Shown in pieces: positions 1 to 64,000 of a stretch of DNA of 64,000 bases. This DNA comes from Amphiscolops sp. MND2022 (taxonomy: Eukaryota). Both the position numbers and the translations under genes were made by a program. Under the pieces are notes generated by a model. The model did not search any database and was not told the origin of the DNA. It worked only from the letters and a program-made list of their open reading frames with translations. Every line of letters starts with the position of its first letter. The stretch's first letter is position 1. The stretch is taken from the NCBI GenBank assembly GCA_964187785.1, contig OZ076409.1, positions 59,832,001 to 59,896,000 on the forward strand, in the 5' to 3' direction.

Positions 1-3000
1 TGGTCCTACATCTTGCTGCATTGCTTCGTTTGAGGCCACGTTGCAGCCATCGTGCAGCCAAACTACAATGGGTTTGGTTTCAGAAGAGAAGATGCACTCG
101 AACTTTACGCTTTCTCCCACGGTCACGTGCTGGTCTTCGATGTTCGCAAGGATCTCAGGAAGTGAACCCAGAGTTACTTTGCAGGAACTGACAGCCTTGC
201 CAAAACTGTTGATGGCTTTGCAGTGGTATACCCCAGCCATGTCGTCAGTTGCACGGTCCACAAAAAGAGTTGCCGTCCCATTTACAAACTTGGTTTTGAC
301 GTTTCTGCTAACTTTGAGTCTCGTATGTTCATCTGGGTGATACCACTCTATATAAGGAACCGGGACTCCATGAATCTCAGCCACAAGTTGGAATGGTTTT
401 TCAGTAACGACCATTATGTCCTCAAGCTCCTCTAGAAACCCAGGCGATGCCCCCACTCCGATTTCACAAGACGTGACAGCTTCCCCGAAAGAGTTGCTTA
501 TCTTGCACATGTATTCTCCTGCGAGTTTCATATCTACTTTTTCAGTTCTAAGCCAAACTTTGCTCCCTTGAAACCCACAGCTGATGCTTCGGATAAATTT
601 GACTGGTCTCTTATTATGAAACCACGCAACGGAAGGAATCGGATGTCCGCTTACTTCGCAATGAAGATATAGCTCGTCATTCAACTGGATTTTGGAGTTT
701 TCCAGCTTACTGACAAACTTTGGGACCCCGCCCACTGTTAGCTCACAGCCAGTCCAAGTTGAAGATGTGCGTCCAATAGCCTTGCAAGTATACTTGCCAG
801 CATTTGCAATTCTCGTTTTTGCAATGATAACTTTCAAAACATTCCCATTTTGCACAATTTCCACGTCTTTCCCAGCATTCAACCCCTTTCCGTTAAGCAA
901 CCATTTGATCTCAACGCCTCTATGTTCTTGCAGGCTGCACACAAGCTCGCAAGGACTCCCTTCCATGACAGTTTTGTTCACCAGCTTGTTGACAAACAAG
1001 GGCGAGAGTCCGCTCACAACTTCTTGAACACAGACATCACACCACGAATAGCTTTCGCCCACCGAGTTGAAAGCTTCACATGTGTATCGTCCTGAATCCA
1101 AAACCATGGCAGACATGATTTCTAGTTTAGCTACTGAGTTATCAAATGTCATTTTAATATCTTTTGAGAATTTTGGCAGAGCTCTATCATTAAAGTACCA
1201 TTCGACTTCAGTTTCGGAATCACACTCGAGCTCACATTGAAGCGTCATATTATCTTGTTCCTCACAGGTTAAGTCTGTAAGTTCTGTGTTGAAACTTGGA
1301 GGCACTCTGAGCTTCGGAAACACCTTAATTTGACATCTAGATGAAATTTCTCCTGCCTGATTGATTGCCTTGCATATGATCTCTCCGTTCAGTTCGGGCG
1401 TGGCTTTGAGAACCTCAAAAAGGGCAATCTTGTCCTCGCAACTGATTAAAATGTTATCGTTTGACTTTACCTGGTAGCCATTCAAAAACCACATCACTTC
1501 GGCGTCACTTCTGTGCGACAGTTTGCACTCCATTTTGAAAGCTTCCGCATGCTCAACATTGAGGTCGCGTAGTTTTTTAACCAAAAACGGCGGTTTGTCA
1601 CTTTTGATTGAGCTAATTTCGGGAGAAAACTCTTCTTCCTGTAAATGGCCAACTAAAATTGCGGGTTTCCCCACCTGTTTTCTCATTTTCAGACTCTTAT
1701 CAATTGTCCACTGGTGGACGTTCAGAGATGACATGGTGTTTGAACTAGGAGATTCTCTGATACTTCCGCTGCTGTTTCGACTTGGCGATTTGATGCCTCT
1801 GAAATTTTCATTCGACAAACTCTGCTGCAGCTGGATCAAGATCTCTTCTGTTTTCATTTCCTCGTCGATCGAAAGATGACAGCAGGTAGAAGCTACCCCG
1901 AGGTCGTTTTGAACTCTGCATTCGTAAACGCCAGCATCTGTGGGGTACACGTCTTCAAATTTCAATTGCGCTATTCCATCGGCGAAAGAACTTGACAGGT
2001 AATCATTGTTTTCGATAGTTTCACCATTATAAAGCCATGTAATTGTGGGTTCAGGAAAGCACTTTATTTTGACCTCAAGTATGCAAGGATCTCCGTCAAC
2101 AACTACCAGTTCTTCGGGCAGCTCTTTTATAAGAATCGGTTTCTCAGGAGTTCGGCTGCTGCCTGGCGATCCTTCGCTTGACTTCATGGGATCATCATAA
2201 TCAATAACATTTACAAAGCACTCTGTTTTTGCATGGCCATATTCGTTGCGGGCCAAGCAGATGTAGTCCCCACAATCTTCAGGAAAAACTTCGACAATCT
2301 CTAGCCGGGTTATACCAAATTGATAAGTAATTTTGAAGTCTCCGTGACTTTGCAACTCCTCTCCGCCAAATAGCCAATGGACTTCAATGGGCTCTGGTCC
2401 TCCAACTTTGCATTCCAAAACTACCCTGGATCCATCTTCAACGTCAATGTCCTCCAGCTTTTTAATGAAATGAGGAGCAACTTTTTCATTTGACCTCTGT
2501 GGAATGTGACCAACCGAAACTTGGCATGAACTCTCACATTCTCCTAATTGATTCTTGATATGAACACTGACGTTTCCTTCATTTTTCACTTTCATATTTT
2601 TCATCTGCAAAACAGAAGATGAGTCATCAGTGGTGATAACAAAATCCTCATTCGGTCTTATGACCTCACCATTAAGCGTCCACATAACTTCGGGTCTGGA
2701 CGCCACAAATTTGACATCGATGGTGATGTTTTGGCATTCCTGACACACAACATCTCGGAGACCTTTCACAACTTGAGGGGCAAGAGCTACTAGACTTCCA
2801 TCGATGCTGTCGAGGTGACTCAAATTGTTTTCATCCTCGTTTCTCCCCTTGACAACTGTCAAGGTGCAAGCTTCTCTAGACTCACCTTCTGAGTTAGTTG
2901 CGATACATGTGTATTCCCCAGCGTGTGTTTTCATCAGTTTTTTCAAGGTCAAACTGGCTATTCCGTTTAGAAACTTGAGTTCTTGATTTTTAGAGCTAAT

Positions 3001-6000
3001 AATTCGTCGTCCATCTAACAGCCAAGTGATTACTGGTACTGGGTGAGCGCTCACTTTATGGGCCAAAGTCACCGAATCGCCCTCGAAACCTTCGCAACTG
3101 TTCATAATGGATTCAAAAACTGGTTTCGTCTTCGGGGCTGCTTGAACAGTTAGTTTCGCTTTACAAGTGACAACTTCTAAATCATTGGCAGCTTTGATCA
3201 TGTAAACACCGGCGTGCTCGAGTTCTGTTTTCTCTATTGAAACATTAACCACGCCTTCAGTAGACGTTATTGCTGCGTAAGAATCTTTTTCTAGTAAATA
3301 ACCTTCATGGAAACAGAAAATTTGGGGTTCCGGGTATCCTGTGACTTCACATGTCAACAAACAGGGTTGACCCTCTCTTACAATTTTATTAGCTAGTGCT
3401 TTCTTGAACTCTGGTTTCATTGGTTTCCTGTGAACTGTCAAGGTCAATGCTTTCTTTGCCTCGCCGTATGCATTTGCAGCCAGGCACTGGTAAACTCCGG
3501 CATCTGTTAGCTGGACTTCTTGGATCCCCAAGCACGCCACTCCTCCTGAATTGACAAACATCTCGTAGTACTTTGTGTCTGACACCATTTTGTCGTTGTA
3601 GAACCATTTGACCGCAGGGAATGGGTTTCCTTCGATGAGACACTTCATTGTTATGTCACTGTATTGCGTAACTTCCATTACGTCATCCATGACCAATGAA
3701 GGTGGGATCGGTTTGACTTCGATGTCAACTTTGCAAGACGAACTCGTCATTCCTCCTTTGTTCTTGATTCTGCATTTATAAGCCCCGCTTTTCTTGATTG
3801 CCACATTTTCTAACTTCAATTTCGATTGGTTTGGTTCTGTTTCGATTGAAAGGTTCTTGACAGTTTTGGTGATTGCAACATTGTTGAAGTACCACGTAAT
3901 TTCAGGGACAGGTTTTGCCTCAAACCGACAGATAAGTTCAACTGTTTCGAATTCCAAAGTCGCAATGTCTTTCAAAGCTTCGGTTATTTTAGGTTTGATT
4001 ATCAATTCTTTGACAAAAATTTTGAAACTGGATTGACATTCTCCAATTTTATTGGATAATTTTATACTGTAGCTTCCAGAGTGACTCAATTTCGAAGATT
4101 TTATCTTCAGAGTTGCCGTTTTCGCAGCCCGACTGATTTGGAATGCTTTATCGTCCACTGCAATAACTTCTGAGTCTTTAGTCCATGTTATAACTGGCTT
4201 TGGGCTTCCGACGAAATGACAAACAATTTCGACATCTTTTGTTTCATCAACTGTGATATCTCGAATAACTTTTTCAATCTTGGGTTTTACTAGAAGCTCT
4301 TCAACTGTGACCTTAGCTGCACTTTGACATGACCCCTCGGAGTTCTTGACCTCACAAGAGTAATCTCCGTAGAAGTCAAAAGATATGTTTTCCCGAATTA
4401 GCATGTGTTGGTTTCCATCTGACCTCATCAGGACTCCGTTTTCCTCTGACGTAATCAAGGGCGAGTCATTGTGCTTCCACAAGAGTTCTGGTGGTGGAAA
4501 ACAGTCGTTCAAGGTCACCAGTAAATATAGGTCATCGCCGATGTTGACCTTCTGGTTTTCCAAAGGTTTAGCGAAAGAGGGACCCGTTAATACGTTAACC
4601 CTGATAGGCAAGCTGCTTTTACCAACTTTGTTTTCAACTGAAAAGGTGTAGAGTCCAGCTAGTTTTGACGTGATTTCGGTGAATTCTAGGCTGTAGTCTT
4701 CCGGTGAAAGTTTAGTATTTGGAATTTTCGATATTGACTGTTTGTTCTCGAAGCTGCATACAATCGAAGGTTTTGGCGATCCTGTAACTACGAGTTTCAG
4801 CAAAAACATTTGCCCAGATTTCAAACTGACTTCATTTGTTTCGTATGAAATGCCAGGCGGACTCAGCACTATGATATTAACGTGACGGGATAAAGTTGAC
4901 AACTTGTTAGTGAGACAACATTTGTAAACAGCCGTGTCAAGCTCTTGGCAATCTGTTACTTTGATTTTCGTTTTAGTTTCATCTACCAAAATTGAGCATT
5001 TATCATTTTGCTCAAGTCTCCCTTCGTTTTTGAACCAAGACACCGAAGGTAGCGGAATTCCCTCAAAAACAGCTTCGATTTCGAAGTTATCACCCAGGTC
5101 TATTTCCACGTCTTTTTTCGAAGGAAATTTCAAAAATGTTGGAGGAACTGTCACGTCAACATTGCATTCACAAGTTGCTTCACCGGCACTGTTGAACGCC
5201 TTGCAAGAAAAAGTTCCAGTGTAGATTCGCTTAACTGCCGGAACTTTCAAGGTTGCCAGGCCATTATCATATTCCAAATCACATTCCTCATTGCTCAAAT
5301 CATCCAGCTCTTTTTTGTTGAAACTCCACCCAACCTTGGGTTCCGGATGCCCAACAACTTTGCATTTCAGAACCAAGTCCTCGTTCTCCACAACTTCTAA
5401 GTTTTGCAACATTTCTGAGAACTTTGGAATTGAGTACACAAACACTCGACAGTCACATTTCGTCGAAGACATGATATTTTCGACGACGCACTCGTAAAGA
5501 CCTTGATGATCTATGTCAACGGGGTCAAAGGTCAAGCTCGCAAGACTTTTGTTGTCAGAAACGATGACACAATTTTCTTCATCTTCCTCAGCAATTTGGG
5601 TTCCATCTCGGAACCATTTGACCGAAGGCACAGGTCTGCTGGTGTATTCGACCTGCAGTGTCATTTTAGCACCTGAAATTACATCAATCATCTTTTTCAG
5701 TTCTTGCTTGAACGTCGGAAGTGTTCCCACTTCAACGTAGCACCTTGAAACCGCTTCGCCCACAATATTTGTAGCTTTGCAGGAATACTCAGCCGCGTGG
5801 CTGAATTTGGAATTCTTGATAACTAGGAAAAACTCGTCACCGCTATGGGAAACATGAATGTCATTGGAATTCCGAAGCTCCCGTCCTTTCTGGTACCATT
5901 TGACGGATGGTGGCGGATGTGCTAGAATTTTGCAAGCAAGTTCAATGTTTTTGCCTTTTTCAACTACAATGTCTGACAGCTGTTGATCAAACTCCGGAAA

Positions 6001-9000
6001 TGAATAGATGTTAACGTCACAGGAACACGTCGTGGTTGCAACTGTGTTGATTGCTTTGCAACAATAAACCCCGGAATCATCAAGTAGGCATGAAGAAATT
6101 TTCAAAATTGCGATCCCGTTTTCGTAATCTATGCTCAAACGATCGTCTTCTTCAATAATTTCGTTATCATGGTACCAAAACAACATAGGTTCGGGGAACC
6201 CAGAAACTTTACACTCCAAAATCAGTTCTTGCTGGGTTATGACTTTCATCGTTTTCTTCAGTGGCACTTGAAAGTGTGGTTTAGTATAAACTTGCACGAA
6301 AACCTTCTGACTTCGTTTTGTTCCGTCTGTCGAACTTTTCACCACAATAGTGTATTCTCCAGAATCTTCGGCGGTACATTTGGTTATATAAAGTTTGGCG
6401 ATACCGGCTCGGAACTTAGTTTGAATCCGAATTGAGTTGGCGAGCGGCTGGTCTTGGAAAAACCATTGAATTATTGCATCTGATTTGAGTTTTATTGAGA
6501 AATCCAACTCAAACTCATCGTTTTCTTCAACTGTAATTTCTTCCTCTATTGATTTCAAGCAAGTTATTTCCGGAATATCACAAACTTTCAAAGTACATGA
6601 TTGTGCATTTACTCCTGCTTGGTTTGAAGCCAAGATTTTGTAGACTCCACTGCTTGCTTTTGACGCGTTTTTGACCAGCAGTGTGAAAACATTCTCAGAA
6701 TACATTTGAACAAAGCTCGGATTTGATTGGTCGAGTTTCTCGTCGTTGAAGTACCACGTGATCTCAGGCGGTGGGAAAGCCACAACCGAACATTCCAAAG
6801 TTACGTCATCGCCCTGCTTCACTTCACAGTCGGTCAAGTTTCGCTCAAACTTGGGTAGGTCCATTACGACAACCTGACAGGTACTTTGACACGAAGAAAT
6901 CTCGTTTTCCAAACAACATGCAATTTTACCGCTCACTGGTTCCGAAATGTAAACTACGCTTTTGTTTTCAGTTGTGTGCAATTTGTATTGCGGGCCCATT
7001 TTAATGGGCTCGTTTTCGAACTTCCACATTACGGAAGGGTTAGGATTGGCTTCGAACTCGGTTTCTAAAGTGAGAGGACTGTTTCGGTTAATGTAGATAT
7101 CTGATTCAAGTTTCTTCAAAAATATTGGTCTGTATAAAACACTCAAGACACAGCTAGTAGCTGCCCGTCCGAAGCGGTTTACAACTTCAAACAGAAAAGA
7201 CCCGCTCCAACATCTGTCAATGTTTTTAATACTCAAAATCGAACTTGTTGGTGTTTCGACAATTTTCACACACTGCGTTTCTTTAATTTCATGATTGTCC
7301 GCAAACCACTTGGAGGTGAATGACCCGAAAGCATTAAAGGTCACTTCAAAGGTCAATGATTCACCTTCCTTAGCGGCGAGGTTTTCCAGAGTTTTTGAGA
7401 ATTGAGCAGTTTTGCCGGAAGCAACGACACTGACGTGACACGACAGTTTGCTGACTCCGGCTGAATTTTTTGCCACGCATAAGTAATCTCCGGCACCGGC
7501 TGAAGGTACGGAGTCAATTTGAAGTTGACTCACTCCGTTATTTTGTGATATTTTCACTCCTGACTTTTCTACAATTTGAGCGTCCTGGAAAAACCATTGC
7601 AAACTTGGAGCCGGTTTTCCACAAACTTTGACTGACAGAAGCAATGAATCATTAGCCACGAGTTCAAGGTTGTCGCAAAATCTGATTGGTTGAATTCCAG
7701 GAAGAACTAAGACGTTGACCTTGCAAGTTGACAAAGCGGACCCCCCTCCATGGCTTGCAACACAGGTGTATACTCCCTCCATGTCCAACGTGCAAGTCTT
7801 AAACTTCACTGAAGCGACTGAATTTTTGGAAAAGTTATATAATTTTGGAGAAATAACCGTCTCTTCGTGGTACCAAACAATGTCTGACTCGCTAGCTCCT
7901 TCAATGAAACATTCCAAAGTTAAAGGCTTGCCCTCAATTGCTTCGATCTTTTCGGTCAAGTGTTTTTTGAAAGTCGGTTGACGGTAAACATCGACTTTGC
8001 AAGACGATGACACCTCGCCTTCATTGTTGGTTAGCTTTACCATGTAAGTCCCAGAATTTGTTCCCGTGAAACTTGTGATTTCCAACTTAGCAATTTTTTC
8101 TTCCAGAAAACTTTTGACACCCCGAACTTGAAAAATTCGCGTCCCGTTTCTGTACCAAACTGCCTTTGGGACACTTTGGGCAATAAAGTGACATTCGAGG
8201 GTGATAGGAGAACCAGGTGAAACAAAGCAATCGGCTAGTTCTTTTTCAATTCTTGGTTTCGACAAAACTTTTAATTGACACTTTGATGTAACCGCGCCCG
8301 CTTCGTTTTCAGCGACAAACTCAAAACATCCTGAATGTTTTTCAAAGTTTGCGCTACTGATATTCAAAGTAAAAAGCTGCTCCGTTCCAGTTAGTTTGAT
8401 ACCATTTTCCCCAGAAACTACATCTTCACCGTTAAGAAGCCATTGAACCTTGACCTTTTTAGGCGAGGTCACTTTCGCTGACAATTTTACAGATTTTCCT
8501 TCCTTGACTTCTGTATTTTCCAGTTTTCTAACAAGCACTGGTTTGTCGCCACTTGAAGAACTTTCAACCTCGACGTTAAACTCAGCCTTAGCTTCCCCAA
8601 AATCGTTTGAGGCGATGCACTGATACGTTCCTGCGTCTGAGTCTTTCGAAGCGGGTATTGAAATTTTTGAGAGTCCAGAATTGGCAAGAGTTGAGCTTGA
8701 AAACTGAATCCCGCTGTGAAGCCATTTAATATTTGGCTGTGGTGTTCCTGACACTTCACAAGCCAAGTCGAATGACTTGCCACTTTTGACAGAAACGCTC
8801 TTTTTTCCTTGAATTTTCACTGATGGTTTTGTTCCTTCTTTGGATAAATTCCTGGTACTGCCTGGGTCTTTAGTGACTTTAACAGAACACTTTGAGGTCA
8901 GTTCTTCCGAAGTTGGCACCTTGATTTTGCAAGTATAAGAACCCCCTTGGTCCAAGCTCACCTTTGACATAATCAGCGAAACTACACCATTACTGTAATT

Positions 9001-9579
9001 AATCGTTGTGTTGTTGCCACTTGAAAGCTCAGAGGACTCATGATACCAAGAAATTTCGGGGTTGGATATGTTTTGTGAGATTTGACATTCCAATTTCAAA
9101 GTTTTTCCTTCTTTTACAGAGCAATTCTCCAGCTGTTTTATGAGTTTGGGTGCGGTTTTAGAAGTACCTCGTTGACCTAGTTTCAACAAAGGCGACTGAG
9201 GTTTGGGTTTTGCATCGCTGAGTGAAACTTGGAAGGAATGTTGCAACGATACGAGGTCATCTGAAAGAACACAGGACCATTGTCCTGCGAGATCTTTGCT
9301 GAACTTTTCAACTATGACCTGCGATTTCTGGGACGTTGTGATTATCGTGACGTTACTCGAGTTAGACTTGGGTTTCCCATTTAGTAACCATTCAACTTCA
9401 ACTTTGGAATCGCTTTTGAACTCTACAAACAGAGATCCATTTTCGCCCAAACCAAAAGTACAATCTGATGTTTTTGCGATAATTTCAATGGGTATAATGT
9501 GAACGATGACGTTGCACTTGTTAGTTGCACTTTTCCCACTAACAGGTGAGGTTACAACTACTGAAATTTCGGATGTTTC
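1..9579 (-). CDS. Giant exon (at least 9,579 bp, at least 3,193 codons, open off the left edge) of a titin/kettin/obscurin-like protein; about 32 tandem I-set Ig domains
   Basis: Manual translation gives repeated I-set motifs, e.g. PGFLEELEDIMVVTEKPFQLVAEIHGVPVPYIEWY...MAGVYHCKAINSFGKAVSSCKV. Core Trp codons at 2035, 5035 and 9388 share one frame, with about 290-bp periodicity. The ORF track shows no stop-terminated ORF in this frame. Acceptor ctgcag|GAA at 9580/9579. No Fn3 or kinase domain seen. Confidence 0.93.
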
Positions 9580-9981
9580 CTGCAGTGAAGGGCGTGCGAT
9601 AATCAATTTTTCTAGTTTCAATAGGTTTTGCTGGAATTTCAACTTTACCAAAACGGAGTAGAAAAAAACTAAAATACTATTTTTGAAGCTGTTTTCAGTG
9701 TACTGTATATTTTTCAATCTTTGAAAAAAACCACTAGCGCGAAAGAGAAATGCCCTTCATTCTCAACATACAAAATATTATAAAAATACTTATGAAATCA
9801 TTCGTTTGACCCTGTGAAATACTTTGTGAAAACTTGCATACTTTCATATATTTTTCCACGTGTTCAAACCTATAAGATTTTTTAAAGCCTCTTTTTCTGG
9901 CTAAAATACTAGCAGCTCCAGTTTTAGTGGCAGACAAACTTCAATCCATTATCTTTTTGTGCATCGCACACCCTTGTTAAC

Positions 9982-10185
9982 CTGTAAATTTTCCAGGGTA
10001 AGTTGACTGCTTCCAAGTTCCACCGTGTACAGATTAGAAGACACTTCGTTGGAGTTGATAAACCAGTTAACGGAACAGTTGTCAGGCCAGTACTGGGCAA
10101 ATAGAGACACTGGGTCCCCCACTAAGATTTCCATGTCTTCCCACGGAAGAATCATTCGCGGTTGGTCTTCGTTGGGGTCTTTCAC
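9982..10185 (-). CDS. Ig-domain exon (phase 0-0) of the titin-like gene
   Basis: tttcag|GTG AAG GAC...VSLFAQYWPDNCSVNWFIN...QLTLENLQ|gttaac; 204 bp; joins ETSEISVVV of the giant exon to complete an Ig domain. Confidence 0.85.
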
Positions 10186-10224
10186 CTGAAAGTTGATAAC
10201 AATTCACCAGTTGATCCAAAACGA

Positions 10225-10400
10225 AACAAGACGGGAACGTCTAAAGTCGGCGCTATATCTTTTTTAAAGTTGTAAAAGGGGACAGGGGACCCTTTAGACT
10301 TTTTTAAAACCCAATTTGTTGCAAAATATCAAAAACTTTGAAGGGGGAGCCTTTGGAGACATTAAAAGAATCGAAAAAAAAAGAAAAATGAGAATTTTGA
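10225..10400. repeat. End of a dispersed non-autonomous repeat (Helentron/HINE-like; AACAAG...GTCGGCGCTATATCT terminus with GGGGACCCT minisatellite)
   Basis: aacaagacgggaacgtctaaagtcggcgctatatct recurs at about 24463 and as reverse complement at about 40467-40503. Confidence 0.55.
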
Positions 10401-10835
10401 TACCGTTGCTCGACTGTGCTGAGATCCATGTAGCTTTATGCACGACCATGCGTGGCCCATAAGAGCGCCATGCATGGCCACACTTGAAACATTTATGGTC
10501 ATGTCGATTTTTATCACGGAGTTCCATTGATCATGCATCAGAAAATAGGAAGCTATTATCTTTGAATCGCTAAGGCAAAACCAATTTGCTTACTGATCTA
10601 TTGGAAGCCATATTCACAAGATGTATCAGAATGAAATAATTGTATATGCTATATCCAAACACGTCTTATCCCGAAACAATTGTATATCTTTTAACAAGAA
10701 ATCGTCAAAACGAGAAACACCATAAGCAATTATTATTTTTTTATTTTTCATTCAATCTTATTCACTTTATCCGAACTGGGTATACAGATAATCCGAAAAT
10801 GATTAGTGGGATGCTATGTAAAAAAACTATAAATT

Positions 10836-10906
10836 CGTCGTTGGTTAGATTCGAACTCACCACCTGCTACCTAGAAACTTGCTCTCTTTAACCAACTTCT
10901 GCTATC
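10836..10906 (-). repeat. tRNA-derived SINE-like head (Pol III A/B boxes), degenerate
   Basis: Minus strand reads tagcagaagttggttaaag...gagttcgaatc; no complete acceptor stem. Confidence 0.4.
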
Positions 10907-11044
10907 TAGTTGAATGTCTACAACTCTTGAAAGTGAACTTTTCAGAGTGAACTGGAAAAGACCATCTAGAAACTGAACAAGTCTTGCTTTTTTCCAATAA
11001 ACACTGTTTAGTAGATTAGAAATTGCGGGTATGCAAAAACTGGC

Positions 11045-11278
11045 CTTCACTGAACAGCAGCTAGTAATCTCAGTCTGCTGGCTCTGAATGATGCATTCAT
11101 AGACCCCTTCATAGCTTTTGTCCACGTTTTTTAGCCTGAGGGTACACTTGCCATCACTGTACACATTCTCTGAGTCATCCAGGTCCAATTCTTCTCCATC
11201 AAGGTACCAGAACACACAGGGTCTCTCGCTGCATGAGATGGAGCAACTGAGTGTTAGGGTCTCGTTCATTTTCACTTC
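11045..11278 (-). CDS. Ig-domain exon (phase 0-0) of the titin-like gene; donor probably GC
   Basis: ctacag|GAA; EVKMNETLTLSCSI...VFWYLDG...LRLKNVDKSYEGVYECII...SCCSVK|gccagt (alternative GT donor at 11050). Confidence 0.85.
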
Positions 11279-12020
11279 CTGTAGTCAACAAACGTAACTT
11301 TAAATCGTTTTACATTTTTCAAGAACTGAAACTGAAGTCATTAGAAAAATGAAAAAGTACGGTTGAAAGTATCACTATATATACAGGCTGTTTTGCTAAT
11401 CAAAAATATGAACCATAACTGAGGACCAGGCTCGTTTAAAAAAAGCAAAAAAAACAACTATGAGAAACTGCTTCATAAGCAGGGCATTGAAAACAAGAGC
11501 ATCATTTGTTTTTTTTATAACAATCCGGTAACGACATGAGTCGGCGGCGCCCTGCTCAAGGCTTGAAAAGCCATGTTCCAGGAACTTCAAATCGTTTAGG
11601 AACTGTAGAGACATTTCTCAAAAAATCACTTGTCGAAAGGTAATCGAAGGGAGGACACTTTAGGCTTGAAAGTCTCTTTTCTAACTGAAAACATCAAAGT
11701 AGTCAAAGCGAGTATCTGTGTGGGATCATAGAAATATCAAAAAATGTTGCACATTGACGAAAAACTCCACTTGCAGTTCTGTAATTCAACTAAACATGTT
11801 AAAACATGAAATCGGACCTTTTGAACACTTTTGCCCTCTTTAGGTTTTAGGGTTTCTAATTATAATTACTTCCTTAGTCTATAAGTCAACTAATTAATTT
11901 TCAGTGAAAATATTCAGTGAAAATATTCAAATATTCTTATTGGTTAACGATGTTTATTTGGTAATTAACTTATACTTGCTCAGCAACACTGATTTAGTTA
12001 ATGGTTCGATAAATTGAAAC

Positions 12021-12257
12021 CTGGTCCTGCAGAGGAGAGAGTAGTCTGAGGAACATGGCCGATGACACCCTTTTCATGGCGCCCTTCTTGCGGAGCCCCA
12101 CAGAGGCCGGGGTTGTGAGGGCTCTACCCTCGGTGGAGATGAGACTTTCAGTCGACTGTTTGCCAGAGGTGACGGGGGCTGGCATCGATGACGTTGAGGG
12201 CGTCCGGTTGTGACGATCCACAGTCGACGGATTTGAATTGTCGTCTGTTTGACCTCC
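12021..12257 (-). CDS. Ser/Thr-rich linker exon leading into an Ig A-strand (phase 0-0)
   Basis: Pyrimidine tract ctctag|GGA; GGQTDDNSNPSTVDRHNRTPSTSS...LLSPLQDQ|gtttca; GC-richer than flanks; 237 bp. Confidence 0.75.
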
Positions 12258-13137
12258 CTAGAGGGGCGAGGAGAGATTGAAAAGTTATTTTAAAGTTTTA
12301 AATTTTATGTGACTATTTTTTTCTGAAAACTGAAGACTCTTTGCGCTCAAATTTGAGTCGTTTCTAGACATGAACAAAATTTTCCACCATTATTATAGAG
12401 ACAGCATCTATCACCTTACGATCATGACTTATAACGTATTTTATATGAATGAAACATGAATAAAAGAGAAACATTTTCGTTCACAAGACGTTTGACACTG
12501 TTTGACACACTAACAAAACGCATTTAGTATGAATGTAAATATCGAAAAGATTTTTCATAAATAATTGAACTGAAAACCATTTTTAAAAAAAAATGTTATT
12601 GCCAATGCATATTTGTTTCAACTTTTGTTTCAACTTGGAGCAGACTATGTTGCCGTTTTTCGAGTGCCTTTTAATCGTCAATATTGAAGTACTAGACGAC
12701 CCGCAAAAAGTATCCTTTTTCGCTTAAATTAAGAACCAATTACTTGCTAAAAATTTTCGAGCTATCGGAATACCATATATTTGTCAACCTTGTTGAAACT
12801 GCTTGAACGTTTTGCATGTACTTTAATGTTGCCAGCCACTTTTATTATGATTTTCTATAACTCTTATGGAAACTTTCATGCGAAAATAATTCCCTGTTGT
12901 ATTTGACTTTTGTCAAGCTGCTTGAACGACCCATAGAAGTTTTGGCGACAATCTCAGAGATTGAAGTTTAGCAGGTTTCACTAAGAGGTAGTTATAATTT
13001 GGAAAGCAAATAAGTTGCTATCAATTTTACCGCTAAATTATTCCAAAATATTTTCAGTCGCGTAATAGAGTGCAAATTAGCGTCATGTTCAGCGCACTGT
13101 TTGAGAAGCTGTGATCACATGCTGTAGTTGAGAAAAC

Positions 13138-13652
13138 GGGGGAAGTAAATAACTTCTAAATAAATAACTTCTAATTAATATAGTAAACAACTTCTAAATA
13201 AATAAGTTCTAAAATTATTTTAGTAAATAACTTCTAAATTGCAATGGCATCTAGTAAATAACTTCCAAACAGCTATTTTGACGTAATTATTTCTATAACG
13301 TCGTTAGCTATGTTCACATACCCCTAGTGCCCTAAATGCAGGAGCGAAGCGAAGCAGAGCGACGTGCCATATGGCCATGCCTCAATGTTGCTACTTGGCG
13401 AAGGGAGCGAAGCGACCGAGCCATACAACAAATATGCTAATCTTTTCAAATAACAGTTTTCGGAATAATAGAACGGTAAGTTTATTTTCGGAAGAATGAA
13501 TAGCAATCTTTACTAGAATGATTTCAGAAGTTACCAGACGCAAATGCATTTTAGAAGTTATATACTAATATAATTTTAGAACTTATTTATTTAGAAGTTA
13601 TTTACTAATATAATTTTAGAACTTATTTATTTAGAAGTTATTTACGTGATCC
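13138..13652. mobile_element. Foldback MITE nested in the Tc1 element; internally repetitive TIRs (TAAATAACTTCTAAA units) and an 8-bp TSD GAGAAAAC
   Basis: Arms 13138-13270 and 13520-13652 are inverted; gagaaaac at 13130-13137 and 13653-13660; core shared with the elements at 21046 and 40612. Confidence 0.75.
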
Positions 13653-14841
13653 GAGAAAACATCTACATAGTTGTAGAAAAGTAGTTGAGGAAACAAAGTG
13701 TGACTACAAAGTGATCGTGTGGCTATTGTATTGGAATTTGTTTTTAAATTTATTTGCATTAGTGGAAAATGCAGCGTAACTTTACATGATTTACCACCCG
13801 AAGTTCACTGAATTTTCTAGGTTTTATAAAATAATTACCCTGCATGCAGACCTGCAGCATGTAAAAAGTTCCTGCAGTTTCAACTATGGCAACAAACGCT
13901 TCAAAGCAGCTTCGAACGCTGAATTCGGCTTGGCAATCATTCGAGTAGGCACCTCCCTGGTTGGAACTGCTTGAGCTTTTTACATGTTTTTGTAGGTTAC
14001 CAAGCTAATTTTCCATGATTTTATAAAATTCTCAAAGAAATGTCCATGCATTAAATCTTCTCTGATTCGATTTAATTTTATCAAGCTGCCTATAAACTGC
14101 ATCTTAAATTTGGCGGCAATTCCGCGCCGCGATGTTTTGCAGGTTTCATAAAGACGCCGTTCTAATTTTGAAAACAGCTGAGACCTTAATCAATTTCACC
14201 GCGCTTTCAATGCAAACAAATTTCAGTCACATTATAAGTTTCAAAGTAGCGTCATATTCAGCGTGCTATTTGGCTAACGGTGATTACATAAGGTACTTAC
14301 ATGAGAAACTTACGCGTGAAAACAAAGTGATCGCTGCAGCGAAGAAGTGGAATTGTTTTCAGTTTTAATTCAAATAGTTAAGACTGCATTGTAATCCTAC
14401 AAAATGTTTCCATGCACGGTCCCGGAATTTTCCATGTTTTATAAAAAAATTAGTATGCATGTTTCCATGCAGCATGTAAAAAGTTCAAGCAATCTCGACT
14501 AGGGTTCTTCTTGAAAGTGGAAGATCTTTCACATCAAAGTGTGAACGAATTGACCGGTAAAGACGTCTAGATTGCGTATGGGGAAAGTCAAAGTTGTTTT
14601 GTTTACAACTATTACAATTTTGAACAATGAATATTTTGTGCGTTCATCTGGTATTAGAAAAACATCAAACAAATCGTCTCGAACTGGAAATACTAGGTGA
14701 ACCAAATAACGGAACGTCAAAAAATGAAAGTGTGAAATTGCACTCGAGACTGCGAATTCTCACTATGGTAATTGAAAGTATTTGTCAACACAACATCAGA
14801 ACCACTATTAAGTTCAGTTTTACAGCCATCAATTTTCAGAA

Positions 14842-15921
14842 ATGGCACCTCCTTTGAAACTTGAAATTCGAACATTTATATTTAAAATGCTTCGTCAAAG
14901 GCGTTCTTATCAAGAAATTCGAACTTTAGTATCACAAAACTTCGAAGAACCGTTTCGTTGTCGAGAATGTACAGACCGTTCAGACGATTTCATTGTTTTG
15001 GCTCAAAAGTCAATCAAAATGTCAAAAAATCAGGCCGTCCAAGAACAAAGACGGACATACACAGCTTAGAAACAATAAAAGGATCGCTGTTAAGGAACCC
15101 TTTCCAATCAAGTAGGAAACACGATGCCGAATTTTCACAAACGATGTTCATTCGAGCAAGGAAACTGATAAAATGTTGCGGGGTTCGACTCAGGAGAGGA
15201 AGGAATTTTCCTAACAAATCGGGACAAATTTTGACCGGCAACATTTGCCAGATATTTTCTTCAGGAAATTCGAGACTCTACGATATCTCTAAGAAACGTC
15301 ATTTTCTCAGATGAGGCAACTTTTTTATGGATGGATACTTACATACAAAAAACGCCCGAATTCATCAAAAGTGAGGGACGCCCCATTCCGAAATACGATA
15401 ATGTATGGTGAATCCTGCCTTCCACCGGCAAAAATTGACAGTATAGGCTGCTTTACTTGACGGAAAAGTTTTTCGGCCATAATTTATTGAGAAAATCATC
15501 AATACCAGGCTATACAAAACTGTTCTAACGCTTTTTCTGACAGATTAAAGAACTCAAGGGTTTGACCTGAAACGACTTACTTTCCAACAAGACGGTGCTA
15601 GCCCGCATACTTCCTATGAAAGCATTCATTTTTTGGACAGATTTTTCCATAGACCAATTTCAGCTCGACCTTTTCAGTATGTCGGTGAATATTTACATTG
15701 GCCTTCTATATCACCAGATATCAATCCTCTTGATTTTTTTTTGGAAATACATCAAAGAAAAAATGTATCGCCATCTGCTTCAAACAATAAGTCAGCTACG
15801 AGATGAAATTGCATTTGAGTTCTGTCAAGTTCCTGAAGTGACAGTCGAAAGAGCCACAATTTTTGGTTTTCATAGACGCTTACACTTGTGTGACCGAAAT
15901 GATCGTGATTTTCTGTTCTGA
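14842..15921 (+). pseudogene. Frameshifted DDxD transposase, closest to the rosa/DD41D type
   Basis: N-terminal HTH-like region, SGRPR, then FSDEA, QQDGASPHT and WPSISPDINPLDFF motifs; stops and frameshifts present. Confidence 0.85.
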
Positions 15922-16299
15922 ATAAGTTCAAAGTACCTTCTAAATTGTGTTCTGAAAGTCAATTCAATTATTTGCACGTTCCGTTTTTCTGTCAATCAAA
16001 GTGTGCGAAACGGCTTTTCAAACTGCCTGTGATCGGACAAAGCTGAGTTTGGGTAGCATTTTTTATTTAGGTTCAAAGTACTTGTCATATCTGTCTGATG
16101 TTGTTCTCGAAACCAATGTGCAATGTTGTTCTGAATGATAAACAAATGACGAAACGAATTGAGAAACGGTTTGATATCTTGTCGACATGACGAAACGAAA
16201 TTAGAAACGGTTTGATATCTTATGACAAATGTTTTCGTTGACAAAGTTTCAGAAATTTCACTGTTTTTTGCGGGTCATCTAGTAGTTTTCACTCCCTGC

Positions 16300-16532
16300 C
16301 TTCAAGGTTAATGAACTCAAAGAAGTTTTGCTGATGTTGATTGACGTCTGTTTCTGTTCGACCGCATTCTCCGCCCTGCAGGTGTAGGCACCCAGAATCT
16401 CATCAAAAGACCCACTTTCAGTCGGTTTGATCAACAGGTTGGCGTTCTTACCATCGAACAGAAATTCAGTTGTCTTGGACTTCCGCAAAATGTTGGCATC
16501 TTTGAACCAGGAAATTCTAGGCGCTGGCTCAC
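16300..16532 (-). CDS. Ig-domain exon (phase 1-0) of the titin-like gene; donor probably GC
   Basis: tttcag|GT GAG CCA gives (G)EPAPRISWFKD...LGAYTCRAENAVE...LTLK|gcaggg; continues ACIVE-G from the previous exon. Confidence 0.82.
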
Positions 16533-16659
16533 CTGAAACGGCACCATATACAGAAAAGATAAATGAATTGAGCTCTCATGGAGCCACACACAAATTTTCC
16601 TCCCACTTTTTGTGATCAGAGTCTTCATGAAAACTTTCAAAAGAAAACGATTGTACCAT

Positions 16660-16940
16660 TATGATTAAAATAAAGTCATAAAGTCTTGCAAGATGATCAT
16701 ATTCCTGGGAAAGCTTGAAAGCATCTAATAAAATCCTTGCGTCTTATAATGGATTTCTTGCAATGTTATGAATAATGAATTCCTTGCAAGGTCGTTATCA
16801 ATAATGAATTCCTTGTTATGAAATTGTTTCCTTGCAGGATTTTGGAAGGAAAGCGTTCACTTCAATAATCATGCAAAGAATGCATCAAAAGTGAGAATCT
16901 TGCAAAATATTTGCAGAGTCTGTATTTTTTTCAACCAGGG
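16660..16940. repeat. Partial copy of the CCCTGGTTGAAAA / CTTGCAAG MITE family
   Basis: Ends tgtattttttt caaccaggg like 58145; degenerate cttgcaag units. Confidence 0.5.
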
Positions 16941-17064
16941 TTTTTTCGTCTTGATCTTCTCGACTGAACTCGTTTTTGTGCAAAATTTCTTTCTTTCACA
17001 AAGTACCGTAATATAGTTCATTTTTTTCGAAAAAAAGGTTGATATTGACTATATGTATATTTAC

Positions 17065-17243
17065 CTTCGACGATACAAGCCAGAGTGATGAGTCCAGGGT
17101 TGCTGCTGGTGATTTCCAGGGGCTTCACGATCTGGAGGAAGCTGGCATTGCTACCGCTGCTGGTCGAATCAGCTACACCTCCCCCTGTAATGTTTCTGCT
17201 GCCGTACAGGGAAGATTTTTTGCTCAGAGGAGACGAATCACAC
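17065..17243 (-). CDS. Linker/Ig exon (phase 2-1) of the titin-like gene
   Basis: ttaacag|G TGT...FLQIVKPLEITSSNPGLITLACIVE G|gtaaat; 179 bp; phase matches both neighbours. Confidence 0.82.
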
Positions 17244-17952
17244 CTGTTAAAATAATTACATGATAAATAAAAAAATAAATCAGCTTTTCCACTATAAGAC
17301 ACCCGCTGAGTACCGGGTTGTTTTCCGCCCTGATATATTTGTTAGCGACAAGAAATATTCAGGGCTTGAAATATACTTTATACTTCATAAACTAACAAAC
17401 TTGGAGAAAATTCAAAATATTTTAAATTTTGATGAATTTTTGCTCTTTTTTGTTCACTTTAAAAACTTTTTCCTTTGAAAAAAATCTTCATTGGAAAGTA
17501 TGCTACATTACGGTGCATAGGCAAGCTATTTTGCTGCTTGTCGTGGAATCCGGGACACGAAAATTGAGACAGTGCGTACAGCTAAGCATTTGTTACTAGA
17601 ATCCGTGGAATCCAGGACTATGACGTAATTTGACAATTTTGCACGGTTAAAGGTGTGGTCGTGGAATCCGAGGTATTGAAAGCACAAAATTGTGCTTTGA
17701 GCAAATTTAGCTTGCCTATGCACTCTAATGTAAGACGCTAACTGTAATGTTTTTCAAATCTATGGTTCCTGATACTCACGAAAACATTCAAACATTTGTA
17801 CATGAGTTCTGGGGTATTTTGTAACTTCTCAATACTAAGCAATTTTCATAATGGAAATCTTCCCCAAAATATATTATATCAAGCCTAATATTTCCTCGTA
17901 ATATTCTGTGGAAGAAACATTTTCTTTTCAACTTAGTTTCGAGTTTTTGAGA

Positions 17953-18152
17953 NNNNNNNNNNNNNNNNNNNNNNNNNNNNNNNNNNNNNNNNNNNNNNNN
18001 NNNNNNNNNNNNNNNNNNNNNNNNNNNNNNNNNNNNNNNNNNNNNNNNNNNNNNNNNNNNNNNNNNNNNNNNNNNNNNNNNNNNNNNNNNNNNNNNNNNN
18101 NNNNNNNNNNNNNNNNNNNNNNNNNNNNNNNNNNNNNNNNNNNNNNNNNNNN
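17953..18152. other. Assembly gap (200 N)
   Basis: Run of N. Confidence 1.
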
Positions 18153-19657
18153 TGATTGCTGAATTTTTGAGCTTCACTTACAATGGACCTGTGGGTCTTG
18201 CTGACTACAATGACCACATGGGCTTGTGTCTAGTCGCTCGGACCTGTGGTCCATTTGACCAAAACGGCCTCCAGGACTACTGTCTAGTCTGCCTGACTTG
18301 TTGCCCACGATACTAAAATGATCTCCGGGGCTCCTGTCTAGTCTACCGGACCTGTAGTTCCTCATGGAATTCATGGTCCCTGAACTCCTAGCACATTTTG
18401 AATGCTTGGAAGCAACCTTTCAACAATTGCTGAGTTGATTACTTCCATATTCTGCGTTTTTAGGTCTTCTCTAATTTCATCTACTCTCCTAGTAATTTTG
18501 CTACTGATTTCTTTGTTAATCAACCTTGCAGTCTCAATGGTAATTTCGCTGTTCTCTCGACAATTAGGATTAATCAAAGATCTAAAATCTTCACTTGTTG
18601 GATTAACTGCGGGTAGTCCGTAGGTCTCCTTCAGTTTCTCTCTCACCTGACTGACAGTCTAGTTCATTTTAAGAGTAATTTCCAAACAATATATCCGTAT
18701 TTTCTAAGTCAGACATCACGTCCGATTGTCCAGAACCTTTCTCCTCAGCATTCTGTTTTCTTCTTGAGGGCAATTGAAAAGTTCAAAGATCGAGAAAGAT
18801 TATAATTAGGCTTTTGTTTGTTAACTAATTTTGAACTGCAAGAACGTGAAGTAGAATGAGAATACAAGGAAGATTCGCTAGTATGCAACAATTCGTGTTC
18901 AGTGATTTGTAGCGTCGTTTTCAAAGTTGTATCCCCAAACAAGACTATAGGGGTATGCTATTGCTATTTGTAGTAAATGAAGCATGACTAGCAAAATTAA
19001 GGTGGACACGTTTCTAAAAATAGCAGCTAAATCGGATTGAATTAGCCCTTCGGTCTGCCGTCAGTTTTATATCAAAATTAAGTCATGACTAAAAATAGCA
19101 TCGATTGGGTTTTGAATCTATGAAAAGAATGGGGACTGGAAAGCGGTCTGCTTCTCAGATTGTAAGACTGGTGGTTTGAATGACAAGCACTTACTTACTT
19201 AAAACTCTATATGAGAGAAATACAGCATGGCGGACTGGTAGTCCGCTTGACTAGAGAATATTAGGAGGCAACAGCATTTTGGACTGGAGGTCCGCACGGT
19301 TAGAGATTACTAGCACGTGATTGGTTAATAATCACCAGTGACTGCGCGCCGAGTTGACTAGAACGGAATTCACTTCGAACGCTTTTCCTTTTTGTATACA
19401 GTAATATTATAGCACATGTCTCGTTAAATTAATCTTAGAAAGCAACAACAACACTTTTCTTGTTTACATTAACACTAATACATATTACGTGTTTAATAAC
19501 TATTGTCTAAAACAGTTTACATACAAAGCAAACTAATTCAAGTCTAAAAAGTTTATAGACAAATGGACCAATGGCCCCGCGGTTAAAATGGTAGGACTCC
19601 GGGTATGAAAGGCAGATTTTTGTCATTGAGGACTAATTGATATCGATTACCGTCACA
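18153..19657 (-). mobile_element. 5' part of a decayed LTR retroelement (putative LTR about 19352-19657, leader, gag-like N-terminus), cut by the gap
   Basis: Minus strand starts TGTGACGG at 19657; possible PBS ggcgcgcagtc near 19350; coiled-coil ORF SDLENTDILFG...ENSEITIETARLINKEIS... followed by RSGRLDxSPG repeats; about 330 bp of the leader is repeated, diverged, at 19890-20225. Confidence 0.5.
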
Positions 19658-21045
19658 GGCTGCAGCCTGCGACACGAATCTACAATTTTCATAGTCACGG
19701 TTTTCCGAAACAACATGAAGTTTTGATAGATCTGTTCAAAGCGAAATTTTTTCCCATCGAACTCTTCTTGGTTGAAATGAAACAGTTTCAAGTCTTACGT
19801 TTTTCAACCGCTTTGCCATGGTCCAACCTACTTCGTATACAAAAAAAAGATGCTTTATCGCGAAATTGAACTATCATAAATTAGGTCCGTAGCATTTTGT
19901 GAGGGCATTTGATTAGTTCAATGATCGAGAAAGATTATAATTGAGCTTTTATCTGTTAACTAAATTTTAACTGAAAGAACGTAAAGTAGAATGAGAATTT
20001 TAAGAAGATTCGCTAGTAGGCAACATTTCGTGTTCACTGATTTGTAGCGTCGTTTTCATAGTTTGTATCCTTTGGACTACGTGGGTGTCCTATCTGTAGT
20101 AAACGAAGCATGACTAGCAAAATTATGGTGGACACGTTTCTAATAACAGCAACTAAATCGAGTTGAAATAGCCTTTCGGTCTGACGTCAGTTTTACATCA
20201 CCATCATGTCATGAATAAAAACAGCCTTGTCAATTTTCGAAGTTTTTCCAATGTTTTGTGCATGTTTCTGTACAAAGAATGTCTAGACTCCAACTTTAGA
20301 AAAGTTGTCTCTAGATTAATTCGGGCGGTAGATTTTAACCAGAGGAACCGGACGTGGTCCTTACATACTACAGGCCTGTAGAGTAACTTTTAGAAAAACC
20401 TAGAAAATGCAGTATTGTTCCGTCTGTAAATTTTGTAGAGTTACACTGCAGGTGCAATTAGAGTTGCAAAATTCTCACTTCACTGCTCATACGACAACTT
20501 TGAATTTACACTTTTTCTCAACTTCTCATTTGATAAGATCATCGCTTGTCAAATGGGACGCTAATCTTGGCGCTAGTCTGCAGTTCATTACTGAAGTTAT
20601 TTCATATTAGAATGGCGGTAAAACTGATAGCAAGTTTTTTGCTTTCAATTTAGAATATTGATTTCCGCTCACTTATATAGGGGAAGGAAAATCATAATCT
20701 GTTTTGCGTTTTTTCCTAATTGTGCCAAATCTCCATAATCTCTAAAATTGTCAAGTAACTAAAATAGTCAAGTAGTGGATGGAGATCGGGTTAAATCATC
20801 ATTAGATATTTCATGAGGAAAATGAAAAAATGAATCATCAAGTCCTTCATTCCTAGCTCAGTGGTATGTGGTATAATACAGAAAACAATGCATTTGACGG
20901 AGAAAAACAGAAGAAGAAGAAGAAGAAGAGCAAGGCGGAAAGTATCTGGTGCTTAGCGGGCATCTTGTTTCTTAATGAAACCTGCAAAACTTCAAGGCTT
21001 GAAATTGCCGCCAAAACCTTGATGAATCTTTTAATTGAGCTGGAT

Positions 21046-21391
21046 GGTGCCTATTCAAACAGCCGATTTTACAAAACAGTGCTGTTACAGCCGTGTTTGG
21101 AGCTTGATTGATTTGAAAAGGTTAGCATATTTGTTGTTTGGCTCCGTCGCTTCGCTCCCTTCGCCAAGTAGCAACATTGAGGCACGACCATATCACACTA
21201 GGGATATGTCAACGTAACTGACAACGTTATAATAATAATTCCGACAAACTATGACACTCGTTTTCAGCTCAGGAATTCAATTCGAATTCAAATTTCAGCC
21301 AATCAAATTGCAGCATAAACTAATATTCAGCTGCTTTAGACCAATTTTCCATTTTCTGCTGTTTGGGAATTTGGCTGTTTGAGAGTTTCCC
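21046..21391. mobile_element. MITE with CAAACAGCC-type arms and the shared core cassette
   Basis: tcaaacagccgattttacaaaacag ... ctgtttgggaatttggctgtttga inverted; core 21120-21210 homologous to 13321-13440. Confidence 0.55.
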
Positions 21392-21542
21392 GAGTTAGGT
21401 AAAAGTCGAATCCAATAGAAAAATAGTTGTGCATGAATGTTCCTGTAAGAATTCTAGAAAATCATTATAAAAGTTGCTTGCGACATTAAAGTGGATGCAG
21501 AAAGTTCACACAATTTCAGCAAGGGTATACAATTCAACTTAC

Positions 21543-22032
21543 AGAAGAGCTTTGTTTTCATCGATTGAATCAAATATCAGTTTCTTCGTTGCTATTTTTG
21601 TAGGCGATGGTGTTTTCGATTCGTCGGGTGTTGTCGGCGTTGAGCCAGTAGAAGCTGAGAACTCCGAAACAACCAATGAGCTGCTTTCCGCTTTTCCCTT
21701 GTCATTGGTCAGCCGACATACGACTCGTTTTCCCAAACATCTACTAGCATTCCCTAATATGGTCAAACAGCATTCCCCACTTTTCACGTCACTCGTAACT
21801 CTGACATCATTTTGGTTCGTGTCCAGTGCTTCCTTGTCCAGGAACCAGCTGACCTCTGGAAAAGGTTTTCCTTTAATGATGACCTCAAAGGTCAAAGGCT
21901 TTGATCCTTCCTGGAGTTTGGATTCCTTCGGCAAAGGTTTCAGGAAGTTTGGAATGTTGATTGAAGCTAAAGAGGGAAGCACGGAAACCTTGCAGACGCT
22001 TTGCAGATCGCTCCATTGGACAGAGTATTGAC
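21543..22032 (-). CDS. Ig-domain exon (phase 1-2) of the titin-like gene
   Basis: (G)QYSVQWSDLQSVCKVSV...PNFLKPL...FEVIIKGKPFPEVSWFLD...VVCRLTNDKGKAESSSLVV...; donor CT|gtaagt; 490 bp. Confidence 0.87.
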
Positions 22033-22712
22033 CTTCATCAGAAATGAGCTACACATTCAACTCAACAGTTTTATTACTTTTTAATTGATTTTAAAATTTT
22101 CAATTTTTGACCCCATTTAAAGGGGTGCACTTATTTTCCCTTCCATGGCAAACAACTTGAAAAAGCTTCACATAAGTTTCGCAAAGAACGAAAAGTATGT
22201 TTAGGGTTTTTACCTGCGAAAAAACCTGTTATCATGTTCAGGAGATCTTGACCGTTTGTCATTGATCCCCTATTGATTTTGTTTGATGCTTCGAAAAAGT
22301 CTGAATATTTCAGAAAAGATAGAGTTTGGAATGACTCTAGTCAATGTTTTTATGAGACAACGGGTTATAACTTACGCGACTTACAAAGTCAGTTATCTCG
22401 GTATTGAGAAAACTCGAATACTATCATTTTTGATTCGTCTACTGGACAAACGGCATAAACTGGATAAATATACAAAAAAGGAACAAATCATACTTTGAAG
22501 GAAAAGCACTAACAAAATTCACCAACAAAAATTCCACTATTTGTTCCATAATCTTTGCTTCACAACTGATAAAGTAACGATTACTTCATAAGTTTTAACA
22601 AAAAATAGTTTGAGGGAAAAAACTGCGAACTTTTTGAGAAACGTAAAAATGCTTGTAGGTAGCAGGTTGAATTATTGTTTTACCCCGATTTTGTAGGCAA
22701 GGAGACTTGAGT

Positions 22713-23177
22713 CAGGGGTTTAAAATGTTTGATTGCAATAATATTGCGACTCATATCACAATTATTGTTTTGTCACTAAATCAAAAAAACAATTATTGGA
22801 ACAATAATTGAATTATTGTCTCCAGGAAAACAAATATTGTCAAAATTGCAACAAAAGTTCCGCAACGTTGCGAATATCCCGGTATTTTCTATTGAATTTT
22901 AGAAAAATTTGCGCCTCGAGTTTGACAGGCGAACTTCGTTTCCGATAATCAGTATATACTGCACGGACTACGCTGAAAACATTGGACGTTGCTGGAACCC
23001 ACTGCAAGCGGCATGGAAGTACTGAGAGAATTTATTTGAAAGTAATAATTGCATCCGCTCGAACAATAATTGGTAACGAACAAAAAATAATTTATAATGT
23101 TGGCGCCAAAAAATCAATAATTATTGTTTTTATTGACATTATTGTTTTAACAATTATTAATTTATTTTAAACCCCTG
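22713..23177. mobile_element. MITE with CAGGGGTTTAAAAT TIRs (hAT/P-like)
   Basis: caggggtttaaaat ... attttaaacccctg; flanks cttgagt / cctgagt (about 7-bp TSD, 1 mismatch); many ACAATAAT/ATTATTGT subterminal motifs. Confidence 0.7.
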
Positions 23178-23348
23178 CCTGAGTACCTTAGTAATGGCAT
23201 TTGAGATTTCAAAAAATTTCAATTTGGGTCATTTAAGTAGAAGCTGCCGTATATCTTTGAACCTTAACCTAGGCTGATTTGAAAAAATATAAACAAAATG
23301 TTTTTAATATCAAAAGAATCAACGACTTTTAATTCACTCATCGCTGAC

Positions 23349-23541
23349 CTTCGTCTTGTTGTTTAACGTTCAGAATGACTAATCTAGAACACGAAACGTG
23401 ATTGGCTGTGAAGAAACGCTCTGCATCGTTGGTGATAGGCTCATTGTTGCAGAACCAGATGAATTCTGATTGGTCCACTGGCGTTGATGTGTATGACTCA
23501 GAAAGGCTGACTGAGAGCATCAGTTTCTGGTTTTCTTTCAC
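23349..23541 (-). CDS. Ig-domain exon (phase 0-1) of the titin-like gene
   Basis: cttaag|GTG; VKENQKLMLSVSL...FIWFCNN...RLVILNVKQQDE G|gtcagc; 193 bp. Confidence 0.83.
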
Positions 23542-23733
23542 CTTAAGAGCGGAAATGGAAGAATCAGAAATTTTCATAATGTTTTACAACCCACAAATTA
23601 TCTAAATTTGAATTCAGAGGTATGAATTCAGAGATGATCTAAATATGAATCCCTACCTCCACCAGGAAATTCCAAGTTATTTCCAATTCTACAGACCACT
23701 GACAATAGAAAAGAATAAAGTTCTCCGCTTGGC

Positions 23734-24235
23734 CAGTGTTACCGGAAAAAATATTTCAACGAAAATAAATGCAATAAATCAATAATCACAATTTATTTTT
23801 GGAATGATGGAATAAAAATCATTTATTTTCGAATCTCGAATTACAAATTATTCATTTAACCGCCAAAATAATTCTGCAATAAGGAATTGCGTCGTCAGCC
23901 AATAGAATTGTGTCGCATTATATACGGTATTTTTTCAAGAGCTGGTTATCTATATCTGCGAACGTGGCTTTAGCCGTAGTCGCTTGACAAAATTTCATTT
24001 GCGACATGCATTGTCACCATTGCATGTGGAGGCCATTCAATTTCTCCTTTATAACAGGGAGCTCTGGTCGGCAGAAACTGTTTCAAAACTAAAAAAAATA
24101 GAAAATTATATTGTGAAATTTTTGCAAATATTGCAATAATTTATTTATGAAACAAATAATTTGCAATTATATATTTTTGAGAATTGAAACAAAATAATTC
24201 TATGACTAAAAAATTTTCAAAATATCTTCGGTAAC
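23734..24235. mobile_element. Degenerate MITE (GTTACCG...CGGTAAC arms)
   Basis: gttaccggaaaaaatattt vs aaatatcttcggtaac; AT-rich subterminal repeats. Confidence 0.4.
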
Positions 24236-24965
24236 TTAAAGAAACTCAAAACTTTTAGGGACATGAGAAGAGAGAAGAATTACGAGAATGATGAGATGGA
24301 AGTCTAGATGGCTCAAATAAGATATCGAAAGTTAAGTGAGCAACAAAATAGTTGGAATTAGAGACTATTTCACTCAATGAAATAGCGTCTGTAGAGAAAG
24401 TAGTAAAAAAGCCGAGAAGAGCCGATGACGAAAGATCAATTTCTTTAGCTCTGGCTGTTTAGAACAAGACAGGAATGTCTAAAGTTGGTGCTATATCTAC
24501 CCGGGTTGACCCTCCATGGATATCTTAGTAAGATCTTGGCAAGATTTTGGAACAATCTTGGCTAAGATCTTGTGAAGATCTTGGCATGGTGTTCATTTTG
24601 CCATGGTAAGATCTTATAAAGAGATCCATGTTCCCAACAAAATTTTCCTTGTAAAATCCTTTTTGGCTAGAAAAAAATCTCAAAGGAAATCAACAAAAAT
24701 CATTATCTACGTAGATTTACATTGTTAGACATGACAATTTTCTGTTAGCAAGGTATAATTTTTTTTGATGTTAAGTCTTGATGCTATTTATTTATGGAGA
24801 CACTGATTAAATTGTTCTATCAATTGCAAAACTCGCCAACAACGGCGTCAGAGAAACCTCGAGCTGAACCTCCAGCAGTGATAGGCTTTTAGATACGTAT
24901 TGAGAAAAAAACTAGTGTATGTGTCAGAAAAATCAGTTTTAAAAATCAGAAAGTTTTCCTGTTAC

Positions 24966-25165
24966 CTTGATATCTTTCAGGGGTTTGACAAACGTGACGG
25001 GTTTGTTCGAGAAGACGGACGTGGGTGCCTTCAGCTGCCATTTTGGGATTGGGTTCACTCTGCAGTATGACGTCACACTGCCGGCACTCGATGACGTAAT
25101 CAGGCATTCGTATAGACCCGAGTCGCTCTTCGTGTCGAAGTTGATGATTTGCAACGACACGAATC
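24966..25165 (-). CDS. Ig-domain exon (phase 1-0), copy 1
   Basis: ttgcag|GA; FVSLQIINFDTKSDSGLYECLITSSSAGSVTSYCRV...PVTFVKPLKDIK|gtaaca; 200 bp. Confidence 0.85.
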
Positions 25166-26531
25166 CTGCAAAGAAAGAAAATTGTCGGAAATAAAACATT
25201 TCGAAACCTACTTTATACTCAATTTTCTTGATGATGAGTCAATGTTCGTGTCAATTAGAAGGTTCGCGAGTTTGCCTGTCAATTATCTTATCAATGCTAC
25301 GTCCATGATTCATAGTTTGCAAATATTTTTTGATGGATATCTAAAGAACACGGTTTTCAACTTGAAAAACTAATAAAATCCAGCTGACGTCTTCATTATC
25401 ATGCATTATCTTGGTTGTTCTAAAATTCTTGGGGTAATTGGTCCGTCAATATTGATGGTAAAATATAGTTTCCCTAGTTCGAAGTTTTTCGAATATCAGC
25501 TTTGACTAAGTGGTTCAATTTCAATTTTATAATTCTTCTGCAAAATCTTTATCAGAATATCGTATACAAACCTATGGTGCTGCCAGTAAGACACACTTGG
25601 AAGCAATTAACACAGCCCAAAAAATCCTAATGGCTATTTGCTAAGAAAAATGATCGAAATCTTTGCAACAAAAATTTCGCCACGTTTACGCTTCAACAGC
25701 AAATAATTTACAGGAATTAACAAGGATTCAAAATAAAAGTTATGTTAGAAAAATCAGTCTATAGTACGTAATAGATATTAAAGAGCTTTTCGCAATGTTT
25801 TTCTAAGTTATACAAGTTTTGTTCAATGCTTAACTTGGTTCTCAGGAGCACAACTAGTGGAATCAATATCCTCAACAGAGTCTGTAAGTTTATCATTTGA
25901 TGAAATAAAACTCCTTCTTTTTTCAAGAAAAACGTTTGTTCGGGCGCGGTAAATGTCCGAAGAACTAAATTATTGAAGTTTCGACATCGAAGAGTTGCTA
26001 AAGATGGCAATCGCTGACCATCTTTTTTTCGGACGTCATTTCCTCTAGACATTTGTTCAGAAAACGGTTTTTCTCTCGGCTGACGAAAGTATAGAATACT
26101 GAATGATGAAGTGATTCAGTATCAAACTGCGCCTCGATATTTTAGTCGGCGCATTTCGTTGAGGAAAAATGCCCGACTATTACAGTGGCAAGTTTTTTTC
26201 GTCAGATAACAGAACGTATGCCCTGTGGACTGTTTTTACAGAACTACTAAACTACTGGACTGGCAAGCGGAAACGCATCTTAGTTAGTGCAAAGAGTCCC
26301 CTTGCATTTTTTCCGTTTTTAAGGTAAGATACAGAACCGGCCGAGACGTAGGGTCCCCCTTTGAATTTTTTTGGCATTGTGTGGCTTTTTTCATTTTTCA
26401 TCTCCAAAGGGTCCCTTTCAAGTTTTTGTTTATTTTGGCAACAAACTGGAATTTCAAAAGTCTAAAGGGTCTCCCCTTTCACATTTTTCGGCACTTTGAA
26501 CTGTTTCAAATTTTCGAAACTGTTTACTTTT

Positions 26532-29500
26532 TGTAGTAGCTTAGAGAATTCTAGCTTGAAGGAGTGAAAACAGTAACGGGATGTAATACTGAATTGAATG
26601 ACGTATCTTGTGTATGTGGCTATATTTGTGATTTTGCCACTTTGGCATATTTTGGCAGGTTGTTGTTAATAAACTATTTTCTCACAACTTTATTTACACA
26701 AATGAAGGTGACAACATAGCGCTCTACCACACTTCCCTCTCTATTAGGAAAAAAGGGGGAACAATTGTACATTTACCAATTTCACTCAATTGTAATTTTT
26801 TTGACATCAGTATTCAATCAGATTACACTGCACTAATTTTAAGTAATAGCAACATAAAGGTTTGACTTGTGGTTTTATACATTACACAACTCGTTTACAC
26901 TAACACGGTAACTGGTTAATAACAACACAAATTAACAAAGTTTTTAAAAGCGGTTTTCCTTTAGGAGGTTTCTTCTCCTTGGCGAGGGAATGGGGGTTTT
27001 TATTTCGAAGACACTTGGCAGTGTTTCATCTTCTTCATCATTGGACTCTCTTTCTACTTTAGTCATCATCACATTGTTTCCCCATCTATCTGGTTTCTTC
27101 GTTGTTCGCTCTGAGGCTCTACGTTCTGAGGCTTTCTTCTCCCATTTCACGGTTCCTTTCACAGGAATTTTTGGTGGTTCATTTATTTGGTCTTCGTTTG
27201 TTTCTTCGTCTTCATTTTGTGGTTGATTCGGGGGTTGCTTTCTATTTCTTCCTTTTGTACAGACATTGTGTTTTGAATCATGGTTTGGGTCTCTTCTTGT
27301 TGATCACTATCCTCGTCCGTTGCTTCTTTAGTATTTACAGCTTTATTTACAATTTTGCTTTTTGGCAGGTCTCGATTTTCTAAACCTCTTTTCTTTTGGC
27401 GTCTTTTGTCCTTTACTGTCTCGCTTGCTATTTTGTTGTGTGTTGGCATTTTGCTGTGTGTTGGCATTTTGCTGGAACTTGGCATTTCCCCGTTGTTTGC
27501 CACATCTCTCTTTGAATTTGTTTTTGTGCCCTTGCTTCCTTTCGGCATTGTTGTTATTGTGTGGTTTGATTGCTTTATAACCTTTCCGCGCACTTTCTTG
27601 AATGCCCCCTGCGACTTTGTTCCTCGGATTCTTTCTCGAACAAAGGTTGTGGAGTCGAGCTCGTCGCTGAATTCCTCGGGCTCTATCTTGATTTTTGGTC
27701 TTGCTCTAAAATAACATTTTTCAATGATTCGCGATTTCAAAGTGTTTGGACTTCTGCCGTTTTGTCTTACGAATGCCGACTTTCCGTCACTTCCCTTTTC
27801 TGATCTTAGTGCAAATAAGATGTTTGATATTCCACTCTTATCTTTCGACACTAGGATGATTTTGTTCGTTCTCAATCTTTCGTTTATTGTGCGTATCATT
27901 CTTTCAACTTTCCCGTTTCCTCTGTGATCTCTTACCGGAAAAATTACATGGTCTATAAAGTTTTCTTTGCAAAATTGTTTGACTTTCTCGCTTTTAAATG
28001 CCGTTCCGGGATCTGTCCGGATTCTTTTTGGTATTCCATTTTTTGACATATATTCTAATAAAAATTCAATTACTTTTTCAGTGTTAGGGTTTTGTAGAAA
28101 CATTGCGTCAGGCCATCCTGAATTGTTATCTACGGACAGTAGTAAATACTTTTCTTGCTATTTACATTTTGAAACGGTCCCGCGAAGTCTTTGGAAATTT
28201 CTTCATTTGGTTCGGATGCCTCTGGTATCTTTCCAAACTCGTTTTGTGATTTTAAGCATTTTAAATTCTTACCTGCTAATTGGCATTCTTGACAGTTTCG
28301 CGCCTTCTCAACTATCTCCTTGTGAATGCGGGGCCACCAAAAATCTGATGCTTCTCTTAACATAGAGTCCCTTCCCGCATGGCCGTAATGAATTGCCCGT
28401 AAAATGTTTTCGCTCAAATCTTTAGGTATGACGAGACGGTTATCCATAGAAAGGAGGCCGTTTGGGTCGACCGCGAAGGAATTAAATCTTTCACTCCAAG
28501 GAGGGGGAAGGCGGGCAGTAACAGCATTATTCCTGTTTTGGACTAATTGGATAACGTTTTGGATTGTACGGTCATATTCCGCGTTCGCTTTTATGTAATC
28601 GTGGCTGATTTTGGAATTTGATAGGTCTTTGAATTTTGCCATTGTTTCACTAATTGGCGTCTTAGCGACTTCTTTTCTCACTTTAATTGTTTGCGTAGGC
28701 TCATGAACTGTCAACACGCTGCTTGCGTTCGTCTGTTTCACTTTCTCGCTTTCTCGCATTTTGATTGGCTTACGTTGATCTGCCAATCGTGGTAGTTTTG
28801 GTAAAATTTCGTCCACTACATTAATAGTAAACCAATCATTAAATAACTCTTGATAGATAATCTGCCATTCCTAGCGTTCTACCAGGAGTATGTACAATTG
28901 AAAATTCAAAAGGCAAAAGTCCATCAACCCAACGCGTTAGTCGACTAGAGTATGCTTTGTTTCCTTTGTTCGACTTTATGACACTTTGTAACGCTTTATG
29001 ATCAGAAACTATTCCGAAAGAAACCCCATATACATAATTTTTGTATACGGACCAAAATGTCCAATGTTCTACGGACCAAACTACAGCTAATAATTCTAAT
29101 TCGTTTGTTGAATATTCGGCCTCTAATTCCGTTAAAAATCTAGACACATACGAAATTGGTTTGCATTTGTTTTCATCGCACTGTTGTAAGACCACCCTAG
29201 CCCATTTTTGCTCGCGTAGCAAATTTTTCTTAGCGGTCTGTTTCGTTTAAAATGCGTTTCGGCCAAATTCTTTACTTCTCTATTTACTTAAGAAACGCCT
29301 TTTCATGATCATCGTTCCCATTCCACGTTGCATCCTTCTTTAGAATTGAACGAAAAGGCGAGCAAATTACTGCAAGATCTAGAATGAATTTTTTGAATTG
29401 ATTCACTGCGCCCAGAAAGGACCTCAATTCTTTCAAATTAGTTGGTCTTAGTTTTTCTGTAATTCCCTGCTTTTTTGTATTATTGGCAAAATTCCCTTTT

Positions 29501-31185
29501 CTGTCAAATTGAAGCCTAGCCACTCTATTTCGTTCTTTGCAAATGTGCATTTTCCCGCTTTTAATTGTACTTCTGCTTGGTCGAGCGATTTCAAAAATTC
29601 CCGCAGTTTATCTAAATGTTCGACCTTGGTTCCTTTAGTTACAATTAAAATATCGTCTATGAATACAAATACTTCTCTAAATTTAGCTAAAAAAATGTCC
29701 ATTACTTTTTGAAATTCTGTCGGCATAACTGACAGACCAATAAATCCCGTTACGAATCTGTATGTACCTGTTGACTCACCTCCAATTATTTGAAAATTAC
29801 AGTGTTTGGCATTTAATAGATGCAAGGGAACGTGACCGTATGCGTAGGTCTAATCAACCGATAAAAACCATGCCTCTCCTTTTTCTGTATCTAATTTTCT
29901 AGTTTTCTCTAGTTTTCTCTTTTTTTCTGCCACCATATCAAGTAAATTTTCCAAATTCGGCATTTGGTATTTATCTTTTTCAATTGCTTGGTTAAGGGCT
30001 CTTGCATCTAGCGCAATTTTTACCGAACGATCCTTTTTCACAGTCATTACTGTTGGTTGAATGAAAACGTCATCCGTTATTTCGTTAATTTGTTCGGCCA
30101 TATTTATTTCGAAATATGGCTTTCTTTCAACAATCTACTTATTTCCTCATCTACGGCCTTTTGCAACTGAATAGGGATTCTTCTCCCTTTTTGTTGTGTT
30201 ATTTTCGCCCCGGGTTTGAAATTTATCCGAACTTGGTGATTTTTTATCTAGCCTTTCCTTTCGAAAAGTTTTGGAAATTCTTTCACGAATTGTTTAGTTT
30301 CTGCTCTTAGTTCACTTTCTTTATCTACTACATTTACTTCCAACTCACCTTCTGGGACCAGATTGTATCGTACAGTTGATAGCTCTTCTCTACCAATGAT
30401 CGACTTTGTTCCGTTTTTTGCAATGAGGATTCTGGCTTTCTTTATGCATTTGCCATTCACTTGAAGTTCACAAATTACATATCCCAGTAATTTGAAGGGT
30501 TTTCCATTGAAGTCCACGTATCGTTCGTTTTTGATCATTGGGCGTACTTGTAATTTTTCTCTTTTCATTATTTGTTTTATTTCATCCAATTCAAAGATGG
30601 TTACTGGGGAGCCAGTGTCTATCATGGTTTTGAATTTATTGGCATTTATAAATCCTTCAATGTAATATTGTTTGGAGGTCTCGCTTTCTGATTCCACTTT
30701 TATTACCAAATAGCCCTCATCGTCCTCTTCGCCACTTTCTTCTGGATCAACTCTTTGCACTCTTTTGCCAATTCATCAACTATTGCCAACCTTTAGGTTA
30801 GACTCCTTTTTCTTCTGGTTGCATACTCTTTCAAGATGTCCCTTTCTCCCGCAGTAATTACCCATGGCATTCGGGGCTTTGCATTTGCACAAGTGATCTA
30901 ATGTAAAAATTCCCTGCCCCACATCTCCAACATTCTCTTTGGTTGTTGCTGCTTACTGCACAGATGGGTTCATCTTTGATTTTCGGGTCTTGACTAATGT
31001 ACCCATAGGACTTCTGTCTTTTTTGACCATCATCGAAGGCAATGGCGAATTGTAGTGCCTCGGCAGGGGTTTCTTTTGGCTCCGTGCATAACTTTTCTTG
31101 GACGTGTTTATTATTCATGTTAAGGACGAAAGTGTCGTGAGCAAACCCTTCTGTTTGATCTCCGAAATCACACCGGGCAGCAAGT
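26532..31185 (-). mobile_element. 5'-truncated duplicate of the Gypsy element (3' LTR 26532-26731, INT, RNase H, RT, protease, part of gag)
   Basis: Matches 32922-37574; breaks at the duplication junction. Confidence 0.9.
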
Positions 31186-31354
31186 GAACAATAGATTAAA
31201 TTGTTCTATCAATTGCAAAACTCGCCAACAACGGCGTCAGAGAAACCTCGAGCTGAACCTCCAGCAGTGATAGGCTTTTAGATACGTATTGAGAAAAAAA
31301 CTAGTGTATGTGTCAGAAAAATCAGTTTTAAAAATCAGAAAGTTTTCCTGTTAC

Positions 31355-31554
31355 CTTGATATCTTTCAGGGGTTTGACAAACGTGACGGGTTTGTTCGAG
31401 AAGACGGACGTGGGTGCCTTCAGCTGCCATTTTGGGATTGGGTTCACTCTGCAGTATGACGTCACACTGCCGGCACTCGATGACGTAATCAGGCATTCGT
31501 ATAGACCCGAGTCGCTCTTCGTGTCGAAGTTGATGATTTGCAACGACACGAATC
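31355..31554 (-). CDS. Duplicate of the 24966-25165 Ig exon (copy 2, inside the tandem duplication)
   Basis: Same sequence and splice sites, offset 6,389 bp. Confidence 0.7.
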
Positions 31555-32921
31555 CTGCAAAGAAAGAAAATTGTCGGAAATAAAACATTTCGAAACCTAC
31601 TTTATACTCAATTTTCTTGATGATGAGTCAATGTTCGTGTCAATTAGAAGGTTCGCGAGTTTGCCTGTCAATTATCTTATCAATGCTACGTCCATGATTC
31701 ATAGTTTGCAAATATTTTTTGATGGATATCTAAAGAACACGGTTTTCAACTTGAAAAACTAATAAAATCCAGCTGACGTCTTCATTATCATGCATTATCT
31801 TGGTTGTTCTAAAATTCTTGGGGTAATTGGTCCGTCAATATTGATGGTAAAATATAGTTTCCCTAGTTCGAAGTTTTTCGAATATCAGCTTTGACTAAGT
31901 GGTTCAATTTCAATTTTATAATTCTTCTGCAAAATCTTTATCAGAATATCGTATACAAACCTATGGTGCTGCCAGTAAGACACACTTGGAAGCAATTAAC
32001 ACAGCCCAAAAAATCCTAATGGCTATTTGCTAAGAAAAATGATCGAAATCTTTGCAACAAAAATTTCGCCACGTTTACGCTTCAACAGCAAATAATTTAC
32101 AGGAATTAACAAGGATTCAAAATAAAAGTTATGTTAGAAAAATCAGTCTATAGTACGTAATAGATATTAAAGAGCTTTTCGCAATGTTTTTCTAAGTTAT
32201 ACAAGTTTTGTTCAATGCTTAACTTGGTTCTCAGGAGCACAACTAGTGGAATCAATATCCTCAACAGAGTCTGTAAGTTTATCATTTGATGAAATAAAAC
32301 TCCTTCTTTTTTCAAGAAAAACGTTTGTTCGGGCGCGGTAAATGTCCGAAGAACTAAATTATTGAAGTTTCGACATCGAAGAGTTGCTAAAGATGGCAAT
32401 CGCTGACCATCTTTTTTTTCGGACGTCATTTCCTCTAGACATTTGTTCAGAAAACGGTTTTTCTCTCGGCTGACGAAAGTATAGAATACTGAATGATGAA
32501 GTGATTCAGTATCAAACTGCGCCTCGATATTTTAGTCGGCGCATTTCGTTGAGGAAAAATGCCCGACTATTACAGTGGCAAGTTTTTTTCGTCAGATAAC
32601 AGAACGTATGCCCTGTGGACTGTTTTTACAGAACTACTAAACTACTGGACTGGCAAGCGGAAACGCATCTTAGTTAGTGCAAAGAGTCCCCTTGCATTTT
32701 TTCCGTTTTTAAGGTAAGATACAGAACCGGCCGAGACGTAGGGTCCCCCTTTGAATTTTTTTGGCATTGTGTGGCTTTTTTCATTTTTCATCTCCAAAGG
32801 GTCCCTTTCAAGTTTTTGTTTATTTTGGCAACAAACTGGAATTTCAAAAGTCTAAAGGGTCTCCCCTTTCACATTTTTCGGCACTTTGAACTGTTTCAAA
32901 TTTTCGAAACTGTTTACTTTT

Positions 32922-35900
32922 TGTAGTAGCTTAGAGAATTCTAGCTTGAAGGAGTGAAAACAGTAACGGGATGTAATACTGAATTGAATGACGTATCTTG
33001 TGTATGTGGCTATATTTGTGATTTTGCCACTTTGGCATATTTTGGCAGGTTGTTGTTAATAAACTATTTTCTCACAACTTTATTTACACAAATGAAGGTG
33101 ACAACATAGCGCTCTACCACACTTCCCTCTCTATTAGGAAAAAAGGGGGAACAATTGTACATTTACCAATTTCACTCAATTGTAATTTTTTTGACATCAG
33201 TATTCAATCAGATTACACTGCACTAATTTTAAGTAATAGCAACATAAAGGTTTGACTTGTGGTTTTATACATTACACAACTCGTTTACACTAACACGGTA
33301 ACTGGTTAATAACAACACAAATTAACAAAGTTTTTAAAAGCGGTTTTCCTTTAGGAGGTTTCTTCTCCTTGGCGAGGGAATGGGGTTTTTATTTCGAAGA
33401 CACTTGGCAGTGTTTCATCTTCTTCATCATTGGACTCTCTTTCTACTTTAGTCATCATCACATTGTTTCCCCATCTATCTGGTTTCTTCGTTGTTCGCTC
33501 TGAGGCTCTACGTTCTGAGGCTTTCTTCTCCCATTTCACGGTTCCTTTCACAGGAATTTTTGGTGGTTCATTTATTTGGTCTTCGTTTGTTTCTTCGTCT
33601 TCATTTTGTGGTTGATTCGGGGGTTGCTTTCTATTTCTTCCTTTTGTACAGACATTGTGTTTTGAATCATGGTTTGGGTCTCTTCTTGTTGATCACTATC
33701 CTCGTCCGTTGCTTCTTTAGTATTTACAGCTTTATTTACAATTTTGCTTTTTGGCAGGTCTCGATTTTCTAAACCTCTTTTCTTTTGGCGTCTTTTGTCC
33801 TTTACTGTCTCGCTTGCTATTTTGTTGTGTGTTGGCATTTTGCTGTGTGTTGGCATTTTGCTGGAACTTGGCATTTCCCCGTTGTTTGCCACATCTCTCT
33901 TTGAATTTGTTTTTGTGCCCTTGCTTCCTTTCGGCATTGTTGTTATTGTGTGGTTTGATTGCTTTATAACCTTTCCGCGCACTTTCTTGAATGCCCCCTG
34001 CGACTTTGTTCCTCGGATTCTTTCTCGAACAAAGGTTGTGGAGTCGAGCTCGTCGCTGAATTCCTCGGGCTCTATCTTGATTTTTGGTCTTGCTCTAAAA
34101 TAACATTTTTCAATGATTCGCGATTTCAAAGTGTTTGGACTTCTGCCGTTTTGTCTTACGAATGCCGACTTTCCGTCACTTCCCTTTTCTGATCTTAGTG
34201 CAAATAAGATGTTTGATATTCCACTCTTATCTTTCGACACTAGGATGATTTTGTTCGTTCTCAATCTTTCGTTTATTGTGCGTATCATTCTTTCAACTTT
34301 CCCGTTTCCTCTGTGATCTCTTACCGGAAAAATTACATGGTCTATAAAGTTTTCTTTGCAAAATTGTTTGACTTTCTCGCTTTTAAATGCCGTTCCGGGA
34401 TCTGTCCGGATTCTTTTTGGTATTCCATTTTTTGACATATATTCTAATAAAAATTCAATTACTTTTTCAGTGTTAGGGTTTTGTAGAAACATTGCGTCAG
34501 GCCATCCTGAATTGTTATCTACGGACAGTAGTAAATACTTTTCTTGCTATTTACATTTTGAAACGGTCCCGCGAAGTCTTTGGAAATTTCTTCATTTGGT
34601 TCGGATGCCTCTGGTATCTTTCCAAACTCGTTTTGTGATTTTAAGCATTTTAAATTCTTACCTGCTAATTGGCATTCTTGACAGTTTCGCGCCTTCTCAA
34701 CTATCTCCTTGTGAATGCGGGGCCACCAAAAATCTGATGCTTCTCTTAACATAGAGTCCCTTCCCGCATGGCCGTAATGAATTGCCCGTAAAATGTTTTC
34801 GCTCAAATCTTTAGGTATGACGAGACGGTTATCCATAGAAAGGAGGCCGTTTGGGTCGACCGCGAAGGAATTAAATCTTTCACTCCAAGGAGGGGGAAGG
34901 CGGGCAGTAACAGCATTATTCCTGTTTTGGACTAATTGGATAACGTTTTGGATTGTACGGTCATATTCCGCGTTCGCTTTTATGTAATCGTGGCTGATTT
35001 TGGAATTTGATAGGTCTTTGAATTTTGCCATTGTTTCACTAATTGGCGTCTTAGCGACTTCTTTTCTCACTTTAATTGTTTGCGTAGGCTCATGAACTGT
35101 CAACACGCTGCTTGCGTTCGTCTGTTTCACTTTCTCGCTTTCTCGCATTTTGATTGGCTTACGTTGATCTGCCAATCGTGGTAGTTTTGGTAAAATTTCG
35201 TCCACTACATTAATAGTAAACCAATCATTAAATAACTCTTGATAGATAATCTGCCATTCCTAGCGTTCTACCAGGAGTATGTACAATTGAAAATTCAAAA
35301 GGCAAAAGTCCATCAACCCAACGCGTTAGTCGACTAGAGTATGCTTTGTTTCCTTTGTTCGACTTTATGACACTTTGTAACGCTTTATGATCAGAAACTA
35401 TTCCGAAAGAAACCCCATATACATAATTTTTGTATACGGACCAAAATGTCCAATGTTCTACGGACCAAACTACAGCTAATAATTCTAATTCGTTTGTTGA
35501 ATATTCGGCCTCTAATTCCGTTAAAAATCTAGACACATACGAAATTGGTTTGCATTTGTTTTCATCGCACTGTTGTAAGACCACCCTAGCCCATTTTTGC
35601 TCGCGTAGCAAATTTTTCTTAGCGGTCTGTTTCGTTTAAAATGCGTTTCGGCCAAATTCTTTACTTCTCTATTTACTTAAGAAACGCCTTTTCATGATCA
35701 TCGTTCCCATTCCACGTTGCATCCTTCTTTAGAATTGAACGAAAAGGCGAGCAAATTACTGCAAGATCTAGAATGAATTTTTTGAATTGATTCACTGCGC
35801 CCAGAAAGGACCTCAATTCTTTCAAATTAGTTGGTCTTAGTTTTTCTGTAATTCCCTGCTTTTTTGTATTATTGGCAAAATTCCCTTTTCTGTCAAATTG

Positions 35901-38239
35901 AAGCCTAGCCACTCTATTTCGTTCTTTGCAAATGTGCATTTTCCCGCTTTTAATTGTACTTCTGCTTGGTCGAGCGATTTCAAAAATTCCCGCAGTTTAT
36001 CTAAATGTTCGACCTTGGTTCCTTTAGTTACAATTAAAATATCGTCTATGAATACAAATACTTCTCTAAATTTAGCTAAAAAAATGTCCATTACTTTTTG
36101 AAATTCTGTCGGCATAACTGACAGACCAATAAATCCCGTTACGAATCTGTATGTACCTGTTGACTCACCTCCAATTATTTGAAAATTACAGTGTTTGGCA
36201 TTTAATAGATGCAAGGGAACGTGACCGTATGCGTAGGTCTAATCAACCGATAAAAACCATGCCTCTCCTTTTTCTGTATCTAATTTTCTAGTTTTCTCTA
36301 GTTTTCTCTTTTTTTCTGCCACCATATCAAGTAAATTTTCCAAATTCGGCATTTGGTATTTATCTTTTTCAATTGCTTGGTTAAGGGCTCTTGCATCTAG
36401 CGCAATTTTTACCGAACGATCCTTTTTCACAGTCATTACTGTTGGTTGAATGAAAACGTCATCCGTTATTTCGTTAATTTGTTCGGCCATATTTATTTCG
36501 AAATATGGCTTTCTTTCAACAATCTACTTATTTCCTCATCTACGGCCTTTTGCAACTGAATAGGGATTCTTCTCCCTTTTTGTTGTGTTATTTTCGCCCC
36601 GGGTTTGAAATTTATCCGAACTTGGTGATTTTTTATCTAGCCTTTCCTTTCGAAAAGTTTTGGAAATTCTTTCACGAATTGTTTAGTTTCTGCTCTTAGT
36701 TCACTTTCTTTATCTACTACATTTACTTCCAACTCACCTTCTGGGACCAGATTGTATCGTACAGTTGATAGCTCTTCTCTACCAATGATCGACTTTGTTC
36801 CGTTTTTTGCAATGAGGATTCTGGCTTTCTTTATGCATTTGCCATTCACTTGAAGTTCACAAATTACATATCCCAGTAATTTGAAGGGTTTTCCATTGAA
36901 GTCCACGTATCGTTCGTTTTTGATCATTGGGCGTACTTGTAATTTTTCTCTTTTCATTATTTGTTTTATTTCATCCAATTCAAAGATGGTTACTGGGGAG
37001 CCAGTGTCTATCATGGTTTTGAATTTATTGGCATTTATAAATCCTTCAATGTAATATTGTTTGGAGGTCTCGCTTTCTGATTCCACTTTTATTACCAAAT
37101 AGCCCTCATCGTCCTCTTCGCCACTTTCTTCTGGATCAACTCTTTGCACTCTTTTGCCAATTCATCAACTATTGCCAACCTTTAGGTTAGACTCCTTTTT
37201 CTTCTGGTTGCATACTCTTTCAAGATGTCCCTTTCTCCCGCAGTAATTACCCATGGCATTCGGGGCTTTGCATTTGCACAAGTGATCTAATGTAAAAATT
37301 CCCTGCCCCACATCTCCAACATTCTCTTTGGTTGTTGCTGCTTACTGCACAGATGGGTTCATCTTTGATTTTCGGGTCTTGACTAATGTACCCATAGGAC
37401 TTCTGTCTTTTTTGACCATCATCGAAGGCAATGGCGAATTGTAGTGCCTCGGCAGGGGTTTCTTTTGGCTCCGTGCATAACTTTTCTTGGACGTGTTTAT
37501 TATTCATGTTAAGGACGAAAGTGTCGTGAGCAAACCCTTCTGTTTGATCTCCGAAATCACACCGGGCAGCAAGTCCGTTCAGTGCATTCCAAAATTGATG
37601 TAGTGTTTCCGTGGATTTTTGTTTTCTCGAGAGAAAAATATGTCTATCCAAAATCCGGTTTCTACGTGTCTGGAAACATTCTGTGCAGTTTTGCACCACA
37701 TTTTGTAGCTCGATTAGCAGAATGTTGATGTTCGGGAATTTATCCATCAGCATCTTTCTTCCTGTTTTTCCCAATGGATGAGTACAATTAAACTTACTAG
37801 TTTTCTTTTTGCAGGTATGTCGTCCAGATTTCCCATCATGGCAGCATTTCTTGGGTTTTGTTGGTCAGCCACTCGCAGAAGTTCGGTCATTGAGATTGAG
37901 TGCTTAGCTAAAACATCAACCTCAAATAGCTGGACCCACTGTTCCCAATCGTAGCCTGATGGGTTTTCTGCTTCTTGCCAGAAGTAACTGAGACCCGGGA
38001 GGGCTGAATTTGAATTGTCTTCTTCAGCTCGCAGCGCCATGTAGTAGCTTAGAGAATTCTAGCTTGAAGGAGTGAAAACAGTAACAGGATGTTATACTGA
38101 ATTGAATGACGTATCTTGTGTATGTGGCTATTTTTGTGATTTTGCCACTTTGGCATATTTTGGCAGGTTGTTGTTAATTAACTATTTTCTCACAACTTTA
38201 TTTACACAAGTGAAGGTGACAATATAGCCCTCTACCACA
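32922..38239 (-). mobile_element. Full-length but frameshifted Ty3/Gypsy LTR retrotransposon (Mag-like)
   Basis: 200-bp LTRs at 32922-33121 and 38040-38239 (about 7 mismatches); TSD CTTTT; PBS TGGCGCTGCGAGC (tRNA-Ser-like); PPT AGAGAGGGAAG; gag with two Zn-knuckle-like motifs, protease MIDTGS, RT FIDDIL, RNase H ELELLAVVW/SDHKAL, integrase HYGHAG..CQEC, DFAGP, RTDPG, NGKVER, in PR-RT-RH-INT order. Confidence 0.95.
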
Positions 38240-38918
38240 CTTTTACTTCGTACTTTTCTCTTGCAATAGTTCCATCAGCGATCACTGTTTCCTGCGCTTC
38301 GAAGTGATGAAAATACTCTTCAGCTAGTAAACAAAGTGCACCGTTAACTTGTTCTCGTATGGTAAATATTATAAATGGAGTCACCGCGTATAGTTAAGTA
38401 CAAAAATACAGGCCCCTTTGAGTGCTCTAAACTTTTTTGTACCCACAAGCTGCTGCTTCGAATTTGGAGTTGGAGTTCCAAAAAGGGCACAATTTTCTGG
38501 GCAATATAAAAATCACAAAATCATTTGGAAGAATTCTTAGACTCGAGCAGTTTCCGTTGATTATCTTGAATGAGTGGAAAGCAAAATGATGGAGATTTTC
38601 AGACCGTTGGTTTTTATTTGCTCCGTATGGAAAAGGAAACATATTCTCAACCGCGTCTTTGCCCAAATTTGATGTTACAATTTTATACTCAAAAAAAGGT
38701 TTTCTGGAAAAAAAAGAACGTAAAATATTAGATGCAACAAATTGCCCCAAATAGCGCAACAAAGAGATTTATAGATTTTCAAACCAAATAGACCATTTTG
38801 TGCCATTTTGATATGGTTTCGCGGGTTTGAATATCCACAGAGTTGAAGGGAAAACCATTTGGCAACATAATATAGTGTATATAGCAAAATTTGAAGAATT
38901 TGAGTTTGACGATCCTAA

Positions 38919-39664
38919 TGTAACGTCCGGCAGTCGGCGTTGCAGAAGTTTTTGAAAATTTCGATCAAAAATTCGAAATGTGCGACATCAAACAAGCACA
39001 TTCAAGATGGCCGACCCGGCAGGTACGAAAACCGTAGAGGAAGCAAAAAAAAAGGCAAAACACGCCCAGAGAAGGACCCAACCCACCACCCAGGAACGAG
39101 AATGTCCGAGATGTCATCACCCAGAAGGCGTGAGAATCAGGAATTCGGCCATCTGACAGCAAAAAGACAGGGTTTTGGCAGAAAAGTGCCAAATGAGACC
39201 ATTGTGCCCCGATGATGCCAGAGGCAGGAAGCCGATGATCGCCACCGAACTGTAACTGTATACTTTATTGGGGCCTATCCCCACCTACTTTGACTGTTTA
39301 TAGCGTATTTGGATAATGTTTGACCTACTAGGGCCTCATTTTAGTCCTTATTCACCAATATAATGTATTTCAGCTAGACACCTTTTTGGACCTCGGAAGT
39401 ATGTGGGAGATAGCAGGAACGCGCTAAAAACCTTAGGATTTGTTTTTACAGGCTTGTGGGGCGTGTCCGGACTTTGAGAGTGCCGGCACGTCGCCTCGGA
39501 GCTCTAACTAGAGGAGCCTCCTTAGACGTTAGAAAAGTCCCCCTTGGAGACCATTTTGGGATCAAAAACTAGTGTCTAGGTATGTAGTAAGACAACGGTC
39601 TCCTGTTTAAGCATCCTAGGCATTGTCCCTCTTCCTAGATGTGCGTCGCTAGCCGGACGTTACA
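38919..39664. mobile_element. Solo-LTR-like element (746 bp), TGTAACGTCCGGC...GCCGGACGTTACA, flanked by TAA/TAA
   Basis: 13-bp terminal inverted repeats with TG..CA ends; GC-richer than flanks; no coding capacity. Confidence 0.75.
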
Positions 39665-39859
39665 TAACATGAACCTAAAATTTGAATTTTTAAACGTTTC
39701 GTGCAAGGCTTGTAGTCTACTGGCACAGTAGTCTTTCCAGCACATTTAAACAGTATTGCGGTCTGCACTAAGTTATTTTTTAAAACCACTCAAGACAATA
39801 AAATATTTTATTTCCATGATACCTAATAATTGAAAATTGTCGGGACAAAAAATTCATTT

Positions 39860-40503
39860 TTAGTCGACGCTTTCAATAATAAAAGAACCCGACCATTACA
39901 GTCAATCGTTTTTTTTTCTTTTTTTTTAAGACAGACTAGAAGCGACGAACGTTAACGTTCAACTAAAGAAACTAAACGAACACCCGGGAAACGCATCTAA
40001 GTTATTCCAAAGGGTCCCCCCTTTGGTTTTTACTTTTTAAACGTAACCTACAAAACCGGACGGGACTAAAGGGTCCCCCTTTCGATTTTTTTCGGCACTG
40101 TGCGACTTTTTTTGTCTCCAAAGAGTCCCCCTTTTGGTTTGTTACTTTTTAAACGTAGCCTACAAAACCGGATGAGTGTAAAGGGTCCCCCTTTTTTACT
40201 TTTTCAAGGAAACTACAAACCGGACGTGCCTAAAGGGTCCTCCCTTTGGATTTTTTCGGCACTGTGCGACTTTTTTTCGAAAATTTTTTAATGTCCCCAA
40301 AGGGTCTCCCCTTCGAGTTTTTTGATATTTTGCAACTGAATGTATGTCAATAAATCCCAAAGGGTCCCCTTTTACATTTTTTGGCACTGTGCGACATTTT
40401 CCGAAAGAAAAAATTTCCAAAATTTCAAGTTTTTTTCAAAAAAATGTTTTGCGCTTTTTGAGTCTTAGATATAGCGCCGACTTTGGACGTTCCCGTCGTG
40501 TTT
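39860..40503. repeat. HINE-like repeat with AAAGGGTCCCCC minisatellite; related copies at about 26140-26531 and 32530-32921 (the Gypsy insertion target)
   Basis: Repeated aaagggtcccc / ttttcggcactgtgcgac units; terminus agatatagcgccgactttggacgttcccgtcgtgtt. Confidence 0.6.
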
Positions 40504-40611
40504 GTCTTTACTTAGACACCTTTACCTTAGACACCATTAACTCGTCGTAAAATTGCAATGTGAATTGGTTCGCGCGTTGCATGTAATTGGGTCGCTGCTA
40601 TTGGCCGTGCC

Positions 40612-41018
40612 TGTGACTATTCAAATCGTAGAATATTCAAAACGTCGAAAAAATTAGGGCTAATCAAATCGTCGAAAGAATTCTATGGCAGCGATTATTT
40701 TCAGCCTATTATTTGAAGAGGTAAGCATATTTGTTGTATGGGTCGGTCGCTTCGCTCCCTTTGCCAAGTAGCAACATTGGGGCATGGCCATATGGCACGT
40801 CGCTCCGCTTTGCTTCGCTCCTGCATTTAGGGCACTAGGGGTATGTGAGCATAGCTGATTACATTATCGTAATTAGTTCCTCGCTTGTGTTGTATTCATT
40901 TTATTGAATTCAATTGGCTCATTAAAAGACATTTTGGTCACGTGACTTTGACGAGTAGTATTTACTGCGTGTAAACGGCTTTCGACGCTTTGAATATTCT
41001 ACTATTTGAATCGTCCCC
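40612..41018. mobile_element. MITE with GACTATTCAAAT..AGAATATTCAAA arms and the shared core cassette
   Basis: About 36-bp inverted arms at 40615-40650 and 40980-41015; core 40722-40855 is the reverse complement of 13310-13440. Confidence 0.65.
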
Positions 41019-42617
41019 GCCTGGCGCTATACCAAGTAAACTGCACGCTGCAAGCGACGTGTTTGCGTCTGGTTTAGTGATTTAGTGAAGAGTCGCAAAA
41101 TAATTAATTTATTGTGTTTTCTAGAAACAATTATTTAAATACCGATTTGCAAAACAATAAATTATTGGAGTCTCAAAGCGTTAAAAATAAATTATTTATT
41201 AATATTATTGCAAATATTTGAAAATAACTTATTCTAACATCCCTGTACTGGCATCAATCGAGACGTGGAAATGTATCCTGTTGCTTTCGTCGACCTTGTT
41301 TCTCACTAATTGATGACGTGGCATTCAATGAAGCTCATTACTGTTTAATGATAAAATTGTTTTTGTTAACCCTGCCACTGATCATCTCGTTTATTCCATC
41401 ATTCGTTTCAAGGCATTAATCTTTGATTGAAATAAAATACTTTTTTTCTCTGAAAAACCAACGCGATGACGAAAATTGGAACAAAAGGGTTGCCTTTTAG
41501 TAGCTCGATCTCTTTTGATGATAAAATACTAATTGAAAAATATCTCTAGACGTTTACAAAAACCTTGTTATGATCAAAATATTCTCAAGCAATAAATGGT
41601 AACGAGAAAATTTTTAATCAAAAGCAGGTTTTCGTGTTAGTTTCATTTGGTGTTTTTCAATTACCTTTATGAACATCGCAAGAAAGGCAAACTATTGGAG
41701 ATTCGATTGAAAATAGATTAAATTTGTTCTTTAAAAAACTTCAAAAGACAGCAATTAAGATATCATTAAAAACCGAAATTGTTTTCAATAGTCTCAGATC
41801 AATTCATTGCCGAAAGTAGCTTTCTCAAAGCACTGAATCTTGTTAAAATTTGGAATAATACACTATAATGATTCTCGCAAGAAAGATTTTTTTAACCATT
41901 TTGTTAAATTGCTTGCAAAGGTCGAAGCTGATGAAAAAAATAAGACCTCAAGAAAACTTTTCAATTAGCATTTTGTTTTGGCGTCTAATTGTTATAGTCG
42001 ATTATCCAAGGTATGCCTCAGGTTAGTTGAGGAAATGAACAGTAACGCCCACATAGTAAAAGAGTAGTTTCGAAAAAGTATTTTTCAACCAAAAGTTTAG
42101 GACCTTGGATCAAAAGAGCAGCTGTTTACTTGGAAATTATTTGAAGAAATTTCTTCAAATATTAATTTAATCAAATAATTGATCAAAAAACATTGTTTTT
42201 ATTCGGCCGTTAAGAAAAAGAGGTACTCGAAAATTACTTCAATCTATCTATTTGACTAATACCCAACCCTTTCTCACTTTTTGTAATTCAATCATTTATG
42301 TGTCATATAATTCGCAAATCATTACTGGTGTTATCCCAGTGTTCGAAGCCATGGAACGCTTGCCATAATCATGATTAATTTTGCTAAATTATGGTTAACC
42401 ATTGTACCCTTGTCAAGATCATGTCATATCATGATACATGGAACGCTTGTCAAGATCAAGGCAAGATATTGACAAGATAACCATGGTTTGTAATGGTTCT
42501 TACCAAGGATATCATGTAAGAAGGTCGATTGAACCATTTTCAGTTGTTGACCGTGTCCCTAGTTGGAATTTACTATTTCTCTATTTGGAAGGCCAGCAGG
42601 CATGTCTATGAATGCAA

Positions 42618-45600
42618 GGAGACCGGGAATACCATGAAGACCTGAAATAACGTCTAAGGAATAACATCTAAATGCAAAACGGGAATAACGTCTAAAACGG
42701 CGAGCGGGAATAACGTCTAAAGCGGCGTGTAATTATCACTTTTTCCAGAAAAATGGAACAAAGTACCTTCAATTTTTTTCACATAACCCGTCCCCGACTG
42801 AGGACTCCAAGCCAACGGCTGCATGACGTGGTAATCGAGACAGTGGAAAAACTCCCTGAAACTATAATAATTGTTGACTGATAAATGCAGGAATGCCTAC
42901 TCAGCAATAACAAGCAATCCTTGTTACGGTGTTTTCTACATTACACAACTCTCCGAAAACGTTCCGTAAGACACCCACAGATCATTGAGCCAGAACAGAA
43001 TGAAATGAAAGACTATATCTCTGTCAGTTTTATTCCAAAAGAGGGGGAAACATCTCGCTCGAACGAGATGTAGCAAAGTTTACCCGGATCAGTATAACAC
43101 TGAGCACCGACAGAGTGAACATCTTCATGTACCGAAGGCTGACGTTAGGCGACTGGAACATAAATCCAGGACACGGGACTATGATTGATTCTCATTCGAC
43201 AGCACCAGTAATGAAATTAGAACGGGGAGAAATATCATCGGAAGCTACTTCAGTTACAGTTTAGCCGAGTGTGGTAGCCAATGTGGTGGAAACGGAAGGC
43301 AACGTTGTTGTGCCGGAATGAAGAAATACGTCTGAAATCCCAGAAGGAACAACTGCCGACGTGTCAGGTTGAGCTACTGAAAATCAAGATCTTTATTCAG
43401 GTAATCGGGTAAAACTAAAAGGCTGATCACTAAAACATTAGTTCAACGACCCATAGAAGTCAGAAAGATTTTACTAACTTGAAGCAACGAGCGCAACTTC
43501 CACATCCGAGTGAACAACGTCATCATCGGAGTAGTTGTAGTTTATCTCATTTCCACTAACAAAGCGTGCCACAGAAGCAGCAGTAGAACGAACAGTTTCC
43601 TCGACTCCCATTGAAAACAGCAGAAGTTTCTTCAAAACAACCTAATGGAAAAGAACAATTAAAAGAAAATGAATTCAAGAAAAATCATTTTGAAACAGTG
43701 ACGTCACGTAGACGTGATCCGTTCGGGAAGGAATTGATGACGTCATAACGACATAGCTGAAAAAGAAAACGAAGATAAGAAGAGAATGTTTTCCTTAATG
43801 TTTCGGCCAATCACAGCGCAGACGGAAGCGAAACGCTTTCAAAAATTAAGGCGAACCGGAACGAAGGAAGGAAATCAACCAATAGGAATTCTGTGAATGT
43901 ACTGACCTCAAAAGACGAATATCAGTAATCGGAAATTGAGAATCCTCGCTGATGTGAGAAAGAAATGAAACGACAAAACCCGCATATAGTCTTCGTTTCT
44001 TTCCGAGTGGTCCTTTCACAGCCCGCTCCCGGTTGTTATCGCTGTAAACGCGATTGTTTCGGTTAAATATACTGGTGTAAACTAATTGAAATGCTTTTTG
44101 TGACTTCATCAAGACAGTTACGCTAGCAGTACGTTATTATTAGGAATGATATTCTGACGTCACTAATTAGAAAATTGGAAAGATTTTCTAAAGCACAACG
44201 TAACGTCTCCGTCAACCGCTGTTCAGCTATAGCTAATCTTGATACGTACGGAGCGCTTACGGAGCAAATTGTAAAATTGTGAAGCTATACCTAATTTTAA
44301 TACGTACGGAGACGATACGGAGCGAACTATAAGATTGTAGCAGCCAAAGATGCAACGTAAGGGCAACGTCATATTATTGTATATTCTCATTTGAATGAAG
44401 TTTATACTAATGTTTTCATTGAGTGTTCTTCATTTATACTATGAAATCGAAGTTGTCAATCGAAGTAATAACGTGTTTATGTTACTAATCGATGTTCTGA
44501 TTAGCATATTCTCAAGTGTGGAATTTGTTGATCGAAAAATCTCCGTTGTTTTAGTATTTATGTGATTGTATCTTAAGCTTAGATATATTTGTGTCCTTCT
44601 ATGTTCGTGCTAATAATATTGGCAATAACTAGAATGTATTATTCCGGCATCATTCGTTCCTTTTCTTTCATCTGCTTTCAGATATTTCCTCTCTCGAAAT
44701 TATTTGCTCCGTTTTAGTTGCGTTGCCATTTTTGCTAGTCATACTTTTATCTTGAAAATTTGGATTCCCAACTTGAAAATTGACTAATTGATCACGCCGG
44801 CGTGCCTCCATCGATGGAAATATTGAGCAGACTTTTATTTTGCCGCCATTTGAAGACTAAACAGGAAATAGAATTGCCTGAACAAAAATGATTTCAACAA
44901 ATATTACGGAACAGCGACGCGACTAGGAATTTCTATAAATGAAATTTAGACGCCGGACTGAAATAATATCAAACAACTGGGTTTTTGTATGAACAAACCA
45001 GATTCTTATGATACCTAGGAATTTTTAGGTGAGGAACAAATGATGCTAGGAAGGTACAAGTATGTTGATTTTGTAAATTAATTCAGACAGTTATTAGTGA
45101 TCTTTGTTAAACTGTTTGTTACGTTCGTAAATGATTCTTCTTGAAAAATTCAAAACTGTTTGAAACATATTGTTTTTTATTATAAATGACAACCCGAAGT
45201 AAGAAGAGCCTGAAAAAATATTCATTGCACCTACATCAACCCCTATAAAAAACTAAAACCACTACCCAAAATAACACTCCGTTAGGTAGTCGTAACAGGC
45301 ATATTGTTCTGCAGACTATTGATGAATATGTAATTCAACAAATACATTGTAAGAACCTTCTATTATAGTTGTTGAATTCTTTGGAACAACTTCTAAAATT
45401 TTGTGAAGAAACGCGACTCAATTAAATGTTTTCATCTCCGGTATAGGAAAATGAGCGGAAAATTATTGATGAAATCTTGAAAAGAAATGCATACCTTTAT
45501 TTCACTTTGATACTATTGATACTAAAAAAATAGGAAAAAATGATAAAATTGCCAAGAATTTTGATGTAATATTAGAAAAAGTAGAAGGAAAAACTGCGTT

Positions 45601-46100
45601 TAGAAATATTCATATAAAACGAATGTTATCACACGTATGTTTCGCATCCATAACGAATGTGGGTTCTGTGAGTCATTAGATACTTTCGAACTATAAACAC
45701 ACAGAATTCAAGCTCCAAACTTGAAGCATTCACAAAAATTTCTGCTTCTGAATTGAAAAGCAATTCTGTGGGGCATCATAGAATTGTGGTTAGAGCTTGC
45801 CTTTGAAATGTTTGGTTAGACGGGAACCAAACAAGTGTGGCAGTTATACAAGATCATTTCGAGAACCTCAAATAAATTTTCAAAAGGAAAGGCTGAAGTC
45901 ATAATATCAGAATCCTTGATCTGCATATCACTCTACCTAAACTTCATGAACTTTGGAACTTAATCTCAAAGCTAAGTAGAAGATCATTTCGTTTTTGTTT
46001 GGACGTTTCACCAAACCGTTCGGGCTTGAACAAAATTTGTTTAGCACTGTCGAAAATGGAAAAAAAGTATTTTTTTAAGGTTGTTCTGGAGCGTTTCTCA
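42618..46100. mobile_element. Decayed multi-ORF, virus-like or large-DNA-transposon block of unknown class
   Basis: Terminal GGAATAACGTCTAA repeats (42645-42722); spliced minus-strand ORF from 43611; plus-strand ORF relics at 44760-45053, 45186-45425 and from 45426, the last two abutting as TAA-ATG; no hallmark gene recognised. Confidence 0.4.
43695..44165. promoter_or_regulatory. Putative bidirectional promoter: three CRE/ATF palindromes (TGACGTCA) and two CCAAT boxes
   Basis: TGACGTCA at 43699, 43738 and 44155; CCAAT at 43807 and 43879; lies between divergent ORF relics. Confidence 0.4.
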
Positions 46101-46543
46101 ACAAACAACACCTTTACTAGTTTTTGACTGAGTCTGGTTCATTTTCAGTCATGTCAGTAATTTCTAAAAAGTTTCAAGTATCTTCGTAAACTATTGTCCC
46201 ACGAAATTAGTTTTATGGTAGTTTAATACTATGAAAGAAAATCTAGACACACATACATAAAGTTGGAATATGGCCATTGAGGGTAAAAAACAGAAGATTT
46301 AGTGATTTTCAGTTCCCACATAAAAATATTAGCGGAAAATGAAAATATTGAGAAAGTTGAGTGAAAATGTTATATTTAGAATTGTCGAATTTTAGAACTA
46401 ATAGATACTTCGTCTGTCAAAAAAAACCACAAGTTTTGAGCTCATTAGAAAAGATACACAATGGTCATTGCAGTAATTTGAAACTTTGAGTTGACATATC
46501 AGCATGAATTTATTTTCAGATGGAGTTTTCTGACAAAGTTAAC

Positions 46544-49500
46544 TGTAACGATAAGCGCTGGCGCTTGAACCGCAACGTAGAGTGGAGGAACTAGAACAGC
46601 GAATATAATCTGGGACCTAGATCTCCGCGGCTCTAGCTCATTTTCCCTCCGAAGGAGCCAGTCCCAAGGTGGGGGAACCGTCTTGTAGGACGCTCTCTGG
46701 CCTGGTCCCAGTCTGTAACTGCTGAGAATAACGGGCATCCGTCTCGGCCCTTTGCCTGGGACCACCGTTTAGACAGCCTTTAAAAACAATGCCAAGAATA
46801 AACAGTGTAAATTTCCATCTTCCATCTGATATCGGAATAATATCTAAAATGGGGAATAAGATCTAAAATTGCACAAACCAGCGCTGGCGCTAGTTCAAAC
46901 GGCTAAATCCAGCAAAAATACATCAAAGCACACATCGGAATGGCAAACCACACAGCTAAAAAGCTGGGGCGCAGGGGCTCCAAGCACCAAACAAGGACAA
47001 TTAAGCGAAAAGACTCATTTTACCGGTTTCTGCTACATAGGGTAGCATAATGCTGAAAATCGATAAAACCGGTGTTAGCACCTCAAAAAGAGTCTATATT
47101 CGGATGTTCTTGCCGTCTCTGGCTTCTGTCATGGCGGCGCGCCCGTATTTTTGCTCGTTCTTGCTCTTTGTTGTCGAAGTACCTGCCAATTTCGTGGAAA
47201 CAGCGAAAAGAGCAATCACATGCTCAGTGCCACGTCACACATCGGATTAGAATTTTTGACAAAATTTCTGAACATGTCAAAGTTGCAAAATCGGTTGATA
47301 TTGCTGTACCAGAGCTTGCCGTTACATCACTACCCGGGCTTTATGCATGACGTCCCTGTCATGCGGAGAAGCTGGCATTGAAAACATCGCCACATCATGA
47401 GTGCAATCCACGGGGTCTCAAACTGGTGATGTTGCAAGGGTCCAGTGGCACTGTCATCTTTTGCTGATTGGACAACTGCTTGGGTCTTGCCATCCAGAGA
47501 ACCTGCATCGTCCAGAAACTGTTGAAACAGAGCTAGCTCGAGAGCTAGAAAACCAGTACTCAAAAATGCACTTTACAATTGATCAAATCCAAGATTCCAT
47601 ACATCAATCAAAAAAGCACCACTTTTTTAGCACGAGTTTTCTGCAAAAGTCTGAATAGGATACTGCTAGCACTTTGGTTTTGGACGTCTAAAATTTCTTT
47701 TGCGGAGCGCTCACGCTCCAGAGCGCACGTGGTTCTCAGCAAAACATCTTTTCCACGGCAATAAAACTTCAGTTTGCGTCACAGTTAAAAGTTCTTTTCG
47801 CTAAAACTTCTTTTCAGTAGGAAAACCACTGTTTGAAAGGAAAACAAGCTGTTTTTTGACACTTTGTGTTCACAGTTAAGCTTGGTTTGGGCAACACGCA
47901 CTGATGTGCAGCTCCATACTTGTATAGAGTTCAGTAGCATCTGTCAAGGAGCGCATCAGAAGCAAACTACGAACTGCTCGGAAGAGTACGCACTGGAGTA
48001 AAGCATACAAAGGTAGATCAAATCCTGCTATTTGCAGATCAAGAGCGCGCGCGCTCCTTATTTTTCCGGATATCACGTTGGAATCTGGAGGAAACTTCTG
48101 GAAATCTTGGAAAAAAAACAAAAATAGCACCTTTCGGGCGTAGCAATACATGTAGAGTTTTTCGGTTATTTATTGAATTAACAGAAGTATTTGAATTCAA
48201 ACATCTCAAATAAAACTAAAAACAAAAATGTCGCGACGTACGTATACATGACTACTAAAATTACGAAACAAAGTTGCAGAAAAAACTGCTCCAACAAGAA
48301 CATCACGCTGCGAGGTATCCATTACCAAACGTAGTGATATCCTCCGGGCGTTATCCAATTGAGTTGATGAATGTAGGGGTGTTTGTCTTCAACTGAGGCT
48401 CCCCGGGCCTTAGTTGACTCCCCGGGCCTTAATCGTTGAGCATCCTCTTTCACATGAGGATAGTGAGGAATGGACAAAATTGAATGCCTGACATAAAAAT
48501 GCAGAAGGACAAATTAAGCGTTGACGACACCTCCTCCCCCTTTGAAAAGAAGTGGAGTGTGGTTTGGACTGGATAGACATCACCATCCAATAGCAGCAGG
48601 ACGTGCAACAAGCATGAAGCATCAGGAAATCCGATAAAGAAAACTGTGGAGACTGGGTCTGTCTCAAGCCTGGAATAGTTGTTCGGAGGACGGCCACGCC
48701 TATGTCCCTTCGGTCGAAGCGACCATGGTAGAACTTGGCGTGGTGGACGGCCACGGCGACGTCCATCATAAAGGGACAAGAGAACTTTTTGCCATGAGTG
48801 CTCATAGTCTGTGCGCGGTGGTCGACCACGTCTATGACCAGTTGGTCGAGTTTTAGCAGAACCACCAGGCAACCAATTGATAAAGACTGGAGGGTCCACC
48901 TGAATAAAATCCTGTAGCCCACCTTTAGCAGAATGTGGCTCAAAGGAGTCTTTCAGCAAACTCGGTAGCAACCGCGTAGTTGATATTAGGGACTTTGTTC
49001 CAGGGAAGTGAGAGTTGCTTAAAGAATCCCGCGATAAGGAAGTGGAGGGTGAGATTGATATTCGTTCTATCTTCGTATCACTTGAGTAGAGGTTGCGCTC
49101 GCGCAATCCATTGTCACCGGCGTGATATTCAGGCAGAGTGTCAGCATTACACATGGTTGTGGTGTCCAAAGGTGTTGGGTCCACCCCCATGTCTTTTGTC
49201 GGCGGTGTCAATGGGTCTGATTCGACAGCGTCTGAATAATTTATATCGGCATTTCCGAGGTGTACCTGCACTTCTGCATTTATCAACTGCATTTGTGCTA
49301 GCGCTCGCGCTAGCAGTTTCTCCCTGCGAAGTGTGCTTTGTTCCAAAAAGGCTGATATCTCATCCATCTGCTGCTCCAGGGCCTCTAATTGTTGGTCCTG
49401 TTTCTGATAAAACTGAATACTGGCTTCATGGAGAGATCTTTTCGACGACGATACTGAACTAGGACTGGGAATCCTTATGCTCCTCTCCGGCTCGGTATTC

Positions 49501-52500
49501 TGAAAGTTAGATGGCATTGAGTCTAGAAAATTGGAGACAGGTTTGAAACTATCCTTCAAAGGCCAATCTTTCACGTTCAAATCCTCTAGCTTCGTCGATC
49601 GGTCATGTTCATCTACCATTTGGGATTCATTTTGAGGTTGAACATCCATTGGTAATGCTGCACGAACACTCTTTTGTGCTGCACGGACACTCCTTCCCCC
49701 TTTAAAAAAGGAACGGAGGCGGCGGGAGATCTTCCCATGTTTATTTTCAGCTTTAGAGGTTCCGAACTGCATCACTAGAACAACCTGTGTACCCAAGTTC
49801 AGTGTCAGGGTCAAAGCAAGAGAATTTCTAGCAATCACAGCGTGCTGAGAATTGCTCAACACTTTGCACGCTGCTCTGTGGGCCAGAAAATTTTGCTCTA
49901 GAGCAAATTGCTGCAGCCAAGTTGGATAGTGCGCACCAAACAGACAGTCGAGCGGTTTGTCGACCTCTCAACCTCAATGGATTTGGATGTGTTGTGACTA
50001 CCCGAAAGAGTTCTCTGCAAATTTGGCGTGATATTCGGCTCTGATGCTACTCGATACAGCGGAATAACACCAAAATGAGGCACCAGAGCGTTCAAAAAGG
50101 TGTCACACTCGGGCAATCCGGTCAAATTATTGTCACTAGGAAGTTGCTCCTCTCAAAATCTCGTGATTTTGGCTAAGTCGGAACACTCAGGGTATCTTTT
50201 GGATATCGGAAACCTTGCTCAAGGTAACTCCTAGAGATTTTCGTATGGAAAAATGTAGTCCAGAGTGCGTCGCAGGCACTTAAAACTGCTGCCTTGAACT
50301 GTTCAGGATCAAATTTCAAAGTTCCAGAGGAGTCCAAAATTTATGACCCCTGCCGGCAATTTTTTTGAACCGTAGGATTTGCCTCGTTTAAACCCAGGAA
50401 GGTCTACTGGGTCCGTTCCGTTGGAAAATGAAGGCTTTTTGGGTCTGCCTCTTGTACAGCGGAAGTATTGAGGATTTACATTGATTGTTTTTTGATGGAT
50501 TCTTGGGATTTTCGTTCAAAATGTGTGTCTGAACAGAGTCAAATTCAGTTTTATCAGTCGTACTGGGTAAAAAATGACACAGCACGTTTCGTCAGCCACA
50601 CAAGTCAGAAAAACATTCTTCCGTAGCTGATAATTGCCTCCAGCTCCAAGCTAGAGCCTTTTTCAACGATTTTTGGATTTTTCAACTTTTTTCGAAAATC
50701 ACTCAGATGGCTTTTACAAGTGCTGGAAACGTGGTATCGGGCTCAAAATTGATCACGCGATCACACGTATAGCCAGCTACACTACAGTAACAACCAATGA
50801 GAATTCAGACCACTGGGCAAGGTTTAGATCTGATACTGACGTTCCGTATCACCGTGTCTCGATTGACACGATTTTTTACATGCAATCAAAGACTCTCGTC
50901 CACAGTGCTGAGCTCTCGAGCTCACTTTTTTCAGCAACGGTGCACCAAATGACACTAATAAGAATAGTCCAGGGCAATGTAATCCCAACTTCCCAATAAG
51001 GTGCGCCGATAGTTCCAAAAAAATAATCCAATTCGTTACAATACACAGGATATCACAACTTCAAGTAACAAAATGCTATGATCCAGCAAGGCAGCCCACT
51101 CGATACTGATCAAATATCACACGCACAGCAATGAACTAACTGCTGGGAGTTCAAAATAGGGGTTTCCACAGGTTTTCAACACGTAGAAATGACTTTTTCT
51201 CACTTTCCCAGTTTTCGTCTCGGTGAGACCTCTAAGTGACACAATGAATATGCACGTCCGGGAAGAGTCGAAATTAGTTCCAAGGGTTGTAGCGTGCTGG
51301 AAGGTATACAGCACTTCCGGATTGATGCACTGACCCAAAAAGTGAGTCCAGAATCGGGGTATTAGGATCCAGTCACGGGTCAGAGGTTTTTCAGATATTT
51401 TTTGGGTTTTTCAGCTTCACTTTAAAAAAAACTCCAGAGGCTAGCGCTAACGCTAGAAACGCAGGATCGGCTTCAAAATCAACGACACAATCCCACGTAA
51501 ATTGCGATACACAGGAATAATAGCTGATTTGTGCTGAGATGACTAGGTGAATTTTCAACACAGTACAGACGTTCGGTATCACCGTGTTCCAATATGCAGT
51601 GTTCTTCACGTGTCAACTCAGATTCCGGCAAACTGCAAAAAGCTCTCAAGCTCGTTTTTTCGGCAACAATACGATAAACTTGCACTGGTTACGGTAGTGG
51701 GCAGCAATTTGGCCCCACTCTTTGAATAAGGTGTTCAGGCAATCCCACAAGACTTCGTAGAATTCGCCTTCTTGCGCACCTTCTTGTGCAGTTTGTTTTA
51801 GTCAATTTCTCAACAGATATAGTAGCAATTGACACCAAACTTGGCAGACGCTGTCAGTAGGCACCAACCACGCTGTTAGAGTAGTGAAATAGACGGTGGT
51901 AGTCTTGCAGGGGGTCTTCTCAAGGATTTGGACCTCTGCTCGTCTCGGTGAGGACTTGAGAAAATTGATGTTTTTTCAACGTCCAAGACTTCTCAAAACA
52001 CGTTTTAAGGCTCGTAGGCTGTGCAAATTTGCACAGCGCTTTTCCACAAGCACACTGGGCCAGAAAATTAACCTGGTTTGGGGCAAGAAGTCTCCAGTCA
52101 CCCACAGGAAGAATTTCACAGAATTTTTAGATTTTCCAAAATTCGCACAATAACACTCAAGAGGATCGTGTGTGCGCTGGAAGCGCTGTATCAAGCCCAA
52201 AATTGACCAGCAGATCTTAGGTACACGTAGGTTTACGAAAGTGAACACACTTTTGAGCTGCGCCCCTTCTACACAGTTTCACCTGGGTACAGACGTGCGG
52301 TACCACTATGTACCGAAATACACTGTTTTTCACGTCTTTTTCAAGATTGCGGTCCACTGGAAAGAGCTAGCAAGCTCAAATTCTCTGCAGCAACGTAGAA
52401 ACTAGCACAAGTTACAATGATTGGCTGCAATATAGCCCCACCCGTCGGCTAAGGTGCCCGCGTTACTCGGAAAAATTAAGAAAAAACTGCCTTTTTGCGC

Positions 52501-55137
52501 ACCTTTTTGGGTGCCACGTTTTTCCTATTTTCTCAACAAGTATCACACAGATCGGCACCAAACTTGGTAGTTTATGCCAGTGGGCACCTACAATGCCACT
52601 AAAAAGGTCGAATTGAAGCGCGAGCGCTTATTTGAGGTTTCGACTTCTTATGGACGTTGTACACGAAAAAACACTGTTTTTGACTACTTTTTTCACAATT
52701 TGACCAAGAGGATCACCTCAGGAAGTGACACGGCGGGCCAAAATGGGACCAACGTGTTGCCCCACTGGTCACAGCACTGCCACAAGCCCTCAATTAGCCG
52801 TGCCCGTTAGGTATAAGGCACTGTCGGTCCTACAGTTTTGGCCTTTTTCGACTACTTTGGCACTTTCTGAGGTCAAAATGTCAGATAGCTTTTCTCAACT
52901 TTGGTTACCACTAGGCTCACCAAATTTTCGGCAATAGCGTTTATTTTTATGGTGGTTGCGAAAATGCAACCATTTTGTGGCTAGGGTTCGGGAATCTTTG
53001 ACCCGACCCTAACTATTGGAAAGTCCGGTTTTGTGGAAATTTGGTCAAATTCAATGCGTTTTTCTACTTTTCTCAGCACTGAATAGGAATTTTACATGCG
53101 GTTTTCACCACTATGCGGTATTTTTATTATAAAAACAGAAACTGAGAGCGCGCAGGCTCCCATGTCACGAAAACACTGAGTGCCCCAGAGGTTTTAATGA
53201 TGTACTCTGGCACTCCTGAAACTGGCCAAAAATCAAGGTTTTTCGACCTGTTCTCACCGAAAAAACGTTACAAACTCTCTTAAATCCTATTTTCGGTACT
53301 GTGGAGTGTGCCCCAAACTAATAGCAGCACGGAAGAGGCAATTACATTACAATCTAGCACTCTTCCAGTGGCATTTCATAGTGGTTTTTTGCCAATTTCG
53401 ACAAAAACCGGTTTTTTTCATACAAAACACGTCTCAAAAAGGTTTCCAACGGCCTTTCTGGTACTCGTTACGTTATGTAGCAGCACTCTCGAGGTCTTGA
53501 GCTACTTTACAACCATTTTTGCAACTTCTGTGACTAATACTTTGAGCGCTCGCGCTCGTACCAAGAAAAACACTCAAAAATGCCAAAAACGACGTTTTTT
53601 CTACTTTTGCACCTAAAATCGGACTTTTCTCACTGAAAACAGCTGCAAAAGCACACACTGAGTTGCAGTACGGAAGAACTAACGTGACCAAATGATTCCC
53701 CATCAAAAAATACGCAATCGAAAAATTTTTTCATACCACACTCCAAAATGTCGATTTTTCCGGATTGAGGGGTGGTACCTTCGCCGTCTTTTTTCTCAAC
53801 ATCCAGACCAGCCAGAGAAAAACGATTTGCACCGTCGGCAACGTCAGTGCTTGCTCTACCTTTCCACCAAATCCCATCCTTCTATGAGCTCTGTAGAAGA
53901 AATGAGAGAGGAGAGTCGGGAACACTCGTTTCTGCTCATCTATCGATCGGATGGACTGTGGTTCAACCATCAATTTCACCTCTCGTACATAAGCGCAAAT
54001 CACTGAAAACAGCTAGAAAAACCTGTTACACACCAGTAGCGACGTGCTACTGTCCACTACGCTTCAAAAAAGAGGACCCGCTGATGGGAACCTTGCAATT
54101 TTAGACGATATCTGTCAACAAGCACCTGTTATCAAAACATACCAAAGGTACTCGGAAAAATCCCCCGAAGACTGGAAAAATACCAAAATATAACATCATG
54201 ACATCTAAAAAATTTGGAAAAGCTCTGGGTAAACGTCTCCTTCCAGAGTCCAATCGTTCTTGGCGTCAAACACCAGGGGGCCAGATCTTTTAAAAACCGC
54301 TAGGGAAAGCTTCCCAAGACGATCCCTCTGTGGTCGCCAAAAAATGAGTTTCTATGTAACGATAAGCGCTGGCGCTTGAACCGCAACGTAGAGTGGAGGA
54401 ACTAGAACAGCGAATATAATCTGGGACCTAGATCTCCGCGGCTCTAGCTCATTTTCCCTCCGAAGGAGCCAGTCCCAAGGTGGGGGAACCGTCTTGTAGG
54501 ACGCTCTCTGGCCTGGTCCCAGTCTGTAACTGCTGAGAATAACGGGCATCCGTCTCGGCCCTTTGCCTGGGACCACCGTTTAGACAGCCTTTAAAAACAA
54601 TGCCAAGAATAAACAGTGTAAATTTCCATCTTCCATCTGATATCGGAATAATATCTAAAATGGGGAATAAGATCTAAAATTGCACAAACCAGCGCTGGCG
54701 CTAGTTCAAACGGCTAAATCCAGCAAAAATACATCAAAGCACACATCGGAATGGCAAACCACACAGCTAAAAAGCTGGGGCGCAGGGGCTCCAAGCACCA
54801 AACAAGGACAATTAAGCGAAAAGACTCATTTTACCGGTTTCTGCTACATAGGGTAGCATAATGCTGAAAATCGATAAAACCGGTGTTAGCACCTCAAAAA
54901 GAGTCTATATTCGGATGTTCTTGCCGTCTCTGGCTTCTGTCATGGCGGCGCGCCCGTATTTTTGCTCGTTCTTGCTCTTTGTTGTCGAAGTACCTGCCAA
55001 TTTCGTGGAAACAGCGAAAAGAGCAATCACATGCTCAGTGCCACGTCACACATCGGATTAGAATTTTTGACAAAATTTCTGAACATGTCAAAGTTGCAAA
55101 ATCGGTTGATATTGCTGTACCAGAGCTTGCCGTTACA
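46544..55137 (-). mobile_element. 8.6-kb non-autonomous LTR retroelement (LARD-like) with apparently identical 783-bp LTRs
   Basis: LTRs 46544-47326 and 54355-55137 (TGTAACG...CGTTACA); PBS-like TGGCGACCACAGAGGGAT at 54339-54322 (tRNA-Arg-like); flanks AAC/AAC; no RT, RNase H or integrase motif found. Confidence 0.9.
48450..49862 (-). CDS. 470-aa ORF of unknown function inside the LTR element: coiled coil plus three RRGRPP (AT-hook-like) motifs
   Basis: Longest complete ORF in the track; QDQQLEALEQQMDEISAFLEQ...; GHRRGRPPR, GRRRGRPPR, GHRRGRPPN. Confidence 0.5.
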   Translation of the reverse strand: MLSNSQHAVIARNSLALTLTLNLGTQVVLVMQFGTSKAENKHGKISRRLRSFFKGGRSVRAAQKSVRAALPMDVQPQNESQMVDEHDRSTKLEDLNVKDWPLKDSFKPVSNFLDSMPSNFQNTEPERSIRIPSPSSVSSSKRSLHEASIQFYQKQDQQLEALEQQMDEISAFLEQSTLRREKLLARALAQMQLINAEVQVHLGNADINYSDAVESDPLTPPTKDMGVDPTPLDTTTMCNADTLPEYHAGDNGLRERNLYSSDTKIERISISPSTSLSRDSLSNSHFPGTKSLISTTRLLPSLLKDSFEPHSAKGGLQDFIQVDPPVFINWLPGGSAKTRPTGHRRGRPPRTDYEHSWQKVLLSLYDGRRRGRPPRQVLPWSLRPKGHRRGRPPNNYSRLETDPVSTVFFIGFPDASCLLHVLLLLDGDVYPVQTTLHFFSKGEEVSSTLNLSFCIFMSGIQFCPFLTILM

Positions 55138-57299
55138 AACATTCGAACAAACAGTTTTTAAGGGAAGGTCATCGGAACTACAAAACTAGAAGACGTATCT
55201 CAAGGGAATCTTGTTTATGAACTTTAGCTTTTGAAGATGAAAGACAAGCGCGATAAAATTCTCTATTGATAATCCATTTTTAAGAAGCAAAAGTATTGAG
55301 AGAAAAATTAAAAGTAGGGTGGCGTTTAGGGAGAACAAAGAAAGTGGGAAGTAAGAAACGAACCTCAAGACAATCCAGAAAATCGTTTTTTGATTTTATA
55401 AATTTTATTCAACAGAAGCTTATCTTCAAAGTGCAGCTACCTTAAAAAGTTGCCTTTTGAATGTTGTCTTTCATCTGCAGAACAAGTTAAGAGGAACATA
55501 AATATGTTCTTTTTTATCATGAAAAAACCTAAAATTTGCAGAGAAATTGCAGCCTCTCAAGCCTTAAAGTGTCTTTGGGGAGAAAATGCTTTCATCAAAG
55601 ATACATACCAACAACTAGTGTTTAGTCATATGTAAGCTGTTTTTCTTGTGAAATGAGAATTGAAGAATTTTAGCTTCACTAGTGAATGATTTAAAAACTG
55701 AATGATAGCATCTTTCATTGAACTGATTGAACTGACTGACAAGTTGATGAAAACATTTTATGGGTTTGCAAACATTTCACGAAAGTTCTCCGAAGTCATG
55801 AGCCCTTTTTTGTTGAACATTTACGCAAATTAAGTCCTGAAGAAAACAGAAGCTTTCAAAAACATTTGTTCTTGTTCTGCCGACAATCATGAAAAGAAAA
55901 AATTTTAATTGGAAATCATGAAACAAAAAGCTTCTTCGCTGCTGCAGCTCTAAATTATAAGAAAAAAAGTGAAGCAAAACACCTAGCTGTCACTCAATTG
56001 TTAAGGACATATTATATATTATAGTCTTAGATAGACGTATATTATCGTCTTAGCAATGGAATTACTTACCCAGTTTTTCGGGACAACATGCCAAAAGTAA
56101 GAAATTGAATGTAGGTGCCTAGAAAGGTTTTGTCACGGGAGGCAGAAATTTGGTCGTCAAAAATTTTATTATAGGAATTTTCGTCGTATTAATTAAAGTT
56201 AACAGCGTTCACGAAAAGATATCATTTGAATTATTCCATTATTTAATTATCAGAACGAGGTCTTAAAAACAAGTTTCATTTTGACACCAAAATTGAATCA
56301 AAAAGTTAATTGCATTCAATAAACTCATCGAGATGCTTATTGAGAAATGGTATCTTTTCAGTCCTGAACTATTTTACTGGCGTGCGTTCATTTCACCCCA
56401 TGATCATTTCACCCCAGTGAAAAAGTGGAACACGAAAAATCTTTTAAATTTTGGCGGAGATTAGCATTGAAATTTTTTACTATACAATTTAAGCTTGTTC
56501 CAGGGGTGTGACTTTTTGCTTTTTTTGTTTTTATAATATATGCTTATATGACGAACATACCGTAAATCAACAATTTGCTTTTCAAAATCCGGGGCTTATA
56601 CGCCCGAATATACGGTACTTGAATTTGTCCGAGTCGAAAGTCCATTATTTAAATACGATTCATATAAATACGATTTGTTCAAATGTCTATACTTCCTGAA
56701 TACTATACAAGAAAACCGAATAATGTTGAAGGTAGTAGGATGCAAACAATCTATTCTATTCGAACTTAAAAACGACAAGTATATCTCCTGGAAAACATTT
56801 GTGTAGTTACGTTGTATTAAAAAATTTGTTAGTAAACAACTGTCTATCATCTGTCCGAGGGGATCTGTTAACAATGACCCCTAGAAGTAGGAGATGAGAC
56901 AGATTGTATCGACAGTTCAGTCGAAAAGTTGAAAAGTTTGGCCTTTGCTTCAATTTGAACCCATTGTCTAATGCTACGGAGACAATCGAATTACCAATTG
57001 AACAAATCTGCAATAACCAGAACTGGAATGGGATCCGTCAAAATCTTCAGAACTTTCCTAAAAAAACTGCTGATTATTGTTGGAGAAATGTTTTGTTGAA
57101 AGAAGTAGTCTAAAATCTCTAAAATCCCTGTGAACAAAAAAATAAGTGGTTTTTACTGTGCAGAAATTAATATGTCGTTGTCCGATTACCTATGTGTCCA
57201 CCGTCAATTTATTATGATGCAAACCAATCACACCAAATTCGTGCGATTAAATTTTTGTTTCTTCTTTGAAATGGTTCATTACTGCGTCAAACGTCACTA

Positions 57300-58145
57300 C
57301 CCTAGTTGAAAAAAAATACAAATGTTGCAAGAATCTTGCAAGATGTTTGCAAGATCTTGCCAGACAATGCATTTTTCTGGCAGGTATCTTGCAAGATTCT
57401 TGCAAGATGAAACTTGAGCTTGCGAGATTCTTGCAAGACAAACATTTCTCTTGCAAGATTCTTGCAAGATATGCAATTTTTAGATTGTTGTGTTCAAAAT
57501 GATCCAAAAAGTCCTCGTATCATGCTTCAGCCTCGTTACCTTTGAAGTTCTAGTTTGACAGAAAGACAACCATATGTTAATTTTTTCGAATAGTTCGTGG
57601 TTACTTTTGCGAAATTTTGGTGCCGGTGACTTGAAATTTTCACTTAAGTCCGAGTTTTGTCAGTTACGTTTTTTTTTCGTTTTTTAGTGCACCGATAAAA
57701 AGACCGGTGAAAAACTAGTCACTTCAAGAGCCGTGCTTTTCCTTGGAAAGGTCGACTGTATTAAAACTTAGTAACTGTAACTTCGGGGTTCCTTTGCTCC
57801 TAAAGCGCCATTTATCTAAGAAAGGAAACTTTCACCTGTGATTGCGCCTGTTTTTGTCTCTCTCTGGAAGCAAAAATGGACAAGAAACTCTCTGGTGCCC
57901 GTGTTGGCCATTTTCAGTGAATTTTTCGACAAAAACAGTTTGCTCTTGGTTTGATGTATTTCTTGCAAGAATCTGACAAAAATTATTTCTTACAAGAATC
58001 TTGCAAGATTCTTGCAAGAACTATTTTTTTTCTGTCAGGTACTTGCAATAAATGTATTTTTTGCCAGAATCTTGCAAGATTTGTATTTTTTGTCGAGATC
58101 TTGCAAGAATCTTGCAAGAAGTATATGTATTATTTTCAACCAGGG
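57300..58145. mobile_element. MITE with CCCT(A/G)GTTGAAAA TIRs, TA flanks and palindromic CTTGCAAG subterminal arrays
   Basis: ta|ccctagttgaaaaaaaataca ... ttttcaaccaggg|ta; tcttgcaaga repeated in both arms. Confidence 0.8.
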
Positions 58146-60568
58146 TAAATTAGATTCGAGTTTGTATTTGACGGAGTTTCTGAGTCTGTGGAATCGGCTA
58201 ACATATGCTGCGCATTTGAACAATTTGCAGAAGGAAATGTCATTACTCGAGAAATTAGCCAATAGAAATACAACAATTATTTTTTTAGTGGCAAACGCTT
58301 GTTTTGTTGTTTCAGATTGTTTGAGGTGTTGATCCGTGTAGTTTCTGAGCTGACTGCTCCAGTGTACATGCAATAGCCTTTTTTACAGGTTAACACCAAA
58401 ATGAAATCGACAAAAAGATTTGTGGACAACTTTGTTTCATCGATCTGAAAAAAGACTTCGATTCTTTCAACCCTTTAGTTTTTTTTATTCAAAACTGATC
58501 TCTTATGGGTTCAGATGCCCGTTTCACAACATTATAAAAAGTTATCTGGAAGATAAATGCGTCAATGAATGGGGTTCGAGATTTTTATATATGATCTAAA
58601 TCCACTCAAGAGAGCAGTACAATCTTTTCAGTCCTGAATGCTGGTCATTCGATCAGAAAATCTTGGAGAAACAATTTTAAGAAGGAAAATAGAGATACTG
58701 AATTACTTGAAATGTTTTCAGAGCGTTATAAAAACTGCCTGAACGCCAAAAAATGTCCATCAACATACTTCTTGCAAGAAAAACCTAAAACTGTCATGAT
58801 TCAGTTTAGTCCTTCGTCGTCGAACGCAAAAGGTCATTGGTCAAAACAATCGGCACCTAATCAAGCGTTTTTCCTTCCTTTACTGTTGGTTTCACTTTTG
58901 ATTTACTCGTTTTTGGCGACTTTGTTAAAAACCGAAAAATGAAGAACTCCCTTGTTCGTTTGAAAATGGTAAGAATATGAAATTAGTTGCCCAAAAACAA
59001 AATAGTACCTTTATCACCCAGTGAGTTTGATTTTAAGCAGGTAAACCACAGTCAGAATGAAACGTTGGCTCCAAAGACGTTGTCAGTTTTATTACCTGTT
59101 ATAGCATGAACTTGTGAGTGAATTCAATTAAACTCTTTTTTTTAAAAACTGTTTTTTACTGTTTATGGTTTGCATGCTGTTCAAACGACTTCCCAAATGT
59201 TATTTCGGGGTTTGACGACACTTTGCTGTTATTAAAATCTGAACATGTCCGTCTGTTTTGCGCCGTTAGGTAAGCGGAATTTTATGATAATTTTCGTTCG
59301 TGGCATCCCTCGGTGTGAAAAACGGCATTTCCCAAAAAACGTCCCGCAAACGAAGTTAAGTACTATGGAGTTTATCGTAGGAAGTATTGGTTCGATTTTG
59401 TATGATATTAATTAACAATGCGTTCGAAACTATTTTTGACAATTTTTTTTCGAAAAAATTGACATAACCACACAATCAGTTTCAGAAAGAATGTTCGTTT
59501 CTCTTTCCTTCAATTTCAAAACACCTGATATTTTGTTATTGAAGCTCCAGTACATTTTTATTTTCCGTCCATATTTAATATGGAAAAGGAAAATATTTAT
59601 ATCAAACGGGTTTCTTTTTATTTCTGCGATAGCAGGAATATTACTGAAACCTCAAGGTGCCAAGCTTTCTTCAGTAAAATTCTCGTCGCGATACTGGAAA
59701 ATTTACCTTTTTTGTTCGCCATTGACTACAAGCCTGAAAATTAGATTTCTCAAGCTACCGACGACTATTGATTTCTCGTGCGATGGAACGAATGAGTGGT
59801 AATTATGATTCGTATGCTGACGTCATTGAGATGAGGCGATCGACTGTTCGTGCTTATGTTTTCGTACGCCAAACAATTGAGATGAAGCGAATGAGTGTTA
59901 ATTGTTCGTTAGCCGAGAGCTTCGCCTGCATTCAAATGCGAATGCCAAACTTCATCTACGCTTAGTATAGTTGTATTTGCTTTAGTCCGAGAAAAATTAA
60001 AGGCGGAGTAAACTGGTAGAGTGATTAATTATGCGCTGAATAATGATTAAACAGGAGTGTATTGGTATTGCAGATATGATTCCATTATTAATGAAAGATT
60101 GCAGCAGAAATTCTTGTGTGCCCCAGAGGGGCTTATTTTTACAAAATTTGCCAACTTGGAGGACCAAGTTTATATCCAAGCAAGCTAAAGTGTATCACCC
60201 GTAGAATTCAACTGACGTAAAATTATTATCATACGGTATGTATCTGTAGAGATTTTCGGACTTTTTGGTTGACCCCAAAACCCCAAAATGACCCCAAAAA
60301 TAGTGAAAACTAAAAAATTGTCCGATTTTTACCTTTTTGAACATTTTCTGTCAAACTTTTGATCGATTTCGTAGTTGAGAATGTTGAAAACATTCAACAA
60401 GAACAATGTCGTTATCCAAAACGCCTTTTAAGAAGAAAGAAATGCATTTTTTTAACAAAAAATGACTCAAATTGAGACCGAAACTGAAAAAAACTTAGAA
60501 AAGTGAAGATTTTAAACAGGGAAAGGTTTCGTTGTCCGCGAAACTTCTTCTAAAAGATAAACGCCTTT

Positions 60569-63500
60569 TTTAAAAAAAATTCGTCAAATTCAGACCGAAA
60601 TTGACAAAAACTACAAAAATATTCAGATTTTCAAAGCTTCTTTGTACTTTTCGACAGGTTTTTTGAAAGACTTGATTGCTGAGTATGTTGAAAACGTTCA
60701 ACAGGGAAAGTATTATCCGGAAGGTTTTTGTTAAGAAGTATGCGCAGGTTTTTAATGAATAAAAAAAGCTCCAACTTGCAATCAAAATGGAAAAACTTCG
60801 AAATGAACCAAGTTTTCACGTTTTCATGCACTTTTTGTCAATTTTTTTAAAGATTTCATGAATCAGAACGTTGAAAACGTTAAACCACGAATGAGCGCGT
60901 TGTCCATTGGGGTTTTTGAGGAGATAAATGCAGTTTTGTAGTACAAAATTGCCCAAATAACCGCAAAACAGTCAAAACGTTCTACATTTTTTAATCACTT
61001 TTGTTTCTTCCACGCAATTTTTCATAAAATTTCCAACGTTTTCATAGATTAGAACTTTGCAACCGTTCTACAGCAATTGAATTCGTTGTCCAGTAGGCTT
61101 TTTGAAATAAATGCCGGCATCTGATATAAATGTGCCTAATTTGACACAAAAATTGTCGAGAAGTCCAAAAATTTCCAGTTTATGTAGCTTCTCAAAGAAG
61201 AATGTTCAGAACAATCGCTGTAAACGCATCAAGTATGTAATTATTTTTTTGGTGACAAAAATACAGTGTTTTACATAAGGAAAACTGGAAAGCGACACAA
61301 TTCCTTTTATTGACAATTTTAGTTATTGTTTTTCTAAATGTTTGTGAAATAGATGTTTCCAAGGCTTCAGATGATTTATTAGGCTATGCAGTACGCCTTT
61401 TGAAGAAAAATTTTGTAGCTATTAAGGTAAAACGCTGTCTCAGAATGTCCCATGTGAGTCGAAAACCCAAAACTTTTTCGAAAAACGAATTTCATTGGAA
61501 CTTCGTTTAGTCGAAGAATGAAAACTTTCACCAGCAAACAATCGCAAACTAGAGTAGGTTTTTTGAAACGCAAATGCAGTTTTATGTTCAAAAACAGCCT
61601 CAAAATTACCCCAAAATAACCAAAAAGTCAAAAGTTTTCAAAATTGTTGATGTTTTTATCCCTTTTTCGAAAATTTGAAAATTTTCGTGATTTAGAACTT
61701 TGAAACATTGAATATATTGTCCAGTGAAATTTCAAAAAATTAATGAAAAGTATCATAGGAAATATGCCTCAAATTCAACCCAAACTATCAAAAGTTGTTT
61801 CGGCAGTTGATTGACAAATTAGTGTACTTTTAGGAAGTTTTACCAAAATCTGAAATGTTAAACTCCATTTTTGATAGGCATGCAGAATGTTTAAAAAACA
61901 TAGAATTTTTTATATGAAACGTTAGTCAGATCGACTTGAAATCAGTGAAAAATCCAATAAGCGTTTTAAAAAACACATCTACATTTTCTAGGAAAAAATC
62001 CTCAAATGACCGCAAACTGTAAAATTTTCCAAGTTTTGACGTTTTTTGGCGAGTTCGCGCAAATTTATAAAAAATATTGGTTGGTTAGGTTTTGGTATCC
62101 ACACAAGCCGACCAAAATCAAATAGTGTGTTTAGTCATTTCTTGAAGTGTTTCCTACTGAAATGGGATGGGTTTCCTTAGTGCAATGGCGTCTCTTGAGC
62201 TTGAAAAATATGTCATTGCTAGAACATTTTGGAAAATATCCTGCTGGTCAGCGCGCGTCTTTTAAAAAAAAGTTCCTCAAATTCAGACCGAAATTGACAA
62301 AAACTACAAAAATATTCAGATTTTCAAAGCTTCTTTGTACTTTTTGACACGTTTTTTGAAAGACTTGATTGCTTAGTATGTTTAAAACGTTCAACAGGGA
62401 AAGCATTATCCGGAAGGTTTTTGTTAAGAAGTATGCGCAGGTTTTTAATGAATAAAAAAATCTTCAACTTGCAATCAAAAATGGAAAAACTTCGAAATGA
62501 ACTAAGTTTTCACGTTTTCATGCCGTTTTTGTCTATTTTTTAAAGATTTCATAGATCAGAACGTTGAAAACGTTAAACCACGAATGAGCGCGTTGTCCAA
62601 TAGGGTTTTTGAGGAGATAAATGCAGTTTTGTACTACAAAATTGCCCAAATGACCGCAAAACAGTCAGAACGTTCTACATTTTCTAATCACTTTTGTTTC
62701 TTCCACGCAATTTTTCATAAAATTTCCAACGTTTTCATAGATTAGAACTTTGCAACCGTTCTACAGCAATTGAATTCGTTGTCCAGTAGGCTTTTTGAAA
62801 TAAATGCCGGCATCTGATATAAATGTGCCTAATTTGACACAAAAATTGTCGAGAAGTCCAAAAATTTCCAGTTCATGTAGCTTCTCAAAGAAGAAGGTTC
62901 AGAACAATCGCTGTAAACGCATCAAGTATGTAATTACTTTTTTGGTGACAAAATTACAGTGTTTTACAAAAGGAAAACTGGAAAGCGACACAATTCCTTT
63001 TATGGACAATTTTAGTTATTGTTTTTCTAAATGTTTGTAAAATAGATGTTCCCAAGGCTCCAGATGATTTATTAGGCTATGCAGTACGCCTTTTGAAGAA
63101 AAATTTTGTAGCTATTAAGGTAGAACGCTGTCTCAGAATGTCCCATAAGAGTCGAAAACCCAAAACTTTTTCGAAAAACGAATTTCATTGGAACTTCGTT
63201 TAGTCGAAGAATGAAAACTTTCACCAGCAAACAATCGCAAACTAGAGTAGGTTTTTTGAAACGCAAATGCAGTTTTATGTTCAAAAACAGCCTCAAAATT
63301 ACCCCAAAATAACCAAAAAGTCAAAAGTTTTCAAAATTGTTGATGTTTTTATCCCTTTTTCGAAAATTTGAAAATTTTCGTGATTTAGAACTTTGAAACA
63401 TTGAATATATTGTCCAGTGAAATTTCAAAAAATTAATGAAAAGTATCATAGGAAATATGCCTCAAATTCAACCCAAACTATCAAAAGTTGTTTCGGCAGT

Positions 63501-63954
63501 TGTTTGACAAATTAGTGTACTTTTAAGAAATTTTACCAAAATTTGAAATGTTAAACTCCATTTTTGATAGGCATGCAGAATGTTTAAAAAACATAGAATT
63601 TTTTATATGAAAAGTTAGTCAGATCGACTTGATATCAGTGAAAAATCCAATAAGCGTTTTAAAAAACACATCTACATTTTCTAGAAAAAAATCCTCAAAT
63701 GACCGCAAACTGTAAAATTTTCCAATTTTTGACGTTTTTTGGCGAGTTCGCGCAAACTTATAAAAATATTGATTGGTTAGGCTTTGGTATCCACACAAGC
63801 CGACCAAAATCAAATAGTGTGTTTAGTCATTTCTTGAAGTGTTTCCTACTGAAATGGGATGGGTTTCCCTAGTGCAATGGCGACTCTTGAGCTTGAAAAA
63901 TATGTCATTGCTAGAACATTTTGGAATATATCCTGCTGGTCAGCTCGCGTCTTG
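60569..63954. repeat. Two tandem copies of a 1.69-kb non-coding unit
   Basis: ORFs 61379/63072 and 61440/63133 are offset by 1,693 bp; high but imperfect identity; units end in cctgctggtcagc.cgcgtctt. Confidence 0.9.
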
Positions 63955-64000
63955 TTTTTTTTCAGATGAAAAAAGTTCAAGATTCCGGAAAGGAAAGAAA

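Follow-up and report, generated by a model that had tools for sequence, protein, structure and literature searches.

Troyka elements (also called Kuafuorterviruses; Kojima 2025) are animal LTR retrotransposons that, according to the accounts cited here, give rise to target-site duplications (TSDs) 3 bp long (PMC12440569; PMC11673190). With Troyka as precedent, 3-bp TSDs have been seen before among LTR retrotransposons (PMC12440569). For retroviruses, integrase is described as joining the CA-3' ends to opposite target strands, after which repair turns the stagger into the TSD. Among the solved retroviral intasomes covered by the same source, staggers range over 4-6 bp, and the enzyme with the 4-bp stagger requires the most sharply bent target (PMC9410886). 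TSD length is common to the members of a clade in the Drosophila data cited, where off-mode TSDs make up 1.8% (PMC3276498).

Here we describe two insertions with 3-bp duplications that share with Troyka the TSD length (two of two insertions), the occurrence of non-autonomous derivatives and, through their probable partner family, the PR-RT-RH-IN order, but differ from it at their ends, in LTR length and in the proteins of that family.

Two insertions with 3-bp flanking duplications

The window, i.e., the whole 64-kb stretch of DNA analyzed, contains Ig I-set exons (Pfam), which mark it as animal DNA, and a 6.4-kb tandem duplication (99.97% identical) that may be an assembly artefact. An earlier note on this DNA had reported two insertions with 3-bp duplications, TAA and AAC, and the letters agree with the duplications and coordinates given there at both elements:

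38916..38918, unstranded: left copy of the TAA duplication of the solo LTR (flank letters)
38919..39664, plus strand: solo LTR, 746 bp, TG...CA, distant collinear homologue of the long-element LTR (alignment)
39665..39667, unstranded: right copy of the TAA duplication of the solo LTR (flank letters)
46541..46543, unstranded: left copy of the AAC duplication of the long element (flank letters)
55138..55140, unstranded: right copy of the AAC duplication of the long element (flank letters)

The long element occupies 46544-55137 (8,594 bp) and has the same TGTAACG...CGTTACA ends as the solo LTR. Matching stops at three bases. Flanks of 4, 5 and 6 bp differ at 3, 4 and 4 positions around the solo LTR and at 3, 4 and 5 positions around the long element, so the mismatch of the 4- and 5-bp flanks that had been claimed for both is indeed present.

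How such a match is read depends on where the elements end. The two LTRs of the long element (46544-47326 and 54355-55137) agree in full (783 of 783 bases) and differ at the first base beyond either end. Because they are identical inside and differ immediately outside, the termini are fixed without reference to any TSD. The ends of the solo LTR are defined by a 13-bp perfect terminal inverted repeat, the TG...CA dinucleotides and the 7-mers common to the other LTR; a local alignment including the flanks, meant to place these ends, extended into the flanks and was uninformative. Misplaced termini, which the earlier note had named as one way to overturn its claim, are argued against by LTR identity in the long element and by the 13-bp inverted repeat in the solo LTR.

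A chance 3-mer match in the flanking DNA has a probability of 0.024 per insertion and 5.6e-4 for both jointly. As an empirical null, 475 TG...CA segments bounded by 7-bp inverted repeats were examined; 10 had matching 3-bp flanks, and the solo LTR is one of these. When the ends were slid by up to 7 bases, duplications of at least 3 bp appeared in 6 of 225 and 10 of 225 boundary combinations, and only the unshifted pair among the 225 kept TG...CA ends. Since sliding ends often give matches, the argument for a 3-bp TSD hinges on the fixed ends. With three to four mismatches in the longer flanks, a decayed 4- or 5-bp TSD would require an indel at the junction rather than a substitution. For the long element decay is also unlikely because identical LTRs leave little time; the LTR divergence is below about 0.4% (rule of three on 783/783, our own calculation). 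The joint chance, the identical LTRs and the flank mismatches together speak against chance or decayed matches, the other objection raised beforehand. A control from outside the lineage lies next to the solo LTR, and its 5-bp duplication is as had been claimed:

32922..38239, minus strand: older, frameshifted Gypsy element; LTRs of 200 bp, TSD of 5 bp (CTTTT)

The 3-bp flank duplications are real. They were read from the flanks of two insertions (n=2), and no third copy of either LTR was found within the 64-kb window.

The interiors of the two LTRs had been said to differ. They are diverged, yet detectably homologous. An end-to-end alignment of the solo LTR (plus strand) with the long-element LTR (minus strand) gave 437 identical columns of 844, with a global z of 7.9 against 100 dinucleotide shuffles and 5.7 without the 15 terminal bases. 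In the other orientation the z values were 0.2 and -0.8. Judging by this alignment, the solo is the LTR of a related family, inserted opposite to the long element. Since the LTRs are homologous yet far apart, the two insertion events come from different families of one lineage.

A non-autonomous element and its probable Gag-Pol partner

The sense strand of the long element is the minus strand. In 5' to 3' order it contains:

54355..55137, minus strand: 5' LTR, 783 bp, identical to the 3' LTR
54340..54354, minus strand: spacer of 15 nt from the 5' LTR to the primer-binding site
54322..54339, minus strand: primer-binding site, 18 nt, able to pair at 17 of 18 bases with the tRNA-Arg 3' end including CCA
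50539..52596, unstranded: roughly three diverged copies of a tandem repeat, with a period of about 730 bp and 58% identity, within the 4.3-kb 5' leader
50254..50337, minus strand: part of the leader; in many relatives, P0073 among them, it reads directly into the Gag N-terminal linker
48450..49967, minus strand: ORF-X, 505 aa from stop to stop, without a Pfam match
47327..47342, minus strand: weak purine-rich stretch seen in the sequence at the expected position of the polypurine tract, its putative function
46544..47326, minus strand: 3' LTR, likewise 783 bp and without difference from the 5' LTR

With Gag-Pol proteins of the family as queries, no protease, RT or integrase was found inside the long element, and about 1.1 kb of non-coding DNA separates ORF-X from the weak purine tract. 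By its coding content the element is non-autonomous, and by its identical LTRs it is very young. We take it to be comparable to LARDs (large non-autonomous LTR derivatives), which have a long non-coding interior between intact LTRs, carry no enzymes and are mobilized in trans, as would be the case here. Unlike LARD-like elements, it retains a 505-codon, apparently Gag-derived ORF, with three RGRP motifs in the C-terminal half that we presume to be AT-hook-like. A reading of the leader repeats as decayed LTRs was unconvincing (best z at most 3.0 with simple shuffles).

The primer-binding site was matched to a tRNA-Arg called by ARAGORN at a locus from another source (L007, one of seven viral loci), and the match ends at 18 nt. 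As the search pattern was derived from the primer site itself, this match names the tRNA type and not the host's own tRNA. ARAGORN called no tRNA within the window, and Rfam gave nothing at gathering score. The distance from LTR to primer site is usually 0-5 nt, and the standard model explains neither the 15-nt gap nor the weak polypurine tract. Priming from the site at 54322-54339 would leave the cDNA with 15 extra bp at its U5 end, which would have to be removed. The lineage may trim a 15-bp extension off the U5 DNA end ahead of joining.

ORF-X has many relatives. Of 7,999 candidates scored, 241 were related, and among the 120 matches listed all are unnamed ENA records; a profile-free search of representatives gave 158 matches. 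Longer forms were found in 2 of 8,000 candidates, each with an aspartyl protease. In relatives, the N-terminal half of ORF-X is fused in frame with Gag-protease-RT; the cluster member P0168 combines in one frame this half, Gag, protease, the start of RT and RNase H. In the set of 319 ORF-X-type proteins, which includes fused forms found beforehand, the capsid region of the family is present in 8 and its Gag N-terminal linker in 38. In a second fusion type, the leader segment 50337-50254 is joined to the same Gag linker. ORF-X itself shows a weak likeness to the N-terminal linker of the partner Gag (E 0.005 over 39 residues), and its comparison with the non-fused family Gag P0324 was not significant (E 0.13). 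None of the ORF-X-fused records extends to integrase; the zinc knuckle of other family Gags is missing from them as well. The ESM Atlas gave nothing usable for ORF-X, and none of 50 pattern matches in metagenome contigs was confirmed. Most likely, ORF-X is a rearranged N-terminal piece of Gag, found in hundreds of variants.

The Gag-Pol part of P0168, used as query, matched 117 of 8,000 candidates, the top clusters of which have hundreds of members; the partner Pol clusters P0352 and P0399 contain 1,094 and 895. P0352 and P0329, which belong to the partner family and not to the window element, show the order PR-RT-RH-IN; the same order occurs in BEL elements. The partner integrase has an intact DD(35)E triad and a zinc-binding domain. 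A WRGPH motif in 14 family records aligns with the GPF of Ty3; Pfam Integrase_p58_C did not match in three lineage proteins tested. The best solved relative of the partner Gag-Pol is Ty3 Gag-Pol.

Both trees were built without clade-labelled references or outgroup. In the RT tree, with 47 sequences (18 hand-chosen from the lineage and 29 from outside), the RTs fused to ORF-X are nested in the 18-member long-stem clade with support of 100. A quick integrase tree (37 sequences) places the 15 family members in one long-stem clade, far from the 5-bp Gypsy of the window, and family integrases are 29-36% identical to most outside sequences. The earlier note had proposed to find the autonomous partner and to place its integrase in a phylogeny. 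A Gypsy-type family with integrase was found, joined to these LTRs via protein chimeras only, and its integrases group together in the unlabelled integrase tree.

The neighbouring Gypsy was considered as partner and rejected, with an integrase 25% identical and a 5-bp TSD. A search of genome contigs with Pol gave a single confirmed match out of 23, a 2.5-kb fragment from another source without an LTR (L004), whose integrase is 53-58% identical and carries the motif WRGPY. This identity shows that the lineage is not restricted to this host. Pol was confirmed in 0 of 3 and 0 of 40 viral contigs, and LTR-end patterns gave 0 and 0 matches in viral contigs. Pol could be aligned in 3 of 88 metagenome contigs, all distant (26-32% identity) and without TGTAACG LTRs.

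No integrase feature specific to a 3-bp stagger was found; a Gly-to-Ala change after the second catalytic Asp was considered as a signature and discarded, as it also occurs in five outside integrases. The partner Pol has a long tail, in which a C-terminal macrodomain, an ESM Atlas lead (0.89, Macro on 11% of members), was not retained (pLDDT 45.6 in a single-sequence model).

Comparison with Troyka and Ty3/Gypsy elements

Four features described for Troyka fail here. Troyka termini are given as CG...CG (CGCCA...TGGCG), whereas both insertions have TGTAACG...CGTTACA ends; hidden CG...CG ends five bases inside these termini were considered and rejected, since the outer five bases occur in both LTR copies. 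LTRs of 100-400 bp are reported for Troyka, against 746 and 783 bp here. The Gag knuckle of Troyka is CX2CX8-10HX4C. In a scan of 118 proteins, CX2CX4HX4C was found in 40 partner-family records and the Troyka spacing in none of them; the two Troyka-type matches were both in outside sequences. Finally, the GPF/Y module of the integrase is described as absent from Troyka, while at the position of the Ty3 GPF the partner family has GPH and L004 has GPY. As far as the published description of Troyka goes, the lineage is set apart from it.

The similarities to Ty3/Gypsy elements are direct TG...CA LTRs, an 18-nt tRNA primer site and, in the partner, the PR-RT-RH-IN order, a canonical knuckle and a DD(35)E integrase alignable to that of Ty3 with a zinc-binding domain and the GPF/Y module as a GPH variant. 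The position of the primer site 15 nt off the LTR, the long host-restricted branch and the long Pol tail are unlike Ty3/Gypsy. The TSD also differs, being 4 bp in the Drosophila Gypsy group as cited (PMC3276498), 5 bp in the neighbouring Gypsy and 3 bp here. A TSD of 4-6 bp is typical of Metaviridae but lies outside their phylogenetic definition; here 3 bp was found twice.

A probable 3-bp stagger and its origin

The best reading of these results is that both insertions belong to one Gypsy-type (Metaviridae-like) lineage that is greatly expanded in this genome, and a TG...CA Gypsy lineage has probably reached the 3-bp stagger independently. We lean towards the fuller statement that this happened independently of Troyka in a lineage that numbers thousands of copies within a single animal genome. 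A 3-bp stagger as lineage trait is the simplest account, in view of two independent 3-bp duplications and the clade-wise constancy of TSD length. The earlier note had proposed an LTR lineage with such a stagger, and this proposal, resting on two insertions, has gained from the LTR homology and from an integrase-bearing partner.

We infer that the integrase of the partner family made these insertions, and that 3 bp is both the usual length for the family and the stagger itself. The long element would be a non-autonomous derivative that kept the LTRs, the tRNA-Arg primer site, the leader and a rearranged N-terminal piece of Gag and lost protease, RT and integrase. Most likely, the Gag-Pol of the family reverse-transcribed and integrated it in trans. 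The DDE integrase of the lineage would attach both CA ends to host strands at a spacing of 3 bp, and repair of the resulting gaps would create the 3-bp duplication. The solo LTR would be the remnant of an oppositely oriented insertion by a sister family.

The chimeric nature of the ORF-X-fused records counts against this reading, as recombination between two lineages is possible. The 3-bp trait could then be real and the integrase come from another partner, e.g., a Troyka-like one, with the ORF-X/Gag fusions as recombinants with an unrelated Gypsy. The Gypsy link indeed runs through chimeric protein records only, and Troyka is a described 3-bp lineage (PMC12440569). However, two distinct fusion types tie either the leader or ORF-X to the same Gag, the N-terminal linker of that Gag is the part that ORF-X weakly resembles, and the ends are TG...CA instead of CG...CG, which makes another partner improbable. 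Somewhat less improbable, though still unlikely, is a lineage that normally makes 4-bp or mixed 3- and 4-bp TSDs, of which both copies are short variants or lost one junction base in repair. Off-mode TSDs typically differ by 1 bp in the Drosophila data cited (PMC3276498), and length mixtures are known for some integrases, that of RSV yielding both 5- and 6-bp TSDs in the source consulted (PMC9410886). Moreover, the 4-mer TAAC is present at both junctions, and each time the base that is missing lies towards the 5' LTR. The window was also picked out of a very large scan, which enriches for rare off-mode pairs. The TAAC coincidence is weak, however, since every 3-bp TSD may equally be written as a 4-bp one short of a base, and at an off-mode rate of 1.8%-5%, its lower value as cited above, two of two insertions short by one base have a probability of about 3e-4 to 2.5e-3 (our calculation).

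It is very unlikely that there is no true duplication, but instead chance matches of 3-mers in a region rich in A and T, or loss of a base by the assembly from short A runs on both sides. Free ends do match often at 3 bp, as the 475 segments and the boundary shifts illustrate, and the tandem duplication of the window may be an assembly artefact. Yet the ends are independently fixed, which leaves the joint chance of 5.6e-4, and the clean 5-bp TSD of the neighbouring Gypsy and the 505 open codons of ORF-X make systematic base loss unlikely. TAA duplications next to a 13-bp perfect inverted repeat, as seen for the 746-bp element, would also suit a non-autonomous DNA transposon of the PIF/Harbinger or Zator type, which would leave one LTR example. 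PIF/Harbinger transposons have TAA/TTA target duplications. TAA/TTA duplications are reported for Zator-1 in the cited account (PMC12905397). The whole-length collinear homology to a true LTR in one orientation only and the 7-bp ends identical to those of a paired LTR render a DNA transposon scarcely credible.

A Gypsy lineage with TG...CA ends and 3-bp TSDs was not found in the literature searched, with Repbase and subscription journals outside the scope of the search, and the combination of a 3-bp TSD with these ends and Gypsy-type proteins may be new. Two acoel genome papers contained no TSD data in the parts consulted. If most copies turned out to have 4 bp, the locus would contain an ordinary non-autonomous Gypsy derivative and a solo LTR. 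If the 3-bp stagger holds, a Ty3-like integrase would widen the known range and offer a second natural case besides Troyka for asking what determines the spacing. The tightest LTR-integrase spacing known would then have arisen a second time, in an enzyme that can be aligned with Ty3 integrase, and Troyka would not be identifiable by a 3-bp TSD alone. The parameter table of LTRharvest gives mintsd values of 4, 5 and 4 in the part consulted (PMC2253517). LTR finders with a minimum TSD of 4 would under-count, miss or mis-bound an abundant family.

Target and primer sites of the 3-bp insertions

Both reconstructed target sites of the lineage with 3-bp duplications contain TAACAT, i.e., that of the solo LTR (38916-38918 / 39665-39670) and that of the 8.6-kb element (46540-46543 / 55138-55142), and the duplicated triplet is shifted by one base relative to this hexamer between the two sites. 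The common TAACAT may hint at a target preference or may be a coincidence. In the 8.6-kb element, 15 nt lie between the tRNA-Arg-type primer site and the 5' LTR end (54322-54354), whereas in the neighbouring Gypsy element the TGG primer motif directly adjoins the LTR.

The neighbouring Gypsy element

The following features were found:

24805-31185 and 31194-37574, 6.4-kb units of a tandem duplication, 99.97% identity
32922-38239, frameshifted Gypsy element; its LTRs are 200 bp long and 96.6% identical, and its TSD is 5 bp

Most of this Gypsy, together with host flank, lies inside the tandem duplication, which arose very recently or else reflects an artefact of assembly. The integrase of the element is unrelated to that of the 3-bp lineage.

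The tail of the family Pol

Pol proteins of the Gypsy-type family proposed as partner of the 3-bp lineage have a long tail after the integrase, comprising the C-terminal 600-800 aa of the protein records P0352, P0381 and P0390 and also encoded at L004:1450-2486. This tail contains RGRP motifs, a cysteine motif and an alpha/beta domain of roughly 180 aa. The Atlas match for the domain was 0.89, with Macro on 11% of members, and its identification as a macrodomain is no more than a weak lead; fold searches, run on a low-confidence model, gave no clear assignment. L004 (positions 1-2486) is a 2.5-kb contig in a bacterial MAG that holds a retrotransposon integrase ORF of this lineage (53-58% identical); its presence in a bacterial bin is most likely due to eukaryotic contamination.

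Other repeats and host exons

Fragments at 14800-15920 resemble, by eye and in their motifs, a decayed Tc1/mariner-type transposase; two ORFs tested from this region gave no Pfam match. The remaining features are:

18765-19099 and 19900-20225, a pair of roughly 330-bp direct repeats, 83% identity, with no TG...CA ends evident
57308-58124, foldback-like inverted arrays of an 11-bp unit containing TTGCAAGA
60562-63953, tandem repeat of a 1,693-bp unit, 96.9% identity
10871-11284 and 21539-22048, minus strand, exons with Ig I-set domains

The Ig I-set exons belong to a multi-exon host gene that is interrupted by repeats.
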